From contig JANXSM010000054.1 in assembly GCA_025352665.1 (NCBI GenBank), positions 7,027-71,026 on the forward strand: a stretch of 64,000 bases of DNA, given 5' to 3'. Under the pieces are notes generated by a model. The model worked only from the letters and a program-made list of their open reading frames with translations, searched no databases and was not told where the DNA came from. The position numbers were made by a program, and so were the translations under genes. Source of the stretch: Rhodospirillales bacterium (GTDB lineage: Bacteria > Pseudomonadota > Alphaproteobacteria > Acetobacterales > Acetobacteraceae). Positions 1-64,000 of the stretch are shown piece after piece. Within the stretch, counting starts at the first letter, position 1. The number at the start of each line of letters is the position of its first letter.

Positions 1-15
1 ACCGATCCATTTCTC

Positions 16-438
16 GTGCCCGAAGATCACACCGCCATCGACGCTATCGCTGCCATCGGAGACGAGCTCGACGTGTTCGACGACTGGATGGACCGCTACC
101 AACACATCATCGAGCTCGGCAGAAAACTACCACCCTTCCCGAAGGACTGGGCGAACGATGCGCACCGCGTGCCTGGCTGCCAAAGCCAGGTGTGGATGGA
201 GGCCACGCTGCGCGACGGACGGATGTTCTTCGCCGGCGCATCTGACGCGGCGATCGTCTCCGGCCTCGTGGCCCTGCTGCTGCGTGTCTATTCGGGTCGG
301 CCGCCCGCCGAAATCATCGCCACCGACCCGGTTTTTCTCAAGGATCTCGGCCTGCTGGAAGCGCTGTCCACCAACCGCGGCAACGGCATCGCCGCCATGG
401 CCCGCAAGGTGCGTGAGGCTGCAGCTTCGGTGAGGTGA
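16..438 (+). CDS. sufE: SufE-family sulfur-acceptor protein
   Basis: 140-aa ORF with a GTG start at 16. Carries the SufE hallmark 'VPGCQSQVWM' (persulfide-accepting Cys). Length and GC3 bias are typical. Confidence 0.85.
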   Translation: MPEDHTAIDAIAAIGDELDVFDDWMDRYQHIIELGRKLPPFPKDWANDAHRVPGCQSQVWMEATLRDGRMFFAGASDAAIVSGLVALLLRVYSGRPPAEIIATDPVFLKDLGLLEALSTNRGNGIAAMARKVREAAASVR

Positions 439-843
439 GCTGCAGGGCTGGTCACGGTCGCACCACTGCGGCAGTCTCGGCCATAAAACGAGGCGAGGCG
501 TTCATGCGGGCGAGTCATGCGTTCAACCAGCCGATCGTAACCGTTGCCGCAGGCGAGTTTCTTTTCTGGGCGCCAAACGCGAATTCAGCCTGGCCTTCCT
601 CCCAGCCTTCGTGGAAATGGACGACGGCCATCGGCGCAACCTGATGCAGGCAGCCGAACGCACAGCACGCGCGAGTAACGCGATCATTCCCCTGTATTGG
701 GAAACCCGCGTATGGGCCTTCAGGGATCGTTGCAGCTACACCGGCCGCGCCGACCAGCGCACCAGCGCCGGCGATTTGAGCCCGAAAGGAAATTGCGCTT
801 GACCGATCTCAGTCCATTGCTGGCCCAGGCGGGCGCCAACGAC

Positions 844-1635
844 ATGGCCTACGAAATGCCCAGCCTTGCCGGCCGCGCCATGATGCTGCGCTCAGCCCGG
901 CCCAAGTTTTGCTCGGCCGAAACCCCGGTGCTGTTCGTGCACCACGGCATGGGCCGCAACGGCGGCGACTACCGCGACTACTGGCTCCCCCTCGTCGATG
1001 AGGCCGATGTGCTGGTGATCGCCCCCGAATTCCCCGCCGAAGGCTTTCCAGGTGCTGCCTGGTACAACTACGGCAACCGCACCAACGATGCCGGCGCCAT
1101 CAACCCCAGCACCGCCTGGACCTATGAAATCGACGAGATCGTGTTCGCCGCCCTCGCCGCCCAAGGCCTCACGAAACGCGAGACCTACGGCCTGTTCGGC
1201 CATTCTGCCGGCAGCCAGTTCGTCCACCGCATGCTGCCGCTCGGCGATCGCAGCAAGGTCGCCACAGCCGTCGCCGCCAATGCCGGCAGCTACGCCCTGC
1301 CCGACCTCGAAACTCCCTGGCCGTTCGGCCTCGCCGGCACCGACATGGACGATGCCGGCCTGCGCGCCTGGCTCGGCTTCCGCCTTACCATCATGGCCGG
1401 AACCGCCGACAACGACACCATCGGCGACAACCTGCCCCGCGAACCCCTCTCGCTCGCACAAGGCCCGCATCGCCATGCCCGAGCCCACAACTTCATCGCC
1501 AAAGCCCGTGATAAGGCCACAGCCCTCGGCATCCGCTGCGCCTGGACCATCATCGACGTCGAAGGCGTCGCCCACGACGGCAAACGCATGTCAGCTGCCG
1601 CCGCCCCCGTGCTCGCCGCCGCCCTGCACGCGTGA
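844..1635 (+). CDS. alpha/beta-fold hydrolase (esterase-like)
   Basis: Track ORF 697..1635. The internal ATG at 844 precedes the conserved core. Nucleophile elbow 'GHSAG' and 'VLFVHHGMGRNG' are present. The start is uncertain. Confidence 0.65.
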   Translation: MAYEMPSLAGRAMMLRSARPKFCSAETPVLFVHHGMGRNGGDYRDYWLPLVDEADVLVIAPEFPAEGFPGAAWYNYGNRTNDAGAINPSTAWTYEIDEIVFAALAAQGLTKRETYGLFGHSAGSQFVHRMLPLGDRSKVATAVAANAGSYALPDLETPWPFGLAGTDMDDAGLRAWLGFRLTIMAGTADNDTIGDNLPREPLSLAQGPHRHARAHNFIAKARDKATALGIRCAWTIIDVEGVAHDGKRMSAAAAPVLAAALHA

Positions 1636-1719
1636 ACGGGTCCGGTTGCGCCGGGTGGCCTTCGGCGCGGAGTGCCGTCGTGGCGGGGCCGAGCCTGAAG
1701 CTCTGCATGTCCATCGGGC

Positions 1720-2700
1720 TCAGGCGCCCTTGAGGAATTCGGCGAAGTAATCATCCACCATCACCCGCCGCGTGGTGAGTTCCGACTCGAACGCCTGATC
1801 CGCGAACATCTGGATCGCGTCAGCGTTCTTTTCATAGCCGTACGGATGGTAATCCTCGCCCATCAGCGCTGCGGTCTCATCGAGGTCTGCCTCGAGCCAG
1901 GGCGAGGCGTAGGGGAAATTGCGCAGGCTTTGGGTGAACATGTCGTTGCAGGCAATGAAGGCGTCAGTGAGGCTTTTGGCGATCCAAGGGTTCGCCTCCC
2001 ACACCGGCCGGTGCAGCAGCATCAGGTGCTGGGGCGGATAGGCGCGGGTTTTGCGGAAGTAGTCCTGCTCCACGCTTTTATAGCCCGGGAACAGGCGCAC
2101 AATCGGGCCATTTGCAGCATCGTAGGCCTTCGGGCGATTGGGGCTGTAGATGGCGTCGAGATCGCCGTCCACGAGCATTTCGGCGATCGACTTGCCGGCC
2201 GGCGGCTCCTTCACATGCGCCGGCAGCACGAAGGTGCTGGTGGTCGGCCGCGGCTGATCGATCGGGCCGATCCACCAGTGCAGCGCCGTCAGGTCGACGC
2301 CGATATAGCGCAGGAAATGGCGATACCAGACCGCCCCACTGTTCGCCCAGCCATACATGCCGATGCGGCAGCCGGCGAGATCGGCGGGCGATTTGATTGG
2401 GCCGCCCTTGCGAACATACAGGTCGCGGGCGGTGAAGTTGCGCAGCGGGAACACCGGCAGGCCGACCAGGCTGCGATCGCCGCGGTCCATGCGCAGCAGA
2501 TGCACGCACACCGAGCCTTCGCCGCCGTGCACCTTGGGGTCATGGATGGCGCGGCGAAGCATTTCCGCGCGCATCGGCCAGGAGCCGCCAGTGCCGACTT
2601 CGAGTGTGAGGTCAATCCCGTCGGGTTTCACCTGCTTGGTCACCAGCGGCATCACGCGGGCGTAGTCGGCACACGTGAGCGTGAGTTTCAGATCGGCCAT
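1720..2700 (-). CDS. NMT1/THI5-like periplasmic-binding-fold protein, 4,5-dihydroxyphthalate decarboxylase-like
   Basis: 326-aa ORF with an ATG at 2700. The N-terminus 'MADLKLTLTCADYARVMPLV..' and the overall pattern resemble PhtD-type decarboxylases. This is a family-level call from memory only. Confidence 0.5.
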   Translation of the reverse strand: MADLKLTLTCADYARVMPLVTKQVKPDGIDLTLEVGTGGSWPMRAEMLRRAIHDPKVHGGEGSVCVHLLRMDRGDRSLVGLPVFPLRNFTARDLYVRKGGPIKSPADLAGCRIGMYGWANSGAVWYRHFLRYIGVDLTALHWWIGPIDQPRPTTSTFVLPAHVKEPPAGKSIAEMLVDGDLDAIYSPNRPKAYDAANGPIVRLFPGYKSVEQDYFRKTRAYPPQHLMLLHRPVWEANPWIAKSLTDAFIACNDMFTQSLRNFPYASPWLEADLDETAALMGEDYHPYGYEKNADAIQMFADQAFESELTTRRVMVDDYFAEFLKGA

Positions 2701-2716
2701 GCGCGCTGCCTCGGTA

Positions 2717-3631
2717 TCAGTTCGCTGGCAGGTTGGCCCCGTAGACCTGCAGCTGGCAATAGGCGGCGGTCACGAACGGTGCAGCCACACCTTCGCCCCG
2801 ACGCAGCAGGTCACCGAGAATATGATCCGCCTCGATCTTCGGCGCCTTGTTGTCCAGGTCACGCCGCATCGATGTGATGAACGGCGATTTCGGGTCGGTC
2901 AACATGGCCCGCGTCCTGGCGAAGGTAGCCGGCCGTGGGTCATGCCCGGCCTTGGCGCACAGCGCACGGCATTCCTCGGCCACGGCTGCGGCAATCTTCG
3001 GGCCGTCCCTGGTTGCCATGATCTGGGCGACATTGCCGCGCAGCAGGCAAGTGAGCGTGCCGCCGGCGGAAAGCAGCGACCATTTGTCCCACAGATCCTG
3101 CACGATCTCGGTGGAAACCTTCGCCGTGACGGGTGTTTTGGCGAACAGCGCCGCGAACGCAAGCAGGCTCGCCTGCGGTGCGCCGAAGCGGTTGCCGAAC
3201 AGCATCGTGTCGGCCGTGCCGAAATGGCGAATATGGCCGTTGGCCTCGAGCGTGATGGAAATCATGCAGACACCACCGAGTACATTCTCGGCCGCAAACC
3301 GGGCGTCGAGCGCATCGAAATGGGCGATGCCGTTGAGGATCGGCACGATCAGCGTGGCAGGCCCAACCGCAGGGGCGATGGCTGCGATGGCGGCGTCCAG
3401 GTCATACGCCTTGCAGGCCAGCAGGATCAGGTCGGCCTGCTCCGCCGGCGTTTCAACAACCTTGACGGGCATGCGGATCTCGCGGCCGCCGGTGTGCACC
3501 ACAAGCCCGTCCTCGGCCAACTGGCCGGCGCGACGCGGACGGACCAGAAAGGTCACGTCGGCGCCCGCCTCGATCAGATGCGCCCCGTAATATGCGCCGA
3601 TCGCACCGGCGCCGAGGATAAGGATGCGCAT
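2717..3631 (-). CDS. panE: 2-dehydropantoate 2-reductase family (ApbA/PanE) oxidoreductase
   Basis: 304 aa with an N-terminal Rossmann motif '[16 protein letters not shown]'. The ATG at 3631 overlaps the lepA stop by 1 nt (TGATG). Confidence 0.7.
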   Translation of the reverse strand: MRILILGAGAIGAYYGAHLIEAGADVTFLVRPRRAGQLAEDGLVVHTGGREIRMPVKVVETPAEQADLILLACKAYDLDAAIAAIAPAVGPATLIVPILNGIAHFDALDARFAAENVLGGVCMISITLEANGHIRHFGTADTMLFGNRFGAPQASLLAFAALFAKTPVTAKVSTEIVQDLWDKWSLLSAGGTLTCLLRGNVAQIMATRDGPKIAAAVAEECRALCAKAGHDPRPATFARTRAMLTDPKSPFITSMRRDLDNKAPKIEADHILGDLLRRGEGVAAPFVTAAYCQLQVYGANLPAN

Positions 3632-5436
3632 CAGCCGTCCATCTTGAGGGCTGCGAGGAACGCCGACTGCGGAATTTCCACCTTGCCGAACTGGCGCATG
3701 CGCTTCTTGCCCTCCTTTTGCTTATCGAGCAGTTTTCTTTTCCGGCTGATGTCACCGCCATAGCATTTCGCGGTGACGTCTTTCGAAAGGGCCCCGATCG
3801 TCTCACGCGCGATCACCCGCCCGCCGATCGCAGCCTGGATGGCGATCTTAAACAGCTGCTTGGGGATCAGATCCTTCAGCTTCTCGCAGATCGAACGGCC
3901 TCGCTTGTCGGCCTGGGAACGGTGGGCGATGAAGCTCAGCGCGTCCACCGGGTCCTGGTTCACCAGGATCGAGATACGCACCAGGTCGCCTTCCTCATAG
4001 CCGTCCATGGCGTAGTCGAAGCTGGCATAGCCGCGGCTGACCGACTTCAGCCGGTCGTAGAAGTCGAACACCACTTCATTGAGCGGCAGGCGATACACGG
4101 CCATGGCGCGGTTGCCGACATAGGTGAGGTCCACCTGCTGGCCACGGCGCTCGTTGCACAGCGTGAGGATGGAGCCGAGATAATCGTCCGGCACCATGAT
4201 GGTCGCCTTGATCCAGGGCTCCGAGATCGTCTTGATAAGCGTCGGGTCCGGCATGTCGGCCGGGTTGTGCAGCTCCTCCTCGGTGCCGTCGTTGCGTTCA
4301 AGCCTGTAGACCACGGAGGGCGCGGTCGCGATCAAATCGAGGTCGAACTCACGCGACAGGCGCTCCTGGATGATCTCCAGATGCAGCAGGCCGAGAAAGC
4401 CGCAGCGATAGCCGAAGCCCAACGCGGCCGAGGATTCGGCCTCGTAATGGAAACTCGCGTCGTTGAGGCGAAGCTTGCCGAGCGATTCCCGCAGCTTCTC
4501 GAAATCATCCGCATCGATCGGGAACAGGCCGCACCACACCACGGGGATCGACGGCTTGAACCCGGCCAGCGCCTCGGCGGCCGGTGCGCGATCATCCGTG
4601 ATGGTGTCGCCAACATTGCAATCGGCCACGGTCTTGATGGCAGCCGTGATGTAGCCCAACTCGCCCGGACCCAGATCGTCCACCGGCGTCATGCGCGGCG
4701 CGAACACGCCGACCTGCTCGATGTTATGCGTCGAGCCCTTGGACATCATGCGGATCTTCTGGCCGCGCTTCATCCGCCCGTCCTTGATACGGACCAGGAT
4801 GACCACGCCGAGATAGGCGTCGTACCAACTGTCGACCAGCAAAGCCTTGAGCGGCGCACTGGCATCGCCGATCGGCGGCGGCAGCCGGTGCACGATGGCT
4901 TCCAGCACGCCGTCGATGTTGATGCCGGATTTGGCCGAGATCATCACCGCCTCAGACGCATCGAGCCCGATCACGTCCTCGATCTGCTGCTTGACCCGGT
5001 CGGGCTCGGCGGCCGGCAAGTCGATCTTGTTGAGCACCGGCACGATCTCGTGGTTGGCGTCCATCGCCTGATACACGTTGGCCAAGGTCTGCGCTTCCAC
5101 GCCCTGGGAGGCATCGACCACCAGCAGGCTGCCTTCGCAGGCGGCCAGGCTGCGCGAAACCTCGTAGGCGAAGTCGACATGGCCCGGCGTGTCCATGAGG
5201 TTGAGCGTATAGACCTCGCCGTTGAGCGCCTTGTAGGTCAGGCGCACGGTCTGCGCCTTGATGGTGATGCCGCGCTCCTTTTCCAGTTCCATGCTGTCGA
5301 GCACCTGCTCCGTCATCTCACGAGCCGAGAGGGCGCCGGTGGTCTGGATCAGCCGGTCGGCCAGGGTGGATTTCCCGTGATCGATATGGGCGATGATGGA
5401 GAAGTTGCGGATGTGGCTGAGGTCGGTCTTCGTCAT
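3631..5436 (-). CDS. lepA: translation elongation factor 4 (LepA)
   Basis: '[21 protein letters not shown]', 'DTPGHVDF', 'NKIDL' and a full-length LepA C-terminal domain. Start chosen at MTKTD (5436) inside track ORF 3631..5448. Confidence 0.95.
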
Positions 5437-5472
5437 GCGCGCACACATAGGCGGAAACCGGGGATTTGTCAG

Positions 5473-5576
5473 CTAGAGCGTGATGACCGCAGGTGGAATC
5501 ACCGGAAGGTCTGAATCACGCGATAAAACAAATAGCTAGGGCGTGATGATTTCGCCGGTCAGAAATCATCCCGATC
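5473..5576. repeat. interspersed hairpin repeat, copy A (inverted relative to copy C)
   Basis: CTAGAGCGTGATGACCGCAGGTGGAATCACCGGAAGGTCTGAATCACGCGAT... aligns base-for-base with the reverse complement of 32797-32859. It is followed by a degenerate hairpin module (GATGATTTC/GAAATCATC). Confidence 0.8.
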
Positions 5577-5595
5577 CACGGCAGGGCCAGCAGCC

Positions 5596-7968
5596 TCAAG
5601 GCCATAGCGTCCCCAACACCTCGATCAACGCCTCCGCGTCGAACGGCCGCTGCAGCAGACGCCAAGGCGTGGCGCCGGCTTCGATCGCACGGGTGTCGCT
5701 CGAGGTCAGCACCACCGCAAGCTCCGGGCGCAGCCGCTGCGCCAGCGCCGCGAGCTGCACGCCGCTCAACGCACCAGGCAGTGTGAGATCGCTGAACAGC
5801 AGGTCGTAGTCGCGGCTGGAGCGCAGCTCCACCAGGGCTGCCTCTGTCGAGGCCACGCCGACCGTGTCGAAGCCGAGTTGGCGGAACAGCTGCAGCATCG
5901 CGGCCCTTGTGTCTGTGCGCGGCTCGACCACCAAGGCGCTGCGGCTCTGCGCATCGAACCGTTGGGCGGCTTCGCCGCGATTGCGGCCTTCAGCCCCTGC
6001 GCGAGGGAAATACAGGTCCACGATGGTGCCCTCGCCTGGCGTGCTGGAAATCGACATCGCGCCACGGCTCTGATGGACAAAACCGTAGACCATGCTGAGG
6101 CCAAGCCCGCTGCCGGTGCCGATCGCCTTGGTGGTGAAGAACGGCTCGAAGATCCGCGGCAGCACGGCAGGGTCGATGCCGCTACCGTTGTCGGCCACCC
6201 GAACCCGCACATGGGCGCCGATGGGAATGGTGTCGGGCAGCGCCTGCAGCGGGGCGGACAGGGTGAGCGGGTCGACCGCGATGACGATCTCACCGCGCTG
6301 GCCGTCCTGATCGCCCAACGCATCGCGGGCGTTGATCACCAGGTTCATCACCGCATTCTCGAACTGCCCGGCGTCGACCTCCACGACCAGCCTCCCCTGT
6401 GCCACCGCGTCGGGCGGAGGCGCCATGACAACGAGCGAGGCCTGCCCCCCCACCGCGCGCGCCAGCAGCGGCTGCAACGCCACCACCGCCGACTGCAACT
6501 CAACGTCGCGCGGGCTCAGCGACTGGCGACGGGCGTAGCTCAGCAGCTGGCCGGTGAGCTCGGCACTGCGGTGCGTGGCGTGCATCGCAGGCTCCAACAG
6601 CTCGCGCAGGCCGGCGGGCAAATCCTCCGAGTCGATCACCGTCTCCAAGTTCAGTCCGATGACGGTGAGCAGGTTGTTGAAGTCATGCGCGATACCGCCG
6701 GTGATCTGGCCGATCGTCTTGAGCTTCTCGGCCCGCAGTAACGCATCAGCGGCCAGCTTCTGCTCGGTGATGTCCTGGATCACCCCGGTGATGCCGATCA
6801 CCGTGCCCGCGGCGTCACGCCGCAGCCGCGACAGCTCTCGCAACGTGCGCACCTCGCCGGACGGACGCACGATACGGTACTCGAACTGCAGGTCCGGGCC
6901 ACCGCGGGTGGTACGCCGATACGATTCGCGGAACATGCGGCGGTCGTCAGGATGCACACAGGCGATCACCTGCTCGGATAAAATCGGCCCGACCCCGGGT
7001 TCCTGGCCCAGAATGCAATACAGCTCGGGCGACCAGACCAAACGGCGGGGCGAGAAATCGATAGTCCACAGACCCATGCCGGCCAGCCTCGCCGCGCCCT
7101 CCAGCTCGCTGGTGCGCGCGGTGAGACTCTCGGTGAGGCTGGCGAGCTCGGTGTTCGTGATCGCCAGCGCCGCCCGAGTCTGTTCAAACTCCGACACGTC
7201 CCATACCGTCACGAGGGCGGCCGGCCGTCTCTCGAAGTTGATGATTTGATAAGCGACATGAACCGGGAACGGCCGCCCGGTCGCATCCAAATGTACGGAG
7301 GTGATCATTTTGTGAACGCCTGGGTGCTCCGGCGCCTCGAAATAACTGAGGTGGCATGTCTCCGGCGGCAGCATCTCAGGCACCCGCCGCCTCAGGAACT
7401 CCTCGCGCGACCAACCGTATTTGGCGACTGCCGTCTCGTTTACCTGAAGGAAGGCCAAAGTTTCGAGATCGTACACCCACATCGGCATTGGGTTGCTCTC
7501 GAACATCAGACGAAACGACAGCACCTGCCGGCGTTGCTCCTCGCGCAGCGCATGCCGTTCGGTCACATCGGTCTGGATGGCGATGAAATGGGTCACCCGA
7601 TCGTCGTCGCGCACCGGCGTTATATCGAGCTCCACCATGAACGGCGTGCCGTCCCCGCGATAGTTCAGCAGCTCCACAGTGACCGCGCTGCCCGCCTCCA
7701 TCGCCTCGCGCAGCCGGGACCGGGCGTTTGCATCGGTGTCGCGGCCTTGCAGGAAGCGCGGCGCGCGCCCGAGCATCTCCGCGCGGGCGTAGCCAGCCAA
7801 GCGGCAGGCGGCATCGTTGGCGTACAAGATGCGCGGGCCCGGCTCGTCCAGCAAGGCATCGGTGATCAGAACACCGCTGCGCGTGGCCTGCAGAGCAAGG
7901 CGCAGCAGGTGGTGCTGCTCCTGTCCCTCCTCCGCGAGAAGGGTTGGGGAAGCTGGTTTGTCGCTCAT
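5596..7968 (-). CDS. hybrid sensor histidine kinase/response regulator with an N-terminal Cys-less LOV-like PAS, two further PAS domains, HisKA, HATPase and REC
   Basis: Track ORF 5596..8160; ATG at 7968 (MSDKPAS) chosen. LOV-like block '..LITD..ILYANDAACRLAGY..GRAPRFLQG..ELLNYRGDGTPF..FIAIQTDVTERH'. H-box 'IAHDFNNLL', G-boxes 'DNGSGI' and 'GTGSGLGLS', receiver 'LLFSDLTLPG'. Confidence 0.9.
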   Translation of the reverse strand: MSDKPASPTLLAEEGQEQHHLLRLALQATRSGVLITDALLDEPGPRILYANDAACRLAGYARAEMLGRAPRFLQGRDTDANARSRLREAMEAGSAVTVELLNYRGDGTPFMVELDITPVRDDDRVTHFIAIQTDVTERHALREEQRRQVLSFRLMFESNPMPMWVYDLETLAFLQVNETAVAKYGWSREEFLRRRVPEMLPPETCHLSYFEAPEHPGVHKMITSVHLDATGRPFPVHVAYQIINFERRPAALVTVWDVSEFEQTRAALAITNTELASLTESLTARTSELEGAARLAGMGLWTIDFSPRRLVWSPELYCILGQEPGVGPILSEQVIACVHPDDRRMFRESYRRTTRGGPDLQFEYRIVRPSGEVRTLRELSRLRRDAAGTVIGITGVIQDITEQKLAADALLRAEKLKTIGQITGGIAHDFNNLLTVIGLNLETVIDSEDLPAGLRELLEPAMHATHRSAELTGQLLSYARRQSLSPRDVELQSAVVALQPLLARAVGGQASLVVMAPPPDAVAQGRLVVEVDAGQFENAVMNLVINARDALGDQDGQRGEIVIAVDPLTLSAPLQALPDTIPIGAHVRVRVADNGSGIDPAVLPRIFEPFFTTKAIGTGSGLGLSMVYGFVHQSRGAMSISSTPGEGTIVDLYFPRAGAEGRNRGEAAQRFDAQSRSALVVEPRTDTRAAMLQLFRQLGFDTVGVASTEAALVELRSSRDYDLLFSDLTLPGALSGVQLAALAQRLRPELAVVLTSSDTRAIEAGATPWRLLQRPFDAEALIEVLGTLWP

Positions 7969-8269
7969 CCGCTCGCAGCACAGCCGGAAGTCACTTTTGC
8001 GACAGCAAGCCGCGGGCGGGGTCGATCTCGTGTCGCAGCCATGGCTCCGGAGTCCTTCGGCAAAACCGCGCACAGTGGGATCGATTGGCCCAGGCGACGC
8101 CTCATTTGCTGCGGCATCTGGCAAACACAACGGGCACAGCAGGCGATCCAGTATTAGCAATATTCGGTTGCATCATCAACACTTGAGCGAGCGTCGAAAT
8201 AATCATATTTTGTCATTTTACAGTAATTAATTGTTCGAATGTCCCTCCGCAACCCCGCCTGAGGCAGGC

Positions 8270-8980
8270 TCAGCTTTCGAACAGGCTCCGCAGGGCCACA
8301 ACGTCGCGCAGCACCAGGTGGCCATCCTGAGTCGCAACCAGCCCGCTCTCGCGCCACACGCGCAGCTGCTTATTCACGCTTTCCCGCGTGCTGGCCACCA
8401 GGGTCGACAGGTCGCGCTGCGACAGCTTGAGCGAGATGCGCATGCCGCCCGGTCCCTCGGCGCCATAATCCTCGGCAAGCTTGACCAGGCGCAGTGCCAA
8501 TCGGGCCGGCAGGCCCAACAGCGAGATCTCCTCCAGCGCCACCGAGGTTTTGCGCAGCCGGTCGCACAATACCACCAGTAGGCGTTCCACCAGCCCCTCG
8601 TGGCGCACCAGGAAGGGCAGGAACACCCGCCGCTCCAGCACCATCAACGTGGTCGCCTCCGCCGCCACCGCGTCGGCACTGCGGGGCTTGCCGTCGAGCA
8701 GGGAGAACTCGCCGAAAATTTCGCCTGGCCCCATCAGGTTCAGCGTTACCTCGCGCCCATCGAGCGTGGAGGAGCCAACGCGCACCTGCCCCATCAGCAC
8801 CACCATCATGCTGGTGCCGGCGTCGCCCTTGGAAAAGATGATGGCGCCGCGCGGCACCCGATGGTCGGTTGAAACGGCGATCAGCTCGTCGAGCTCATGA
8901 TGCAGCATGTTTTGGAAGAACGGGCTGGTGAGCAACGCATCACGCTTCATCAGGTCGAGCCGGCGTGGGGGACGTGTCAT
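8270..8980 (-). CDS. Crp/Fnr-family transcriptional regulator (cNMP-binding domain plus HTH)
   Basis: 'FGEFSLLDGKPRSADAVA' cNMP-binding signature and a C-terminal HTH '..SQRDLSTLVASTRESVNKQL'. The ATG at 8980 forms ATGA with the radical SAM stop (8977-8979). An alternative ATG lies at 8950. Confidence 0.85.
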   Translation of the reverse strand: MTRPPRRLDLMKRDALLTSPFFQNMLHHELDELIAVSTDHRVPRGAIIFSKGDAGTSMMVVLMGQVRVGSSTLDGREVTLNLMGPGEIFGEFSLLDGKPRSADAVAAEATTLMVLERRVFLPFLVRHEGLVERLLVVLCDRLRKTSVALEEISLLGLPARLALRLVKLAEDYGAEGPGGMRISLKLSQRDLSTLVASTRESVNKQLRVWRESGLVATQDGHLVLRDVVALRSLFES

Positions 8981-10968
8981 GCCGGCAGGGCGACCCTGTG
9001 ACCAGCCGCGGGGGCAGGCACCTGCTCCATGCCGAGGGTGTCGCTGAACGGGCGACCGTGACCCGCGCGGATGTCGCGCCACGCCGGCGCCCGGCGAAAC
9101 CCAGGCTGGCGCAGCGGCAGGGCCAGCAACTGGTCGCCCTCCGCCAGAATCAGACCGCGCCCGTCAAGCCAGGCCGCGGCTTCGCGCAGCGCTGGCTCGG
9201 CATAACGCGCGCTCGCGCCGGGATCGCTGGGGCGTTCACCTAGCTCGGCCAGCACATGGCGCCACGATACGGGCTGCCACGCCAGCGCGAGCAAGGCCGC
9301 GCAGGGGTTTCCGGCGGCGAGGTGAAGCACTTCGGCAGGCCAACCCCAGCGCTCGTCATGCACGACCAGCCCGTCAGCTTCCTGCTCAACCCACAGCGCA
9401 CTCTCGTCGTGATGGGCAGACCAGTTGGCACATTCCCCCGCGGCCTCGGCGGTATAGGCGTCGAGCTGGTCGAGTTCGGTGGAGTGCATGGTGAAATGAT
9501 AACCCAGCCGAGCGATCGCCGCAGCATCCCATGGATAGATGTGGCGATAGGCGGCCAGTGGCGTGAGCGTCACGCCGAAGCGCTCGGGTTCGTGGTAGTA
9601 CGGGCTGAACCGATCCGCGCGGGCACGCTGGAAGGTCGCCGGCGGCTGCAGATGGCGCAGGCGGGGGATCACCGCAGCCGTCGCCGCGTAGTTGGCCGCG
9701 GTCTCGCCGGGAAAGCCGGACAGCGCCAGCCATTCCACATAAACACCCGCCTCGGCGGCAAGCTTCAGGGCGGCCACGTTCTGCAGCCCCGTCACCCCCT
9801 TGCGCATCAGCTTCAACAGCCCGGTATCCAGCGCCTCGATCCCCGCCTGCACCTTGCGAATCCCCGCGCGCGACAGCGCGGACCAGTGCCAGGGTCGCAA
9901 ATTGGACTTGGTTTCGTAGAATACCAACAGATCGAGCCGGCTTGCCTCCAGCCGCGGAATGAAATCGTCGAAATAGCGCATCTCGAGGATGTTGTCGGCG
10001 TTGGCCACGTCGCGCGTGCCGTGGCGGCGTACCAGATAGGCCAACTCGTCGAAGGCACGCTTCTGGCTTTTGGCGCGATACGCCATGGTGACGCCATTCA
10101 GCCCGCAGAAGGTGCAGTGGTGCTTGGCCCCCCACCAGCATCCGCGCGAGGTCTCGAACACCACGGCGGGTGGATGCCGCAGGCCAAGGCCGAGCGCTGC
10201 GTGCTGATCAAAGAAGGCATCGAAATCCGGCACCGGCAGGCTGTCCATGTCCTGCACCGCGTCGGTCGAGGCGACCGGCACGATGGTCTCGAATGCCTCG
10301 CGCACGACCATGCCGGGAATGCCCAAAAGCGAGGCGCCGGAGATCAGCCGCCGCACCAGCTCGGGAAACGCGCGATCGCCCTCGCCCTGGCACACCGCGT
10401 CCAGAAACGGATACTTGCGGTGCAACTCAGCACCCATTTCGTCCTGGCAGTTGGCCCCACCCATCACGATGAACATGTCCGGATGGTCCTGGCGGATCCG
10501 CCGCGCCAGGGCGAGCGAGGCCATGGTCTGCTGAAACGAGGTGGTGAAACCGACCAGGCGGTAGCGGCTCCAGTCCACGCTCCGGTAACAGCGCTCTATA
10601 AAAGCTGCAGCCCCAGCGCGCACCGCCAGGAACGCCATCAGCCGGTGCGGATCGTGGAACTCGGGAAAATCGGCTGCGAACACCTCGGTCAGAAACGCCA
10701 TGCCCAGCGCCTCGGGCGCTTCATGCGCCACACCCGCAAAAGCCCATTCGCCGACCTGGGCCTTGTAATAGCGCACGTCCGTCAGCGCCGCGTTGGCGTC
10801 GTCACCGATCTCGGCCACGTGGTCGAGCGAGAAATAGCGCACTTCGCACGCAAGCCCCGCCGCCTCAACCGCAGGTTTCAGCAGCCCGAGCGCAAGATTT
10901 GGGTAGTACGCCAGTGAGAACGGCATCGAGACAAGCAGCGCGCCCGGCCCGACTGCCGCCCCGCTCAC
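8977..10968 (-). CDS. B12-binding-domain radical SAM enzyme, RiPP-maturation type (TIGR03975-like, from memory)
   Basis: N-terminal cobalamin-binding-like region '..FIVMGGANCQDEMG..CQGEGDRAFPELV'. Cluster motif 'ETSRGCWWGAKHHCTFCGLNG'. GTG at 10968 (or ATG at 10926) chosen so that the gene does not overlap the upstream peptide gene. Confidence 0.8.
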   Translation of the reverse strand: MSGAAVGPGALLVSMPFSLAYYPNLALGLLKPAVEAAGLACEVRYFSLDHVAEIGDDANAALTDVRYYKAQVGEWAFAGVAHEAPEALGMAFLTEVFAADFPEFHDPHRLMAFLAVRAGAAAFIERCYRSVDWSRYRLVGFTTSFQQTMASLALARRIRQDHPDMFIVMGGANCQDEMGAELHRKYPFLDAVCQGEGDRAFPELVRRLISGASLLGIPGMVVREAFETIVPVASTDAVQDMDSLPVPDFDAFFDQHAALGLGLRHPPAVVFETSRGCWWGAKHHCTFCGLNGVTMAYRAKSQKRAFDELAYLVRRHGTRDVANADNILEMRYFDDFIPRLEASRLDLLVFYETKSNLRPWHWSALSRAGIRKVQAGIEALDTGLLKLMRKGVTGLQNVAALKLAAEAGVYVEWLALSGFPGETAANYAATAAVIPRLRHLQPPATFQRARADRFSPYYHEPERFGVTLTPLAAYRHIYPWDAAAIARLGYHFTMHSTELDQLDAYTAEAAGECANWSAHHDESALWVEQEADGLVVHDERWGWPAEVLHLAAGNPCAALLALAWQPVSWRHVLAELGERPSDPGASARYAEPALREAAAWLDGRGLILAEGDQLLALPLRQPGFRRAPAWRDIRAGHGRPFSDTLGMEQVPAPAAGHRVALPA

Positions 10969-10999
10969 GCCGCTGCGGCCGGTCGGGCTGAGGCCTGGC

Positions 11000-11287
11000 T
11001 CAGCACTCCGCCATGCCAAGCGAAGGATCTGGATGCGCCGGCTTGAAGGCGGTCGCAGCGGCCTCGAAGTCGGCACCCTTGAGCGAGGTGAAGAACGCCA
11101 CCACCTCGTCGTGCGGCACGTAGTTCAGCTTCGCCAGCGTTGCGGCGACATCTTCGAACATCAACTTGCGCAGCTCAGGGTTCTTGATCAGCAGCGTCAG
11201 GATCGGCCCCATGTCCTTGAGGTTGATCTCCTGCGGCTTGCCGATCGGCGTACCGGGATAGGCGGGGTTGAAATGCGTATCAGACAT
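11000..11287 (-). CDS. putative RiPP precursor / NHLP-clan-like small protein (95 aa)
   Basis: ATG at 11287 is preceded by the strong SD AAGGGAGA. High GC3. The helical leader-like segment 'LLIKNPELRKLMFEDVAATLAKLNYVPHDEVVAFF' resembles nitrile-hydratase-like leader peptides. C-terminus is '..HPDPSLGMAEC'. Lies 31 nt upstream of the radical SAM gene. Confidence 0.55.
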   Translation of the reverse strand: MSDTHFNPAYPGTPIGKPQEINLKDMGPILTLLIKNPELRKLMFEDVAATLAKLNYVPHDEVVAFFTSLKGADFEAAATAFKPAHPDPSLGMAEC

Positions 11288-11410
11288 CGGGGTCTCCCTT
11301 TCTGTAGACAGGCCGGCGCATCGAGGCCCGACAAGACGTTTTGATCCGACACCAACGCTAGGCGGTTCGCGGCATCAGGTAAAACCCACAGGTGGTACAC
11401 AGAATTGTGT

Positions 11411-14400
11411 TCACGATATTGAAGCGCTGTCCAGCCGTACCCGCAATATCGCCAGCGCGGCTTGCTCCGGCGCCAGACCGAGCTCCCGCGCCAGCAGGTC
11501 GCAGGCACGCGCAAAATCGTGGGCCTGGCTGTGGCGCAAGCCGGTCGCGTGGGCTTCCGCCAGCAGGCGCAGCGCCAGCACCTCGGCCGGTCGATAGCCA
11601 TGATGGCGGGCCAATGACAGGCTCTCCTCCAGCTGTGCCAGCGCCATGTCCTCGGCCCCCGCAACCAGTTGGGCATGGCCCAGCGCCAGGCCGCACCAAA
11701 CGATGAGCAGCACCATGTTGGGGCCCCGCGCGGTTTCCATCGCCTCGTCGAGCAGCGCCAGCGCCTCCTGCGCACGGCCCACCAACGCATAGGCGCGGCC
11801 GAGATAACGCGCGACGGACGGCACCAGCAGACCGATCCCTCCGGCCCGACATGAGGCGAGTGCGGCCTCCAGCTGGTCCACCGCAGCGCCGCCGTCGCCA
11901 CGCTGCAGCTCGGCAAACCCCGAAGCCAGCCGCGCATAGGTGACGTCGTACGGCTTGATGGTTTCGTTGGCGATCGCCTGCGCCTCGGCCGCGAGTGCGA
12001 AGGCCGGCTCGAACGCCCCCGTCATCGCGTAGGTCTTGGACAGGCAGGACAGCAGCAGCACCGAGGCGGTACCGGTCGTGCCGGTGTTGTGTAGCCGCAT
12101 CGGGCCGCGCACCAGCGTCAGGCATTCCTCCATCGTCGCGGCCGCATCGGCGAAGTCGCCGCGCATCCAATGGGTCTGCCCCAGCGCATAGGCGGCACTC
12201 ACCTGCGCTGCCGGGTCGCCCAGCGTGCGCGCCGCGCGCTGCGCCCGCCTTCCAGCGTCCACCGCCCGATCGAGGCTGCCCTGGATGGACAGAAAGATGC
12301 AGCGGCTGATGTCGATCTGCGCCAGCCGCGCGAAATCGCCGAGCTGCTCGGCCATCTCGCTCGCCTCGTCGACGATCTGCAGCACGCGCGGGATCTGCGA
12401 GGTGGGGCCAAGCGCCACCCGCAGCCCGAGCCGGATGTCGATGCCCACGGCAATCGTCTTGCGCGTCTCGGGCACCTGGGCCAGAGCGTGCAACGCGCCA
12501 TCGAAGAAGCGGATCGCCTCCACCCAGGCGGAACGCGCATTGGCGCGATGGCCGGCGCGCTCCAGCAAGGCGGCCGCCCGGTCCCACACCTCGCCACGCT
12601 GGGCATGCTCGGCCAGCACCTCGGTCAGTTCGTCGGCGCGGTCAGCGGCCAGGTTCTCCATCACCGAAAGCACCCGCGCATGCAGCTCGCGCCGCTGCCG
12701 GCGCAACATGCCTTCGTAGGCGACAGTCTGCGTCAACGCATGCTTGAACGTGTAATCGGTGCCCGCCAGCCGGCTGATCTCATAAATGAACTCGGCGGCC
12801 TGCAGCGCCACCAGGTTGGTGGTCAGCAGCGCCTCCGTCAGGTCGGCCACACTGGCCAGGATGTCGCGCGGAATGTCGCGCCCGATCACGGCCGCCACCT
12901 GCAGCAGCCGGCGCGGCTCGCTGGTCAGCTGGTCGATACGATTGGCCAGGATGGCCTGCACGTTGGGCGGGATCTGCACCTCGGTCAGGTCGCGCGTCAG
13001 CCGCAGCCGCAGCCGCGGCATGGCCAGGGTGGGCTGCTCCACCACCACCACGCCCTGCTCGATCAGCGCCCGCGACAGCTCCTCGATGAACAGCGGCGTG
13101 CCGTCGGCCTGCGCCACGATGCGCGCGCGCAGCGCCGCCAGCTCCGGACCGCTGCCGAGCAGCTCCGTCAGCAGCGCCTCGGCAGCCGCCGGCGCCAACG
13201 GGCCAAGATGCATGGCCAGGCAATAGCTGCGATTGCCGCGGCTGGCCCAGGCCGGCCGCCGCTCCGGCCGCGTGGTCACCACGAGCAACACCCGGGCCCC
13301 GCCCAGCGCCTCCACCAGCGCTTCCAGCAGCAGTTCGCTCTGCGGGTCGGCCCAGTGCAGGTCCTCCACCACCAGCAGCATCGGGCGCACCGCACTGGCG
13401 CGCAGCATCACCAGCCGCAGCGCCGGCAGCATGCGCTCGCGCCGCACGTCGGCCGACAGGTTGGACCAGGCGGGATCGATCACCGGCAGATCCAGCAGGC
13501 TCTGCAGCGGCGCCGCCTCGGCCGGGTCCGAAAGCCCCAGCAGCAGCAGCGCCTGGCCCAGCTTGCGGGCCACGTCCGCGCGCCCGTCGCGCCGTTCCAC
13601 CCCAAGCCAAGCGCGCAGGATATCGGCAGCCAGTCGATACGGCGTGCCCTCGCCATGGCTGATCGCCGCCGCCCGGATCACGCTCCAGGCACCAGTGTTG
13701 GGCCGCATCAGGAACTCGTGCACCAGACGTGACTTGCCCACGCCGGCATCGGCGGTCAGCGTCACCACCTGGCCGCGGCCGAGCCCGACCCGCCCCAGCG
13801 TCGTCTCCAGCAGCCGCAGCTCCGAATCCCGGCCGACGAAGCCGGTCATCGCCTGACGCTGCGAACGCACGTCCCACGCCGGCCGCTCATACGCCGAAAT
13901 CAGCCGGAACACATCGACGGGCCCCGCGATCCCCGCCACCACCTGCGGGCCGAGATCCTCCAGATCCACCGTGCCATGCGCCAAAAGTGCTGTGCGCCCA
14001 GTCAGCCGCACCGTGCCGGGTACCGCACTGGTCTCCATCCGGTGCGCCAGATGCACGGTCACCCCCACCGCGTCATAGTCTGACGGATCCTGGCCCACCG
14101 AGCGGATCACCACATCGCCGGAATTCAGACCCACCCGCACCTCGAGCTCGGCATGCGGAGCTGCCACCCCCACCAGACGCGTCTCGGCGGCAACGGCTGC
14201 CACGATCGCCTGCGCCGCGAGACAGGCCCGGACCGCATGGTCCTCGGTCGCCACCGGGGCGCCGAACAGCGCCATGATGCCGTCGCCCTGCACCCGGTTG
14301 ACGGTGCCGCCGAACTTCTGCACCGCCAGCGCCATCGCATGCACCGCAGGATCGAGCAGGTTCATCGCCTGCTCGGGATCCAGCGCCTCGATCAGCGAGG

Positions 14401-14668
14401 TGGAGCCGCGGATATCGGCGAACAGCACCGTCACCACCTTGCGCTCGCCCTCGTCGATAAGGCGGAACATCGCGGCACTGGCGGCGGGCGGCGGCGGCAC
14501 CAGCTCGGGCGAAGCGGCGGAAAGGCCGGCGCCGCACTGGCTGCAGAACCGCGCCCCCGCCCTGGCCACAGCGCCACACCCGGCGCATGCCAGGGGGAAG
14601 GCTGTCCCACAGTGATCGCAGAAACGGCTCAGGTCGGGATTGTCCGCCTGGCAATGACGACACTGCAT
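11411..14668 (-). CDS. double zinc-ribbon / class III adenylate-guanylate cyclase / P-loop STAND ATPase / TPR multidomain protein
   Basis: 'CRHCQ..FCDHCG..CAGCG..FCSQCG'. Cyclase motifs 'VVTVLFADIRGST' and 'VQGDGIMALFGAP'. Walker A 'ADAGVGKS'. Long helical-repeat C-terminus. ATG at 14668 within track ORF 11411..14770. Confidence 0.85.
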   Translation of the reverse strand: MQCRHCQADNPDLSRFCDHCGTAFPLACAGCGAVARAGARFCSQCGAGLSAASPELVPPPPAASAAMFRLIDEGERKVVTVLFADIRGSTSLIEALDPEQAMNLLDPAVHAMALAVQKFGGTVNRVQGDGIMALFGAPVATEDHAVRACLAAQAIVAAVAAETRLVGVAAPHAELEVRVGLNSGDVVIRSVGQDPSDYDAVGVTVHLAHRMETSAVPGTVRLTGRTALLAHGTVDLEDLGPQVVAGIAGPVDVFRLISAYERPAWDVRSQRQAMTGFVGRDSELRLLETTLGRVGLGRGQVVTLTADAGVGKSRLVHEFLMRPNTGAWSVIRAAAISHGEGTPYRLAADILRAWLGVERRDGRADVARKLGQALLLLGLSDPAEAAPLQSLLDLPVIDPAWSNLSADVRRERMLPALRLVMLRASAVRPMLLVVEDLHWADPQSELLLEALVEALGGARVLLVVTTRPERRPAWASRGNRSYCLAMHLGPLAPAAAEALLTELLGSGPELAALRARIVAQADGTPLFIEELSRALIEQGVVVVEQPTLAMPRLRLRLTRDLTEVQIPPNVQAILANRIDQLTSEPRRLLQVAAVIGRDIPRDILASVADLTEALLTTNLVALQAAEFIYEISRLAGTDYTFKHALTQTVAYEGMLRRQRRELHARVLSVMENLAADRADELTEVLAEHAQRGEVWDRAAALLERAGHRANARSAWVEAIRFFDGALHALAQVPETRKTIAVGIDIRLGLRVALGPTSQIPRVLQIVDEASEMAEQLGDFARLAQIDISRCIFLSIQGSLDRAVDAGRRAQRAARTLGDPAAQVSAAYALGQTHWMRGDFADAAATMEECLTLVRGPMRLHNTGTTGTASVLLLSCLSKTYAMTGAFEPAFALAAEAQAIANETIKPYDVTYARLASGFAELQRGDGGAAVDQLEAALASCRAGGIGLLVPSVARYLGRAYALVGRAQEALALLDEAMETARGPNMVLLIVWCGLALGHAQLVAGAEDMALAQLEESLSLARHHGYRPAEVLALRLLAEAHATGLRHSQAHDFARACDLLARELGLAPEQAALAILRVRLDSASIS

Positions 14669-14760
14669 CACGGCTCCCCGAAACGATAATCTATGTTCAC
14701 TCTGCACAGACGATAGCCCAACCACACGGCCCCCCGCCACCTCCCGCGAGAACAACCGCC

Positions 14761-16419
14761 ATGCGCACATCGCGTCAGTCCAACCCGGACGCCTGGGGCA
14801 TCGATTGGCACCAGGCTGAAACCCTGTCCGCGTTCCAGGACCGTGTGCCGAACCTCGAACCGGCCGAGCGGCTGCTGATCCTGGACACGGCCGCCCAGGT
14901 GCTGGCCGATCACTATGCCCACCTGCCGCACAAGTCCCGCAGCCAGGGCACCGATCCCGTCGCCCGGCTGCAGGCCCTGCGCACCCAGGAAGCCGATGCC
15001 GACGCCAACCCCATGGGCGTGCCCCTCGGGACGCCCGATTTCCACGAGGCGGTGTGCCAGATCTTCGCCGAGCTGCACGATCTGCACACGCTGTACATCC
15101 TGCCGGATCCCTACGCCGGCATGGTCGCCTTCCTGCCGTTCCAGTTGGGATTGGCCACGGGCGAAGGTGACCCGACCCTCATCGTCACCCATGTGCTCCC
15201 AGGCTTCCACCACACCGGCTTCATCCCGGGGGCCACAGTGCTGAGCTGGAGCGGCATCAAGGTCGAGCGCACCATCCGTCGCCTCGCCTTGAGTTCTGGC
15301 GGCGCCAACAGAGCCGCGGCCAGCGCCCGCGCCCTGGCCTTACTCACCCAGCGCCCCATGCTGCGCATGCCGCCGCCGGACGCCGAATGGGTGGAACTGG
15401 AATACCTCTCGCCCGCCACCACCAAGCCCGCCCGGCTGCGCGTCGCCTGGCGCGTGGCGCCGCTGCCCCCGCCAGACCAGGCCGCACCGCCGCACGCCAG
15501 CGCCATCGATCCGGAAGGGGCGGCCCTGCAGCAGCATCGCAAGCAGAGCTACGCGCCCCATGTCCTGCGCGCCGAACGCGCCGGCGCCGTGCCGCAGCAC
15601 CCGGCGCCCGCCGCCACGCATCCATTTCACCACGAGATCGCGACCAGCTTTCCCAACGTGCGCGCGTGGATCGGCGAGGTCGACGCAAAACGCTTCGGCG
15701 TGCTGCGCCTGCGTAACTTCGTGGTCGACCAGGATCTGTTCATCGACGAAATGGGCCGCCTGCTCTCCCTCATGCCGCCAGACGGGCTGGTGATCGATCT
15801 GCGCGACAATCCCGGCGGCCTCGTTCCCGCGGCGGAGCGCCTGCTGGCGCTGCTGACCGACACGGTGCGCCCGGTGAAGGTCGCCTTCCTGGCAACCCAG
15901 GCCAATCTGGAGCTGTGCCAGCACCACGCGGCGGTCCACGCGGACAGCGAACTGATCCCCTGGATCGTCCCGCTGCAGGACGCGATCGCGAACCGGCGGC
16001 CCTGGTCCGAAGCCACCGAAATGACCCCGCCAGGCGACTGCGCCGGCCCACGGGTCTACACCGGCCCCGTCGTGCTGATCACCAGCGGCCGCACCTATTC
16101 CGCCGCCGACATCTTCACCGCCGGGTTTCGCGACCAGAACATCGGCCGGATCCTGGGCGTGGACGCCAACACAGGCGCCGGCGGCGCCAACATGTGGACG
16201 CACGCCAAGATCAACGAGATTGCCGGCACCGGTATCGCCCTGCCGCACAACGCCGAACTCCGCGTGGCCATCCGCCGCGTGCTGCGGAACAACGGACAGG
16301 TTCTGGAAGAGGCCGGCGTCCCGCCCGACCAGGTCCACGCGCTCACCCGCGCCGATCTGTTGGAAGGCGACTGCGACCTGCTTCGCACGGCCGCGGGACT
16401 GCTGCATCCTGGCCCGTAA
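14761..16419 (+). CDS. S41-family (C-terminal processing/tail-specific type) peptidase-like protein, no evident signal peptide
   Basis: 'LVIDLRDNPGG' and 'ITSGRTYSAADIFTAGF' (nucleophile Ser505 of the track ORF). ATG at 14761 within track ORF 14587..16419. Divergent from the cyclase gene. Confidence 0.75.
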   Translation: MRTSRQSNPDAWGIDWHQAETLSAFQDRVPNLEPAERLLILDTAAQVLADHYAHLPHKSRSQGTDPVARLQALRTQEADADANPMGVPLGTPDFHEAVCQIFAELHDLHTLYILPDPYAGMVAFLPFQLGLATGEGDPTLIVTHVLPGFHHTGFIPGATVLSWSGIKVERTIRRLALSSGGANRAAASARALALLTQRPMLRMPPPDAEWVELEYLSPATTKPARLRVAWRVAPLPPPDQAAPPHASAIDPEGAALQQHRKQSYAPHVLRAERAGAVPQHPAPAATHPFHHEIATSFPNVRAWIGEVDAKRFGVLRLRNFVVDQDLFIDEMGRLLSLMPPDGLVIDLRDNPGGLVPAAERLLALLTDTVRPVKVAFLATQANLELCQHHAAVHADSELIPWIVPLQDAIANRRPWSEATEMTPPGDCAGPRVYTGPVVLITSGRTYSAADIFTAGFRDQNIGRILGVDANTGAGGANMWTHAKINEIAGTGIALPHNAELRVAIRRVLRNNGQVLEEAGVPPDQVHALTRADLLEGDCDLLRTAAGLLHPGP

Positions 16420-16492
16420 CCCCCCAGAAACCGCTCCGGATGGATAATTCAATACGTTACCGTAACGATATGGGCGTGCGAAAACTGGCTTC

Positions 16493-17152
16493 TCAAGCCG
16501 GTTCAAAAAATCCGAAGTCCCCATGATCCTCCGCCCGTGTCCCAACCGAAGGGTGCGCGTTCGGCGCCACCGCCAGCCCGGGAAACCCAATGGGCGCAGA
16601 GCCCGGCTCGCGCGCGCCATCAGCATCGCCATGATCCACCGCGACTACTTCCACCACGGTTTCCGCGACCACCGCCAGAACCAAGACCGGAGCCACGACC
16701 GGCGCCAACAATTCCGGTTCAAGAGCCAGCGCCCGGCACAGCGGCCGCAGCAGCCTGGCCAACCGCGGCGACGCCCCGATCAGCGCCACCATCTCCGGAT
16801 CCTGCAGCACCACCCTCATCTGGCTGGCATAATTCGCCGCCTCATACGGCACCGCCACAAGCAGCCAGGCAAACCCGCGCGGCAATCGCGCGGCCCCCGG
16901 CGCCTCCACCCTGGGCCCCCGCGCCACACCCGGCCGACCCCCGCGGCCATGTCCCACCCGAACCCGACCCGCCCGGATCGCCGTCACCAGCGCCAGCACC
17001 TCGCGCTCGAACCGCCGCAGTCGCGCGCAGACCAGCGCGATCACCAGCACCGGCAGCCGCCGCCCCGCAAACCGCGCCGCCACCGCCCGATACAGCGCAT
17101 CGAGCACGAACGAGAAGCGCTCCGTTGCGGAAAGGGTGAGGAACAGGTTCAT
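16493..17152 (-). CDS. hypothetical protein (Ala/Arg-rich, function unknown)
   Basis: Track ORF 16493..17158 starts at TTG; the first ATG is at 17152. GC3 bias is consistent with coding. No recognisable motif. Confidence 0.5.
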   Translation of the reverse strand: MNLFLTLSATERFSFVLDALYRAVAARFAGRRLPVLVIALVCARLRRFEREVLALVTAIRAGRVRVGHGRGGRPGVARGPRVEAPGAARLPRGFAWLLVAVPYEAANYASQMRVVLQDPEMVALIGASPRLARLLRPLCRALALEPELLAPVVAPVLVLAVVAETVVEVVAVDHGDADGAREPGSAPIGFPGLAVAPNAHPSVGTRAEDHGDFGFFEPA

Positions 17153-17317
17153 ATACAAAACATGAACTCAGCCGCCGTCTGGCGCAATACGTACGATCCC
17201 TTACTGGCCAGGACGCTCTTCGAATACCGCACGGCCACCACGAGATCGTCACGCCACTGACGGGGTCATAGAGATCCTCCCAGTCAACCAACCGTGCGAA
17301 CCCCGTCAGATAATATC

Positions 17318-17358
17318 AGCCCGCCTTGATGCTGACTCTTCCAGCATCAAGGCGGGCT
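17318..17358. terminator. perfect 17-bp stem / 7-nt loop hairpin
   Basis: AGCCCGCCTTGATGCTG-ACTCTTC-CAGCATCAAGGCGGGCT. On the minus strand it is followed by the A/T-rich TGATATTATC. Confidence 0.4.
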
Positions 17359-17407
17359 GGTATCGCGCGCCAGGCTGGCCGGCGGCAGCGCGCAAAATAT
17401 GACTCGT

Positions 17408-17454
17408 GCCAAACCGTCGTTGACACATCCGTCATGTGTCAACGACGGTTTGGC
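17408..17454. terminator. perfect 20-bp stem / 7-nt loop hairpin overlapping the esterase stop codon
   Basis: GCCAAACCGTCGTTGACACA-TCCGTCA-TGTGTCAACGACGGTTTGGC. The stop codon of the minus-strand esterase (17439-17441) lies in the second arm. Confidence 0.5.
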
Positions 17455-18449
17455 ATGAGTCCCCAAAACTCCACGATTTCCTGCGCCGCGGAAATCGGCG
17501 TCGGTGCCACCGTCGAATGCGGCGTCAACGCCCCGGCCGCGGGATAGCCATGCCCCATGCCGTCCACCAACCATAGCTCGACGCAAGGCCGGCCCTGGTC
17601 GTCGCGCCAGACTGTGTGCTGCGCGCCGGCCCGCGGTTCCGCGACCGGTTTGAGGTCGCGCCCCGCAAGCGCCGTCCATTGCGCGACCAGTTCATGCGCA
17701 TTGCCGACCGCCACCACCTGGTCGGCCGTGCCATGCCACACCGACAGCTGCGGCAGCGGCCCGGCATAGCCCACAGGGCCCAGCGCACGCGCCCTGGCCG
17801 CCCACAGCGCGCCGGTCAGATCGCTGCCATGGCCTGCCATCCGCGTCATGGCGCCGACCACGCCCGAGGCGGCACCCGCAGGCAGCCCCGCCACGATCGC
17901 CCCGCCCGCGAAGCACTCCGGATAGGCCGACAGCAGGCACGCCGCCATCGCCCCCCCGGCGGACAGGCCGGTGACGAACACCCGCGACGGATCGCAGCGA
18001 TGCAGCGCGATCGCGCCCATCACCATGGCGTGGATCGAGGCGACCTCCCCGTGGTCGCGCATGATGTCCTTGGTCTGGTACCAGTTGAAGCAGCGATGGC
18101 GATTGTTGTCCTGCACCTGGCGCGGCATCAGCAGCACCATGCCGAGCCGATCCGCCAGCACCCGCCAGCCGCTCGCCTCCGCCAACGCCAGCGGCTCCTG
18201 TTCGCAGCCATGCAGCACCACAACCAAGGGTGCCCCGCGGCGCAGGCCGGGCGGCACATGCACGATCTGCTCGAGCTGGCCGGGATTGGCCGGCGCTGGC
18301 GCCACCCGCCCAGGTTTCGCCCGTCCCCGCGCAGGCCGCACCGGCTTGGGGTTCAGCATCTGCAGGATCCGCGGCCCGACCAGCATCGCGCTCAGCCGCA
18401 TGAGGCTGCGGCTGGAGCGCATCATCGAAGTCAGGGAGCGTGGCGCCAT
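17439..18449 (-). CDS. PHB-depolymerase-family esterase (LpqC-like alpha/beta hydrolase)
   Basis: 'PLVVVLHGCEQEP', nucleophile elbow 'GLSAGGAMA', '..SVWHGTADQVV..'. The start is ambiguous (18575, 18449, 18425 or 18422). Confidence 0.75.
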   Translation of the reverse strand: MAPRSLTSMMRSSRSLMRLSAMLVGPRILQMLNPKPVRPARGRAKPGRVAPAPANPGQLEQIVHVPPGLRRGAPLVVVLHGCEQEPLALAEASGWRVLADRLGMVLLMPRQVQDNNRHRCFNWYQTKDIMRDHGEVASIHAMVMGAIALHRCDPSRVFVTGLSAGGAMAACLLSAYPECFAGGAIVAGLPAGAASGVVGAMTRMAGHGSDLTGALWAARARALGPVGYAGPLPQLSVWHGTADQVVAVGNAHELVAQWTALAGRDLKPVAEPRAGAQHTVWRDDQGRPCVELWLVDGMGHGYPAAGALTPHSTVAPTPISAAQEIVEFWGLMPNRR

Positions 18450-18661
18450 AAAGCTGATCCTATTGTGCGGTGCAACATAAAGGACCTCAACGCGCCCGTG
18501 CTCCGATCCGCCGCAGCACTTGCGCGATGGCTGCCATGACGCTCGCCGTGCAACCAATTCGGACATGGCCACCACCGCCGGCGCAGCGCGCTTGCCAGAA
18601 CGGTTGCTTCAACGCAAAACCCCTGGGCTGCCGCAATCGCTGCGCCCGAGGAGAGAGCTGC

Positions 18662-19450
18662 ATGTCCGATGAGACCCCGCACGTGAACGGAACCGCGCCC
18701 CCGGCCGCCACCCCGGCGGCTGCGCCTGCAACGCCGCTGCCGCTGTTCTTCACCGGCGTGGTCGGCGTCAACCCGACCCAGCACAGCGGTCTCAGGCTCG
18801 ATCGCAGCAAGGGTTTCGGCTTCGCCGCCCACGCCCAATCGATCCCGCTCGGCCTCGGCGAGATGGAGATCGCCTGCCAGCACTACCCGATCGTGTTCAC
18901 CGTCGGCCCCGCCCCCACGCCAGTGGCGTTGATGGGCCTGAAGGAGACCACCAACCCCTTCGTCGCCTCCGACGGCACCTGGCGCAACGACAGTTATGTG
19001 CCGGCCTATGTCCGCGCCTTCCCGTTCATTTTCGTGGAAGACCAGGCCACCTCCACTCTTTACGTCGGCATGGACCCCGCGGCCGCGGCGATCTCGACCG
19101 AATCGGGCGCCGCCATGTTCGAGGACGGCAAGCCCAGCCCGGCCCTGTCGGAAGCGATCAACTTCTGCGCCGCCTTCCGCGACAATCTCAACGCCGGCAT
19201 CGCGTTCGCCAAGGCGCTGGATGACGCAGGCCTGCTGGAGGAGGAGGAGGCCACCATCAACTTCACCGCCGGCGGCGTCGCCCGCGTGCGCGGCTTCAAG
19301 ATCCTGAAAGCCGACCGGCTCGACAAGGTGAGCGACGAAACCTTCATCGAATGGCGCCGACGCGGCTGGATCGGCCCGCTCTACGCCCATCTGCACAGCA
19401 CCGGCCGCTGGGCGCGTCTGGTGGAAATGTCGGTCCCCCCGACCACCTGA
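18662..19450 (+). CDS. SapC-family protein
   Basis: ATG at 18662 within track ORF 18470..19450. '..PLFFTGVVGVNPTQHSGLRL..YPIVF..YVPAYVRAFPF' matches the SapC-family pattern. Confidence 0.7.
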   Translation: MSDETPHVNGTAPPAATPAAAPATPLPLFFTGVVGVNPTQHSGLRLDRSKGFGFAAHAQSIPLGLGEMEIACQHYPIVFTVGPAPTPVALMGLKETTNPFVASDGTWRNDSYVPAYVRAFPFIFVEDQATSTLYVGMDPAAAAISTESGAAMFEDGKPSPALSEAINFCAAFRDNLNAGIAFAKALDDAGLLEEEEATINFTAGGVARVRGFKILKADRLDKVSDETFIEWRRRGWIGPLYAHLHSTGRWARLVEMSVPPTT

Positions 19451-19455
19451 GCGGG

Positions 19456-20853
19456 ATGCCCGATCTTACCCAGATTTATGATGTCGCCGTGGTCGGCGGC
19501 GGCAACGCCGCCCTCTGCGCTGCCATCATCGCGCGACAGGCGGGGGCAAGCGTCATCATCCTGGAATTCGCCCCCAAGGCGATGCGCGGCGGCAACAGCC
19601 GTCACACCCGCAACCTGCGCGCCATGCATGAAGGCCCGACCGCGGTCCTGACCGAAAGCTATCTTGAGGACGAATACTGGGACGACCTGCTGCGCGTGAC
19701 CGGCGGCAACACCGACGAGAAGCTGGCGCGGATGACAATCCGCCAATCGTCCAAGGTCACACCCTGGATGCACGAACAGGGCGTGCGCTTCCAGCCCTCG
19801 CTGACTGGCACGCTCAACCTCAGCCGCACCAACGCCTTCTTCCTCGGCGGCGGCAAGGCGCTGGTGAACGCCTATTACGGCACCGCCGAAAAGCTCGGCA
19901 TCGACATCCTCTACGACACCGAGGTCCTGTCGCTCGACCTCGACGACGGTTTCGCCAACTCCGTCACCTTCCTCCAAGGCGGCGAGCCAGTGACGCTGAA
20001 GGCGCGCAGCTTCGTGGTCGCCTCGGGCGGCTTCCAGGCCAACATCGAATGGCTGCGCGAATATTGGGGCGATGCCGCCGACAACTTCCGCATCCGCGGC
20101 ACGCCCTACGCCCAGGGCCGCATGCTGCGCGAACTGCTAGCCCAAGGCGTGCAGCAGATCGGCGACCCCACCCAGTTCCACGCCGTCGCCATCGACGCCC
20201 GCGCCCCACAGTTCGACGGCGGCATCGTAACCCGGCTCGACTGCATCCCGTTCAGCATCGTGGTCGACCGCAACGCCCACCGCTTCTACGACGAGGGCGA
20301 AGACGTGTGGCCCAAGCGCTACGCCATCTGGGGCCGCCTGGTCGCCCAGCAGGAAGGCCAGATCGCCTGGTCGATCATCGACCAGAAATCCGCCACCCTG
20401 TTCATGCCCTCCGTCTATCCCGCCATCCGCGCCGACAGCATCGGCGAACTCGCCGACAAGATCGGCCTCGACCGTGCAGCACTCGAAGCGACGGTCGCGG
20501 ACTACAACGCAGCCGTGGTGCCCGGCACGTTCAACAGCCAGATCCTCGACGACTGCCGCACCGAGGGTCTCACACCCAACAAAACCCACTGGGCACGCCG
20601 GCTCGATACGCCACCGTATTTATGCTACCCACATCGCCCCGGTATCACTTTCACCTATCTCGGCGTGAAGGTGGACGAGCAGGCCCGTGTCATCATGAAC
20701 GACGGCCGCCCGACCGCGAACCTGTTCGCCTCCGGCGAGATCATGGCAGGCTCCATCTTGGGCAAGGGCTATTTGGCTGGATTCGGCATGACCATCGGAA
20801 CCGTCTTCGGACAAATCGCAGGAAAACAGGCCGCCCGCCATGCACGCAACTGA
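19456..20853 (+). CDS. tcuA: tricarballylate dehydrogenase (FAD-dependent)
   Basis: 'YDVAVVGGGNAALCAAIIARQAGASVIILE..RGGNSRHTRNLR'. 465 aa. Followed by tcuB with a 14-nt overlap. Confidence 0.85.
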   Translation: MPDLTQIYDVAVVGGGNAALCAAIIARQAGASVIILEFAPKAMRGGNSRHTRNLRAMHEGPTAVLTESYLEDEYWDDLLRVTGGNTDEKLARMTIRQSSKVTPWMHEQGVRFQPSLTGTLNLSRTNAFFLGGGKALVNAYYGTAEKLGIDILYDTEVLSLDLDDGFANSVTFLQGGEPVTLKARSFVVASGGFQANIEWLREYWGDAADNFRIRGTPYAQGRMLRELLAQGVQQIGDPTQFHAVAIDARAPQFDGGIVTRLDCIPFSIVVDRNAHRFYDEGEDVWPKRYAIWGRLVAQQEGQIAWSIIDQKSATLFMPSVYPAIRADSIGELADKIGLDRAALEATVADYNAAVVPGTFNSQILDDCRTEGLTPNKTHWARRLDTPPYLCYPHRPGITFTYLGVKVDEQARVIMNDGRPTANLFASGEIMAGSILGKGYLAGFGMTIGTVFGQIAGKQAARHARN

Positions 20854-21952
20854 AGCAACTGCGGACGCCAAACGTTTCATCGAGATCTGCAACGCCTGCC
20901 GCTACTGCGAAGGCTATTGCGCGGTGTTCCCCGCCATGGAGCTGCAGCGCGACTTCACCGACACCGACATGTCGTATCTCGCCAACCTCTGCCACAACTG
21001 CAACGGCTGCTACCACGCCTGCCAGTTCTCGCCGCCGCACGAATGGGGCATCAACCTGCCCAAGGCCTTCGCGGAAGTGCGGTTGGAAAGCTACGCCGAA
21101 TACGCCTGGCCAGCCCCGCTCGCAGCCGCATTCCGCAGCAACGGCGTGGTGGTGGCGGTGGTCTCAGCCCTGGCACTCGCCTTCGTGCTGATCGGCGCCA
21201 GCGTGCTGGTTTCGCCGGTACGCCTGCTCGCCCCCCACACCGGCCCCGGCGCCTTCTATGCCGTGATCTCCTGGGGCGTCATGGCCAGCGTCGCCGGCGC
21301 CACCTTCCTGTTCTCACTCCTGGCGCTGGCCATCGGCGCCGTCCGGTTCTGGCGCGACACCAAAACCCATCTGACCGGCCCGATCCGCCTGGCAGACTGG
21401 GGCCGCGGCCTGCACGACGTCGCCACCCTGCGCTATCTCGGCGGCGCCGGCGAAGGCTGCAACGACGCAGACGCCAGTTTCTCGCTCGCCCGCAGGCATG
21501 CCCACCACGCCCTGTTCTACGGTTTCATGCTCTGCTTCGCCTCGACCGTGTCAGCCACGTTCTACGATCATTTCCTCGGCTGGATCGCGCCGTATTCCTG
21601 GGCAAGCCTTCCGGTGGTGCTCGGCACGCTCGGCGGCATCGGGATGCTCGTCGGCTGCATCGGCCTGGTGCGCATCAAGCTCAAGACCGACCCGGTACCC
21701 GTGGCCCGCCGCGTGCTTGGCGCCGACTACGCCTTGCTCGCCCTGCTGTTCATGGCCGCCGCCACCGGGCTGTTGCTGCTGGTGCTGCGCAGCACCGGCG
21801 CCATGGGCCTGCTGTTGGCGCTGCACTTGGGCGTGATCCTGTCGCTGTTCCTGTTGCTGCCGTATGGCAAGTTCGTGCACGGCATCTATCGGGGCACCGC
21901 CTTGCTGAAGGCTTCGGTCGAGCGGCGCAGAAACGAACTTATCGCCGGCTGA
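20840..21952 (+). CDS. tcuB: tricarballylate utilization 4Fe-4S membrane protein
   Basis: 'CNACRYCEGYCAVFP' and 'CHNCNGCYHACQFSPPHEW' followed by multiple transmembrane helices. Confidence 0.85.
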   Translation: MHATEATADAKRFIEICNACRYCEGYCAVFPAMELQRDFTDTDMSYLANLCHNCNGCYHACQFSPPHEWGINLPKAFAEVRLESYAEYAWPAPLAAAFRSNGVVVAVVSALALAFVLIGASVLVSPVRLLAPHTGPGAFYAVISWGVMASVAGATFLFSLLALAIGAVRFWRDTKTHLTGPIRLADWGRGLHDVATLRYLGGAGEGCNDADASFSLARRHAHHALFYGFMLCFASTVSATFYDHFLGWIAPYSWASLPVVLGTLGGIGMLVGCIGLVRIKLKTDPVPVARRVLGADYALLALLFMAAATGLLLLVLRSTGAMGLLLALHLGVILSLFLLLPYGKFVHGIYRGTALLKASVERRRNELIAG

Positions 21953-22074
21953 GATCTCATGGGCGGCCATGAACTTATTTCAACTTGTCTGTCACCGGGA
22001 AAACCCGCATTTTGCCAAAAGTTGCGCACGGATTGCATAGACGCAAACAAGAGACCACTGGGGGGAATTTAAGA

Positions 22075-23088
22075 ATGTGGATCGTGAGGCTTTTTGCTGC
22101 AGTTGCGCTGTCCACGATGGCAGCGGTCCCGGCCATGGCCCAGTCCCCCATCGTCATCAAGTTCAGCCACGTCGTGACCGAGAACACGCCCAAGGGCAAA
22201 GCCTCGCTCAAGTTCAAGGAACTGGCCGAAAAATACACCAACGGCAAGGTGAAGGTCGAAATCTACCCGAACTCGACGCTGTACAAGGATGGCGAGGAGA
22301 TGCAGGCCCTGCAGCTCGGCGCCGTGCAGATGCTCGCACCCTCGACCGCGAAGTTCGCCCCGCTCGGCGTCAAGCAGTTCGAGGCGCTCGACCTGCCCTA
22401 TATCTTCCGTGATCAGGCAGCCTATGACAGCATCATAAACGGCCCGGTCGGCAAGGGGCTGATGGCGCGGCTGGATGCCAAGGGCATTCACGGCCTCGCC
22501 TATTGGGACAACGGTTTCTACGTGATCTCGGCCAACCGGCCGCTGATCCACCCCGAAGACCTCAAGGGTCTCAAGATCCGCATCTCTGGCTCAAAGGTCG
22601 ATGACCAGACCTTGCGCGGCATGGGCGCCAATCCGCAAATCATGGCATTCTCGGAGCTCTATCAGGCGCTTCAGAGCGGCGTGGTCGACGGCGCACAGAA
22701 CACGGCCTCCAACTACACCTCGCAGAAGCTGTTCGAGGTGCAGAAAAACATGACAACCATCAACCACGTGCATCTGCAATACGCCGTCATCACCAACAAG
22801 AAGTTCTGGGACGGCCTGCCCGCGGACATCCGCACCGAGGTGAGCAAGGCGATGGACGAGGCCACCGCCTACAACAGCTCGATCTCCGTGCAGGAGAACG
22901 TGGATGCCATGAAGCTGATGCGCGCCTCGGGTAAAATCGACATCCACGATCCCACGCCGGCCGAGCTGAAGGAATGGCAGGACGCGATGCTGCCGGTCTA
23001 CAAGACCGCCGCCGCGCGGATCGGCCAGGACATGATCGACGAGATGATCAAGGCCGCTCCCTCGGCGATCATCAACACCACGAAGTAG
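22075..23088 (+). CDS. dctP: TRAP transporter substrate-binding protein (DctP family)
   Basis: Signal peptide 'MWIVRLFAAVALSTMAAVPAMAQ'. DctP-type core '..IKFSHVVTENTPKGKA..'. ATG at 22075. Confidence 0.85.
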   Translation: MWIVRLFAAVALSTMAAVPAMAQSPIVIKFSHVVTENTPKGKASLKFKELAEKYTNGKVKVEIYPNSTLYKDGEEMQALQLGAVQMLAPSTAKFAPLGVKQFEALDLPYIFRDQAAYDSIINGPVGKGLMARLDAKGIHGLAYWDNGFYVISANRPLIHPEDLKGLKIRISGSKVDDQTLRGMGANPQIMAFSELYQALQSGVVDGAQNTASNYTSQKLFEVQKNMTTINHVHLQYAVITNKKFWDGLPADIRTEVSKAMDEATAYNSSISVQENVDAMKLMRASGKIDIHDPTPAELKEWQDAMLPVYKTAAARIGQDMIDEMIKAAPSAIINTTK

Positions 23089-23165
23089 GCCTCTCCAGCC
23101 CGCTCAACCGCCCCTGTCCATCGCACGGCCAGGGGCGGCCCACGCTTACGACATGAGGTTGGTTG

Positions 23166-23747
23166 ATGTTTCTGCGCATACTCGACCGACTCGAGGAACT
23201 GATCATCTCGTTCCTGATCGGGGGTGCGACTCTGCTGATCTTCGTCGCGGTGCTGCAGCGCTACGGCAGCACCGTGCCATTCCTGTTCCCCTATCTGCAT
23301 GACATCGACCTGACCTGGGCGCAGGAGCTGTGCATCTACATGTTCGTCTGGATGGCCAAGTTCGGCGCCGCCTATGGCGTGCGCCAGGGCATCCATGTCG
23401 GCGTCGATGTGCTGGTCAACCGGCTCGGCGAGAATGTGCGCCGCCCGGTCATCCTGTTCGGGCTGCTCGGCGGCGTGGTGTTCACCGGCACGATCGCAGC
23501 ACTGGGCACCGCATTCGTGTGGGATCTGTCGGGCACCGACCAGCGCTCCAATGACATGGAGGCGCCGATGTGGATGGTGTATTCCGCCATTCCGCTCGGC
23601 TCGGGGCTGATGTGCTTCCGCTTCCTCCAAGTCGCCTGGGGCTTCTGGCGCACCGGCGAGGTGCCGCATCATTCCGGCCATTCCGTCGAGGGCGTGGCCG
23701 ATGACGGCGCGGCCCGCGATGTGGCACCTGTGGGGACTCACGCATGA
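23166..23747 (+). CDS. dctQ: TRAP transporter small permease (DctQ family)
   Basis: 193 aa with 4 predicted transmembrane helices. ATGA overlap with dctM at 23744-23747. Confidence 0.8.
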   Translation: MFLRILDRLEELIISFLIGGATLLIFVAVLQRYGSTVPFLFPYLHDIDLTWAQELCIYMFVWMAKFGAAYGVRQGIHVGVDVLVNRLGENVRRPVILFGLLGGVVFTGTIAALGTAFVWDLSGTDQRSNDMEAPMWMVYSAIPLGSGLMCFRFLQVAWGFWRTGEVPHHSGHSVEGVADDGAARDVAPVGTHA

Positions 23748-25204
23748 GCACCACCACTCTCCAGGCGCCGCTCGATCCCAACCGGGGACGCCTGGCCGCC
23801 ATCGCCATGATCCTGCTGCCGCTGTTCTTCATCGGCATCTGCATGCTGTCCTACGAACAGATCATTGTTGTGCCAGACGGCATGCGCGGCGTGGTCATCG
23901 CCGGCCTGCTGATTTCGCTGTTCATGACCGGCATGCCGATCTCCATCGCGCTCGGCCTGTCGGTGCTGACCTTCATGTTCACCATGACCACGGTGCCGGT
24001 GGTGGCGGTTTCGCTGAAGCTGTTCACCGGCATCGAGAAGTTCGAGATCATGTCGATCCCGTTCTTCATCCTGGCCGGCAATTTCCTCACCCATGGCGGT
24101 GTGGCCAAGCGGATGATCCATTTCGCCTCCACCATGGTCGGCCATTGGTATGGTGGCATGGGCCTGGCGGGCGTGGTGTCCTGCGCCCTGTTCGCTGCCA
24201 TCTCCGGCTCGTCGGTTGCAACTGTGGTGGCGATCGGCTCGATCATGCTGCCGGCGATGGTGCAGCAAGGCTATCCCAAGCGGTTCGGCGCCGGCGTCAT
24301 CGCCACCTCCGGCGCGCTGGGCATCCTGTTCCCGCCCTCGATCAACCTGGTCATCTACGCGGTCGCCACCAGCGGCATGAATCCGATGGGCCCCGATGGC
24401 CACACGGTCTCCTCGGCCTCGATCGGCACGCTGTTCATCGCCGGCATCGTTCCGGGCCTTTGCCTGGCTTTCCTGCTGGGCATCACCACCTGGTATCAGG
24501 CCAAGAAGCACGACTATCCCCGCCTGCCCCGCGCATCATGGGGCGAGCGCATCCGTGCTTTCTTCGATTGCTTCTGGGGCCTGTTCCTCATCGTCATCGT
24601 CATCGGCGGCATCTATGCCGGCCTGTTCACCCCCACCGAGGCCGCCGCCATGGCAGCCGTCTATGCCGGCTTCGTCGCGGTGTTCGTCTACAAAGACCTC
24701 AAGATCAGCGATATTCCGCGCGTGCTGCTGACCAGTGCCGCGATGAGTGCCATGATTCTCTACATCGTCACCAATGCCGTGCTGTTCTCGTTCCTGATGG
24801 TCTCCGAACAGATCCCACAGCACATGGCGGATTGGATGAGCGTGCAAGGCTTCGGCTGGGTCGGCTTCCTGTTGCTGTGCAACTTGATCTTGCTCGCCGC
24901 CGGCAACGTGATGGACCCCTCGGCGATGGTGCTGATCTTCGCTCCCATCCTGTTCCCGGTCGCCGTGCGGCTCGGCGTGAACCCGGTGCATTTCGGCATC
25001 ATGATGGCCGTGAACATGGAGATCGGCCTGTGCCACCCGCCGGTGGGCCTCAACCTCTACGTCGCCTCCGGCATCGCCAAGATGGGCATCACCGAGCTGA
25101 CCGTCGCCGTGCTGCCCTGGCTTTTGACCATGCTCGGCTTCCTCGTGGTCATCACCTACTGGCCAGGGCTCACCTTGTTCCTGCCCCACCTGCTCGGAAT
25201 GTAG
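23744..25204 (+). CDS. dctM: TRAP transporter large permease (DctM family)
   Basis: 486-aa polytopic membrane protein with DctM-type sequence. Completes the P-Q-M order. Confidence 0.9.
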   Translation: MSTTTLQAPLDPNRGRLAAIAMILLPLFFIGICMLSYEQIIVVPDGMRGVVIAGLLISLFMTGMPISIALGLSVLTFMFTMTTVPVVAVSLKLFTGIEKFEIMSIPFFILAGNFLTHGGVAKRMIHFASTMVGHWYGGMGLAGVVSCALFAAISGSSVATVVAIGSIMLPAMVQQGYPKRFGAGVIATSGALGILFPPSINLVIYAVATSGMNPMGPDGHTVSSASIGTLFIAGIVPGLCLAFLLGITTWYQAKKHDYPRLPRASWGERIRAFFDCFWGLFLIVIVIGGIYAGLFTPTEAAAMAAVYAGFVAVFVYKDLKISDIPRVLLTSAAMSAMILYIVTNAVLFSFLMVSEQIPQHMADWMSVQGFGWVGFLLLCNLILLAAGNVMDPSAMVLIFAPILFPVAVRLGVNPVHFGIMMAVNMEIGLCHPPVGLNLYVASGIAKMGITELTVAVLPWLLTMLGFLVVITYWPGLTLFLPHLLGM

Positions 25205-25214
25205 CGCCGGCGAT

Positions 25215-25269
25215 GGGTTGGATCGTTATGGCTTTGGATACTTCATCCAAAGCCATAACGATCCAACCC
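25215..25269. terminator. perfect 25-bp stem / 5-nt loop hairpin downstream of dctM
   Basis: GGGTTGGATCGTTATGGCTTTGGAT-ACTTC-ATCCAAAGCCATAACGATCCAACCC, followed by TTCATCTTCC. AT-rich relative to the surrounding sequence. Confidence 0.45.
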
Positions 25270-25450
25270 TTCATCTTCCGTTAACCTTCGTCTGCCAAAT
25301 TGGAGAGGTGAGCGATCCTGCCCTCGGGGCTTTTGGTTCCGTCGGCCGGCCGCTCCTGCGACCGGGGCAAAATGCACCGGCGCGTCCATAGGAACGGCAG
25401 ATGGATCACCTCCGCACACTCCGCTGCGATCTTGCGCCGATATCGATACG

Positions 25451-27583
25451 ATGATGTCACATTCTCCGGATCATTCCGCCCCCATGGTGCGGCCGTGGCA
25501 CCACCGCCTCAGCGCGATCTTCACCAATCTCACCGCTGTCTTCACCCTCGCTGCCATCGGCTTGCTGACCGCAGCGCTGCTGTCCCCACCGGGCGGACCA
25601 GCCATCCTGTTCGCAACCTCTCCCCGCCCGGCCGCGGGGGCGGAGGAGTTGCTGACCACCCTGTCCAGCGCCGAACGCCAGGTGATCACCGATGAGTTGA
25701 AATCCCTGCGCAACCAGCTCCCGCCAGACGATGCCGCCCTCGCCCCCGCCCGCACCCGGCTGGACGGCATGATCGACCGCCAAACCCAGGACGCCGCCGC
25801 CCGCAGCATGCCCCAGCCGTCCGACCGCCCTCGCAACCTCCTGCTGCTGGCGGCCGCAATCACCGCCCTGATCGCAGCCTTCAGCGGCCTGCTCGCCCAA
25901 CTGCTCGGCCACACCCGCCCCCAGAAGGCCCAACCCACGCTCTCGCTGGAGCCGCTGCACGCCCAGATGGCCGCCATGAGCGAACAGCTCCTGTCCTGCC
26001 GGCTCGCCGTGTCCACCAGCAGCGACCGCACGGTCGAGGCGCTGGAGACCGCGGGGATCGCCGGCACTCGCTTCGAACACGCGGCCATGGAAGCCCAGCA
26101 CCGCCTCGCGACGAGCATCGACAGGATCGAGACCATGCCCCTGGCGGCGGATGGCACCTCCGAAATCGCCGGCGCCGTGTTGCAGATCGCCGAAACCGCA
26201 ACCCGCAGTTCCCGGCAGGTGGAACGGCTGGAACGCGCCCTGCCGGAGCTGGTGATGGCGCTGAGCCGCATCTCTATCCCGTCGGACGCGGAGCAACGCC
26301 TGCTCGTGAACCAGTTGCAGGACATGCTGCCCCAGTTGCGCGCCGCAACCGAGGCCGCCAGCCTGCATGTGGGCGCGGTCGCCGCACTCCAAACCCGCCT
26401 CGGTAGCGAGATGGAGGCACTGCCCGCCGTGGCCATCCGATTGGAGTCCGTCGAAGCCAGCCTGAGCGAAACCGCCGCCCGCACGAGCGAGCGGCTGCGA
26501 GAGGCGGAAGCCGTGGTGGCCACGGCGGAGGCCGCGATAACCACGGCAGAGGCCGCGTTGACGACGGCGGAGGCCGCGTTGATGACGGCGGGCACGGCGA
26601 TGGTTACCGCTGAGCACCAGATGGCCGTCCCCTTGGCGAGCCTCCACGAGGCCGCCGCCGCCATCGCCATTCAAATCGAGGCCCTCGGCGCCGGCGTCGA
26701 CGACGCAAGCGGCCTGCTCATCCGCACCGGTGAACGCCTGGCCACCGCCACCGACAGCCTCGCCCGCATCGCGCGTGACGAACTGCCCGGCATGGTCGCC
26801 GAAACCGCCGAAGCCGTGCTCGCCGCCAGAGCCGAAGGGATCGACATCGTCCAGCGCTTCGACGTCGCCCTCAACGTCACCGCCGCCCAGTTCACCAGCC
26901 ACGCCGAACTGCTGTGCACGCAGTCGGACGTCCTGGCCCAGCGCGTGAGTGCCGGCGAGGATCTGATCGAAAGGCTCGACACCGCCATCCAACACATCGG
27001 CAGCAACGCCAGCCAGGCCCGCCTCGACGAGGTCGCCACCCGCTTCGAAACGGTCGCGGCGCAGGCCGACGGCCAGGTCACCGCCATGGCTGGCGCCACC
27101 GAGGGGCTGAGCGACATCGTCGCAGGTCTGCCGGGCTTCCTGCTCGAAGGCCAAACCTTCCTCGACGGGCTGCGCCTGACCTGCGATGCCGCCCTGGTCC
27201 GCCTCGAAACGATCGCCGCACCGCTCTCCACGGAAGCAAGCCCCGCGGACGAAAGCCCCATCGCAACTCATCTGCTCGCCCGCATCGCACCGGCGGACCG
27301 TGCCACAACCGCGCTCACCGCCGCCCTGCGCCGCCTCGGCAGCGTCGAAACCGCGGTGGGCCGCCTGCAGCACGACGCGGAGGCACTCGCCGAACAAACC
27401 ATGGTGGACGATCTCGCCACCATGCCCCAAGCCGTCGCGCAGGAGGCACCCGTTCTGCTGGACGGCCTGCACAGCATGATCGCCCGCCTGCAGTCGGTCG
27501 CGACCTCCCTGGCCTTGGCCGCCGACGGGCCAGAGGATCACGCCAGCGCCACCAGCGTGCCGCTGCGCATGCGGCATGGCTGA
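25451..27583 (+). CDS. hypothetical membrane-anchored Ala/Glu/Leu-rich coiled-coil protein
   Basis: 710 aa. Two hydrophobic segments ('IFTNLTAVFTLAAIGLLTAALL', 'LLLLAAAITALIAAFSGLLAQLL') followed by about 550 aa of helical low-complexity sequence. GC3 favours this strand over the antisense 740-aa ORF. Confidence 0.6.
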   Translation: MMSHSPDHSAPMVRPWHHRLSAIFTNLTAVFTLAAIGLLTAALLSPPGGPAILFATSPRPAAGAEELLTTLSSAERQVITDELKSLRNQLPPDDAALAPARTRLDGMIDRQTQDAAARSMPQPSDRPRNLLLLAAAITALIAAFSGLLAQLLGHTRPQKAQPTLSLEPLHAQMAAMSEQLLSCRLAVSTSSDRTVEALETAGIAGTRFEHAAMEAQHRLATSIDRIETMPLAADGTSEIAGAVLQIAETATRSSRQVERLERALPELVMALSRISIPSDAEQRLLVNQLQDMLPQLRAATEAASLHVGAVAALQTRLGSEMEALPAVAIRLESVEASLSETAARTSERLREAEAVVATAEAAITTAEAALTTAEAALMTAGTAMVTAEHQMAVPLASLHEAAAAIAIQIEALGAGVDDASGLLIRTGERLATATDSLARIARDELPGMVAETAEAVLAARAEGIDIVQRFDVALNVTAAQFTSHAELLCTQSDVLAQRVSAGEDLIERLDTAIQHIGSNASQARLDEVATRFETVAAQADGQVTAMAGATEGLSDIVAGLPGFLLEGQTFLDGLRLTCDAALVRLETIAAPLSTEASPADESPIATHLLARIAPADRATTALTAALRRLGSVETAVGRLQHDAEALAEQTMVDDLATMPQAVAQEAPVLLDGLHSMIARLQSVATSLALAADGPEDHASATSVPLRMRHG
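26501..26605 (+). repeat. 21-nt tandem repeat (about 5 units, 3 near-identical) encoding TAEAA(I/L)T heptads
   Basis: Units: ACGGCGGAGGCCGCGATAACC, ACGGCAGAGGCCGCGTTGACG and ACGGCGGAGGCCGCGTTGATG (26522-26584), with degenerate flanking units. Confidence 0.8.
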
Positions 27584-27592
27584 AGCAACACC

Positions 27593-27699
27593 AAAGAGGG
27601 GGATGACGTCTGATAGGCGACGTAGTCCCGCTCGCGCTCTCTGTTTTATCGCGTGATTCAGACCTTTCGGTGATTCCATCTTCGGTCATCACGCTCTAA
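27593..27699. repeat. interspersed hairpin repeat, copy B (same orientation as copy C, partly degenerate)
   Basis: ..GGGGATGACGTCTGATAGGCGACGTAGTCCCGCTC..TTATCGCGTGATTCAGACCTTTCGGTGATTCCATCTTCGGTCATCACGCTCTAA. Near-identical to 32757-32859. Confidence 0.85.
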
Positions 27700-27795
27700 C
27701 CACCCGCCCATTAACCCAGCGGCAAGCCGACCAGCGCAGAATGTCGCAACACCCGACCCGCATTCCCGGACCAGCGCACCGGAAGGAACCCCATC

Positions 27796-27987
27796 ATGTC
27801 AGCCTGGCTGGCCGAGATCTTCGCCCTGCAATCCGACCCGAAACCACAACGCCGCGCCCTGATCGCCGCCGAAACGGAGGAGGAAGCTTTCGATCTCATC
27901 AGCAACCTCATGGGCGACGCCATCAAGGCCGTGGTCCTGCAGGTCAAGCCGCTGTCACTCGACCCGGGCGAGATCGTCTGGCTTTAG
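27796..27987 (+). CDS. hypothetical small protein (63 aa)
   Basis: ATG preceded by GGAAGGA about 8 nt upstream. Strong GC3 bias. The stop TAG lies inside the terminus of repeat copy D. No recognisable family. Confidence 0.5.
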   Translation: MSAWLAEIFALQSDPKPQRRALIAAETEEEAFDLISNLMGDAIKAVVLQVKPLSLDPGEIVWL

Positions 27988-28065
27988 AGCGGGATGACGT
28001 CGCCTATCAGACGTCATCCCGCTCTAGCCTGATCGCTTCACCTGTCAGGAATCACCCTGGTCTAG
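27984..28065. repeat. interspersed hairpin repeat, copy D (module 1 flipped, divergent tail)
   Basis: TTAGAGCGGGATGACGTC-GCCTATCA-GACGTCATCCCGCTCTAG. The loop is the reverse complement of the copy C loop. The tail ..GGAATCACCCTGGTCTAGA follows. Confidence 0.8.
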
Positions 28066-29147
28066 ACCTTCCAGTTAGGCACAAACACGCTGCCCTGCAT
28101 GATGGGCCGCGCGGTTCGCAGAATGCCCGCTCGAATGACGTTCAGTGTCGGCCCCGCACCGTCCGTTTCCATCCGCACATCGACCATGCCGGACGGATGC
28201 TCGATCCAGATCGTGCAAGGATTGCCGCCCGGACGAACCGCGATGTCGTAGGCGATCGAGCCCTCCAGCAGGCAGGCGGTCGCCACGCACACGGCACCCG
28301 TCACGGCATGTGCCGCGTGCAGCTTATGGGGGGTCAGGTACCGCGAGGTGATGGCGCCGGTCTCGCGCGGCGGAGACAGCAGGCCCACTTTCGGGATCAC
28401 CTTATCGCTCACATCGCCGAACCCCATGCGGCGGCCGGCCTCCATGCGGATCGCTTCGATCCGGGCCAGCAGCGCCCGATTGCCGTCGATCTCCGTGCGG
28501 CCCTCATAGCCGGTCATGCCCAGGTCGGCGGCCCGCATCAGCACCATCGGCATGCACACATCCAGGCACGACACCTCGATGCCATCGATCATCTCGCTGG
28601 CAGCACCGCTGGGCAGCATCTTGCCGGTCTTGGAACCGACGGCGTCCATGAAGTTCAGCAGGATCGGCGCAGAGGTCCCCGGCACGCCGTCGATCTGCGC
28701 ATCGCCGGCATAGGTCACCGCACCACCCGGCGTCTGCACCACCGCTTCGATGCGGCTTGCCGTGTTCACGTCGAAGATCGCGACCGAGGTGGTGCCGTCC
28801 TGGGCCGCCACCAGGCCGGTTTCGATCGCGAAAGGTCCCACGCCTGACAGCATGTTGCCGCAGGACGGCGAGGTATCGACGATGGCGCGATTGATATCGA
28901 CCTGCGCGAACAGATAATCCACGTCCACGCCAGGACGTTCGGACTTGCTGACGATGGCGACCTTGCTGGTCAGCGTGTCCGCCCCGCCAAGCCCGTCGAT
29001 CTGCCGCGCATCGGGCGATCCCATCACCGCCAGCAGCACGCGGTCGCGGGCCGCAATCTCGGAAGGCAGGTCGGGGCCCTTGAAATACGGACCCTTGGAG
29101 GTTCCGCCACGCATCAGCAGGCAGGGGATCGACACATGGTCATGCAT
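28062..29147 (-). CDS. PrpF/GalD-family isomerase (4-oxalomesaconate tautomerase-like)
   Basis: 'IPCLLMRGGTSKGPYF', 'RVLLAVMGSPDARQIDGLGGADTLTSKVAIV', 'VDYLFAQV', 'CGNMLSGVGPFA'. Close to the GalD/PrpF pattern. Confidence 0.8.
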   Translation of the reverse strand: MHDHVSIPCLLMRGGTSKGPYFKGPDLPSEIAARDRVLLAVMGSPDARQIDGLGGADTLTSKVAIVSKSERPGVDVDYLFAQVDINRAIVDTSPSCGNMLSGVGPFAIETGLVAAQDGTTSVAIFDVNTASRIEAVVQTPGGAVTYAGDAQIDGVPGTSAPILLNFMDAVGSKTGKMLPSGAASEMIDGIEVSCLDVCMPMVLMRAADLGMTGYEGRTEIDGNRALLARIEAIRMEAGRRMGFGDVSDKVIPKVGLLSPPRETGAITSRYLTPHKLHAAHAVTGAVCVATACLLEGSIAYDIAVRPGGNPCTIWIEHPSGMVDVRMETDGAGPTLNVIRAGILRTARPIMQGSVFVPNWKV

Positions 29148-29176
29148 GGCGGCGGCCTTCCGTAACTCGTAACGTA

Positions 29177-30007
29177 TCAGGGTGTAAGCGGAGTGGGTGC
29201 GCCGATCCCCGTGCCCGACATCGGTGGCGGCGGTGCCGCCGAATAGGGCAGATTCTGTGGCGCCAGGTTCTGCGGCGCCGGGCTCAACCGCAACGGCTGC
29301 GACAGCGGCATCGGCGCGGGCGAAAGCAGCGGCAGCGGTGCGGCAGGAGCCGGCGCGTACGGTTCAAGCGGAACGCCGGGTGCTCCCGGCGGCGCCAGGG
29401 TCTCGCTCTGGATGGGCTTCGGCAGCGCTGCCGCCGGCGCGTCGCTCAACAGATACGCCCGCAACGACCGGCGCACCTGGAACTCGAACTCCACGTTCAT
29501 GTCCAACATCATCTGGTTCACCATGTCGCCAAGTGCCGCGCGCGTGGCGTTGGGCGTGTCCTTCGCGATCGCCCGGGTCCGTGCCACGCGGGCCTCGGCG
29601 TATCCGCTGCGCGTGCCATCAGCACTGGTCACGTCGAGGTGAACGACCATCTTCCCCTCGTACTGATCGCGATTCTGCACAATGCTGGCATCGTCGATCA
29701 CAAACACCGCGCGCCCCGGCGGACCGCCGGCGAACAGCCGGTCCCGCGCCATTTGCCGCAACGCCTCCACCGGCGGCGTCGGCGCCAGGTTGCCGACCTC
29801 GCGCGTGCCCGGCCGTGGCGCCCAGCTGTCGTCGACATCCACGCTGGAAACCGCCAGGCGAAGCTTGGTCAAATAGTCGTAGTTCGGCCGCGCGAAGCTG
29901 GTCGGCGGATCGTCGGTGGTGCCGCAGGCGGTCAACGAGAACAGCACGGGCGCCAGCAGAATGGCCCCCAACAGGGCAGCGCTGCGTGGGCGGGCGGGCC
30001 GTTTCAT
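29177..30007 (-). CDS. lipoprotein with a Pro/Ala-rich C-terminus (function unknown)
   Basis: ATG at 30007. Signal peptide plus lipobox 'LLAPVLFSLTAC'. The C-terminal about 70 aa is a Pro-rich repeat-like tail. Confidence 0.65.
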   Translation of the reverse strand: MKRPARPRSAALLGAILLAPVLFSLTACGTTDDPPTSFARPNYDYLTKLRLAVSSVDVDDSWAPRPGTREVGNLAPTPPVEALRQMARDRLFAGGPPGRAVFVIDDASIVQNRDQYEGKMVVHLDVTSADGTRSGYAEARVARTRAIAKDTPNATRAALGDMVNQMMLDMNVEFEFQVRRSLRAYLLSDAPAAALPKPIQSETLAPPGAPGVPLEPYAPAPAAPLPLLSPAPMPLSQPLRLSPAPQNLAPQNLPYSAAPPPPMSGTGIGAPTPLTP

Positions 30008-30045
30008 GATCGGGGCCTTCTGTTGTGCTGGAGGGGCTGCGGAAA

Positions 30046-30996
30046 TCAAGCGGCGGCGGAGATGTCATCGCGGGAGAAGCTGAAGACCATGTTGCAGAAC
30101 TCGCACGTCATGGTGATCGCGCCGTCCTCCGCCATGTGGTCGATATCGTCGGCGCCGAACGTGCCGAGCACTTCCGCAAGCCGGGCACGCGAACAGCGAC
30201 AGCCATAGGCCAGCGGACACGGGCGGTCCACGGCAACCCCTTCGCTGTGGAACAGATTGAACAGCAGCCGGTCGGTCGAAAGCTGCTCGTCGAGCAACTC
30301 GCGGTCCTTCACCGTGCTCGCCAGCACCACGGCCGTGCCCCAGGCATCGTCGGCCGCGACCGCGTCAAGCTCCGGGTCCACGCCGCCGGTCCCGGCCACA
30401 CGTTCCAGAATCAGCGCCGCCGCGCGCCAGCCGGCGGGCGTGTGCGCGCAGGCCAGCCGCAGGAAACACGGCATCTGCTCGCTGGTATCGAAATAATGCA
30501 GTGCCATGGTCTCCAACGCGTCGCCCTCGATCGAAACGATGCCCTGGTGGCGTTCCATGTCCGCCCCCTGGTCCACGGTGAACGCCAGGATGCCGGAGCC
30601 AACGAGATCGCGCGCCGTCGGCGTCGGCCTGTCCACCAGCAAGGCCGCCAGCCGCTCCGCATCGATACTGGCGTAGCCGCGCAGTGCGCCGGCATCGGTG
30701 CAATCGGCCAGCAGCATCCGCACCGGCCCGTCGCCCTTCACCTGCAGGCTGAACGAGCCGCGAAACTTCAGCGCAGTGGCCAGGGCCGCCACCAGCGACA
30801 GCGCCTGGCCCACCAGTGCCGACACCACCGGCTCATGCGGATGGCGGCTCAACAGGGCGTCGGCGAGCGGCCCCAGCCGCACCAGGCGACCGCGTACCGG
30901 GCGCCGCGGCAGGTGAAACGGCGTCACGCCACGCGGTAACACGATATCGGGCACATTCGGTCGGCCGGTGTCGAGAAAGGCGGGGGTGTCGTCCAT
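30046..30996 (-). CDS. hslO: Hsp33-family redox-regulated chaperone
   Basis: C-terminal zinc centre 'YGCRCSRARL...MTCEFCNMVFSF'. Length 316 aa. Confidence 0.85.
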   Translation of the reverse strand: MDDTPAFLDTGRPNVPDIVLPRGVTPFHLPRRPVRGRLVRLGPLADALLSRHPHEPVVSALVGQALSLVAALATALKFRGSFSLQVKGDGPVRMLLADCTDAGALRGYASIDAERLAALLVDRPTPTARDLVGSGILAFTVDQGADMERHQGIVSIEGDALETMALHYFDTSEQMPCFLRLACAHTPAGWRAAALILERVAGTGGVDPELDAVAADDAWGTAVVLASTVKDRELLDEQLSTDRLLFNLFHSEGVAVDRPCPLAYGCRCSRARLAEVLGTFGADDIDHMAEDGAITMTCEFCNMVFSFSRDDISAAA

Positions 30997-31122
30997 GCGG
31001 GCAGAATAATGGTCTGCGGGCAGGATGGCTACCTTCGGGGCCAGCCCCGCGTTCCCCGCATCGCTGGCGGGCTGGAACTCACGCCCGCCGCATGGTCATG
31101 TGCCTGCCCCGGGGAGAGCGAG

Positions 31123-31602
31123 ATGACCACAACCGCCGCCGAATTCCGCGCCCTGCACGCAGGCGACGCCGCAGCCGCGGCCACCCTCATCCGCACCGCA
31201 TTCGCAAGCTTCGACCCGCCACTCAACCCCGCCCCCTCCGCCCTGCGCGAGACCGCCGACACGATCACAGCCCAGCTCGCCCGTGGCGGCGGCCATGGCG
31301 CGTTCGGCGGCCAGCGCCTGGTCGCCGTGCTCATGTGGGAGATATGTGACGGTGGACTCTATCTCGGCCGCCTGTCGGTCGAAGCCGCGTGGCGCCGCCA
31401 CGGTCTCGCCCGCCGCCTGATCGACATCGCCGAGACCGAGGCCCGCCTGCGGGGCACGCCGCGCCTGCACGCCGGCGTCCGCCTGGCACTGCAGCCAAAC
31501 CGCGCCCTGTTCGCCGCCGCCGGCTTCAGCGAAACGAAGCTGCACGCCCACGAGGGTTTCGCAGTCCCCACCTGGGTCGAACTGGAAAAGCCGCTTGGCT
31601 GA
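31123..31602 (+). CDS. GNAT-family N-acetyltransferase
   Basis: 159 aa. '..RLSVEAAWRRHGLARRLIDIAE..' is an acetyl-CoA-binding Q/RxxGxA-type motif. ATG at 31123. Confidence 0.75.
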   Translation: MTTTAAEFRALHAGDAAAAATLIRTAFASFDPPLNPAPSALRETADTITAQLARGGGHGAFGGQRLVAVLMWEICDGGLYLGRLSVEAAWRRHGLARRLIDIAETEARLRGTPRLHAGVRLALQPNRALFAAAGFSETKLHAHEGFAVPTWVELEKPLG

Positions 31603-32752
31603 CCACGACCAGCGCCGCCGCATCGCCACCCTGGGCGCCATGGTGCTCGCACGGATCTCGTTCGGCTACCAGGTGCAGACCGTGGCCAGCCTGGGGCCTG
31701 AGCTGCGCACCGCCTTCGGCATCGAATTCGCCCTGCTCGGCACGCTGATGGGGCTCTATTTGCTGCCCGGCGTCATCACCGCCATCCCCGCGGGCTTTCT
31801 CGCACGCCGCTTCGGCGACCGTGCGGTGATCGCCTGCGGCATGGCGCTGATGCTGGTCGGCAGCCTGGTCTCAGCTTCGGCCGGCGGCCCGTTCGGGATC
31901 GGCGTCGGGCGCGTCATCGCCGGATGCGGTGCCGTGGCGGTCACGGTGCTGCAGCCCAAGGCGGTGGCCGACCGTTTCACCGGCCGTGGTTTCACAACCG
32001 CCATGGGTGTGCTGATCGGCGCCTTCCCCATCGGCATCGGCCTCGGCCAGCTCACCCACGGCCGCATCGCCGACGCATTCGGCTGGCCGATGGCCTTCCT
32101 CGCCGGCGCCGGCCTCGCCGCCATAGCACTCACGGTGTGCCTGATCTGGTGGAGCGACGTCGGCCCCACCAGCCGCGCCCTGCATTGGCCCAGCCGGCGG
32201 GAAATCGGCCTGCTGATGCTCGCGGGCCTGATCTGGACGGCGTACAACTGGGGCTACTTCAACTTTCTCGGCTATCTCCCCAGCGTGATGGCGGCGCGCG
32301 GCCACCCCGGCTGGATGACCGACCTCGTCATGGGCATCGCCACCTGGGGCAACCTGCCGGCCATGCTGCTGGCCGGGCTGCTGGCGGCCAGGTTCGGCGC
32401 CGTGCCGGTGTTCCTGGTCGGCACGGCGCTGGAATTCATCGCCGTTGCCGGCATGGGTGTTGCCGACTGGCCGCTGATCTGGGGCACGCTGTTCGGCACC
32501 ATCGCCGCCATGCACGCCGGTATCATCGTCGGCTGGGGCGCGTTGTCGGCCCGGCCGGAGAACCGCGCCGTGGGCATGGGGATCTTCTACACCGTCTATT
32601 ACCTCGGCGGTTCGATCGGCCCTGCATTGTGCGGCAAGGCGGCCGATCTGGTGGGAGACGCCTCCGGCGCCTTCATCTGCGCCGGCATTCTTTCCGCCCT
32701 GGCGCTGCCGTTCTGGTGGCTGCACCGCAGGCTGAGCGTCCGAGGCTTTTGA
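31595..32752 (+). CDS. MFS transporter
   Basis: 385 aa with about 12 transmembrane helices. The TTG start at 31595 overlaps the GNAT stop. An alternative ATG lies at 31640. Confidence 0.8.
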   Translation: MADHDQRRRIATLGAMVLARISFGYQVQTVASLGPELRTAFGIEFALLGTLMGLYLLPGVITAIPAGFLARRFGDRAVIACGMALMLVGSLVSASAGGPFGIGVGRVIAGCGAVAVTVLQPKAVADRFTGRGFTTAMGVLIGAFPIGIGLGQLTHGRIADAFGWPMAFLAGAGLAAIALTVCLIWWSDVGPTSRALHWPSRREIGLLMLAGLIWTAYNWGYFNFLGYLPSVMAARGHPGWMTDLVMGIATWGNLPAMLLAGLLAARFGAVPVFLVGTALEFIAVAGMGVADWPLIWGTLFGTIAAMHAGIIVGWGALSARPENRAVGMGIFYTVYYLGGSIGPALCGKAADLVGDASGAFICAGILSALALPFWWLHRRLSVRGF

Positions 32753-32859
32753 CTAGAGCGGGATGACGTCTGATAGGCGACGTCATCCCGCTCTAGTTCT
32801 CTGTTTGATCGCGTGATTCAGACCTTTCGGTGATTCCACCTGCGGTCATCCCGCTCTAG
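32753..32859. repeat. interspersed hairpin repeat, copy C (best preserved, two modules)
   Basis: Module 1 (32753-32796) has 18-bp perfect arms CTAGAGCGGGATGACGTC/GACGTCATCCCGCTCTAG and an 8-nt loop. Module 2 (32797-32859) ends in CATCCCGCTCTAG. The element exactly fills the gap between the convergent MFS and KR genes. Confidence 0.9.
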
Positions 32860-33575
32860 GCCATGCCACCGTTGATCGAAATGATCTGCGCGGTGATGTA
32901 GCCGGCCTGCTCCGAGGCCAGAAACCCCACCAGATCAGCCACTTCGCCTGGCCGACCGGCGCGTTTCATCGGCACTATCCGGGCGATCTGCTCCGGCCCG
33001 AAGCTGGCATCGGCCACGGGCGAGGCAATGATCCCCGGCGCCACCGCATTCACCGTGATCCCCCGGCTGGCCAGCTCCAGCGCCAGAGACCGCGTAGCCC
33101 CGTGCAACCCAGCCTTGGCAGCGGCATAGTTGGTCTGCCCGCGATTGCCCATGACCGCCGCCACCGAAGAAATATTAACGATCCGCCCCCACCGCCTGCC
33201 GATCATCGGCATCAGCAGCGGTTGGGTGACATTGAAGAACCCGTTGAGCGACACGTCGATCACCCGGCTCCACTGCGCCGCCTGCATGCCCGGCATCACA
33301 GCGTCGTCGTGAATACCGGCATTGTTGACGATGATCTCGATGGCGCCCCCGGCCAGCACCGCCGCCAACGCCGAAGCACTCGCGTGCGTATCGGTCACGT
33401 CGAACGCCACCGCCTCGGCCGACCCACCGGCCGCGACGATCTCATCCACCACGGCCGCCGCCCGCCCGGCGCCGCCATGGGCGTGCACCACCACATGATG
33501 ACCGTCGCCTGCCAGCCTGCGGCAGATCGCAGCGCCCAACGCCCCGCTGCCGCCGGTCACCAAAGCGCGTCTCAC
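32856..33575 (-). CDS. 3-oxoacyl-ACP reductase (SDR, FabG-like) of the aryl-polyene-type cluster
   Basis: 'ALVTGGSGALGAAI', 'NNAG', 'YAAAKAG'. GTGA overlap with the upstream dehydratase gene. Confidence 0.85.
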   Translation of the reverse strand: MRRALVTGGSGALGAAICRRLAGDGHHVVVHAHGGAGRAAAVVDEIVAAGGSAEAVAFDVTDTHASASALAAVLAGGAIEIIVNNAGIHDDAVMPGMQAAQWSRVIDVSLNGFFNVTQPLLMPMIGRRWGRIVNISSVAAVMGNRGQTNYAAAKAGLHGATRSLALELASRGITVNAVAPGIIASPVADASFGPEQIARIVPMKRAGRPGEVADLVGFLASEQAGYITAQIISINGGMA

Positions 33576-33994
33576 GCGCTCAGCACCACGGCCGCCCGAC
33601 CGGACACGATGTCCCGCCCGGCGCAGGTCAGGGCGAACCCATAGATCACCCGCCCAGCCTCACCATGCAGCTGCTCGGCGGTGATCTTGAGCTCGCCGTC
33701 CAGCTGATCCAGCCGCGCCACCGCACATTCAACATCGCGCACGCTAGCGAGATACCCCACACGTGGACGGTCGCCGCCCCCGGTCAGCGCGCCATGCACC
33801 GCCATCGCCTGTGCCGCGTATTCCACCCCGCAAACCGCCGCCAACACGCCATTCCGCGCCATCGGATTTCCGGCCACACGATGGGTGTCGGTTACGCACA
33901 AAATCCGCGTGCCATCCCACGACACCACTCGCTCCAGCAGACACATCTTCCCGGCATGTGGAATCAACGCCGCGATCTCGGTCCGGCCGATCAC
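33572..33994 (-). CDS. hotdog-fold 3-hydroxyacyl-ACP dehydratase-like protein
   Basis: 140 aa. 'IPHAGKMCLLERVVSWD' is typical of dehydratases found in aryl-polyene/xanthomonadin-type clusters. GTGA overlaps at both ends. Confidence 0.7.
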   Translation of the reverse strand: MIGRTEIAALIPHAGKMCLLERVVSWDGTRILCVTDTHRVAGNPMARNGVLAAVCGVEYAAQAMAVHGALTGGGDRPRVGYLASVRDVECAVARLDQLDGELKITAEQLHGEAGRVIYGFALTCAGRDIVSGRAAVVLSA

Positions 33995-34782
33995 GCCATC
34001 ACCGTATCGATCTCCACCAGGCTGCCGGCGATCCCCTCGATGCCGATCCGGCCGCCGCCGCGCGCCAACGCCACCAGCAGCGGAAGGCTGCGCGCCGCCG
34101 GATTGCCGCGCCGCAGTTCGTCCAGCGCCGTATCATCGAACACGGTACCGGAAGCGTTGCCGTGCCGCAGCGTGATGTCCAACGTCGCCAGGCTGCGCCC
34201 ACTGTCCTGCGGCGACAGCACCAGCCCCACCCCGAACGAGCCTGTCACCCGCCGTGCCGCACGCAGCGGCTCCGGATACGGCGTGTCATACGCAATCAAA
34301 GTCACCGGCCGCGCGTCGATATTGGCCTGCACCGCGGCATCCAACAGCCCAGTCGCGAAACTGCCGTCGAACCCGCACAGGCTGGTGCTCGGCGCCGTCG
34401 CCGCACAGGCCAGCGCCCAATAGCCGGAGGGCGCGTTGTGCACCGAGTTATGGAACCGCGTCGGCGAGATCTCGCGCTGTTCGGTGGCCAGCACGGTCAG
34501 GATCTCATGGATCGTGTCGCCATCGCCGCCCGAGGAGGCGAACACCGTCGCCATGTCGCAGGCCGCGCGCCCGGCCTGCGCCAAAGCCTCCAAACCCACG
34601 GCCACGGACAGGCGAACCGTACCCCCCGTTCGCCGGCGCTCGGCTGGCGGCAGAGCCGCGATCGGTGGCAGCACGACCTCGCCGGGGACAAACGCAGCCT
34701 CCCCCGCCAGCACCGGCTTTGCGGCCGTCCACCCGGCCAGCCCCGGGCCGAGCACGCCGATCCCCTCCAGATAAACCCGCAT
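33991..34782 (-). CDS. beta-ketoacyl synthase N-terminal-like protein (chain-length-factor-like, no active-site Cys motif seen)
   Basis: ATG at 34782 (MRVYLEGIGVLGPGL) overlaps the KS stop by 1 nt (TGATG). KS-like fold sequence without the C-H-H triad. Confidence 0.7.
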   Translation of the reverse strand: MRVYLEGIGVLGPGLAGWTAAKPVLAGEAAFVPGEVVLPPIAALPPAERRRTGGTVRLSVAVGLEALAQAGRAACDMATVFASSGGDGDTIHEILTVLATEQREISPTRFHNSVHNAPSGYWALACAATAPSTSLCGFDGSFATGLLDAAVQANIDARPVTLIAYDTPYPEPLRAARRVTGSFGVGLVLSPQDSGRSLATLDITLRHGNASGTVFDDTALDELRRGNPAARSLPLLVALARGGGRIGIEGIAGSLVEIDTVMA

Positions 34783-35978
34783 CAGGCCGCGGCCCCCAGC
34801 ACCAGGCTGCAGTTGGTGCCGCCGAAACCGAACGAGTTGCTCATCACCGTTCGCAGTTTCATCTCGGTCGGCGCCAGCAGGTACCGGCTGCGAAACCCCG
34901 CATCGACCGCCCCGGTGTTCGGGCTGCCCGGCGCGAAGCCGTGCTGGATCGCCAATGCCGAAACAATCGCTTCCACCACGCCCGCAGCCCCCAGCGTGTG
35001 GCCGGTGTGGCCCTTCGTCGAACTGCAAGGCGTACCCGGCCCGAACACGTCGAACATGGCGTGATCCTCCGCCGCATCGCCCACGGGGGTCGCCGTGCCA
35101 TGCAGGTTCACATAGTCGATCTGCCCCGCCGCCATCCCGGCCGAAGCCAGCGCCCGTTCGATCGCAAGCCTGGCCCCCAGCCCCTGCGGATGCGGCGAGG
35201 ACATATGATAGGCATCGTTGCTCTCGCCGAGGCCGAGCAAGCTCACCTCACCGGCCTGCGCCGGACCTTTTTCCAACAGCACAAAACCCGCCGCCTCGCC
35301 GATCGAAATCCCATCGCGCGTCGCATCGGCCGGCCGGCACGGCGCGGCCGAGGTCAACCCCAGCGAAGCGAACCCGTGCAGCGTGGTCAGGCACAGGCTG
35401 TCGGCCCCCCCCACCACGGCTGCATCGCACAGCCCCGCCGCGATCATGCGCGACGCGTTGCCGAAAGCCTTGGCGGTGGAGGCACAGGCGCAGGACACCA
35501 CCAACGCCGGCCCGGACAGGCCAAGCCGGGCCTGCAGAAAAGCGGCCAGCGCGAAGGTATTGTGCGTGCTTTCGTAATTGAAGCTCGCCGGCAAGGCCCC
35601 GGTTGCGCGATCGCGGTCCCGATAGGCGTGCTCCGCCTCCAGAATGCCCGAGGTGCTGGTGCCCAGAAACAGGCCGATCCGCGTGGCGCCAAGCCGGTCC
35701 CGCGCGTCCGCCACCGCGGCCAGGAAGCCATCCTGCTGCAAGGCGAGCTCGGCCAGGCGATTGTTGCGGCAATCGAACACACCCAGCCCATCGGCCATGC
35801 GCATTTCGTCCAGCCCCATGATCTCGCCGGCGTAGGTCGCCAATTCGTTGCCCTCGAACCGGCAAGGTGCCAGCCCGCTGCGCCCGCTCCGCAGTGCTTC
35901 CAGCGTTTCGTTCAGCCCCCGCCCCAGGCTGGTCACGACGCACATCCGGGCAAGACGCAAAGGCTGCATAACGCTCAT
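34782..35978 (-). CDS. beta-ketoacyl-ACP synthase (FabF/FabB-like)
   Basis: Active-site 'SCACAST', 'NLHGTATPVGD', 'SSTKGHTGHTLGAAG'. 398 aa. Confidence 0.9.
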   Translation of the reverse strand: MSVMQPLRLARMCVVTSLGRGLNETLEALRSGRSGLAPCRFEGNELATYAGEIMGLDEMRMADGLGVFDCRNNRLAELALQQDGFLAAVADARDRLGATRIGLFLGTSTSGILEAEHAYRDRDRATGALPASFNYESTHNTFALAAFLQARLGLSGPALVVSCACASTAKAFGNASRMIAAGLCDAAVVGGADSLCLTTLHGFASLGLTSAAPCRPADATRDGISIGEAAGFVLLEKGPAQAGEVSLLGLGESNDAYHMSSPHPQGLGARLAIERALASAGMAAGQIDYVNLHGTATPVGDAAEDHAMFDVFGPGTPCSSTKGHTGHTLGAAGVVEAIVSALAIQHGFAPGSPNTGAVDAGFRSRYLLAPTEMKLRTVMSNSFGFGGTNCSLVLGAAA

Positions 35979-37192
35979 TTCGTGCCTTGGACCAGTTTGT
36001 CGAGCGCCTGCTGTTCGCGGCGGATGTGATCGAGATAACGGCTCACGAACGCGGGGGGCGCATCGGTGTCCGGTGCCGCCAGGATCCGGCGGTAACGATC
36101 CTGGAAATATCGCAGGTTGGTGGCAAGATCCGTGTAGCGAGGGTCACGGAAGATCTCCTCGAACCGCTGCTGGTAATGGCCAAAGATCGCCTCGTCCATG
36201 AAGATCAGCCGCAGCTTCGTCTCGTACATGGCATTGATCGGCACCGCCCGCTCCGCCTCCGCCAACCCCCCGGGACGAGTCGCGATCCAGTCCTGCTGTT
36301 CCAGCGCCTGACGCAGTTCGCCGTCATCATAAATGGCACCGGGGTCGTCGATCGGCAGGTCGTTGGTGCGCCGCATCAGGTTGACGAACTCGTTCTTCGG
36401 CACCGGAAAATCAAAGGCCGCGATCAGCAGCGCCCGATCGGTCGGCCAATGCCGCCACAGGCCGACCGTGGCGAGCGCATTATGGGTCAGATGCGCGCAG
36501 TTGTCGCGCAGCACGTCCCACTGGAATTCCTTGCTGCCGTTGCGGTAGGGCGCGTTGACGGCGTTGAGGTAGTCCACCACGCCCTGCATACGCGCACGGT
36601 CGATCGGCACCCGCGCGCAGTAGCGATCACGGCCGAAGGCGATGGCGTAGTCCGTCGCCACCGACTCCTCATACATGTAGTCGCGCTCCGACAGCACCTT
36701 CGGCCGCTCGGCCAGCACGGCCTCATGAAACACGATACCGTCGAGCACGCCTTTCCGTTCGGCCACAGCCTGGGTGCGGGCGTATGCCGCAGGGGTCAGC
36801 GGCTCGCCCGGCTTCAGGTCGCCGTGCAGGAAAAAGTCGCGCCCGGGCGTCGCGGTCCAGTTGGCGTTCTTGTAATGCGCGTTGACGCTGATCCCGACGC
36901 CCTCGCCCTCGCCCTCGGAAGGTGCCCCGTCGCAGACCGAGATCACCGGATAGCCCTGCGCCTTGCACACGCCGTTCAGATACAGCACCGAGTGCCCGCC
37001 GGGGCCGCCGCCCTCGATGTCGACCGCACTGCCAGGCCGCTTGCGGATCTCCGAAAGGGCGCAGAATTCCAGGTAATACGGAAACGCCGCCACATACTGC
37101 GCCTCGTCCGTCGCACCCGAGGCCACGTTGTACAAGGTGCTGACACAGCCCTGCAGCAGCGAGAGGCAAAGTATGAGGCTCACCCAGCGCAT
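35975..37192 (-). CDS. lipoprotein of unknown function embedded in the lipid cluster
   Basis: 'MRWVSLILCLSLLQGC' lipobox with ATG at 37192. 'RDNCAHLTHNAL' motif. ATGA overlap with the KS start. Confidence 0.65.
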   Translation of the reverse strand: MRWVSLILCLSLLQGCVSTLYNVASGATDEAQYVAAFPYYLEFCALSEIRKRPGSAVDIEGGGPGGHSVLYLNGVCKAQGYPVISVCDGAPSEGEGEGVGISVNAHYKNANWTATPGRDFFLHGDLKPGEPLTPAAYARTQAVAERKGVLDGIVFHEAVLAERPKVLSERDYMYEESVATDYAIAFGRDRYCARVPIDRARMQGVVDYLNAVNAPYRNGSKEFQWDVLRDNCAHLTHNALATVGLWRHWPTDRALLIAAFDFPVPKNEFVNLMRRTNDLPIDDPGAIYDDGELRQALEQQDWIATRPGGLAEAERAVPINAMYETKLRLIFMDEAIFGHYQQRFEEIFRDPRYTDLATNLRYFQDRYRRILAAPDTDAPPAFVSRYLDHIRREQQALDKLVQGTK

Positions 37193-37734
37193 GGCATCAC
37201 CCGTAGGATTTCGTTCCATAATTTCGTCCATGTCGGCCAGTCGTGGCCGCCTTCGGTCGCAATGACCCGTTCGGGTGGCAGCAAGGCCTGCAGCAGCGCA
37301 CTCGCCGGCGCATAGCGGTCGTCCCGACCGTAGCCCAGCCAGACATTCCGCGGCAGGCCGCAGCGCAGCCAGGCCAGCATCGCCTCGCCCGGCGGCGGCT
37401 GCCAGGCCGCCAGCCCCCCGGCATCGGCGATGTCAGCGATCAGGCCGCGGGTGCCGAGAAAAGGCGCGAGCAGAATAATGCCCGCGACCAGCCCCGGTGC
37501 CGCGCGCGCCGTCTGCAGCGCCCCCATGGCACCCAGCGAGATGCCCAGCAGCCACACCCGACGTCCCGCGATCTGTTCCACGATCAGCGCCGACACATCG
37601 CCGTCGAGGTAGGCCGCCTGCGGCACACGGGCCTCGATTGCATGGCCCCACCCAGCGACGATGCCGTGCGCCGCGAAATCGCCGGGTTCGAAATACGCGC
37701 CGGACACCATGACCAGCAACGGACGCTCACGCAT
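37180..37734 (-). CDS. alpha/beta hydrolase (small, about 184 aa)
   Basis: 'VWLLGISLGAMGAL' nucleophile elbow. ATG at 37734 (GTG alternative at 37743) overlaps the MMPL stop region. Confidence 0.7.
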   Translation of the reverse strand: MRERPLLVMVSGAYFEPGDFAAHGIVAGWGHAIEARVPQAAYLDGDVSALIVEQIAGRRVWLLGISLGAMGALQTARAAPGLVAGIILLAPFLGTRGLIADIADAGGLAAWQPPPGEAMLAWLRCGLPRNVWLGYGRDDRYAPASALLQALLPPERVIATEGGHDWPTWTKLWNEILRVMPCAG

Positions 37735-40015
37735 GACGCGCACTCAGCACCGCGCCGAACACCAGGCTGAGGCAGGCCCCGATAGCCACCGTCGTACCAA
37801 TGCCATGCAGCACCGGGACCTGGGAAAAGCCGAGAATGCCGAAGCCTATCACCGTGCACAGATCGGCCAAAACCAGGGACGCCACCATCGGCCGGCGCGC
37901 ACCCTCCTGCCCCTCGAAGAACAGGCAGTAGTTCGACCCCACGGCCACCACCAGCAGCAGGCCGAACAGGTTGAAGATCGACAGCCGCCCGCTGCCCGCC
38001 AGCACGATCGCTGCCGTGCACACCACGCTCGCCAAAAGCGGCAGCAGCACCCGCGAAATCCTTGCGGGGGAGCGCAGGCTCACCGCCAGCAGCAGCACGA
38101 TCACCAGCCCGCCCACCAGCGACAGGGTCACCGCCTCCCCCCTGTAATCCCCGAGCAACTGGTCAGACGCCTGCTTGAGATCGAGGAACACCACGCCACC
38201 ACCGGCGACACGCTCCACCGCCGCGCGGTCGGCCACACCCTGCAGCGGCAGCAGCGCGATCCACCCGGCGCCGCGCCGCAGCAGCAGCGTATCCACCTGC
38301 AGGGCGAGCCCGGTGCCATCGAGATCGGCGCGATGCAACAGCGCTCCGCTGCGGGCGGCGGCGACATCGGCCAGGAAGGGCGCGAACAGATCCGGCCGCA
38401 GCACGGTGCCCCCGACCGCCTCCGCCAGCCGGTCGCGCAGCACCGCAGGCGCCGGCAGGGCTGCCTGGCGCGCCCGTTGCAACGCCTCGCTCGGCAGAAA
38501 CCGCGCCGGCGTGTCGTAGCCGGCCAAGGCCCTGGCCGAAACCAGCGGGTCCAGCCTGGCCGCAACCGCCTCGCTCGCCTCCAGTGCCAACTGCACGGTC
38601 GGGCGCTCCACCACCAGCATCAGCCGCACATCGGCAGCACCGAGTTCGCCGCGCAGCCGCGCGTCCTGCGCCAACGCTTCCGCCGGAATTGGACTCATGC
38701 TGGAAAGCTCATCCTCCCAGTACGGCCCCGGATGCGACGCCAGCGCCAGCACCGCTACCCCACTCGCCGCCAGCACCCCCCAGCGCAGCGCCGCCCGCCG
38801 CTCCACCAGCGCCAGCACCGGCCGGGCGAACACGGTCGAACCCACCGCCGAGAACCCCACCGGCAGCAGCTCCGGCAGCACGAACCGCGTCACCGCCAGC
38901 GCCGTCACCAGGCCTGCGATGGTGAACAGCCCAAGCTGGGCGAAACCCGTGAAATGTGAAAACAGCATGGCGCTGAACCCACAGACCGACGTCAGCATGC
39001 CCAGCCGCAGGATCGGCCAGATCCGCGGCAAAGTGTCCCGCGCCCGCCCGCCCGCAGGCGTCTGGGTGAACAGATAGATCGCATAGTCCACGGCCTCGCC
39101 GATCAAGGTCACGCCAAAGCCGAGCGTGATCCCGTGCACGAAGCCGAACACCAGCCCAACCGCGGCGATGCCAGCCAACGCCCCGCTTGCCACCGGCAGA
39201 AGGCCCAGCACCAGCACCGGCAGCGAGCGATAGGCCAGCAGCAGCACCGCCGCCACCAGCGCCGTGGCGATCATCGAAAACCGCTCGGCATCGCCCTTGA
39301 TGCGCGCCCGCGCGGCCACCGCGAACACCGGCGGCCCGGTCATCACCAGCTCGGCAGCCACCCCCGCCTCCTGGCGTGTCGCCTCGAAGGCGGCGCGGAT
39401 ATGCGAAAGCCCCGCCTCCTGCGCGTCGATGTCAAAACCGGCGGCACGGGTTGAAACCGACAGCAGCGCCTGCGTGCCGTCCCGCGACACCCACACGCCG
39501 TCCGCGCTGCGCGGCCGGGCGCGGCCGGCGAGCGTGTCGGCCAGGCCCAGGATTTCACCGGTCGGATCGGCCGGCAGACTCTGTTTCACGAGCACGCCGA
39601 AATCCGAGCCCAGCAGCGCCACATCGCGCAACAACGCCGCGTGCAGGCCGGCCACGGTGAAACGCTCCGCCGTCACCTCCGGGCTCAGCAGATAACGCCG
39701 CTGCCACAGCAGCGCCCGCTCGCCCGCCATCGCATCGGCATCGCCATTGGCTACCAGAGCAAAGCCGGGGTCCGCGCGCAACCGCCCAGCCAGGCCGCGG
39801 CTCAGATCGCCAAGCCGCTCAGCCGGCCCCTGCACCGCCACCAGCACCATGCGAGACACCACGCCTTCGCGCAGCTGGTCCACCAGCATCTGCTGTGCGG
39901 CCGTCGGCGCGCGCGGCAGAAACGCCGACATGTCCGTCGAAAACGGCGTCCGCACGATGACCCCAATGGCCAGCACCAGCCCTGCCAGCCACAGTCCGAT
40001 CGCCCACCGCCTCAC
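37727..40015 (-). CDS. MMPL/RND-superfamily exporter
   Basis: 762 aa with two 6-TM bundles separated by large loops. GTGA overlap with the LolA-like gene. Confidence 0.85.
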   Translation of the reverse strand: MRRWAIGLWLAGLVLAIGVIVRTPFSTDMSAFLPRAPTAAQQMLVDQLREGVVSRMVLVAVQGPAERLGDLSRGLAGRLRADPGFALVANGDADAMAGERALLWQRRYLLSPEVTAERFTVAGLHAALLRDVALLGSDFGVLVKQSLPADPTGEILGLADTLAGRARPRSADGVWVSRDGTQALLSVSTRAAGFDIDAQEAGLSHIRAAFEATRQEAGVAAELVMTGPPVFAVAARARIKGDAERFSMIATALVAAVLLLAYRSLPVLVLGLLPVASGALAGIAAVGLVFGFVHGITLGFGVTLIGEAVDYAIYLFTQTPAGGRARDTLPRIWPILRLGMLTSVCGFSAMLFSHFTGFAQLGLFTIAGLVTALAVTRFVLPELLPVGFSAVGSTVFARPVLALVERRAALRWGVLAASGVAVLALASHPGPYWEDELSSMSPIPAEALAQDARLRGELGAADVRLMLVVERPTVQLALEASEAVAARLDPLVSARALAGYDTPARFLPSEALQRARQAALPAPAVLRDRLAEAVGGTVLRPDLFAPFLADVAAARSGALLHRADLDGTGLALQVDTLLLRRGAGWIALLPLQGVADRAAVERVAGGGVVFLDLKQASDQLLGDYRGEAVTLSLVGGLVIVLLLAVSLRSPARISRVLLPLLASVVCTAAIVLAGSGRLSIFNLFGLLLVVAVGSNYCLFFEGQEGARRPMVASLVLADLCTVIGFGILGFSQVPVLHGIGTTVAIGACLSLVFGAVLSARHA

Positions 40016-40605
40016 GACGGGTCCGGCGTGATCGTCATGTCGGAATGATCGCCGTCGGGCTGATAGGTATCGATCCGCCGCAGCAGATCGAAACTGCCGG
40101 TGATCCGAATGCCTGAAACCAGCGCCAGCATCCGCCTCTCCCGCGGCACCAGGTCAAGCTGCCAATCGGCCGCCCCGCCGCGCAGGGCCAGGGTGTAGAC
40201 CCGGTTCAACGTTGCGAGGTCGCCGGCCATGGTGGCCCGCAGCCCATCCACCAGAGCCGATATCTCCGGCACCTCGCGCAGCGAAAGGCTGCGCCCCGGG
40301 CTGCCCGCCTGCTCCACCAGCAGCCGGTCGCCCTCGATCGAAAGCCGCCCCGGCTGCGGCGCCAACGTCTGTTTCTCCAGCCGATCCGGCGCCGCGTACC
40401 GCAGCACGCCGGTCGAGACCAAGGGCTGCGTCGTCACCTGCAGATAATGCCTCTCAACGAACTGCGCCGAGCCCGATTTCACCCGCGCCAGCCCGGCCAT
40501 CAGCTCCGGCAGGCCCCAGGCCAGATCCGTGTCCGCCCAGGCCGGGCGAACCACACTTGCCAACATCGCTGCCAGCAGCAGCCGGCGATCACGCCCAGAA
40601 GTCAT
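40012..40605 (-). CDS. LolA-like outer-membrane lipoprotein carrier family protein
   Basis: Signal peptide 'RRLLLAAMLASVVRPAWA'. '..FVERHYLQVTTQPLVSTGVLRYAAPDRLEK..' is LolA-like. ATG at 40605. Confidence 0.7.
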   Translation of the reverse strand: MTSGRDRRLLLAAMLASVVRPAWADTDLAWGLPELMAGLARVKSGSAQFVERHYLQVTTQPLVSTGVLRYAAPDRLEKQTLAPQPGRLSIEGDRLLVEQAGSPGRSLSLREVPEISALVDGLRATMAGDLATLNRVYTLALRGGAADWQLDLVPRERRMLALVSGIRITGSFDLLRRIDTYQPDGDHSDMTITPDPS

Positions 40606-41440
40606 AGAAATTGGACCAGTTGTAAGGCGCCTGCCGGCAATACCGCTCCAGCAGCGCCACATAACGTCGCATCATCGCCGCCTCGTCGCCGTCGTTCTCG
40701 ATCGCCTCGAACACGATGTCGTAACACCCGGCGCCGCGATAAAGCCCGACCATGAACACCACGGGGTGGCCCAGCATCGCCGCCATGCGGAACGGCCCTT
40801 CGGGAAACCATGCCGGCGTTCCAAGAAAATCGAGCCGCACCCGCTTGCCCTCGGCCAACCCCCGATCGGCGAGCACGCCCACCAGATGCCCGTCGTCCAG
40901 CCGGTCGCGCACCGCCAGCATCGCGCCAGGCCGGCCCAGCGAGATGATCTCCACGCCCAGCGTGGGATTGATGGCGTTGAGCACCGCACCGGTCTTGCGC
41001 GCATTGTCCTCGAACATCACCAGGCTCAGCTTCTGCTCGCACAGCCGGTGCCCGGCGCTGCGCACCGCCTCGAAACTGCCGAGATGGGCGCCCAACAGCA
41101 GGCACCCGCGCCCGTCCAGCGCCTGCGCGCCGATCACCTGAAAACGTAGCCCCGCCGTGCGGCCGCGCAGCAGATACACGCGATCGAGCACGCAGACAGC
41201 AAAGCTGCGGCAATGCCGCCAGTCATCGATGAAGCGCGGCGGACGGCCCAGCACCCGCGGCAGATAGCTGCGCGAGGCCTGCTGCCAGTGCGACGGCACC
41301 AGCATGAAATACAGGCAGATTGGCGCCAGCAGCACGCCCATCACCCTGCGCCCCAAGGCCAACGCCAGCCAGACAATGAGCCTGATCGCCCAGACGGAAC
41401 CGCGTTCCTCCTGCGTCGTCCACTGCGCCTGCTTCGTCAT
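40589..41440 (-). CDS. LPLAT-superfamily (LpxL/HtrB-like) acyltransferase
   Basis: N-terminal transmembrane helix; 'LLLGAHLGSFEAV' (HX4-acidic motif). ATG at 41440. Confidence 0.75.
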   Translation of the reverse strand: MTKQAQWTTQEERGSVWAIRLIVWLALALGRRVMGVLLAPICLYFMLVPSHWQQASRSYLPRVLGRPPRFIDDWRHCRSFAVCVLDRVYLLRGRTAGLRFQVIGAQALDGRGCLLLGAHLGSFEAVRSAGHRLCEQKLSLVMFEDNARKTGAVLNAINPTLGVEIISLGRPGAMLAVRDRLDDGHLVGVLADRGLAEGKRVRLDFLGTPAWFPEGPFRMAAMLGHPVVFMVGLYRGAGCYDIVFEAIENDGDEAAMMRRYVALLERYCRQAPYNWSNFYDFWA

Positions 41441-41448
41441 CGACGGGG

Positions 41449-41757
41449 TTATGGCGGTGCCAACCGCAATGCGCCAGTCACCACCCGCGGACCGTCGGGC
41501 ATGATGCGGCAGCTGAACCGCACGCGCCCGTCCACGCCTGATTCCCACTCGATCGCCACCACATCGCCCGGCCGAACCTTGTGCAGAAACTTCGCCGCCT
41601 CGATGCGCCGGCAGAAGCGCTGCGGGTCGTCCTGGCCGATCGCCGCCACAATCTCGCGCAGCAGCACGGCACCAGGAATGATCGGCTCATCGACGAAATG
41701 CCCGTCCGTCGCGGGATGCGGATCGGCGACGTGCCACAGCGCGTGCCCGTCGCTCAT
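41449..41757 (-). CDS. small hotdog-fold dehydratase/thioesterase-like protein
   Basis: 102 aa with 'HFVDEPIIPGAVLLREI' (FabZ/FabA-like His-x-PG motif). ATGA overlap with the ligase stop. Confidence 0.65.
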   Translation of the reverse strand: MSDGHALWHVADPHPATDGHFVDEPIIPGAVLLREIVAAIGQDDPQRFCRRIEAAKFLHKVRPGDVVAIEWESGVDGRVRFSCRIMPDGPRVVTGALRLAPP

Positions 41758-43037
41758 ACCGCTGCCTGCAGCGCCGTGAGCGCTGCGCACGTCAGCTTGC
41801 CCAGTGGATTGCGCGGCAGGCTTTGCACCAGCCGCACCCGCCGCGGCATGAACGCAGGATCGATCCGCCCCCGCAGCGCCGCCCGGATGTTTTCTGCGGT
41901 GAGGCCCGGCGCCACCACGAAAGCCTCCAGCCGAGTACCGGCCGCATTCCAGGTGAACACGCCATCGACCACGTCCGCCACCGCCTGCAGCTGTGCGTTC
42001 AGCGAGGCCAGCGAACTGCGCTTGCCTGCGATGTTGACCATGTCGGTGTTGCGCCCGAGCAAGCGGAAATGCCGGCTGTCGCTCAGCTCGATGATATCGC
42101 CCAGCGCGGTCTCCACGCCATCCGCCGAAACCAGCGTGGCCGAGCCGTCCTGGCGCAGCGATATCCCGTCCAGGCACCGCCATTCGTCTCGCCGCGAGGG
42201 TCTGCGGCTGGCCAGCTGCCCCGCCTCGGAACAGCCGTAGATTTCGTGCAGCGGTGCTGCAAACGCCGCCTCGGCGGCCTCAGCCAGTGCCAATTCGAGC
42301 GGCGCTGTGGCGGAAATCACGAGATCGGCCGGCGGCAGGCCACCAGCTTCCGCCAACAACAGCCGCAGATGCACCGGCGTCGTCACCAGCACCCGCGGCC
42401 GCGGCAGATCGGCCAACAGGCTCGTGATATCCGATGCATAGAACGGCCGCTCCGCCTGCAGCACCAATCCATGCCGCCAGGCCAGCATCACCAGCGATTC
42501 CAGCCCGTAGCTGTGCTGATGCGGCACGGTGCCCACCAGACTGGCGCCTTTCGCCACCGCCATCTCCTGGCCCGCGGAGGCTGCCGCCGAAACCAGCAGT
42601 CCCCAGCTGCGCGGATGTGCCGCCGGTGTTCCCGTGGATCCCGACGTGAACAGCACCGCAGCCACCTGATCCGGCGGGAACGCCGGATTTTCGCAAGCGA
42701 CTGGCAGCAGGTGCCCGGGATAGGCAAACACCGGCACCGGCACATCGACCGCAAGATCGGTCAGCGCATACACGTCCTGATAGCCGCCAAGAACCGCCGC
42801 AAGCACCCCAGCCGCCTCCGAAGGCGGTAGCAGGGTCACCTGCCCCCGGCACAGGGCGGCCGCGAAGCCCACGGCAAAGCGATACCGGTCCTGACACAGA
42901 TTGGCGACGAACCGCCCCTGCGGCAGCACCGCAGCCAGCCCCGCGACATCGGCCAGGAACGCGCCCACGGAAATCTCGCGTCCGCCCCGGCGCGCGAACA
43001 CCAGGGCCGGATCGGCATGCGCCAGCAACGCCGTCAC
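41754..43037 (-). CDS. AMP-dependent synthetase/ligase (adenylating enzyme)
   Basis: 'VLFTSGSTGTPAAHPRSW' core motif. The GTG at 43037 forms GTGA with the upstream stop. The track ORF extends spuriously to 43256. Confidence 0.8.
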   Translation of the reverse strand: MTALLAHADPALVFARRGGREISVGAFLADVAGLAAVLPQGRFVANLCQDRYRFAVGFAAALCRGQVTLLPPSEAAGVLAAVLGGYQDVYALTDLAVDVPVPVFAYPGHLLPVACENPAFPPDQVAAVLFTSGSTGTPAAHPRSWGLLVSAAASAGQEMAVAKGASLVGTVPHQHSYGLESLVMLAWRHGLVLQAERPFYASDITSLLADLPRPRVLVTTPVHLRLLLAEAGGLPPADLVISATAPLELALAEAAEAAFAAPLHEIYGCSEAGQLASRRPSRRDEWRCLDGISLRQDGSATLVSADGVETALGDIIELSDSRHFRLLGRNTDMVNIAGKRSSLASLNAQLQAVADVVDGVFTWNAAGTRLEAFVVAPGLTAENIRAALRGRIDPAFMPRRVRLVQSLPRNPLGKLTCAALTALQAAV

Positions 43038-43675
43038 AACGACCGCACCTGAAATATCTGGCGCAACGCAAACAACGACCCAGAGCCTGCCGGGCGATAA
43101 ATACCGTGCCGGAAATGGCGGAACAGCAGCTCGCACACGAACATCAGCACCACCAGCGGCAGGGTGCAGAGATTGACGAACACCGACCACCAGCTGAGCG
43201 GCGCAAGCAGCCAAAGCAGGGCGGAGGTCGCCAGCTGGGCGGCGAAAAACACGCACCAGGCAATGGTGACATTGCGCGTGTATCGCTGCAGTTCGGCGTT
43301 CAACGGCCCGCGCGCGCGCCGCGCCACCACGGATATCACCGGCTCTCGTCCCGGTGCGAGCGATGCCACGAACAAGCCGAGCAAACCGAGATAGGCGACC
43401 GCGTGCGGCACGGCGGCGGCCATCATCAACCCGTCACCGCTCATCCGCCACACCAGCAGGGTCGCCACAGACACTGCCAGCGCGCTCGAAACTCGCAGTC
43501 CGCGCCGGCAAAAACCCAGCGCCGCCCAGCTGACGAAGCCGGCCTGCACAGCCACCAGCGGCCCCGCCAGCCACGCCCAGACAGGCTGCACCACCGCCAC
43601 ATGGGCTGCCACCGGTGTTGCCAGCAGCGCCAGAACGACCAGGATTTTGCCGATGCGTCGGCCGCGCCGAGCCAC
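43034..43675 (-). CDS. integral membrane protein (6 predicted transmembrane helices) of the lipid cluster
   Basis: 213 aa, hydrophobic throughout. GTG start immediately after the ACP stop. Confidence 0.65.
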   Translation of the reverse strand: MARRGRRIGKILVVLALLATPVAAHVAVVQPVWAWLAGPLVAVQAGFVSWAALGFCRRGLRVSSALAVSVATLLVWRMSGDGLMMAAAVPHAVAYLGLLGLFVASLAPGREPVISVVARRARGPLNAELQRYTRNVTIAWCVFFAAQLATSALLWLLAPLSWWSVFVNLCTLPLVVLMFVCELLFRHFRHGIYRPAGSGSLFALRQIFQVRSL

Positions 43676-43951
43676 TCAGACCGCCCGACGCGACTGGATC
43701 TCTTGATTCAACCGACGCAACGACTGAAAAATTGCGGTGTTGTTCTCATCGTCCGCCCGCAGCTTCACGCCATAGGTCTGCGACACAGCCAGTGCGATCT
43801 CCAGAATGTCGATCGAATCGAGCCCCAGTCCCTCCCCATACAGGGGTGCTTGCGGGTCGATCGCGTCTGCGGCAGTTTCAAGGTTCAGGGTCTTCATAAT
43901 CAAGGCGGCCAACTCGGCCTCCTGGGAACTCTGCAGCGTTTCGCCGATCAT
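43676..43951 (-). CDS. acyl carrier protein
   Basis: 91 aa with the phosphopantetheine attachment motif 'GLGLDSIDILE'. Confidence 0.85.
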   Translation of the reverse strand: MIGETLQSSQEAELAALIMKTLNLETAADAIDPQAPLYGEGLGLDSIDILEIALAVSQTYGVKLRADDENNTAIFQSLRRLNQEIQSRRAV

Positions 43952-43988
43952 TCGACTTTCCGGGACCTAATTACACCCATCATTGGGG

Positions 43989-44004
43989 CATCAATACTTT
44001 GATG
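43989..44004. promoter_or_regulatory. 6-4-6 palindrome CATCAA-TACT-TTGATG, 38 nt upstream of the ACP start
   Basis: Perfect inverted repeat in the AT-rich 90-bp gap preceding the 13-gene operon. Candidate operator. Confidence 0.3.
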
Positions 44005-44041
44005 GTTTTGCCGCAGCGCGTCCAGACAACATATAATTTCG

Positions 44042-45610
44042 CTATTGCATCCGAAAATCGGCCGCGAACGTACGTTCGTCGGTACGCGGTGTGATGGCAA
44101 TGCCCTGTCGGGCCGCCCAGGTGGTCGCCTGGAAATGCATCGGCAGGATCGCGCCGGTGTCGACCGCCAGATGCGCCGCCTGCTGCAACAGCGAAAGCCG
44201 CTCGCCGTCATCGGCCGTCACCAGCGCGCGAGACAGAAAACCGTCCACGTCGCGATTGCAGTAGAAGCTCCAATTGTACAGTCCGCCGCCGGTCTTGGGG
44301 TCCTGGCACGCAATGATGGCGCGCAGGCTGGAGCTCGATTCGCCGGTCTGCGCGCCGAACCCGATCAACCCGAACGAGAACTCGCCCTTCGCCCCACGCG
44401 GCGCATAGGCGGCCATCGGCAACGTATCCACAGAGGCGGTTATGCCGACACGGGCGAACATCTGTGCCACCGCCTGCACGATCTGCGCATCGTTCACCAG
44501 GCGGTCGTTCGGCCCGTTGATGGTCATGGCGAAACCATCGGGGTAGCCAGCCTCGACCAGCAGCTTCTTCGCTCCGTCCGGATCATATGGCATCGTCTTC
44601 AGCGTGGGATCGAAGCCGAACAGCGTCTCGGGCACCAGGTTGGCGGTGGGATAGCCCAGCCCCGCCATCACCCGGTCGGCGATCAGCGGCCGGTTGATCG
44701 CCATCGACAGCGCGCGCCGCACCCGCACATCCATCAGCGGATTATGCGCGAGCTTGCTGCCATCCCTCGCCCGCACCTGCGGCGTGTCGTCACGCCCGGA
44801 ATCAAGGAAAAAATACACCAGCCGCCCCGACACCTTCTGCGCGAACACCAACTTTGGGTTGCCCTTCACCGATGCCAGATCCGTGCTCGGCACGCCCTCG
44901 ATCGCATCGACATCTCCGGACAGCAGCCCGGCCAGCCGCGCCGCGTTGTTGGGAATGAAACGCACCGTCACATGATCCCAGGTCGGCTTCGCATCCCAGT
45001 TCTGCGGATAGGGGGCCAACTCCACCCGATCGTCGCGCAGGAACGACACGAAGCGATACGGCCCCGTCCCCACCATGCCACGCCCGCGACCGAACTCCTC
45101 GGTGGCAACCCCCGTGGCCGCCTGCTTGTTGAGGATGAAGATCAGGCTGAGGTCGCTCAGCAGCAACGGATAGGGTCCGGCCGTGGTGATCCGCACCGTG
45201 TGCGCGTCCACCGCAGTCTTGCTCTGGATCGCCCTCACATAAAGGCCGAAACCCGCCGGCGAGTTCACCAGCGTGGGCGGTCGTTCCAGCGAGAAGATCA
45301 CGTCCTCGGCGGTAACCGGCGCGCCATTGTGGAAGGTCGCACCCGGGCGGAGGTGGAAATCCCAGGTGGTATCGCTCACCCGTGTCCACGACTCGGCAAG
45401 CCCCGGCGTGATGCGGCTGTCCGGGTCCATCCGCACCAGGCTGTCGAACATGTTCTGCGCGACATTGAGATTGGCCGCGAGGTTGTGGAACTGCGGGTCC
45501 ATCGAACTCGGCGAGGAACTCAACGCCAGCCTGAGATCCGCCGCATGCGCCGCCCACGGCAAGGCCGCGGTCAGCCCCAGAGCCAGCAAATTCCGCAAGG
45601 TTCTGCGCAT
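44042..45610 (-). CDS. ABC transporter substrate-binding protein, family 5 (peptide/nickel/opine type)
   Basis: Signal peptide 'MRRTLRNLLALGLTAALPWAAHA'. 522 aa with family-5 SBP sequence. Confidence 0.85.
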   Translation of the reverse strand: MRRTLRNLLALGLTAALPWAAHAADLRLALSSSPSSMDPQFHNLAANLNVAQNMFDSLVRMDPDSRITPGLAESWTRVSDTTWDFHLRPGATFHNGAPVTAEDVIFSLERPPTLVNSPAGFGLYVRAIQSKTAVDAHTVRITTAGPYPLLLSDLSLIFILNKQAATGVATEEFGRGRGMVGTGPYRFVSFLRDDRVELAPYPQNWDAKPTWDHVTVRFIPNNAARLAGLLSGDVDAIEGVPSTDLASVKGNPKLVFAQKVSGRLVYFFLDSGRDDTPQVRARDGSKLAHNPLMDVRVRRALSMAINRPLIADRVMAGLGYPTANLVPETLFGFDPTLKTMPYDPDGAKKLLVEAGYPDGFAMTINGPNDRLVNDAQIVQAVAQMFARVGITASVDTLPMAAYAPRGAKGEFSFGLIGFGAQTGESSSSLRAIIACQDPKTGGGLYNWSFYCNRDVDGFLSRALVTADDGERLSLLQQAAHLAVDTGAILPMHFQATTWAARQGIAITPRTDERTFAADFRMQ

Positions 45611-45673
45611 GATCGTGCCTCCCGATGTCGAAATCATCTTTCGATCAACCGCCAGGAAAGTCAAAGTGCGCTA

Positions 45674-46834
45674 ATGAACAGCCCCATGACCCCCGACCCG
45701 CGCACCCTCGCCTGCCTGGACCGGCTGATCGGCTTCAACACCGTCAGCCGCAACTCCAACCTCGACTGCATCGACTGGGCGCGCGCCCATCTGCGAACCC
45801 ACGGCGCCACCACACGCATGGACTGGAACGCGGACCGCACCAAGGCCAACATGCTGGCAACCTTCGGCGAAGGCCCGGGCGGCATCGTGCTGTCCGGCCA
45901 TGTCGATGTGGTGCCCGTCGACGGCCAGAACTGGATCAGCGACCCGTTCGTCGCCACCACCCGGAACGGCCGCGTCTACGGCCGCGGCGCCTGCGACATG
46001 AAAGGCTTCGATGCCGTGGTACTCGGCCACGTGCCCGACTACGCAGCAGCGAACCTCACGCAGCCGATCCACGTGGCGCTGACCTATGACGAGGAACTCG
46101 GCTGCCTCGGCATCCCGCATCTGATCGCAGCACTCGCGAGGTGGAACATCCGCCCCTCCGGCTGCATCGTCGGCGAGCCGACCTCGATGCGCCTGATCTC
46201 CGCCCACAAGGGTGGCCGCGTCTACCGCTGCGTCGTCACCGGCCAGGCCGCCCATTCCTCCCTCGCCCCCCACGCCGTCAACGCCATCGAATACGCCGCC
46301 CGCGTCATCGCCCGCATCCAGGACATCGCCGCCCGCGAACGCCACACCGGCCTGCGCGACCATGGGTTCGACGTGCCGCACACCACCATTTCAACCAATC
46401 TCATCACCGGCGGCAACGGCCCCAACATCGTGCCGGCCAGTGCTGAGTTCCTGTTCGACTATCGCTACGTGCCGGGCACGGACCCAGACGGCATCATAAA
46501 CGAGCTCGAATCCCTCGCCAGCCGCCTTACCGCCGAAATGCGCGAGGTCGATCCGAACGCAGGCATCGCCTTCATCCCCGTCAACGCCATTCCCGCCCTC
46601 GTCTCCGCCGAAGGCAGCGAAGTTTTCGCCCTCGCCCAGGACCTGCTGGACAACCGCAGCGACGGCCGCGTCTCCTACGGCACCGAGGCCGGCTTCTTCA
46701 GCAACGCCGCCATCCCCAGCATCGTCTGCGGCCCCGGCAGCATCGAACAGGCCCACAAGGCCGACGAATACGTCGAGCTCGACCAACTCGCCCGCTGCGA
46801 CCGGTTCATCTCGGACCTGGTCACCAGAGCGTGA
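45674..46834 (+). CDS. argE: acetylornithine deacetylase (M20 family, ArgE-type)
   Basis: 'LDRLIGFNTVSRNSNLDCIDW', 'GIVLSGHVDVVPVDGQNW', 'GRGACDMKGF'. ATG at 45674 inside the spurious 929-aa track ORF. Confidence 0.8.
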   Translation: MNSPMTPDPRTLACLDRLIGFNTVSRNSNLDCIDWARAHLRTHGATTRMDWNADRTKANMLATFGEGPGGIVLSGHVDVVPVDGQNWISDPFVATTRNGRVYGRGACDMKGFDAVVLGHVPDYAAANLTQPIHVALTYDEELGCLGIPHLIAALARWNIRPSGCIVGEPTSMRLISAHKGGRVYRCVVTGQAAHSSLAPHAVNAIEYAARVIARIQDIAARERHTGLRDHGFDVPHTTISTNLITGGNGPNIVPASAEFLFDYRYVPGTDPDGIINELESLASRLTAEMREVDPNAGIAFIPVNAIPALVSAEGSEVFALAQDLLDNRSDGRVSYGTEAGFFSNAAIPSIVCGPGSIEQAHKADEYVELDQLARCDRFISDLVTRA

Positions 46835-46873
46835 TGAGCGAAGGTGGAATCTCAGACGTCATCCAGCTCTAAG
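46826..46873. repeat. interspersed hairpin repeat, copy E (short, degenerate)
   Basis: AGAGCGTGATGAGCGAAGGTGGAATCTCAGACGTCATCCAGCTCTAAG. Shares the GGTGGAATC and CAGACGTCATCC..CTCTA blocks with copies A to D. The argE stop lies inside it. Confidence 0.6.
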
Positions 46874-46916
46874 CTGGCTTTTTGAAACCAATCCGCCACC
46901 CCGTCGTTGCAGGTCG

Positions 46917-48350
46917 ATGAAGGGCAGCGACATCTTCGAGACCGACGTTCCCAACCGGCTCGACCGACTGCCCTGGAGCCGCTTCCATTGGCTGGTGGTG
47001 ACCGCCCTCGGCATCACCTGGATCCTGGATGGGCTGGAGGTCACTCTGGTCGGCTCCCTCGCCGGCGCCATCTCCGCAAGTCCCAGCCTGCGGCTGAGCG
47101 AAACGCAGTTCGGCCTCACCGCCAGCTGCTATTTGGTCGGCGCCGTGATCGGCGCGTTGTTCTTCGGCTGGCTGACCGACAAGCTCGGCCGCAAGAAGCT
47201 GTTCACCATCACTGTGCTCATCTACCTGGTCGCCACCATCGCCTCCGGATTGTCTTGGAATTTCTGGTCGCTCGGACTGTTCCGCTTCATCACCGGCCTC
47301 GGCATCGGCGGTGAATACGCAGCCGTCAACGCCACCATCCAGGAGCTGATCCCCGCCCGCCGGCGTGGTTTCACCGACCTCATCATCAACGGCAGCTACT
47401 GGCTCGGGGCGGCCCTCGGCGCCGCAGGCTCCCTGGTGGTGCTGAACCCCGCCGTATTGAACCCGGAATTCGGCTGGCGCCTGGCCTTCGTCATCGGCGG
47501 CGTCATTGGTCTCGGCGTGCTGTTCCTGCGCCGCTTCATTCCCGAAAGCCCACGCTGGCTGATGACCCACGGAAGGCCCGAAGAAGCCGACCGCGTGGTC
47601 GCCCAGCTGGAAGCACGCGTGGCTGCGGAAACCGGTGCACCGCTGCCACCAATACCCCCTGGCAAACTGCGCCTGCGCCGGCACCAAGGCGGCTGGTTCC
47701 TCCCCAGCCTGCGTGTGCTCGCCCGTGACTACCGCGACCGCACCATCCTGGGCGTGGCGCTGATGGGCTCGCAGGCGTTCTGCTACAACGCCGTGCTGTT
47801 CACCTACGCGCTGATGCTGACCAAATTCTACGCCGTACCCAGCGGCGAGATCGGCTGGTTCATGCTGCCCTTCGCCATCGGCAACTTCATGGGCCCCCTG
47901 CTGCTGGGCAGCTTGTTCGACACGCTCGGCCGCAAGACCATGATCGTTGCCACCTACACCATTTCCGGCGTGCTGATGGCCGTGGTCGGCTGGCTATTCG
48001 TGCACAGCGCCCTTTCGGCCATGCAGCAGACCATGCTCTGGACGCTCATTTTCTTCTTCGCCTCCGCCGCCGCGTCCTCAGCCTACCTGACCGTCGGCGA
48101 AACCTTCCCGCTGGAGGTCCGCGCCGTCGCCATCAGCGTGTTCTATGCGCTCGGCACGGCGGTCGGCGGCGTCGCCGGCCCGCTGATCTTCGGCGCCCTG
48201 ATCCAGACCGGCGATCGCAGCGAGCTGTTCTACGGCTACCTGCTGGCCGGCAGCCTCATGCTGCTCGCAGCCCTCGCCGAAGCCATCATCGGAGTGAAGG
48301 CCGAGCGCCGCTCGCTGGAGGAGGTCGCACCGCCGCTCTCTGCCGCGTGA
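46917..48350 (+). CDS. MFS transporter (sugar-porter/metabolite:H+ symporter type)
   Basis: 477 aa; 'GWLTDKLGRKK' and 'PESPRWL' signatures. Confidence 0.85.
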   Translation: MKGSDIFETDVPNRLDRLPWSRFHWLVVTALGITWILDGLEVTLVGSLAGAISASPSLRLSETQFGLTASCYLVGAVIGALFFGWLTDKLGRKKLFTITVLIYLVATIASGLSWNFWSLGLFRFITGLGIGGEYAAVNATIQELIPARRRGFTDLIINGSYWLGAALGAAGSLVVLNPAVLNPEFGWRLAFVIGGVIGLGVLFLRRFIPESPRWLMTHGRPEEADRVVAQLEARVAAETGAPLPPIPPGKLRLRRHQGGWFLPSLRVLARDYRDRTILGVALMGSQAFCYNAVLFTYALMLTKFYAVPSGEIGWFMLPFAIGNFMGPLLLGSLFDTLGRKTMIVATYTISGVLMAVVGWLFVHSALSAMQQTMLWTLIFFFASAAASSAYLTVGETFPLEVRAVAISVFYALGTAVGGVAGPLIFGALIQTGDRSELFYGYLLAGSLMLLAALAEAIIGVKAERRSLEEVAPPLSAA

Positions 48351-48388
48351 AAATCCTGATAAAGTGCTTCAGTAATAGTAATAAACCA

Positions 48389-48414
48389 GCTCTTCTTTTT
48401 TGAAAAAAAGAAGC
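48389..48414. terminator. A/T-rich palindrome between convergent genes (candidate bidirectional terminator)
   Basis: CTTCTTTTTT-GA-AAAAAAGAAG within the only strongly AT-rich stretch between 48350 and 48432. Confidence 0.35.
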
Positions 48415-48431
48415 AAAAAACTTTCAATGGT

Positions 48432-49571
48432 TCAGCCTGCCGCCAGATCGGTATGGCCCACGCCCACAACACCCATCTCAGCCATCGTCTCGGCGACCGC
48501 ACCCATCGCCTCCGCCATGTCGGCCTCCGTCACGTCGCCCATGCAGCCGATGCGAAACGTGTCGGCCAGAGCCAGGCGGCCCGGGAAGATGATGAAACCG
48601 CGCGCCTCCATACCCTCGAATAGCTTCTGGAAGTCGAACGCGGGGTGCGCAGGATTGTGGAAGGTGGCAACAATGGGTGAGGCGAATTCGTCGGGCACCA
48701 CGGTCGCAAACCCCATCTGGCGCATCCCGTCCACCAGACGACGCCAATTGCGCTGGTAGCGCGCAAGCCGTGCCGGAGCACCCCCCTCCGCCTCGTGCTC
48801 CCGGCACGCCTGGGCGAATGCCGCCAGAACCTGCGTCGGCGGCGTGAAGCGGAAGCCGCCAATGCGGTCCATGTGCTGGTTCTGGTCCCACAGGTCGAGC
48901 ACCAGCGTCGGGCAGTTGCCCTTGGCATTCTCCAGCGCCGTCTTCTGCACCACCGACCAGCCGATCCCCGGGGCAGACTGCATGCATTTGTTCGATGAGA
49001 TCGTGATCGCCTGAAACCCCAGCCGCCGCGCGCTGATGTCGATGGCCCCGAAACTCGCCACCGCATCGATCAGCAAACCCAGCTTGTGGCGCTTGCACAA
49101 ATCGGCCAGCTCCTCCAGCGGATTGAGCACGCCGGTGCTGGTCTCGCAATGCACCACCATCACATGGGTGATGGCGGGATCGGCCAAAATCGCCGCCTCG
49201 AACTGCGCCGTCGTCGCCGGCACGAACGGAGGTGTGCGGATAACGCTGTGCGCCTTGCCGCTATGAGCGCAGATCTCGATCAGCCGGTCGCCATAAACGC
49301 CGTTGCTATGGATCAGCAGCTTGCCACCTGGTGGCACCAAAGTCGCAATGATGGCCTCGTTGGCATAGGTGGCACTGCCGGGCAACGGAATGGTGGTGTA
49401 GGCGCCCTGGCCCCCGACCAAACTCACCAGATAGTCGCGGGCAAACTGGAGATCACCCTGGAATTCGACGCCGCCCGACGCACGATCCTTCAACATGACC
49501 AATTTGGTCGACATCGAAACGCTGACCGGCCCAGGCGTCAGCAACAACGGATCAGATGCGTTTCGTGCCAT
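48432..49571 (-). CDS. phnW: class V aminotransferase, 2-aminoethylphosphonate:pyruvate transaminase-like
   Basis: 'LLLTPGPVSVS', 'HCETSTGVLNP', PLP-Lys context 'ISSNKCMQSAPG', 'FRIGCMGDV'. Collinear with PhnW as I remember it. Confidence 0.7.
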   Translation of the reverse strand: MARNASDPLLLTPGPVSVSMSTKLVMLKDRASGGVEFQGDLQFARDYLVSLVGGQGAYTTIPLPGSATYANEAIIATLVPPGGKLLIHSNGVYGDRLIEICAHSGKAHSVIRTPPFVPATTAQFEAAILADPAITHVMVVHCETSTGVLNPLEELADLCKRHKLGLLIDAVASFGAIDISARRLGFQAITISSNKCMQSAPGIGWSVVQKTALENAKGNCPTLVLDLWDQNQHMDRIGGFRFTPPTQVLAAFAQACREHEAEGGAPARLARYQRNWRRLVDGMRQMGFATVVPDEFASPIVATFHNPAHPAFDFQKLFEGMEARGFIIFPGRLALADTFRIGCMGDVTEADMAEAMGAVAETMAEMGVVGVGHTDLAAG

Positions 49572-49845
49572 ATCCAGCTTCCTGACCATTTATGCACCAA
49601 GCCGTAGCAATTTCCGTGCGCAGGATCGCGGTCGCGGTTTCATGCATTCGTTGCATCGCGCACCGCCGCACAAATAAGCACATAGACCAGGAATGCAGCA
49701 ACGACTGCCTCATATTCAATCTGCATTATCGTTCGCGCTGCACAAGCCATAATAACTGGTCTCATTTTTTCTTGACTCGCCCCAGCATCCCTCGCCTAGC
49801 ATCAAGCCGTTCTCGTCCATCAGACGTTCCTGGGGAGCGCCACGA

Positions 49846-51447
49846 ATGAAGCATCGTACGATCGGCTTGCTATCCTCTGCCCTCGCGCTGGCACTGGCCA
49901 CCTCCACATTCCTCACAGCCCCCGCCCACGCCGCCCAGCGCGGCGGCACGCTCGTGTTCGCCCGTGTGGCAGACAACATCTTTCTTGATCCCGCCCACAC
50001 CGCCCAGAACGCGGATATCTGGATCTCACTCAACCTCTACGACACGCTGCTGATCGCCACCGCCGATGGCAAAGCCACCGAGCCGGGCCTGGCCACCGAC
50101 ACCAAGGTAGCGCCCGACGGTAAAACACTCACCTTCACCATGCGCCCGAACATCAAGTTCGCCGATGGCTCGCCGATCCTGGTGAGCGACGTTAAATGGT
50201 CTCTCGACCGCGCCCGCGGCAAGGACACCGGCGACGAATTCGCCTTCCTGCTCGCCTCCATCGACAGCATCGATACCCAAGGAGCCGACACCGTCACTCT
50301 TCACATGAAGCACGCGGACCCGACCATCCTGCAGGCGCTCGCCACCTTCAACGCCGGTATCATGTCGGAGAAGCTGGTGATGGCCGCACCCGGTGCCAAC
50401 CTTGCAGAAAAGTCCAAGGCCTTTGCCGAACACCCGATCGGCTCAGGCCCGTTCGTGCTGACCAGCTGGAAGCGCAACGCCGAGCTGGTGATGTCGCGCA
50501 ACCCGTACTATTGGAAAATAGCCCCGGACGGCAAACCGCTGCCCTATCTGGACGCAGTGAAGTTCGTCAACATCCCTGACGATGCCACGCGAGTTCTGAA
50601 GCTGAAGGCCGGCGAGGTCGACGCCGTGGAGTTTGTGCCCTACTCGCGCGCCGCCGAACTGAAGGCCGACCCGAAGCTGAACATGGTTCTGTTTCCAGCA
50701 GCACAGATCAACTACTTCGCCATGAACACCCGCCCGACCCTGAAGGACGGCAGCAAAAACCCGCTGAACGACGTGCGGGTGCGCCAGGCGCTGAACTACG
50801 CGACCGACAAGGAGGCGATAATCCAGGTCGTCTCCTACGGCACCGGCACGCCACAGCAGAGCTTCATGCCGATGTCCACCCCGCTCGCCGTCGGCAACGG
50901 TCCGCTGTATCCCTACGATATCACCAAGGCCAAGAAGCTGCTGGCCGATGCCGGGTATCCCAAAGGCTTCGAAGTCACCTGCATGGTTCTCGCAGGCTCG
51001 GCGGACGACACCGCCAAGGTCGCTTCGCTGCAGCAGATGTGGGCCGATGTCGGCGTCACGCTGAAGGCCGAACAGCTCGAATCGGCCACCCGCCTCGCCC
51101 GCTATGCCGCGTCCGACTACCAGATGCGCACCGGCCTGTGGACCAACGACATCAACGACCCCAACGAGATCACCTCCGTGATCGCCTACTACCCCACCCG
51201 CCAGTCCGCCCGCACCGGATGGCAGAGCAAACGGGTCGACGAGTTGTTCGAAATGAGCCAGGAGGAACTGGATCCGGCCAAGCGCGCCGCCGAATATGCC
51301 GAAATCCAAAAGATCTATGCCGAAGCCGCTCCAATCATCTTCACCATGGAAGTGCCCTACCCCGTCGCCATGCTCAAGAAGGTGAAGGACTTCCAGCAGA
51401 TCCCGCTGGGCAACAACATCTTCCTGAACACCTACCTGGACAAGTAA
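49846..51447 (+). CDS. ABC transporter substrate-binding protein, family 5 (peptide/nickel type)
   Basis: Signal peptide '..ALALATSTFLTAPAHA'. 533 aa. GGGGAG SD lies upstream. Confidence 0.85.
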   Translation: MKHRTIGLLSSALALALATSTFLTAPAHAAQRGGTLVFARVADNIFLDPAHTAQNADIWISLNLYDTLLIATADGKATEPGLATDTKVAPDGKTLTFTMRPNIKFADGSPILVSDVKWSLDRARGKDTGDEFAFLLASIDSIDTQGADTVTLHMKHADPTILQALATFNAGIMSEKLVMAAPGANLAEKSKAFAEHPIGSGPFVLTSWKRNAELVMSRNPYYWKIAPDGKPLPYLDAVKFVNIPDDATRVLKLKAGEVDAVEFVPYSRAAELKADPKLNMVLFPAAQINYFAMNTRPTLKDGSKNPLNDVRVRQALNYATDKEAIIQVVSYGTGTPQQSFMPMSTPLAVGNGPLYPYDITKAKKLLADAGYPKGFEVTCMVLAGSADDTAKVASLQQMWADVGVTLKAEQLESATRLARYAASDYQMRTGLWTNDINDPNEITSVIAYYPTRQSARTGWQSKRVDELFEMSQEELDPAKRAAEYAEIQKIYAEAAPIIFTMEVPYPVAMLKKVKDFQQIPLGNNIFLNTYLDK

Positions 51448-51453
51448 ACCGGC

Positions 51454-52392
51454 GTGAACATCCTGGCGATCCTGGCACGGCGGCTGCTGCATATCGCAGC
51501 CACCGTCGTGCTGGTGGCCCTGCTGATCTTCGTGCTGATGCATTTCCTGCCCGGGGACCCCGTGATGATGCTGCTCGGCGATCGTGCCAGCGACGAGCAG
51601 ATCGCCAACATGCGCCACAGGCTCGGCTTCGACCGCAGCGTGGTCGAGCAGTTCTGGGAATTCCTCAAAATGACCGCCTCGCTGCAGTTCGGCGAGTCGG
51701 TCAGCATGAAGGTGCCCGTCATCTCGCTCATCGTCGACCGGCTGCCGATAACATTGATGCTGACGTCGATGGCCGTGGTGCTCGCGGTGCTGATCGCAGC
51801 CCCGCTCGCCTTCATCGCAGCCCTGCGCCAAGGCGGCATCGCAGACGCCATCATCCGCGTCATCTCCCAGGTCAGCCTGTCGATGCCAGTGTTCTACATC
51901 GGCCTGATCCTGCTCATCACGCTGGCCGCCGGTCTGCGCTGGTTCCCGGTCGGCGGCATCGGCGAGAATTTCTTCCAGAACCTGTACTACCTGTTCCTGC
52001 CCGCGCTCACCCTCGCCCTCAGCCTGTCCGCCATCCTGCTGCGTAACCTGCGCGAGGCGCTGATCGAAGTGTTGCAGGCGGATTATGTGAGTTTCGCCAC
52101 CGCCAAGGGCCTGATGCGCCACACCGTGCTCGGCCGCCACGTGCTACGCAACGCCTGGATCTCCACCATCACGCTGCTCGGCCTGCACGTCGGCTCGCTG
52201 GTCGGCGGTGCCGTCATCACTGAAACGGTGTTCGCCATCCCAGGCGTCGGCCGGCTGATGATCGACAGCATCTTCGCGCGAGACTACGCCGTGGTGCAGG
52301 GCCTGACGATGATCCTGGCTGTCATGGTCTCGATCGTCTTCCTCGCCGTCGACGCACTGCAGGCACTGCTCGACCCAAGGGTCTCGGCGTGA
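51454..52392 (+). CDS. ABC transporter permease (DppB/NikB-like)
   Basis: 312 aa with 6 transmembrane helices. GTG start. Confidence 0.85.
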   Translation: MNILAILARRLLHIAATVVLVALLIFVLMHFLPGDPVMMLLGDRASDEQIANMRHRLGFDRSVVEQFWEFLKMTASLQFGESVSMKVPVISLIVDRLPITLMLTSMAVVLAVLIAAPLAFIAALRQGGIADAIIRVISQVSLSMPVFYIGLILLITLAAGLRWFPVGGIGENFFQNLYYLFLPALTLALSLSAILLRNLREALIEVLQADYVSFATAKGLMRHTVLGRHVLRNAWISTITLLGLHVGSLVGGAVITETVFAIPGVGRLMIDSIFARDYAVVQGLTMILAVMVSIVFLAVDALQALLDPRVSA

Positions 52393-53258
52393 GTGCCGTG
52401 CAGGAAGTAGCCCCGCGGGAAGCAGCGATCGCGATGGCCCCGGGCAAACGAGCCCCCTTGAAGCTTGGGTCCAGCACGTTGGTGGGCGCTGTCATCCTGC
52501 TGCTGTTCATCGCCTGCGCCGCCTTCCCCGACGCCATCGCCCCCTACGCCCCCAACAAGTTCGACTATCGCGCCACCCTGCGGCCACCATCCTGGGCGCA
52601 TCCCTTCGGCACCGACAATTTCGGCCGCGACGTGCTGTCCCGCACCATCTGGGCGGCCCGTATCGATCTGCAGATCGCCGTGTTCTGCACCCTGTTCCCA
52701 GCGATCTTTGGCACTTTCGTCGGCTGCCTCATCGGCTACACCGGCGGCGCGATCGACAGCGTGTTCCGCCGCATCGTCGATGTCGTCATCACCATTCCTT
52801 TCCTGGTGCTGGTCATCGCCATCGTGGCCGTGCTGGGCCCGGGCCTGACCAACATGTACATCGCCGTCAGCGCGGTGAACTGGATCGTCTACGCCCGCCT
52901 CATCCGCGGCGAGATCATCGCCCAGAAACGACGCGACTATGCCGCCGCCGGCCAGGTGATGGGTTACAGCGCCTCCCGCATCCTGTTTCGCCACCTGCTG
53001 CCCAACGCGCTCAGCCCCATCGTGGTGTACTGGATGACCGACATGGCGCTCGCCATCCTGCTCGGCTCCAGCCTGGGCTACCTCGGCCTCGGCGCGCAGC
53101 CGCCCACCTCCGAATGGGGCGTTCTGATCGGCGACGCCAAGAACTTCATGACCACGGCCTGGTGGATGTCGATCTTCCCCGGCATCGCCATCGTCATCGC
53201 CGGCACCGGCTTCAGCCTGCTCGGCGACGGCCTGGCCAGACTGGTGCGCAGGCGATGA
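52389..53258 (+). CDS. ABC transporter permease (DppC/NikC-like)
   Basis: 289 aa. GTGA overlap with the upstream permease gene. Confidence 0.85.
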   Translation: MSAVQEVAPREAAIAMAPGKRAPLKLGSSTLVGAVILLLFIACAAFPDAIAPYAPNKFDYRATLRPPSWAHPFGTDNFGRDVLSRTIWAARIDLQIAVFCTLFPAIFGTFVGCLIGYTGGAIDSVFRRIVDVVITIPFLVLVIAIVAVLGPGLTNMYIAVSAVNWIVYARLIRGEIIAQKRRDYAAAGQVMGYSASRILFRHLLPNALSPIVVYWMTDMALAILLGSSLGYLGLGAQPPTSEWGVLIGDAKNFMTTAWWMSIFPGIAIVIAGTGFSLLGDGLARLVRRR

Positions 53259-54232
53259 ACCCGCTGCTCTCCGTCCGCGGCCTCGGCATCTCCATAGGCC
53301 CCGCCAATCCGGTCGACAGCGTCTCGTTCGACGTGAACGCCTCTGAGATGCTCGGCATCGTCGGCGAATCGGGCTCCGGCAAAAGCCTCACCCTGCGCGC
53401 CCTGTTGCAACTGCTGCCGCCGCACGCCCGCACCACCGGCACCGCCACCTGGCAGGGCCGCGACCTGCTGGCCATGCCTGCCGACGACATCCGCCGCGTC
53501 CGCGGCCGCGAAGTCGCTGTGATCTACCAGGAACCGATGACAGCACTCGACCCGGTGCTGACGATCGGCCTGCAGATCACCGAAAGCCTCAACGTCCATC
53601 TCGGCCTGCGCGGGGCCGCCGCCCGCGTCCGCGCGGTCCAGTTGCTCGACCGCGTCGGCATCCCCGACGCCAAGCGACGGCTCGACAACTACCCGCATGA
53701 ATTCTCCGGCGGCATGCGCCAGCGCGCCATGATCGCCATCGCACTTGCCGCCGAGCCGAAGCTGCTGCTGGCCGACGAGCCGACCACGGCGCTCGATGTC
53801 ACCATCCAGGACCAGATCCTCAAGCTGCTGCTCCAGCTCAAGGAGGACCTGCACATGAGCGTCATCCTGGTCACCCACGATCTCGGCATCGTCGCCGGCA
53901 CCTGCGACCGGGTCGCCGTGATGTACGCCGGGCGCATCATGGAATCAGGCCCGGTCTACTCGGTGTTCCGCGCTCCCGCCCATGCCTACACGCTGGGCCT
54001 CATGCGCTCGGTGCCCAACCCTGCCCACGCCCGCCAGCTCCTTTCGGGCATCTCCGGCACCCCGCCGGAGCCTTCGCACATGCCGCCTGGCTGCCGCTTC
54101 GCCCCCCGCTGCGGCTTCGCCACACCTCAGTGCAGCGAAGCCCCACCGCCCTTGCGTGAATGCGGGCCTGCACATCAAACCGCCTGCATCCACGCCGATC
54201 GTATCCGGCAATCCGTGCGGGTCACGGCATGA
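53255..54232 (+). CDS. ABC transporter ATP-binding protein (DppD/NikD-like)
   Basis: Walker A 'GESGSGKS', signature 'FSGGMRQR', Walker B '[12 protein letters not shown]'. ATGA overlap upstream. Confidence 0.9.
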
Positions 54233-55218
54233 GCGCCTTGCTGGTGGCAGACGATCTCGCGCGATCATTCCCGGGCCGCCGCGGGCTCGCCAATCTGCTG
54301 CGCGGCGCACCGCCACGGGTACGCGCGCTGAACGGCGTCAGCCTGCATGTCGATCGCGGCGAAACGCTCGCCATCGTCGGCGAGTCAGGATGCGGAAAAT
54401 CCACCCTCGCCCGCGCCCTGGTCCGCCTGATCGATCTCGACGAAGGGCAGATTTCGTTCGATGGCATGGACGTGCGCAGCCTCGCCGGCCCGGAACTGCG
54501 CCGCTACAATCGCCGTGTGCAGATGGTGTTCCAGGACCCCTATGGCTCGCTGAACCCACGCATGACCGTGGGCCAAATCCTGGAAGAAGCATTGGCGGTG
54601 CACAACATGGTGCCCGCCCCGCAGCGCCGCGCGCGGGTGGTGGAGCTGCTCTCCCTCGTGCGCTTGCCAGCCGATGCCGCCTCCCGCCTGCCGCATGAAT
54701 TCTCCGGCGGCCAGCGCCAACGCATCGCCATCGCCCGCGCGCTCTCCATCGAGCCCGACCTGCTGATCGCCGACGAGATCGTCTCGGCCCTGGACGTCTC
54801 AGTACAGGCACAGATCCTCAACCTGCTGCTCGACCTGCAGCAACGCCTCGGTCTCGCAATCCTGTTCGTCTCGCACGACCTGCGCGTCGTCCGCCACCTC
54901 GCCCATCGCGTCGCCATCATGTATCTCGGCCGTGTGGTCGAGGTCGGCCCGGCCGATGCGGTGTTCGACACCCCCCGCCACCCCTACACCCAGGCCCTGC
55001 TCCGCGCCGCCCCCAGCATGGAGCCGCCGGAACCGGGCACCACAAGGCCCAATCGCACTGCGGCCTTGACCGGAGAATTGCCAAGCCCGCTGAACATTCC
55101 AACGGGATGCCCGTTCCACCCCCGCTGCCCCGAGGCGCGCGACCGATGCACCACCGACGTGCCGCCCGTTCACGTCGGCGAACGCAGGCACACGGCAACC
55201 TGCCACCTTCTGGACTGA
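54229..55218 (+). CDS. ABC transporter ATP-binding protein (DppF/NikE-like)
   Basis: 'GESGCGKST', 'FSGGQRQR', 'LLIADEIVSALD'. ATGA overlap upstream. Confidence 0.9.
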   Translation: MSALLVADDLARSFPGRRGLANLLRGAPPRVRALNGVSLHVDRGETLAIVGESGCGKSTLARALVRLIDLDEGQISFDGMDVRSLAGPELRRYNRRVQMVFQDPYGSLNPRMTVGQILEEALAVHNMVPAPQRRARVVELLSLVRLPADAASRLPHEFSGGQRQRIAIARALSIEPDLLIADEIVSALDVSVQAQILNLLLDLQQRLGLAILFVSHDLRVVRHLAHRVAIMYLGRVVEVGPADAVFDTPRHPYTQALLRAAPSMEPPEPGTTRPNRTAALTGELPSPLNIPTGCPFHPRCPEARDRCTTDVPPVHVGERRHTATCHLLD

Positions 55219-55272
55219 TGCAACCGGACGGCAGGGCTGGCGGTACCGCACGGTTGCAGCCAGGCGGCTCCC

Positions 55273-56438
55273 GTGACTCTCCACATCCACCTGGATCCGA
55301 TCGGCGGCATCGCCGGCAATATGTTCGTGGCGGCCATGGCGCAGGCGTTTCCGGAGCATGCGGATCGCGCCCTCGCCGTGTCCGCCATGGTGTCGGGTAC
55401 CGCGTGTCGGCTGCAACACCACAGTGATGCCGTGCTTGCCGGCCGGCGCTTTGCGGTGGAGGAACAATCCCCATCGCCCGACCATGCCAGTTGGAGAAAT
55501 ATCCGCCCACGCATCGAACAATCTGCCCTGTCGGCCGGAATAAAAGCTCACGCCATCGCAATATTCGCGGTGCTGGCGGAGGCAGAAACCGTCGTGCATG
55601 GCGTGGCGATGCAGGATGTCAGCTTCCATGAGGTCGGTGCCACCGATTCGATCGCCGACATCGTGGCCGCCGCCGCCTTCATCGAAGCGGTGTCCCCGGC
55701 CAGCTGGAGTATCAGCGCGCTTCCCCTCGGTGGCGGAATGATCCGCACCGCACACGGCAGCATGCCGGTGCCGGCGCCGGCCACCGCGTTGCTGCTCGAA
55801 GGCTTTGAAATGGTGGACGACGGCATTCCCGGCGAACGCGTCACCCCGACCGGAGCCGCTATTCTCCGCCACCTCGGCGCCAGGCAGCGGCCGCGCGGCG
55901 GCGTGATGCGCAGCACCGGTTTCGGCTTCGGTACACGCCAGCTGCCAGGTCACAGCAACGTTCTGCGCGTGCTCGCCTTCGAAACGACCGAACCGGCAGC
56001 CGACCCTGCGCACCGCAACCTTGCCGTCATTACCTTCGAAGTCGATGATCAGTCGGCAGAGGAGCTTGCCGCCGGTCTGGATCGCCTGCGCGCCAATCCC
56101 GCGGTGCACGATGTTCTGCAGCTCGCAGCCTATGGCAAGAAAGGACGCCTGGCGACGCAGATCCAAGTGCTCGCGAGGCCCGAGTCGTTGGACGCCGTCA
56201 TCGACGCGTGCTTCCTCGAGACCACCACGATCGGCCTGCGCACCCAGATCGTGCAGGCCCGCGCCCTGAAACGTGAACTGCGCAGCCTTTTGGTGGATGG
56301 CGTTCCAGTCGGGGTCAAACGTGTCGAGCGCCCAGGCGGTGCAACCGGCAAGGCGGAGCCGGACGATGTCGGCAGCGGTCAGTGCAGCACCCCCAAGCGC
56401 AGCGCCGGTGGTGGAAACGCTGCAAGACGGCGACATGA
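55273..56438 (+). CDS. larC: LarC-family (DUF111) nickel-insertion protein, reading frame disrupted near the 3' end
   Basis: 'HLDPIGGIAGNMF', 'FHEVGATDSIADIV', '..GERVTPTGAAIL..'. The annotated frame has no stop until 57417. One extra C in the C5 run 56390-56394 would give a 388-aa protein ending in a TGA that overlaps the next gene's ATG. Confidence 0.7.
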
Positions 56439-57349
56439 AGTTTCGCATCCTCGGCGAAACCGGCGAGCTTGTGTCCCTGGTCGGTCTCGGCGGCTTTCAT
56501 CTCGCCAGGCCCGGCCCACAGGCACCCAGCACGGACGACGCCATCCGCATCATGCGAACCGGCATCGATGCCGGCGTCAACTTCTGCGACGACTGCTGGG
56601 ACTACAACGGCGGCGAAAGCGAAGTCCGCCTCGGCAAGGCGCTGCGCGACGGCTATCGTCCCCGGGCCTTCGTCATGACCAAGATCGACGGTCGCACCAG
56701 TGCCGCCGCGATGGGCCAGATCGAAACCTCGCTGCGCCGGCTCCAGACCGATCATATCGACCTGATCCAGTTCCACGAGATCATCCGCATGGACGACCCC
56801 GACCGCGTGTTCGCCCAAGGTGGCGCGCTGCAGGCGGTGCTGCGGGCGCGCGAACAGGGCAAGATCCGCCATATCGGCTTCACCGGCCACAAGAGCCCGG
56901 CGATCCATCGGGCGATGTTCGAAACCGCGGCTCGCCACAACTTCCGTTTCGACACCGTGCAGATGCTGGTCAACATCATGGATGCGCATTTCGACAGCTT
57001 CGCCAACACCATCTTCCCGATCGCCCAGCAGCAAAAAACCGCTGTGTTGGCCATGAAGACGTTCGGCGACAGCTTCATTCTCGCCACCGGCGTGGCCGAG
57101 CCGATCGAGATGCTGCACTCCTCCATGAGCCAACCGGTTGCCGTGGTCGTGACCGGCTGCGACAATATGGACGTGCTCGCCCAGGCATTGCGCGCGGTGC
57201 GCAGCTGCACGCCGATGTCGGCCGACGCCCAGCGCGAGTTGCTCGCCCGCTCGGCCGCAAAGGCACAGGACGGCGCGACCGAGCACTACAAAACCACGCA
57301 AATGTTCGACGGCACCACGGAGCACCCGGAGTGGCTGACCCCGGCCTGA
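56435..57349 (+). CDS. aldo/keto reductase
   Basis: 'MKFRILGETGELVSLVGLGGFH', 'GVNFCDDCWDYNGGESEVRLGKAL', 'HIDLIQFHE'. 304 aa. Confidence 0.85.
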   Translation: MKFRILGETGELVSLVGLGGFHLARPGPQAPSTDDAIRIMRTGIDAGVNFCDDCWDYNGGESEVRLGKALRDGYRPRAFVMTKIDGRTSAAAMGQIETSLRRLQTDHIDLIQFHEIIRMDDPDRVFAQGGALQAVLRAREQGKIRHIGFTGHKSPAIHRAMFETAARHNFRFDTVQMLVNIMDAHFDSFANTIFPIAQQQKTAVLAMKTFGDSFILATGVAEPIEMLHSSMSQPVAVVVTGCDNMDVLAQALRAVRSCTPMSADAQRELLARSAAKAQDGATEHYKTTQMFDGTTEHPEWLTPA

Positions 57350-57460
57350 CGGTAACTGATACCAGCCCTACGAATTTCTGCGCGAGGTTTCGCCGCTTGG
57401 CCTACAGGATCCTGTGACGCGAATGCCGCATCGCGGCTGTCGGGGTGGGAGGCTGTGGGA

Positions 57461-59008
57461 ATGGATGACGTGAAGCTGATCGCAGGCAGCGTGACGCTGG
57501 TGGCATGGCGGGCGATCTATCGTGGCGCCGGTGTTGCGCTGGATCCCGGCTGCCGTGGCGGCGTGGCCCGCAGCGCCGAGACGGTCGCCGCCATCGTCGA
57601 TCGGGGTGAAGCCGTCTACGGCATCAACACCGGCTTCGGAAAACTTGCCAATGTGCGCATCGGCGCCGCTGACCTGGCGACGCTCCAGCGCAACATCGTC
57701 CTGTCCCACGCAGCAGGCGTGGGCGACCCACTGCCCGTGTCCGTGGTGCGGCTGGTGATGGCGCTGAAGCTTTCGAACCTGGCGCAGGGCGCCTCCGGCG
57801 TGCGGCTTGAAACACTGGATCATCTGGCCGCCTGCCTGGAACACGGGCTGATCCCCGCCATCCCCGGCCAGGGTTCGGTTGGCGCCTCCGGTGATCTGGC
57901 ACCGCTTGCGCATATGACGGCTGGGATGATGGGGATCGGCGACATGATCGTGGCCGGCCAGACCATGCCGGCGGCAGACGCGCTGGCCCGCGCCGGATTG
58001 CGCCCCCTGGTGCTCGGCCCGAAGGAGGGCCTGGCCCTGCTCAACGGCACGCAGGTCTCCACCGGCCTCGCCCTCGCTGGGCTGTTCGAAGCCGAGCGCG
58101 TGTTCCGGTCGGGCCTGATCACCGGCGCCATGACCACCGATGCCGCTCGCGGCTCCGACGGGCCGTTCGACCCGCGCATCCACGCCGTGCGCCGCCACAA
58201 GGGCCAGATCGAGGTCGCCGAAAGCCTGCGCGCAATGATGGCGAACAGCCCGATCCGGGCCTCGCATCTGGTGGATGACGAGCGCGTACAGGACCCCTAT
58301 TGCCTGCGCTGCCAGCCGCAGGTGATGGGTGCCGTGCTGGACCTGCTGCGCCAGGCCGGAACCACCCTGGCCATCGAGGCCAACGGCGTTTCCGACAATC
58401 CGCTGGTGTTCCCAGCCGAGGGCGAGGTTATCTCCGGCGGCAATTTCCATGCGGAGCCAGTGGCCTTTGCCGCCGACATGATCGCCATGGCGTTGTGCGA
58501 AATCGGCTCCATCGCCGAGCGGCGCGTGGCGATGCTGGTGGACCCGGTGCTGTCCGGCCTGCCGGCGTTCCTCACGCCAAAACCCGGCCTCAACTCCGGC
58601 TTCATGATCCCCCAGGTGACCGCGGCCGCATTGGTTGCTGAAAACCGCCAGCGCGCCTTCCCCGCCAGCGTCGATTCGATCCCAACCTCCGCCAACCAGG
58701 AGGACCATGTCTCCATGGCCACCCACGGCGCACGGCGGCTGCTGGCGATGGCGGCCAACACGGCTGGGATCATCGGCATCGAGTTGCTGGCCGCAGCCCA
58801 AGGCTGCGACTTCCGGGCACCGCTGCTGTCGAGCCCGGCTTTGGAACAGGCGCGAATCTGCCTGCGCAAACGGGTCGCGAAACTGGAGGAGGATCGCTAT
58901 CTCGCCCCCGACATCGCCCTTGCCACGCAGCTGGTGACATCCGGCGAGCTGATAGCGGCGATCCACCTGCGACTGCCCACCGTTGCCGAGGCCGTCGATC
59001 TCGCCTGA
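57461..59008 (+). CDS. hutH: histidine ammonia-lyase
   Basis: MIO-forming '[15 protein letters not shown]' and HAL-type '[11 protein letters not shown]'. ATG at 57461 follows a GGGAGG SD. Confidence 0.85.
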
Positions 59009-59029
59009 TACGAGCAGGAGCAAAACCCG

Positions 59030-60493
59030 ATGAAGATCTTCATGGCTGCGTTGGCTACCGAAACGAACACCTTCTCCCCAATCCCGACCGGTCGGGCGAG
59101 TTTTCTGTCGCGCGAGTTCTTTCGTAACGACGCCAGCCGCAATCCCCCCGTGTTCGCCTCGATCGCCCTGATCGCGTGGCGCAAACGCGGCGAGGCGGAG
59201 GGGCACGATGTGGCCGAAAGCCTATGCGCCTTCGCCCAGCCGGCCGGCACCACACTGGGGCCGGTGTATGAGGAATTCCGCGACATGATCCTGGACGATC
59301 TGCGCGCGGCCGGCCCCGTCGACCTGGTGCTGCTGTTCATGCACGGTGCCATGGTGGCGCATGGCTACGACGATTGCGAAGGCGACACGCTCGCCCATGT
59401 GCGCGCGATCGTCGGGCCCGATGTCACCGTCGGCATCGAGCTCGACCTGCATTGCCACCTGACCGAACAGATGCGCGAGAACGCCGACGTCATCATCACC
59501 TTCAAGGAATACCCGCATATCGACATGGCCGAACGGGCCGTCGAGCTTTACGACATCTGCACCGCCGCAGCCACGGGCCAGGTGAAGCCGGTGATCGCCT
59601 ATCACGACTGCCGCATGGTCAACATGTGGCGCACGCCGATGGAGCCGGTGAAGTCCTTCGTGGCAAAGATGCAGTCTTTGGAAGGCCACAACGGCATTCT
59701 CTCGGTTTCGTTCGGCCATGGCTTTCCCTGGGCCGATGTCGAGGAGGTCGGCGCCAAGATCGTGGTGGTGGCCGATGGCGACATGGCCGGCGCGGAAGCC
59801 ACGGCGAAATCGCTCGGCGAGGAGATCTGGGCGCTGCGCGAGCTCACCCCGCACGACACGATCGACGAGGGGATCGACGCCGCACTGGTCGGCGAAGGTC
59901 CAGTGGTGCTCGCCGATGTCGCCGACAACGCCGGCGGCGGAGCGCCCTCCGACAACACCGAAATCCTGCGCCGCCTGGTGGACCGCGGCGTCCACGGCGC
60001 CGTCATCGGCTGCTTCTGGGACCCGGTTTCAGTACAATTCTGCATGGAGGCCGGTGTGGGTGCCAGCTTCCCGTTGCGCATCGGCGGCAAGTGCGGCCCC
60101 GCATCCGGCGCACCCGTCGATCTGATGGTGACGGTATGTGGAGTGTCGGAGGATTACAGCGGCCCCGGCCTCAGCGGCGGGCGCGTGGCGATGGGCCCAA
60201 GCGTCTGGGTACACGCCGACGGCATCGACATCGTTCTGATCACCAAGCGCAATCAGGTGTTCGCACCGGAGGCCTTCACCGGCCTGGGCATAACGCTTGC
60301 CGACAAATCCGTGATCGTTGTCAAATCCACGCAGCATTTCTACGCGGCGTTTGCGCCGATCGCACACTCGATCCGTTTCGTGGCCACCGACGGCGCGATA
60401 CCGCCGGTGTTCGACACGATCCCGTTCACCAAGCGCACCAAGCCGTTCTGGCCGCGCGTGGCCGATCCGTTCGAAGGCGTGAACGAAGCCTGA
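59030..60493 (+). CDS. M81-family metallopeptidase (MlrC-like)
   Basis: 'MKIFMAALATETNTFSP' N-terminus typical of the MlrC family. 487 aa. Confidence 0.75.
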   Translation: MKIFMAALATETNTFSPIPTGRASFLSREFFRNDASRNPPVFASIALIAWRKRGEAEGHDVAESLCAFAQPAGTTLGPVYEEFRDMILDDLRAAGPVDLVLLFMHGAMVAHGYDDCEGDTLAHVRAIVGPDVTVGIELDLHCHLTEQMRENADVIITFKEYPHIDMAERAVELYDICTAAATGQVKPVIAYHDCRMVNMWRTPMEPVKSFVAKMQSLEGHNGILSVSFGHGFPWADVEEVGAKIVVVADGDMAGAEATAKSLGEEIWALRELTPHDTIDEGIDAALVGEGPVVLADVADNAGGGAPSDNTEILRRLVDRGVHGAVIGCFWDPVSVQFCMEAGVGASFPLRIGGKCGPASGAPVDLMVTVCGVSEDYSGPGLSGGRVAMGPSVWVHADGIDIVLITKRNQVFAPEAFTGLGITLADKSVIVVKSTQHFYAAFAPIAHSIRFVATDGAIPPVFDTIPFTKRTKPFWPRVADPFEGVNEA

Positions 60494-60763
60494 TCGGCGT
60501 TCAGGAATGCTCAGCCAACCGATCCGGTTGTCGTGCGATACACCCATCGCACCCCACGACATGGCCGGCACGGGAAGGGCGCTGCCATCGAGAGCGGGCC
60601 AGGGTGTGCAGATCCGCTCATTCTGTCGATGTCAGCCACGCTTCCGGTCGGCGGCGCGGGGTCAAGGGTCGCGCTTGCGACCGCCGCAGGCGGCGTGCCC
60701 TTGAGGCCGCGTCGCCGACCAGAAGACAATCGCATCGCGACAGACGGCACACCCAAACAGCCA

Positions 60764-61933
60764 TCACGCGGCCATCCCAGCAGCAAACCCGCTTGACCAC
60801 GCCCACTGGAAATTATAACCGCCCAGCCATCCGGTGACATCGACAGCCTCGCCGATGACGAACAGGCCGCTCACCTTATGCGCCTGCATGGTGCGCTGAG
60901 ACAGCTCAGCCGTGTCGATTCCGCCAAGTGTCACCTCGGCCTTTGCGTAACCCTCGGTGCCGGAGGGTTTCAGCCGCCAGGCGGAAAGGCGCTCGGCGGT
61001 CTGGGTCAGCACCCGGTCCGGCAGGTTGGCAAGTTCCGGTCCCGGCTCGGCCAAAACAGCTGCGAGACGTTGCGGCAGAAGATCTGCCAGCAGGCTGCGC
61101 AACCCCGCGCGTGGCCGATCGCGTTTGCCGGCCAGCAGCACCGCTCGCGCGTCCTGACCTGGCAGCAAGTTGAGTGCCACGTCCAAACCTTCTCGCCAAA
61201 ATGTGGAGATCTGCAAAATGGCCGGGCCGGACAGCCCGCGATGGGTGAACAGCAGCGCCTCGGCAAACCGCGCCTTGCCACAGCTGGCAACGATTGGAAT
61301 CGCGAGGCCGCTGAGCGGGCGCATCAGGTCGAGTGCGGCACCCTCGAAGGTCAGCGGCACCAGCCCGGGGCGGATCTCGGCCAGCTTGAGGTCGAACTGC
61401 CGCGCCAGCTGATGCGCAAAACCGGTCGCACCCATTTTCGGAATGGACAAGCCGCCGGTGGCCAGCACCAGAGAAGCCGCGCAGAAAACGCCGTGGCTGG
61501 TCGCCACCCGAAACGCCTCGCCACGGGTGACTTCGCTCACCTTGCACCCCAATCGCAGATCCACCTGCACCGCGGCACATTCGGCCAGCAGCAGATCGAC
61601 GATCTGCCGCGCCGAGCCGTCGCAGAACAACTGCCCCAGCGTTTTCTCGTGCCAGGCGATGCGGTGCTTTTCAACCAGCGCCAGGAAGTCGCGCGGCGTG
61701 TAGGCCGCCAGCACCGCACGGGGAAAGTTGCGATTCTGCGACAGAAAGCGTTCGGCGGCCGTGCCGGTATTGGTGAAGTTGCAGCGTCCGCCACCGGAAA
61801 TCAGGATCTTCTTGCCGGCTTCGTCCGCATGGTCCAGCAGCAGCACGCGCCGCCCCCGCGCGCCCGCCGTCATCGCGCACATCAGGCCGGCCGCACCGGC
61901 GCCGAGCACGATAACGTCATAGCTATTCACCAA
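60764..61933 (-). CDS. NAD(P)/FAD-dependent oxidoreductase, HI0933/YhiN family
   Basis: 'YDVIVLGAGAAGLMCA', 'ISGGGRCNFTN'. The start is TTG at 61933 or GTG at 61930. Confidence 0.85.
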   Translation of the reverse strand: MVNSYDVIVLGAGAAGLMCAMTAGARGRRVLLLDHADEAGKKILISGGGRCNFTNTGTAAERFLSQNRNFPRAVLAAYTPRDFLALVEKHRIAWHEKTLGQLFCDGSARQIVDLLLAECAAVQVDLRLGCKVSEVTRGEAFRVATSHGVFCAASLVLATGGLSIPKMGATGFAHQLARQFDLKLAEIRPGLVPLTFEGAALDLMRPLSGLAIPIVASCGKARFAEALLFTHRGLSGPAILQISTFWREGLDVALNLLPGQDARAVLLAGKRDRPRAGLRSLLADLLPQRLAAVLAEPGPELANLPDRVLTQTAERLSAWRLKPSGTEGYAKAEVTLGGIDTAELSQRTMQAHKVSGLFVIGEAVDVTGWLGGYNFQWAWSSGFAAGMAA

Positions 61934-61938
61934 CGGAG

Positions 61939-62856
61939 CTACGCGCCCACAAGGCCGCGGGCGAAATCCATCGGGAAGAACGGCCGCAGATCGCCCATCT
62001 GCTCGCCGACGCCCACGGCATGCACGGGCAAGCCGTATTCTTCGGCAAGAGCCACCACGATGCCGCCGCGCGCCGAGCCGTCCAGCTTGGTGACGATCAG
62101 GCCCGTCACGTCGACCATCTCCTTGAACACGCCCACTTGCTGCACCGCGTTCTGGCCGGTGGTGGCGTCCAGCACCAGCAGCACGCTGTGCGGGCAGCTC
62201 GGGTCTTGCTTGCGAATGACGCGGATAATCTTGGACAATTCTTCCATCAGAGCCGATTTATTGTGCAGCCGGCCGGCGGTATCGATCAGCAGCACGTCGA
62301 TCCCTTCCGCGCGGGCACGAGTCAACGCGTCGAACGCCAAGCCCGCGGCATCGGCATTGGGCGGCGCGAAGACCACGGGTGCTGCCGTTCGCTCGCCCCA
62401 TATCTGCAGCTGCTCGACGGCTGCGGCGCGGAACGTGTCCCCTGCCACCAGCATCGGCTTCAATCCCTGCTCACGATATTGCAAGGCGAGCTTGCCGATG
62501 GTGGTGGTTTTGCCGCTGCCGTTCACGCCAACCACGAGCACCACATGGGGAGCACGCTCTGGGTTGATCACCAAAGGCCGCGCGACCGGGGCCAGGATTT
62601 CGGCGATCTCCTCCGCCAGCGCCTGCTTCACCTCGGTGTCGGTCACTTCCTTGCCAAAGCGCGTGCGGCGAAAATTCGCGATGATGCGCCGGGTCACGTC
62701 GGTGCCGAGATCCGATCCGATCAGCAGATCCTCGAGATCGGCAAGAGCTGCCTCATCCAGCTTGCGCTTGGTGAAGACGGCGCCGATCCCCTCGGTCAGT
62801 TTTCCGGCAGACCGCGCGAGGCCCTGGGTGAGGCGGGAGAGAAAGCCGAGCGCCAT
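61939..62856 (-). CDS. ftsY: signal recognition particle receptor FtsY
   Basis: 'VVLVVGVNGSGKTTTIGKLA', 'DTAGRLHNK', 'IVTKLDGSARGG'. 305 aa. Confidence 0.95.
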   Translation of the reverse strand: MALGFLSRLTQGLARSAGKLTEGIGAVFTKRKLDEAALADLEDLLIGSDLGTDVTRRIIANFRRTRFGKEVTDTEVKQALAEEIAEILAPVARPLVINPERAPHVVLVVGVNGSGKTTTIGKLALQYREQGLKPMLVAGDTFRAAAVEQLQIWGERTAAPVVFAPPNADAAGLAFDALTRARAEGIDVLLIDTAGRLHNKSALMEELSKIIRVIRKQDPSCPHSVLLVLDATTGQNAVQQVGVFKEMVDVTGLIVTKLDGSARGGIVVALAEEYGLPVHAVGVGEQMGDLRPFFPMDFARGLVGA

Positions 62857-64000
62857 CAGGCAGCCTCCGCCAGCAGCCCGAGCGCATCGGCCTGGACGAC
62901 GCGCGCGCGCACCAATGTGCCCGCGGGAGCTGCCAGCCGCACGGGAGCGAAATGCTCGGTATGCCCCTGGGTGCCGGTCTCTGATAACACCGACACGATT
63001 TGGCCGAGCAGGCCCTCATAGTAGCGCGTGGCGGCATCAGCCGAGGCAGCTCGCAGCCGGGCCGCGCGTTCCCGGCGGATGGGCTTGTCGACCGCAGGCA
63101 TGCGCGCGGCGGGTGTGCCGGGGCGTTCACTATAGGGGAACACGTGCAAGAACGGGATCGCCGCCTCCTCCACCATCGCCAGCGTCTCGGCGAACAATGC
63201 GTCGGTCTCGGTTGGAAACCCCGCGATGAGGTCGGCGCCGATGCCCAGTCCTGGGCGCAGACGGCGGGCGCGGGCGATTGCTGCCAAACCCTCGGCGCGG
63301 GTGTGGCGGCGTTTCATGCGCTTGAGGATCATGTCCGAGCCCGCCTGCAGCGACAGATGCAGATGCGGCATCAGCCGTTCCTCGCCCTCGATCAACCGCC
63401 AGAGATCGGCATCGATCGCCGCTGGGTCAATCGACGACAGCCGCAGCCGCGGCAGCTCCGGCACCAGCGCCAGCAGCCGGCGGATCATTTGGCCCAGCGT
63501 GGGTGCCCCTGGCAGATCTGGCCCATACGAGGTGACGTCGACTCCGGTCAGCACGATCTCGTTGTAACCAGATGCGACCAGAATCCGCACCTGCTCCACG
63601 ATGGCGCCGATCGGCACCGAGCGGTTGGGTCCGCGGCCGAACGGAATGATGCAGAAGGTGCAACGATGGTCGCAGCCCTGCTGCACCTGCACGAAGGCGC
63701 GGGCACGTCCCATGAACTCGGTCACCAACTGCGGTGCCGTCTCGAGCGCCACCATGATGTCGGACACCGCCGAGGGTGCGCCCACCAGCCAGCTTTCCGG
63801 CTTCAGCTTGTCCTCGTTGCCCAGCACCTGAGACACGCCAGGCATCGCAGCCCAGATCGCAGGGTCGATCTGCGCCGCACAGCCAGTCACCACGATCCGC
63901 GCCTCCGGCCGTTCGCGATGGGCCCGGCGGATGGCCTGGCGCGCCTGGCGCTCGGCCTCCGACGTCACGGCGCAGGTGTTGACGATGATGGTGTCGGCCA
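62856..64000 (-). CDS. mtaB: tRNA methylthiotransferase, MiaB-like MtaB type (5' end outside the window)
   Basis: Radical SAM 'GCDHRCTFCIIPFGRG' and a C-terminal TRAM-like region. The frame stays open to 64000 ('ADTIIVNTCAVT..'). The stop overlaps the ftsY ATG by 1 nt. Confidence 0.85.
   Translation of the reverse strand, partial: ADTIIVNTCAVTSEAERQARQAIRRAHRERPEARIVVTGCAAQIDPAIWAAMPGVSQVLGNEDKLKPESWLVGAPSAVSDIMVALETAPQLVTEFMGRARAFVQVQQGCDHRCTFCIIPFGRGPNRSVPIGAIVEQVRILVASGYNEIVLTGVDVTSYGPDLPGAPTLGQMIRRLLALVPELPRLRLSSIDPAAIDADLWRLIEGEERLMPHLHLSLQAGSDMILKRMKRRHTRAEGLAAIARARRLRPGLGIGADLIAGFPTETDALFAETLAMVEEAAIPFLHVFPYSERPGTPAARMPAVDKPIRRERAARLRAASADAATRYYEGLLGQIVSVLSETGTQGHTEHFAPVRLAAPAGTLVRARVVQADALGLLAEAA

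Follow-up and report, generated by a model that had tools for sequence, protein, structure and literature searches.

The window (the whole stretch of DNA that was analyzed, 64,000 nucleotides) contains a cassette of five genes. They encode a radical-SAM enzyme (rSAM), a 95-aa NHLP-clan peptide, a protein joining a nucleotidyl cyclase to a STAND-type NTPase (cyclase-STAND protein), an S41 peptidase and a Crp-family regulator. The features, in window coordinates, are:

14761-16419, plus strand: S41 peptidase gene, 552 aa
14669-14760: divergent intergenic region between the S41 and cyclase-STAND genes, 92 bp, presumed bidirectional promoter region
11411-14668, minus strand: cyclase-STAND gene, 1085 aa, with its stop 123 nt upstream of the peptide ATG
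11397-11410: palindrome ACACA-N4-TGTGT, candidate operator
11293-11300, minus strand: Shine-Dalgarno sequence AAGGGAGA of the peptide gene, read from the sequence
11000-11287, minus strand: peptide ORF, 95 aa
8977-10968, minus strand: rSAM gene, 663 aa, GTG start, in an open frame spanning 8977-11076
8977-8980, minus strand: ATGA shared by the rSAM stop and the Crp start, read from the sequence
8270-8980, minus strand: Crp/Fnr-family regulator gene, 236 aa

A preliminary description of this DNA had listed the five genes, the Shine-Dalgarno sequence, the ATGA overlap and both intergenic lengths (123 nt and 92 bp), all of which were confirmed from the sequence. HMM matches bore out its family assignments for the Crp protein (PF00027/PF13545), the cyclase-STAND protein (PF12773/PF00211/PF13191/TPR) and the peptidase (PF03572). 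The Shine-Dalgarno sequence AAGGGAGA ends 5 nt before the peptide ATG, and the GTG start of the rSAM gene at 10968 lies 31 nt past the peptide stop. This start is supported by the alignment to a 79%-identical homologue, which begins at residue 1 in both proteins; elsewhere, gene callers chose an ATG 42 nt further downstream, giving a 649-aa rSAM. The ATGA overlap indicates that translation of the rSAM and Crp genes is coupled. Gene calls at a locus with a 72%-identical rSAM (L008) give the same 4-nt overlap, and those at L012 an overlap of 1 nt. Co-translation of peptide, rSAM and Crp had been proposed earlier; the overlap supports the rSAM-Crp part, and the 31-nt gap between the peptide and rSAM genes lends no such support to the rest. 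No consensus sigma-70 match was found in the 92-bp divergent intergenic region.

To place the cassette among related genomes, we used a synteny set of 34 species-level loci whose rSAM identity is at least about 39%. A homologue of the peptide lies directly upstream of the rSAM gene in 32 of the 33 testable loci. The preliminary description had named two outcomes that would count against it, a lack of synteny in related genomes and rSAM homologues that never neighbor a homologue of the 95-aa ORF; neither was observed. In 29 of 30 loci, spanning two clades and two gene orientations, the peptide-rSAM pair is adjoined by the cyclase-STAND gene, a near-obligate third partner. The S41 gene is present in 16 of 19 loci of the clade whose peptides carry a Glu-type tail and is absent from all 10 Cys-tail loci, and a Crp gene follows the rSAM gene in 5 of the 17 same-clade genome loci. 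Because the gene order is repeated in about 30 species-level genomes despite flanks that are unrelated from genome to genome, the arrangement is far above chance level. One variant, in Thiobacillus (L032), has the peptide and rSAM genes without the STAND protein and carries an extra rSAM. A radical-SAM epimerase of the PoyD type was not found: the window cassette has no second rSAM, and none is conserved across the loci. None of the peptide, cyclase-STAND, S41 and Crp partners was found beside more distant TIGR03975 genes (L047-L092), and no further neighbor family is conserved across the about 30 related neighborhoods. In a cultured Ruegeria, the NCBI pipeline (PGAP) already names the cassette parts one by one. 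Our literature search found no publication on this gene combination, in agreement with the earlier remark that it is not a recognized RiPP class. The cassette is thus real, conserved and uncharacterized, and its novelty lies in the system and not in its component families.

Judged by profile searches, the window peptide alone is a weak NHLP-clan match, and its family matches clearly. The peptide scores 18.1 bits against NF038399 (E = 0.0021), under the 40-bit cutoff of the model, and by this curated threshold it is not filed as a member. Among 36 relatives searched by HMM, 30 match NF038399 (best E = 2.7e-14), 17 match PF14407, 14 match TIGR03793 and 8 match TIGR04509. The family profile also matches nitrile hydratase alpha (E = 1e-7), the Os1348 structure 6lk7 (5e-5) and the NHLP leader 8tb1 (5.5e-4). 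The AF2 model of the peptide (pLDDT 83.5) is helical over residues about 23-80, the leader domain, with a low-confidence tail, and superposes on 6lk7_C with a TM score of 0.75 and an rmsd of 2.1 Å. Profile and model together place a nitrile-hydratase-alpha-like helical domain in the family, which is the basis of homology at the clan level. The earlier designation as an NHLP-clan peptide consequently stands for the family, and is weak for the window peptide taken by itself. Within the clan, the window peptide falls with the Os1348/Frankia_peptide branch and not with TIGR03793 proper; the combination that marks TIGR03793 proteusins (a Gly-Gly site with a C39/ABC exporter, and a core that is long and variable) is not found in the window cassette. 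Compared with a 66%-identical homologue, the peptide gene is most changed at third codon positions.

The C-terminal tail comprises residues 81-95 (window 11003-11047), is disordered in the AF2 model and ends in ...PAHPDPSLGMAEC. Across the family the tail is acidic, about 9-15 residues long and conserved rather than hypervariable. Of 68 unique peptides, 63 have Glu or Cys in the penultimate position, the Cys type being that of the Rhodobacterales/Rhizobiaceae clade, and the last residue is unconstrained (11 residue types among the same 68 peptides). A GMAE motif in the tail is invariant, with only the final residue variable. Belnapia (L026) and L031 have multi-copy tails, of the form (EA)n and (EG)n.

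The rSAM is a cobalamin-type (class B) enzyme of family TIGR03975, an identity named in the preliminary description and now confirmed by a score of 592.1 bits against a cutoff of 281.85 (residues 47-655 on positions 2-606 of the 606-position model). In Pfam, PF04055 is over its cutoff and PF02310 scores 26.7 bits, under its 32.1-bit cutoff; Pfam and model together give the class B architecture of a cobalamin-binding Rossmann domain followed by a radical-SAM barrel. The sequence contains the motif GCWWGAKHHCTFCG and the cluster motif CWWGAKHHCTFC (CX7CX2C; residues 277-288, window 10105-10140), whose Cys residues (C277, C285, C288) do not vary across 38 homologues. The AF2 model has a pLDDT of 91, and its best Foldseek matches are OxsB, TokK, TsrM, CysS and MgmA (E = 1e-15 to 1e-12). 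A C-terminal domain (residues about 525-616, window 9121-9396) has beta3-alpha3 topology; neither Pfam nor a PDB profile search confirmed an RRE-like identity for it. The closest characterized relative in our data is the rSAM of the clavusporin cluster of Streptomyces clavuligerus (35.5% identity over 92% of the length). From family membership and this identity, the window enzyme is predicted to be a C-methyltransferase acting on the peptide. Class B rSAM enzymes carry out non-methylation reactions too.

These family relations would also fit a conventional RiPP cluster, which would make a C-methylated, antibiotic- or surfactant-like peptide that is released by the S41 peptidase and leaves through an unlinked exporter, with the cyclase-STAND and Crp proteins as cluster-situated regulators. 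TIGR03975 and the NHLP clan were both defined in RiPP contexts, the clavusporin system yields a secreted methylated peptide (PMC10849626), and an Acetobacteraceae TIGR03975 cluster, which may or may not be of this family, was reported to be highly expressed in cryoconite (PMC12350317). Several observations nevertheless make us regard this explanation as unlikely. The core-like tail is short, acidic and conserved. There is no GG anywhere in the 95-aa peptide, and neither a Gly-Gly nor another recognized leader-cleavage motif was seen. No transporter, immunity or additional tailoring gene is conserved in the about 30 neighborhoods. Within the window itself, no exporter, cyclodehydratase or LanM-type enzyme was found; these absences, like that of the Gly-Gly site, had been pointed out before and hold.

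The S41 peptidase matches PF03572 with 71.1 bits (cutoff 24) and contains a YSAAD motif with the Ser. It scores 64 bits against NF033424 (CPAF), below the cutoff, and the Prc models likewise fall below theirs. Orthologues have PDZ_4 matches and are also encoded divergently, upstream of the cyclase-STAND gene. No sequence relative was found in the PDB at E <= 1e-3, and the N-terminus of the peptidase has no hydrophobic stretch or signal peptide; indeed, no signal peptide or transmembrane segment was found in any of the five cassette proteins. The gene is linked solely to Glu-type tails, and the peptidase, which is CPAF-like and of the tail-specific kind, is a candidate tail-processing protease.

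A dedicated peptidase, no exporter, and an invariant penultimate position beside an unconstrained neighbor would also fit a scaffold-peptide route to a small molecule or cofactor, following the logic of PQQ, mycofactocin or pearlin, in which the rSAM modifies the Glu or Cys and the peptidase releases the product. Conserved cores are typical of cofactor precursors, and the (EA)n and (EG)n tails look as if a peptide held several units. Known cases, however, employ SPASM-type rSAM or other enzymes and not TIGR03975, the Cys-tail clade has no linked peptidase, and genes for downstream tailoring or utilization are not conserved. We consider this route distinctly unlikely.

The cyclase-STAND protein consists, in order, of a double zinc ribbon (residues 3-46), a class III nucleotidyl cyclase domain (residues 77-246, window 13931-14440; PF00211, 78.7 bits), an AAA_16 NTPase with a GVGKS Walker A motif (residues 277-463, window 13280-13840; PF13191, 73 bits) and a MalT-like TPR sensor (residues about 728-1025). 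Its Pfam matches are PF12773, PF00211, PF13191, PF13424 and PF17874; in the sensor, TPR_12 is over its cutoff and TPR_MalT, at 23.9 bits, under it. An AAA_16-type P-loop followed by a TPR sensor region is the architecture of a STAND NTPase, and the whole zinc-ribbon/cyclase/AAA_16/TPR order is kept in the Ruegeria, Flavimaribacter and Belnapia orthologues. The best solved relatives of the cyclase domain are Cya2 (2w01) and CyaB (3r5g). The metal-binding Asp pair (FADI, GDG) is conserved in all cyclase orthologues. At the Lys/Glu specificity position the window protein has Arg, where seven orthologues have Glu, and the second position is Asp. In the alignments to 2w01, 6fht, 3r5g and the orthologues, from which all these residues are read, His replaces Asn in the transition-state pair and the Arg is kept; in cyclases of the Rhodobacterales clade, the Arg is often lost too. 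Class III cyclases had been described as makers of cAMP or cGMP. The PF00211 match and both metal-binding Asp agree with a cyclase, but in view of the Arg at the Lys/Glu position and the His in place of Asn, cAMP or cGMP is only a presumed product here. The enzyme may be weakly active or may produce an unusual nucleotide.

The Crp protein combines a cNMP-binding domain (PF00027, 82.9 bits) with a Crp-type HTH (PF13545, 51.4 bits), and a GE...RSA phosphate-binding signature is seen in its sequence. No NCBIfam equivalog scored over its cutoff, so that the assignment stops short of a subfamily or ligand. The protein is 82% identical at L002. Since it was found in only 5 of 17 related loci, Crp is an accessory of some lineages, and a regulatory loop through it cannot be a general feature of the system. 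Hence, of the cyclic-nucleotide writer and reader said to bracket the peptide-rSAM pair, the writer is retained nearly everywhere (29 of 30 loci) and the reader is not. Directly after the cyclase-STAND stop, about 110 nt before the ATG of the peptide gene, lies the perfect palindrome ACACA-N4-TGTGT, which overlaps a weak -10-like hexamer. Its arms are conserved and its spacer variable in the lineages of the window, L001 and L008; in L014 the corresponding position carries CACAA-N3-TTGTG. Each locus has a single copy of the motif, and there is no other in the window or in the loci, 1.5 Mb in all. These features make the palindrome a candidate operator upstream of the peptide gene.

A STAND sensor that drives a cyclase, together with a cNMP-binding effector, is also the layout of anti-phage defense of the Pycsar/Avs type. 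PADLOC PycC models match the cyclase domain (best E = 4.7e-16) and PycTIR models the cNMP-binding domain of Crp (E = 1.6e-7), in keeping with the STAND architecture. These matches are at the domain level only, however. TIR, transmembrane and nuclease effectors are all absent, the output of the cNMP-binding protein is the Crp HTH, and the close genetic linkage is to a RiPP-type rSAM and an NHLP-clan peptide. The loci are also surrounded by metabolic genes and not by defense islands. A defense role is therefore highly improbable.

Our preferred reading, to which we give slightly less than an even chance, is that the cassette serves to mature a peptide in the cytoplasm and that this maturation is coupled to a nucleotide second messenger. 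The rSAM would dock the peptide leader, possibly via its own C-terminal beta3-alpha3 domain. Using methylcobalamin and a 5'-deoxyadenosyl radical, a chemistry predicted from family membership, it would then C-methylate one or a few unactivated tail carbons at or beside the invariant penultimate Glu (Cys in the Rhodobacterales/Rhizobiaceae clade). The S41 peptidase would recognize the free C-terminus and remove the tail, or only its last, unconstrained residue. The STAND protein would act as an ATP-driven switch whose cyclase output is set by the TPR sensor. Crp, where present, would read the nucleotide and control the operon, perhaps at the ACACA-N4-TGTGT palindrome. Given the conserved tail and the lack of an exporter, immunity gene and signal peptide, the product is more likely a signaling or physiological peptide than an antibiotic.

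The direction of signaling is something that we infer, and the reverse flow of information has to be weighed as well. In that case the NHLP-clan protein, or its modified or trimmed tail, would be the ligand of the TPR sensor. Binding would lead to NTP-dependent oligomerization and cyclic-nucleotide synthesis; either the linked Crp or a regulator from another locus would read this signal, and the rSAM, which is oxygen-sensitive and needs an Fe-S cluster, SAM and cobalamin, would report the metabolic state. STAND sensors often bind proteins or peptides and TPR domains often bind acidic C-terminal tails; here the tail is conserved, acidic and C-terminally exposed, and the whole system is cytoplasmic. 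The STAND protein is near-obligate, kept as tightly as a core component, while Crp and S41 are more readily done without; this is uncommon in a protein that only regulates a pathway and agrees with the peptide being the STAND ligand. Nevertheless, pathway-specific STAND regulators like MalT/LAL are likewise conserved in ordinary biosynthetic clusters, and the Thiobacillus variant dispenses with the STAND protein altogether. We hold such a relay to be unlikely, to the same degree as the conventional RiPP cluster. Similarly doubtful, though with some real chance of being right, is the fully specified form of a self-contained intracellular signaling device, in place of a natural-product pathway, in which the tail is written by the rSAM, edited by the S41 peptidase and read by the TPR region, with the resulting cyclic-nucleotide signal read by Crp. 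If it were true, a bacterial second-messenger switch would take a post-translationally modified protein tail as its input, and the same logic would be suggested for the uncharacterized TOMM kinase/cyclase fusions. The cassette is of interest because it resembles a peptide-modification system tied to second-messenger signaling and not an ordinary antibiotic cluster.

Among known systems, the clavusporin (mpc) cluster has an rSAM annotated in the same NCBIfam family as the window enzyme. It comprises MpcA, MpcB, MpcC, MpcP and MpcT, of which MpcB C-methylates unactivated carbons (PMC10849626). Both systems pair a B12-dependent rSAM with a short ribosomal peptide and encode a serine peptidase in the cluster, for the cassette at the level of genes. 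They differ in that the mpc precursor has 39 aa and no NHLP-clan leader, against 95 aa and an NHLP-clan fold, and in that the mpc system requires a DUF5825 partner (MpcC), has an MFS exporter and uses an S9 instead of an S41 peptidase (PMC10849626). Clavusporin itself is a secreted hydrophobic surfactant (PMC10849626), in contrast to the acidic, conserved tail of the cassette peptide. Unlike the cassette, the mpc cluster has no cyclase-STAND or Crp gene.

Proteusin systems combine an NHLP leader with B12-dependent rSAM C-methyltransferases, for instance PoyB and PoyC of polytheonamide. Proteusins, as generally understood, thus share with the cassette an NHLP-type leader paired with a cobalamin rSAM, TIGR03975 being named 'RiPP maturation C-methyltransferase'. 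Unlike proteusins, the cassette has no epimerase or other tailoring gene, no long hypervariable core, no Gly-Gly site and no C39/ABC exporter.

Os1348 of Pseudomonas sp. Os17 (PDB 6lk7; PMC7726476) belongs to the same clan as the cassette peptide family, and PGAP names the Ruegeria orthologue of the peptide 'Os1348 family NHLP clan protein'. Beside efflux genes, and under the control of GacA, the OS3 cluster carries genes for a GNAT, an MA-type peptidase and a SagB-type dehydrogenase (PMC7726476). Genes for an rSAM, a cyclase, an S41 peptidase and Crp, all present in the cassette, are missing from it.

ApyD of the aminopyruvatide pathway is a B12-dependent rSAM, RRE-containing according to its authors, that methylates C-beta of the penultimate residue in a conserved C-terminal motif (PMC10635010). 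Its target is the same position that is invariant in the cassette peptide tail, which gives the proposed rSAM reaction a precedent. The sequence relation between the two enzymes is weak (69 bits on NF050148, cutoff 750), and the apy cluster differs further in encoding an MNIO, a P450 and a methyltransferase, and in its precursor, which is not NHLP-like (PMC10635010).

Mycofactocin and PQQ show a conserved C-terminal core, an rSAM and a dedicated peptidase in a cytoplasmic pathway with no exporter. Their rSAM class is SPASM, unlike that of the cassette, so that the likeness, drawn from general knowledge, is one of logic only.

The cyclase-STAND protein has its own parallel in TIGR03903, the 'TOMM system kinase/cyclase fusion protein', a family named for its RiPP (TOMM) context, for which we found no characterizing paper. 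The match, 258.4 bits and below the 705.75 cutoff, aligns the cyclase/AAA_16/TPR parts over about 1000 residues (61-1069). It begins at model position 270, which means that the kinase part is missing from the cyclase-STAND protein; a double zinc ribbon forms the N-terminus instead, and the partner is an rSAM and not a cyclodehydratase. Cyclase-ATPase-TPR proteins of the Rv0386 type are likewise comparable to the cyclase-STAND protein.

All of the coordinates in the preliminary description were borne out by the ORF table and the raw sequence. The cassette, comprising genes for an S41 peptidase, a cyclase-STAND protein, a 95-aa peptide, a radical-SAM enzyme (rSAM) and a Crp/Fnr-family regulator (Crp), and its flanks are laid out as follows.

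3631-5448 (-), LepA/EF4-like ORF
8977-8980 (-), ATGA overlap of the rSAM stop codon and the Crp ATG, read from the sequence
TGA stop at 8977-8979, GTG start at 10968 (-), rSAM ORF, 663 aa
11000-11287 (-), 95-aa peptide ORF, from the ORF table and the sequence
11300-11293 (-), Shine-Dalgarno AAGGGAGA, 5 nt 5' of the peptide ATG, read from the sequence
11397-11410, perfect palindrome ACACA-N4-TGTGT, directly after the cyclase-STAND stop and upstream of the peptide gene
11411-14668 (-), cyclase-STAND gene, 1085 aa, ending 123 nt ahead of the peptide ATG
13931-14440, cyclase domain
14761-16419 (+), S41 peptidase gene, divergent, with a 92-bp gap to the cyclase-STAND gene
17439-18575 (-), PHB-depolymerase-type esterase
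18470-19450 (+), SapC-family protein
19351-20853 (+), FAD-binding oxidoreductase

The GTG at 10968, placed 31 nt past the stop codon of the peptide gene, is supported as the probable start of rSAM because the alignment with a 79%-identical homologue begins at residue 1 in each protein. Automatic gene calls place the start at an ATG 42 nt downstream, for a protein of 649 aa. The flanks of the cassette look like ordinary housekeeping or metabolic genes; the LepA/EF4 likeness of one of them was judged by eye from the translation. A hybrid PAS-PAS-HisKA-HATPase-receiver histidine kinase (5596-8160, -) lies 110 nt 3' of the Crp gene on the same strand. The kinase, the esterase, the SapC-family protein and the FAD oxidoreductase show no conservation beside the cassette in other genomes. 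Across the 64-kb window no Rfam family reached its gathering score and no tRNA was found, and on these grounds a riboswitch or other RNA control was rejected. Scans for sigma-70 promoters and terminators yielded about as much as they did on shuffled sequence.

To assess the extent of the synteny, we surveyed one genome per species, which gave 80 loci with rSAM identities of 72-33%, and used a peptide HMM and the window proteins to search the six-frame ORFs of these loci. At the loci with 72%, 64% and 60% rSAM identity the same five-gene order is found (S41 divergent from cyclase-STAND, peptide, rSAM and Crp), and the flanks are unrelated in each case. Of the 34 loci in which rSAM is at least about 39% identical, 33 have upstream DNA, and in 32 of these the gene directly 5' of rSAM is a peptide homologue; a cyclase-STAND homologue adjoins in 29 out of 30. 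In 19 loci the latter is encoded on the same strand (Acetobacteraceae, Rhodospirillales, other alphaproteobacterial MAGs, Belnapia and Neoroseomonas), and in 10 it is divergent (Ruegeria, Roseobacter, Roseicyclus, Hoeflea, Flavimaribacter and a Rhizobiaceae MAG). The S41 gene accompanies 16 of the 19 loci with the same-strand arrangement and is missing from all 10 divergent loci, and Crp follows rSAM in only 5 out of 17 same-strand loci. Given these partner counts, the conserved core is cyclase-STAND, peptide and rSAM; S41 is clade-specific and Crp lineage-specific. No cassette partner was found beside the 46 more distant TIGR03975 loci, and all-against-all clustering of the loci revealed no other conserved neighbours, as nothing recurs beyond the five families and the shadow ORFs of these. 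The cassette ranges over about 30 alphaproteobacterial species, from soil Acetobacteraceae and Rhodospirillales to marine Roseobacter-group bacteria.

The finding of the preliminary description is real and its interpretation holds, with qualifications. The analysis shows the gene identities, the fold, the synteny, the conservation of the tail and the absence of export signals; what is inferred is the chemistry, the processing of the peptide, the nucleotide involved and which way the signal runs. The rSAM enzyme would carry out a leader-guided, cobalamin-dependent C-methylation of the peptide tail near an invariant Glu, and the S41 peptidase, where present, would process the C-terminus. The STAND-cyclase, together with Crp in the lineage of the window, would couple the module to a cyclic nucleotide, and the whole process would be cytoplasmic. 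The near-obligate linkage of the cyclase-STAND protein favours the main rival explanation, in which the peptide, possibly modified, would itself be the ligand of the STAND sensor.

In a MAG (GCA_963754235.1; L012, 8112-9443), one of the three loci that show the five-gene order, a group II intron-type reverse transcriptase gene (RVT_1 and GIIM) is inserted between the peptide and rSAM genes, which otherwise form a tightly packed pair. The Ruegeria sp. B32 plasmid NZ_CP081107.1 (389 kb; L093, 3625-8908) carries the three-gene core among amino-acid and TRAP-transport genes, and PGAP names its products cyclase-domain protein, Os1348 family NHLP clan protein and RiPP maturation radical SAM C-methyltransferase. 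In Thiobacillus sp. UBA3361 (L032, 8559-13299), the architecture is a variant one: a peptide homologue ending ...GGRAVVGLWI, not Glu/Cys-X, is followed in turn by an extra 330-aa radical-SAM protein, the TIGR03975 enzyme and a C11 clostripain-family peptidase, and no cyclase-STAND, S41 or Crp gene lies within 10 kb. An apparent fusion of cyclase-STAND and peptide at another locus (L023, 6223-9962) probably reflects an indel in a long-read MAG. The fusion is doubted because the peptide homology occupies two frames: the cyclase-STAND frame enters its start and the remaining peptide lies in another frame.

Membership of the peptide in the NHLP clan is supported at clan level by family matches, profile matches and a structural model. 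Alone, the 95-aa peptide has no match in Pfam, and at 18 bits it is sub-threshold for NF038399 ('Os1348 family NHLP clan protein'), missing the curated cutoff of that model. NCBI's pipeline gives this same name to the Ruegeria sp. B32 orthologue. A direct word-indexed search retrieved only three proteins. An exhaustive HMM search with a three-sequence profile returned 12 true cluster representatives and two highly repetitive proteins, P0133 (511 aa) and P0134 (530 aa); these two match through a repeated '...F.PVHPDP...' or 'SHQDPGQGF' motif and were judged spurious low-complexity or repeat matches to a narrow profile. The family was recovered by scanning six-frame ORFs beside rSAM homologues, and relatives from the loci and the searches gave a 36-member alignment. 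Of these 36, 30 match NF038399 (best E = 2.7e-14), 14 TIGR03793 (NHLP leader), 8 TIGR04509 and 17 PF14407 (Frankia_peptide). With the family profile, matches were obtained to nitrile hydratase alpha subunits at 1e-7, to the crystal structure of Os1348 (6lk7) at 5e-5, and to an NHLP leader chimera. An AF2 model built from 15 sequences has a helical bundle over residues 23-80, and from residue 81 onwards a tail modelled with low confidence. Its best superposition is on 6lk7 (TM 0.75, rmsd 2.1 A), a likeness of the predicted fold that is supportive, not proof; Foldseek gave no significant E-value for the model. Against a 66%-identical homologue, the peptide gene has 27, 19 and 40 differences at codon positions 1, 2 and 3, the third being the most frequent.

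The most informative feature is the peptide tail, which was absent from the preliminary description. Tails differ by subgroup: that of the window is ...PAHPDPxxGMAE-X, others end ...KRDSHGGSAAE-A, ...DALGTRAGE-N, ...GKGE-G or ...AGE-M, and the marine clade has ...SSDGVIRPRC-X. Glu is penultimate in 40 of 68 unique peptides and Cys in 23; at the last position 11 different residues occur. Within the subgroup of the window (n = 17), Met(-4) and Glu(-2) are invariant and eight different residues occupy the last position. This combination, a tail that is conserved except for a free choice at its last residue, inverts the 'conserved leader, hypervariable core' arrangement seen in antibiotic RiPPs. 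Runs of (EA)n or (EG)n occur in the tails of Belnapia and one MAG; the long acidic dipeptide-repeat ends ...EAEAEAEAEAEGEAEAEGEG and ...EAGEAEAEAEAEAEA (L026, Belnapia mucosa, ~9429-9911, and L031, ~9583-9966) look like multiplied copies of the Ala/Gly-Glu unit with which other tails end. Another rival explanation is a scaffold-peptide route to a small molecule.

The enzyme proposed to methylate the tail covers the whole TIGR03975 model, 'RiPP maturation radical SAM C-methyltransferase' (NCBIfam, 592 bits against a cutoff of 282), and the preliminary description named this family correctly. The three cluster cysteines of CWWGAKHHCTFC are invariant. Its AlphaFold model, computed with 38 homologues, is confident (pLDDT 91), and the structures it matches best, OxsB, TokK, TsrM, CysS and the MCR glutamine methylase, all belong to the cobalamin-dependent class B radical-SAM enzymes. 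An RRE in the C-terminal domain is suggested by predicted topology only, since Pfam at E <= 10 was empty and an 11-homologue profile gave only insignificant winged-helix-like matches in the PDB.

Pfam assigns PF00027 and PF13545 to Crp, PF03572 to the S41 protein, which had no match among PDB sequences, and a double zinc ribbon, PF00211, AAA_16 and TPR/MalT-like repeats to cyclase-STAND. Over about 1000 residues, the last also aligns with TIGR03903 ('TOMM system kinase/cyclase fusion protein'), scoring below the cutoff; unlike that family, it is without the kinase part. Cyclase residues were placed by alignment to Cya2, an engineered Cya2 fusion and CyaB. Both metal-binding Asp residues are correctly placed and kept in all orthologues. 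At the Lys/Glu position that specifies the purine, Arg stands in the window and most loci and Glu in L017, L020, L022, L024, L025, L029 and L034; the second determinant is Asp in the window and Asp or Ala/Thr across orthologues; and the transition-state Asn is replaced by His or Tyr in most orthologues. Judging from these residues, the domain is plausibly active, with a product that is not readable from sequence, and different subclades may make different nucleotides. The arms of the palindrome upstream of the peptide gene are kept and its spacer varies in the three closest lineages, and at locus L014 CACAA-N3-TTGTG stands in its place. The motif is unique in 1.5 Mb of loci plus the window, and all palindrome-bearing lineages have the Crp gene.

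None of the five cassette proteins has a signal peptide or transmembrane segment. A further rival explanation is a conventional secreted RiPP. A defence system is unlikely because the PADLOC matches are domain-level only.

If the proposed cytoplasmic methylation and signalling hold, the cassette is a compact three-to-five-gene system in which the peptide chemistry of a cobalamin-dependent radical-SAM enzyme is coupled to a cyclic-nucleotide switch of the STAND type. Because its substrate is defined and very small (about 10 tail residues, a single Glu or Cys among them invariant), the system is a tractable model for TIGR03975 enzymes. It also offers a testable model for the role of cyclase-STAND proteins beside RiPP genes, including the uncharacterised TIGR03903 family. 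A RiPP-like precursor with its 'core' under purifying selection points to a physiological or signalling role. Experiments are feasible because there are several cultured carriers (Ruegeria arenilitoris, Ruegeria sp. B32, Belnapia mucosa, Neoroseomonas eburnea and Flavimaribacter sediminis).

The families of the cassette are known and each is annotated in RefSeq. We found no description of the cassette in the literature; as far as we could search, it is undescribed as a whole, with its obligate cyclase-STAND partner, S41 and Crp accessories and invariant penultimate Glu/Cys tail. Os1348 is a structural relative of the peptide in another enzymatic context (PMC7726476). In our data, the characterised enzyme closest to rSAM belongs to the clavusporin cluster of S. 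clavuligerus and is 35.5% identical to it over 92% of the length; that locus has the published MFS / hydrolase / rSAM / DUF5825 layout. With MpcC, the clavusporin enzyme C-methylates unactivated carbons of a 13-mer (PMC10849626). A precedent for the action of a B12-rSAM on a penultimate residue is ApyD, which methylates that residue of a C-terminal motif (PMC10635010).

Follow-up and report, generated by a model that had tools for sequence, protein, structure and literature searches.

The DNA analyzed here is a 64,000-nt stretch from a Rhodospirillales bacterium, referred to below as the window. At positions 11000 to 11287 on the minus strand (stop codon included), it contains a small gene whose 95-aa product we consider a candidate precursor of the NHLP clan, on the basis of the open reading frame, its homologues, and the NF038399 family model. 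A gene encoding a double zinc ribbon/class III cyclase/AAA_16 (STAND)/TPR protein (11411 to 14668, minus strand; Pfam assignments) is located directly upstream. The peptide gene is followed by a gene for a B12-binding radical SAM (rSAM) enzyme of the TIGR03975 type (8977 to 10968, minus strand), which starts at GTG 10968 or ATG 10926, and by a gene for a Crp/Fnr-family cNMP-binding regulator (8270 to 8980, minus strand; cNMP_binding and HTH_Crp_2 domains), whose ATG overlaps the stop codon of the rSAM gene (ATGA). Together, the genes for the peptide, the rSAM enzyme, and the Crp regulator have the appearance of a single operon. Divergent from the cyclase gene, a gene at 14761 to 16419 on the plus strand encodes a cytoplasmic CPAF-like S41 peptidase (Peptidase_S41, 1.3e-19).

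The frame of the 95-aa gene runs from an ATG at 11287-11285, before which the open frame has no other start codon, to a TGA stop codon at 11002-11000, and its 95 codons encode the product MSDTHFNPAYPGTPIGKPQEINLKDMGPILTLLIKNPELRKLMFEDVAATLAKLNYVPHDEVVAFFTSLKGADFEAAATAFKPAHPDPSLGMAEC, which ends in ...HPDPSLGMAEC. These features were found exactly as described in the first-pass annotation. Reading of the upstream sequence revealed a strong Shine-Dalgarno sequence, AAGGGAGA (11293 to 11300, minus strand), 5 nt before the ATG. Between genomes, the tail codons vary synonymously (GCG, GCC, or GCT for Ala, GAG or GAA for Glu, and CTT, CTG, or CTC for Leu), and the DNA just past the stop codon is not conserved and is unrelated; the conservation of the tail is therefore at the protein level. 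The 95-aa frame is a real, conserved gene.

The family of the 95-aa protein is rare. Among several billion proteins, approximately 30 homologues of 81-100 aa were found, mostly from uncultured Acetobacteraceae/Rhodospirillales and soil metagenomes; beyond the genomes of the genus, they comprise approximately 20 clusters from metagenome-assembled genomes (MAGs) and metagenomes. In each of six further genomes of the genus, an intact homologue (81-100 aa) is found at the equivalent position. In our first search, which covered 61 related genomes, the peptide was detected in its own genome, in 6 of 11 congeners, and in none of the 49 genomes of other genera. A profile search of genome contigs with a 9-sequence alignment returned only the five known same-genus MAG loci.

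A search of the Pfam families gave no match to the 95-aa protein, PF14407 included, and its sole NCBIfam match was to NF038399, "Os1348 family NHLP clan protein" (E 0.0021), at 18.1 bits, below the cut-off of 40 bits. TIGR03793 (NHLP leader; cut-off 50.9 bits) did not match it. No curated model takes in the 95-aa protein above its cut-off. The wider family was then judged from an alignment of 25 sequences (A3): NF038399 matched 21 of the 25 members at E <= 0.01 (best E 2.6e-12), PF14407 (Frankia_peptide) matched eight (best E 7.6e-8) with at most 33 bits, all below its gathering score of 48 bits, and TIGR03793 matched three weakly (best E 0.0031). When the family profile was compared with PDB sequences, only a non-significant match to the nitrile hydratase alpha subunit was obtained (E 0.36).

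An AlphaFold2 model of the 95-aa protein built with alignment A3 (mean pLDDT 81.5) predicted a folded, leader-like helical domain of the LigA-like/NHLP type at residues 20-81 (11045 to 11230, minus strand). Residues 11-80 had pLDDT values of 87-93, with helices at residues 23-35, 37-45, 47-53, 60-71, and 74-80, and residues 81-95 were predicted to be without secondary structure, their pLDDT dropping from 63 to 43. The model thus has a compact helical body and a short flexible C-terminal tail, as in the Os1348 family. A Foldseek search of the PDB gave nothing statistically significant; the only good superposition was with Os1348 itself (6lk7; TM 0.75 normalised by target, rmsd 2.1 A, 60 columns), at an E-value of 4.9. 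LigA and the borosin precursor SonA were also in the Foldseek list, which agrees with the ECOD curation that unites LigA, the nitrile hydratase alpha subunit, Nif11, and Frankia_peptide in one "LigA-like" group (PMC12353581).

By transitive homology and predicted fold, and not by any curated cut-off, the 95-aa protein belongs to the NHLP clan, in which it is best placed as a divergent offshoot of the Os1348/Frankia_peptide part. It is not a TIGR03793 member: the HMM does not match it, and it has neither a GG motif nor a hypervariable core. The helical character that had been proposed for the N-terminal two-thirds was borne out by the modeled helices, and the proposal of an NHLP-like leader is supported by transitive homology (the NF038399 and PF14407 matches in the family) together with the fold match to Os1348.

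The flexible tail, KPAHPDPSLGMAEC (residues 82-95; 11003 to 11044, minus strand), is the candidate core. It has low pLDDT, and an (H)DP motif followed by approximately seven residues recurs in the family. As had been noted earlier, no Gly-Gly or Gly-Ala motif precedes it, and the protein contains a single Cys, its last residue. The mean column entropy in A3 was 2.14 bits for the N-terminal segment (residues 1-19), 1.56 bits for the helical body (residues 20-81), 1.85 bits for the linker (residues 82-90), and 0.93 bits for G91-M92-A93-E94 (11006 to 11017, minus strand), which is, by column entropy and the synonymous variation of its codons, the most conserved block of the protein. C95 (11003 to 11005, minus strand), with 2.37 bits, is the most variable position of the tail. 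Cys is kept there in approximately one-third of the members, and the others have V, M, I, Y, A, G, L, or F; the last residue differs even between peptides of approximately 90% identity, which end in GMAEC in G004 and G008 and in GMAEM in G001 and G002.

The emphasis that the first-pass annotation had placed on the C-terminal Cys is not supported, since this residue occupies the variable position after a nearly invariant G-M-A-E block. We considered the terminal Cys as the reactive residue (thioether or heterocycle formation, or decarboxylation) and rejected it, given the Gly, Ala, Val, Met, Ile, Leu, Phe, and Tyr in close relatives; because Gly occurs at position 95, a chemistry shared by the family cannot take place on a side chain there.

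An alignment of homologues had also been expected to reveal a hypervariable core, but none was found within the clade that carries GMAE, where only the last residue varies; the putative core is frozen within this Acetobacteraceae-type clade. A conserved leader combined with a differing core was seen when remote branches were compared with one another, and likewise for the tandem paralogues of a soil contig (L024/L025), which keep the leader and end in RDGWAKHSEG and RDPPKPSVTDD, respectively. Other relatives have the variant tails NMAEC, NMGEY, WFGEAI, and WFGEAFD, and the homologue from another genus (G024) ends in HDPIKLAGDM. In nearly all family tails, a D-(P/A/S/G) motif precedes a stretch of approximately seven residues, and two to four positions from the end there is an acidic one; this acidic residue is the only tail feature retained in remote branches. 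Beyond the GMAE clade, the helical body is still recognisable while the tail changes. Since the body is kept and the tails differ between branches and paralogues, the family as a whole behaves as a conserved leader with a short variable core.

The two copies on the soil contig represent a tandem duplication of the peptide gene (L024, 3680-4430; L025, 5679-6429). Between them lies an 81-aa ORF in which a duplicated rSAM N-terminus is fused to a duplicated cyclase C-terminus (…LAVLPDRSGPGSGSRR); this ORF is a scar left when the cyclase-end/peptide/rSAM-start junction underwent segmental duplication.

The distribution of the rSAM gene closely followed that of the peptide gene. An orthologous rSAM (66-74% identity) was present in exactly the same 7 of the 61 genomes as the peptide, and the one extra match (47% identity), in G024, is preceded by its own 83-aa peptide homologue, which the first search had overlooked. 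In every locus seen (the own genome, G001, G002, G004, G005, G008, G011, G024, and the metagenomic loci L019, L020, and L022-L026), the rSAM gene begins 8-160 nt past the stop codon of the peptide gene. The gene is thus encoded beside its putative maturase and co-inherited with it, as is typical of RiPP precursors, and the tie to the rSAM enzyme that had been suggested for it held throughout, with constant adjacency and an identical phyletic pattern. The first-pass annotation had stated that uniform conservation from end to end, combined with occurrence without any maturase, would speak against a precursor. Conservation from end to end was found within the clade, but homologues without the maturase were never seen, the co-occurrence of peptide and rSAM extending to G024.

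The own genome encodes one TIGR03975 enzyme above the cut-off, and no canonical NHLP or Nif11 precursor was found in it; an alternative substrate for the rSAM enzyme is therefore lacking. The one weak TIGR03793 match in this genome lies within a 237-aa frame that is probably the nitrile hydratase alpha subunit itself. A second B12-rSAM gene of the own genome is located on another contig (L030; G000:C24:2215-3045, plus strand) and is TIGR03975-like with 96 bits, below the cut-off.

The rSAM enzyme matched TIGR03975, "RiPP maturation radical SAM C-methyltransferase," with 592.1 bits (cut-off 281.85) over positions 2-606 of the 606-position model, and Pfam detected Radical_SAM and N-terminal B12-binding domains. 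PoyB and PoyC themselves presumably score as TIGR03975. The Cx7Cx2C motif of the enzyme, CWWGAKHHCTFC, is identical in the L024 homologue. This type of motif is the unconventional motif of PoyB/PoyC and the bottromycin methyltransferases, which catalyze C-beta methylation of peptide residues (PMC5682303). The second-best NCBIfam match of the enzyme was ApyD, with 69 bits, where the cut-off is 750; in ApyA, the conserved C-terminal pentapeptide GYLYD is beta-methylated by ApyD at its penultimate residue (Tyr) (PMC11117315). Reactions other than methylation are also catalyzed by B12-rSAM enzymes (PMC11117315). L019, a distant version of the module, has an additional B12-binding radical SAM gene of smaller size (509 aa; 12108-13637, minus strand) immediately following the Crp gene; the window has no counterpart of it.

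The order cyclase-peptide-rSAM was found in every locus with enough flanking sequence (G011 (L010), G001, L019, L020, L022-L026, and G024), the cyclase gene being cut off by the contig end in L022 and L023. The position of the cyclase gene upstream of the peptide gene is conserved in L010, L019, L020, L024-L026, and L028. The cyclase protein is TIGR03903-like (258 bits, below the cut-off), is without the kinase part, and is similar to the cyclase portion of "TOMM system kinase/cyclase" proteins. The Crp gene follows the rSAM gene in the own genome, G011 (L010), L019, and G001, where a 239-aa ORF is assigned by position; it sits elsewhere in L026 and is absent from L020, L022, and L024. The spacer between the cyclase and peptide genes contains promoter-like elements (11355 to 11401, minus strand), namely TGTGTAC (11401-11395), which is invariant in six genomes, and, approximately 41 nt downstream, a conserved TAGCGT-like element (TAGCGT, 11360-11355). 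These elements may represent an activator site, perhaps for Crp, and a -10 box for the peptide-rSAM-crp operon; such an arrangement would be in keeping with a promoter that depends on an activator, for which the co-transcribed Crp regulator is a possibility.

A homologue of the S41 peptidase was present in all six GMAE-type loci with enough flanking sequence, and in neither of the two remote branches that were inspected was the gene identified. The best NCBIfam match of the peptidase was CPAF, and it has no signal peptide. A single-sequence search of the PDB with the peptidase found nothing; with the family profile, the best match was CPAF (1e-10), and His109 and Ser447 aligned with the NDFH and FSCADFF segments of CPAF, which we take to be its catalytic positions. 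The Ser of YSA(A/C)D and the His of DLHT were invariant in six homologues, and LEE was also kept; a Ser/Lys dyad context was absent from the window protein and from the L010, L011, L019, L020, and L026 homologues. With a probable active site of the Ser/His type, the peptidase resembles a functional cytoplasmic protease of the CPAF kind more than a dead enzyme. Apart from a weak match in one homologue, the searches showed no PDZ domain. The G011 peptidase (L010, 4422-6302, minus strand) carries approximately nine tandem PAPAL repeats inserted in its N-terminal domain, which are without counterpart in the other homologues. Across the loci compared, no conserved exporter and no C39 or C1A protease was found. 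SapC-family and PHB-esterase-like genes lie beside the S41 gene, and the region at 16493-19450 of the window matches L020 1655-3622; this shared flank places the module at a syntenic chromosomal site in at least one more distant relative, with no obvious mobile element.

Taken as a whole, these findings are best explained if the 95-aa protein is the substrate (a precursor or scaffold peptide) of the adjacent B12-dependent rSAM enzyme, which we regard as probable. The folded LigA-like domain (residues ~20-80) would dock on the rSAM enzyme as the recognition leader, so that the flexible tail (residues 82-95) could enter the active site. The tail would bear a very short, fixed core, consisting of the (H)DP motif and the seven residues SLGMAEC. 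Because the enzyme is a TIGR03975 member with a Cx7Cx2C motif, methyl transfer is expected, most likely C-methylation of an unactivated sp3 carbon of an invariant tail residue. Our first guess for the site would be Glu94, given the precedent of ApyD at a penultimate residue and the acidic near-end residue that alone is kept in remote branches; Met92 and Ala93 are also possible. The CPAF-like S41 peptidase is a candidate for leader removal, possibly at the conserved (H)DP motif, and the cyclase-STAND-TPR protein and the Crp regulator would put the operon under cyclic-nucleotide control. Several observations weigh against the substrate reading: the 95-aa protein falls below the cut-offs of all leader models, the Foldseek E-value for Os1348 is not significant, LigA-like domains are also found in non-substrate partner proteins, a hypervariable core, a GG site, and a conserved exporter are lacking, B12-rSAM enzymes have other reactions besides methylation, and the S41 gene was missing from the two remote branches.

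Between the two options that the first-pass annotation had left side by side, a very short, unusual core or a small partner protein, the former fits better, since within the clade no part is more conserved than the disordered tail, which nevertheless changes between remote branches and tandem paralogues. The latter fits less well, and we consider it unlikely. In that case, the 95-aa protein would be a non-substrate partner or recognition subunit of the rSAM enzyme, a free LigA-like domain that activates it, chaperones it, or presents another substrate to it, the role that the TglI N-terminal domain plays for TglH. Such a role is conceivable because, in the ECOD curation, LigA-like domains occur in RiPP leaders and also in non-substrate partner proteins of RiPP enzymes such as TglI (PMC12353581), and it would accord with a compact, confidently predicted fold and with conservation from end to end within the clade. 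However, conservation peaks in the disordered C-terminal tetrad and not in the fold, and remote branches and tandem paralogues retain the fold and alter only the tail, as leader/core precursors do. Moreover, no other candidate substrate was found in the locus or genome, and Os1348, the nearest relative that has been characterised, is regarded as a precursor.

A second alternative is that the protein is a small regulator of the cyclase/Crp circuit, its tail being a recognition tag for the S41 protease (of the C-terminal-processing type), with the rSAM enzyme acting elsewhere. S41 peptidases typically read C-terminal tails, the peptidase gene is co-conserved in the GMAE-type loci, and signalling proteins dominate the module. 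Against this, the link to the rSAM gene is tighter than that to the peptidase gene, the rSAM gene being adjacent even where no S41 gene was found; the peptidase is CPAF-like and, apart from the one weak match, showed no PDZ domain; and the NHLP-clan homology indicates RiPP biology. We therefore judge this alternative very improbable. Finally, spurious ORFs are common in high-GC genomes, and many overlapping ones were listed in the high-GC window, but the idea that the 95-aa frame is itself a chance, unexpressed one appears effectively refuted by its conservation, with approximately 30 intact homologues of the same length and position and synonymous substitutions in the tail, in addition to the strong Shine-Dalgarno sequence and the confidently predicted fold.

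If the 95-aa protein is indeed the rSAM substrate, a more speculative extension, which we think has only a slim chance of being correct, is that the modified C-terminal oligopeptide is a signal and not an antibiotic. The CPAF-like peptidase would free it, and the cyclase-STAND protein would sense it with its TPR domain; the cNMP output of that protein would then act through Crp on the TGTGTAC element of the same operon. The module would then form a self-contained loop from RiPP to second messenger to transcription, and its specificity would be set by the fast-evolving last residue (C, M, or V at approximately 90% peptide identity). In other peptide signalling systems, specificity is set by pherotypes.

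A literature search found no paper characterising this peptide-rSAM module, and no S41 entry was found among the matching passages of a 2023 review of RiPP leader proteases. If the substrate reading is correct, the product would be either a very small peptide bearing C-methylation or a small modified protein, in both cases with a conserved structure and nearer to a cofactor or signal than to a bacteriocin, and the module would offer a compact one-substrate, one-enzyme system for the recognition of structured leaders by B12-rSAM methylases.

By analogy with known systems, the module may work like a proteusin/NHLP pathway pared down to a single enzyme and a core of seven residues. NHLP-type leaders, like TIGR03975 enzymes, have been described from the proteusins, whose hypervariable cores are long and heavily modified. 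The present protein shares with the polytheonamide precursor a long, structured, nitrile-hydratase-like leader, and its putative maturase has the Cx7Cx2C motif of PoyB/PoyC. NHLP precursors, however, have a Gly-Gly (or GA) cleavage motif followed by a hypervariable Cys/Ser/Thr-rich core (PMC2887384), whereas here there is no GG motif, the core would comprise approximately 7 residues instead of approximately 50 and is conserved, TIGR03793 is unmatched, and there is no epimerase, C1A/C39 protease, or exporter. What would be new relative to the proteusins is a folded leader carrying a core of only approximately seven residues that is fixed across species, a single B12-rSAM as the only tailoring enzyme, and a cytoplasmic CPAF-like S41 peptidase and a cyclase/Crp pair in place of the usual GG-protease and exporter.

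The module may also be compared with the conserved-core scaffolds ApyA, PqqA, and MftA, which it resembles by analogy. Like the present pair, ApyA/ApyD combines a B12-rSAM with a precursor that has a conserved C-terminal motif (PMC11117315), but ApyD has an RRE domain, the ApyA leader is short and unstructured, and that pathway needs an MNIO, a P450, and a methyltransferase, all absent here. PqqA/PqqE and MftA/MftC combine, as the present module may, one precursor whose C-terminal motif is invariant with an rSAM maturase and a dedicated peptidase (PMC3023750), and their product, too, is expected to be identical across species. In those systems, however, the rSAM enzymes are of the SPASM type and not the B12 type, the short leaders are read by RRE proteins, the chemistry is different, and there is no folded leader. 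The predicted RiPP precursors of the Franean1_4349 type (PF14407, Frankia_peptide) share the LigA-like/NHLP helical core, but all family matches to this model are below 48 bits and the 95-aa protein itself is unmatched.

The closest counterpart is Os1348 of Pseudomonas sp. Os17, an 85-aa protein that is treated as a precursor on genetic grounds and in whose crystal structure (6lk7) residues 2-79 are ordered and the last six are invisible (PMC7726476). Its family provides the best HMM match (NF038399) and its structure the best-superposing PDB fold for the 95-aa protein. Both proteins are small, with a folded helical NHLP-clan body and no Gly-Gly site, and Os1348, with approximately six flexible C-terminal residues, is likewise encoded by the first gene of a modification cluster. 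The two differ in that the tail sequences are unrelated, the 95-aa protein scores 18 bits against the family cut-off of 40, and the Os1348 cluster encodes an acetyltransferase, an HEXXH peptidase, and a SagB-type dehydrogenase and has no rSAM, cyclase, or Crp gene (PMC7726476).
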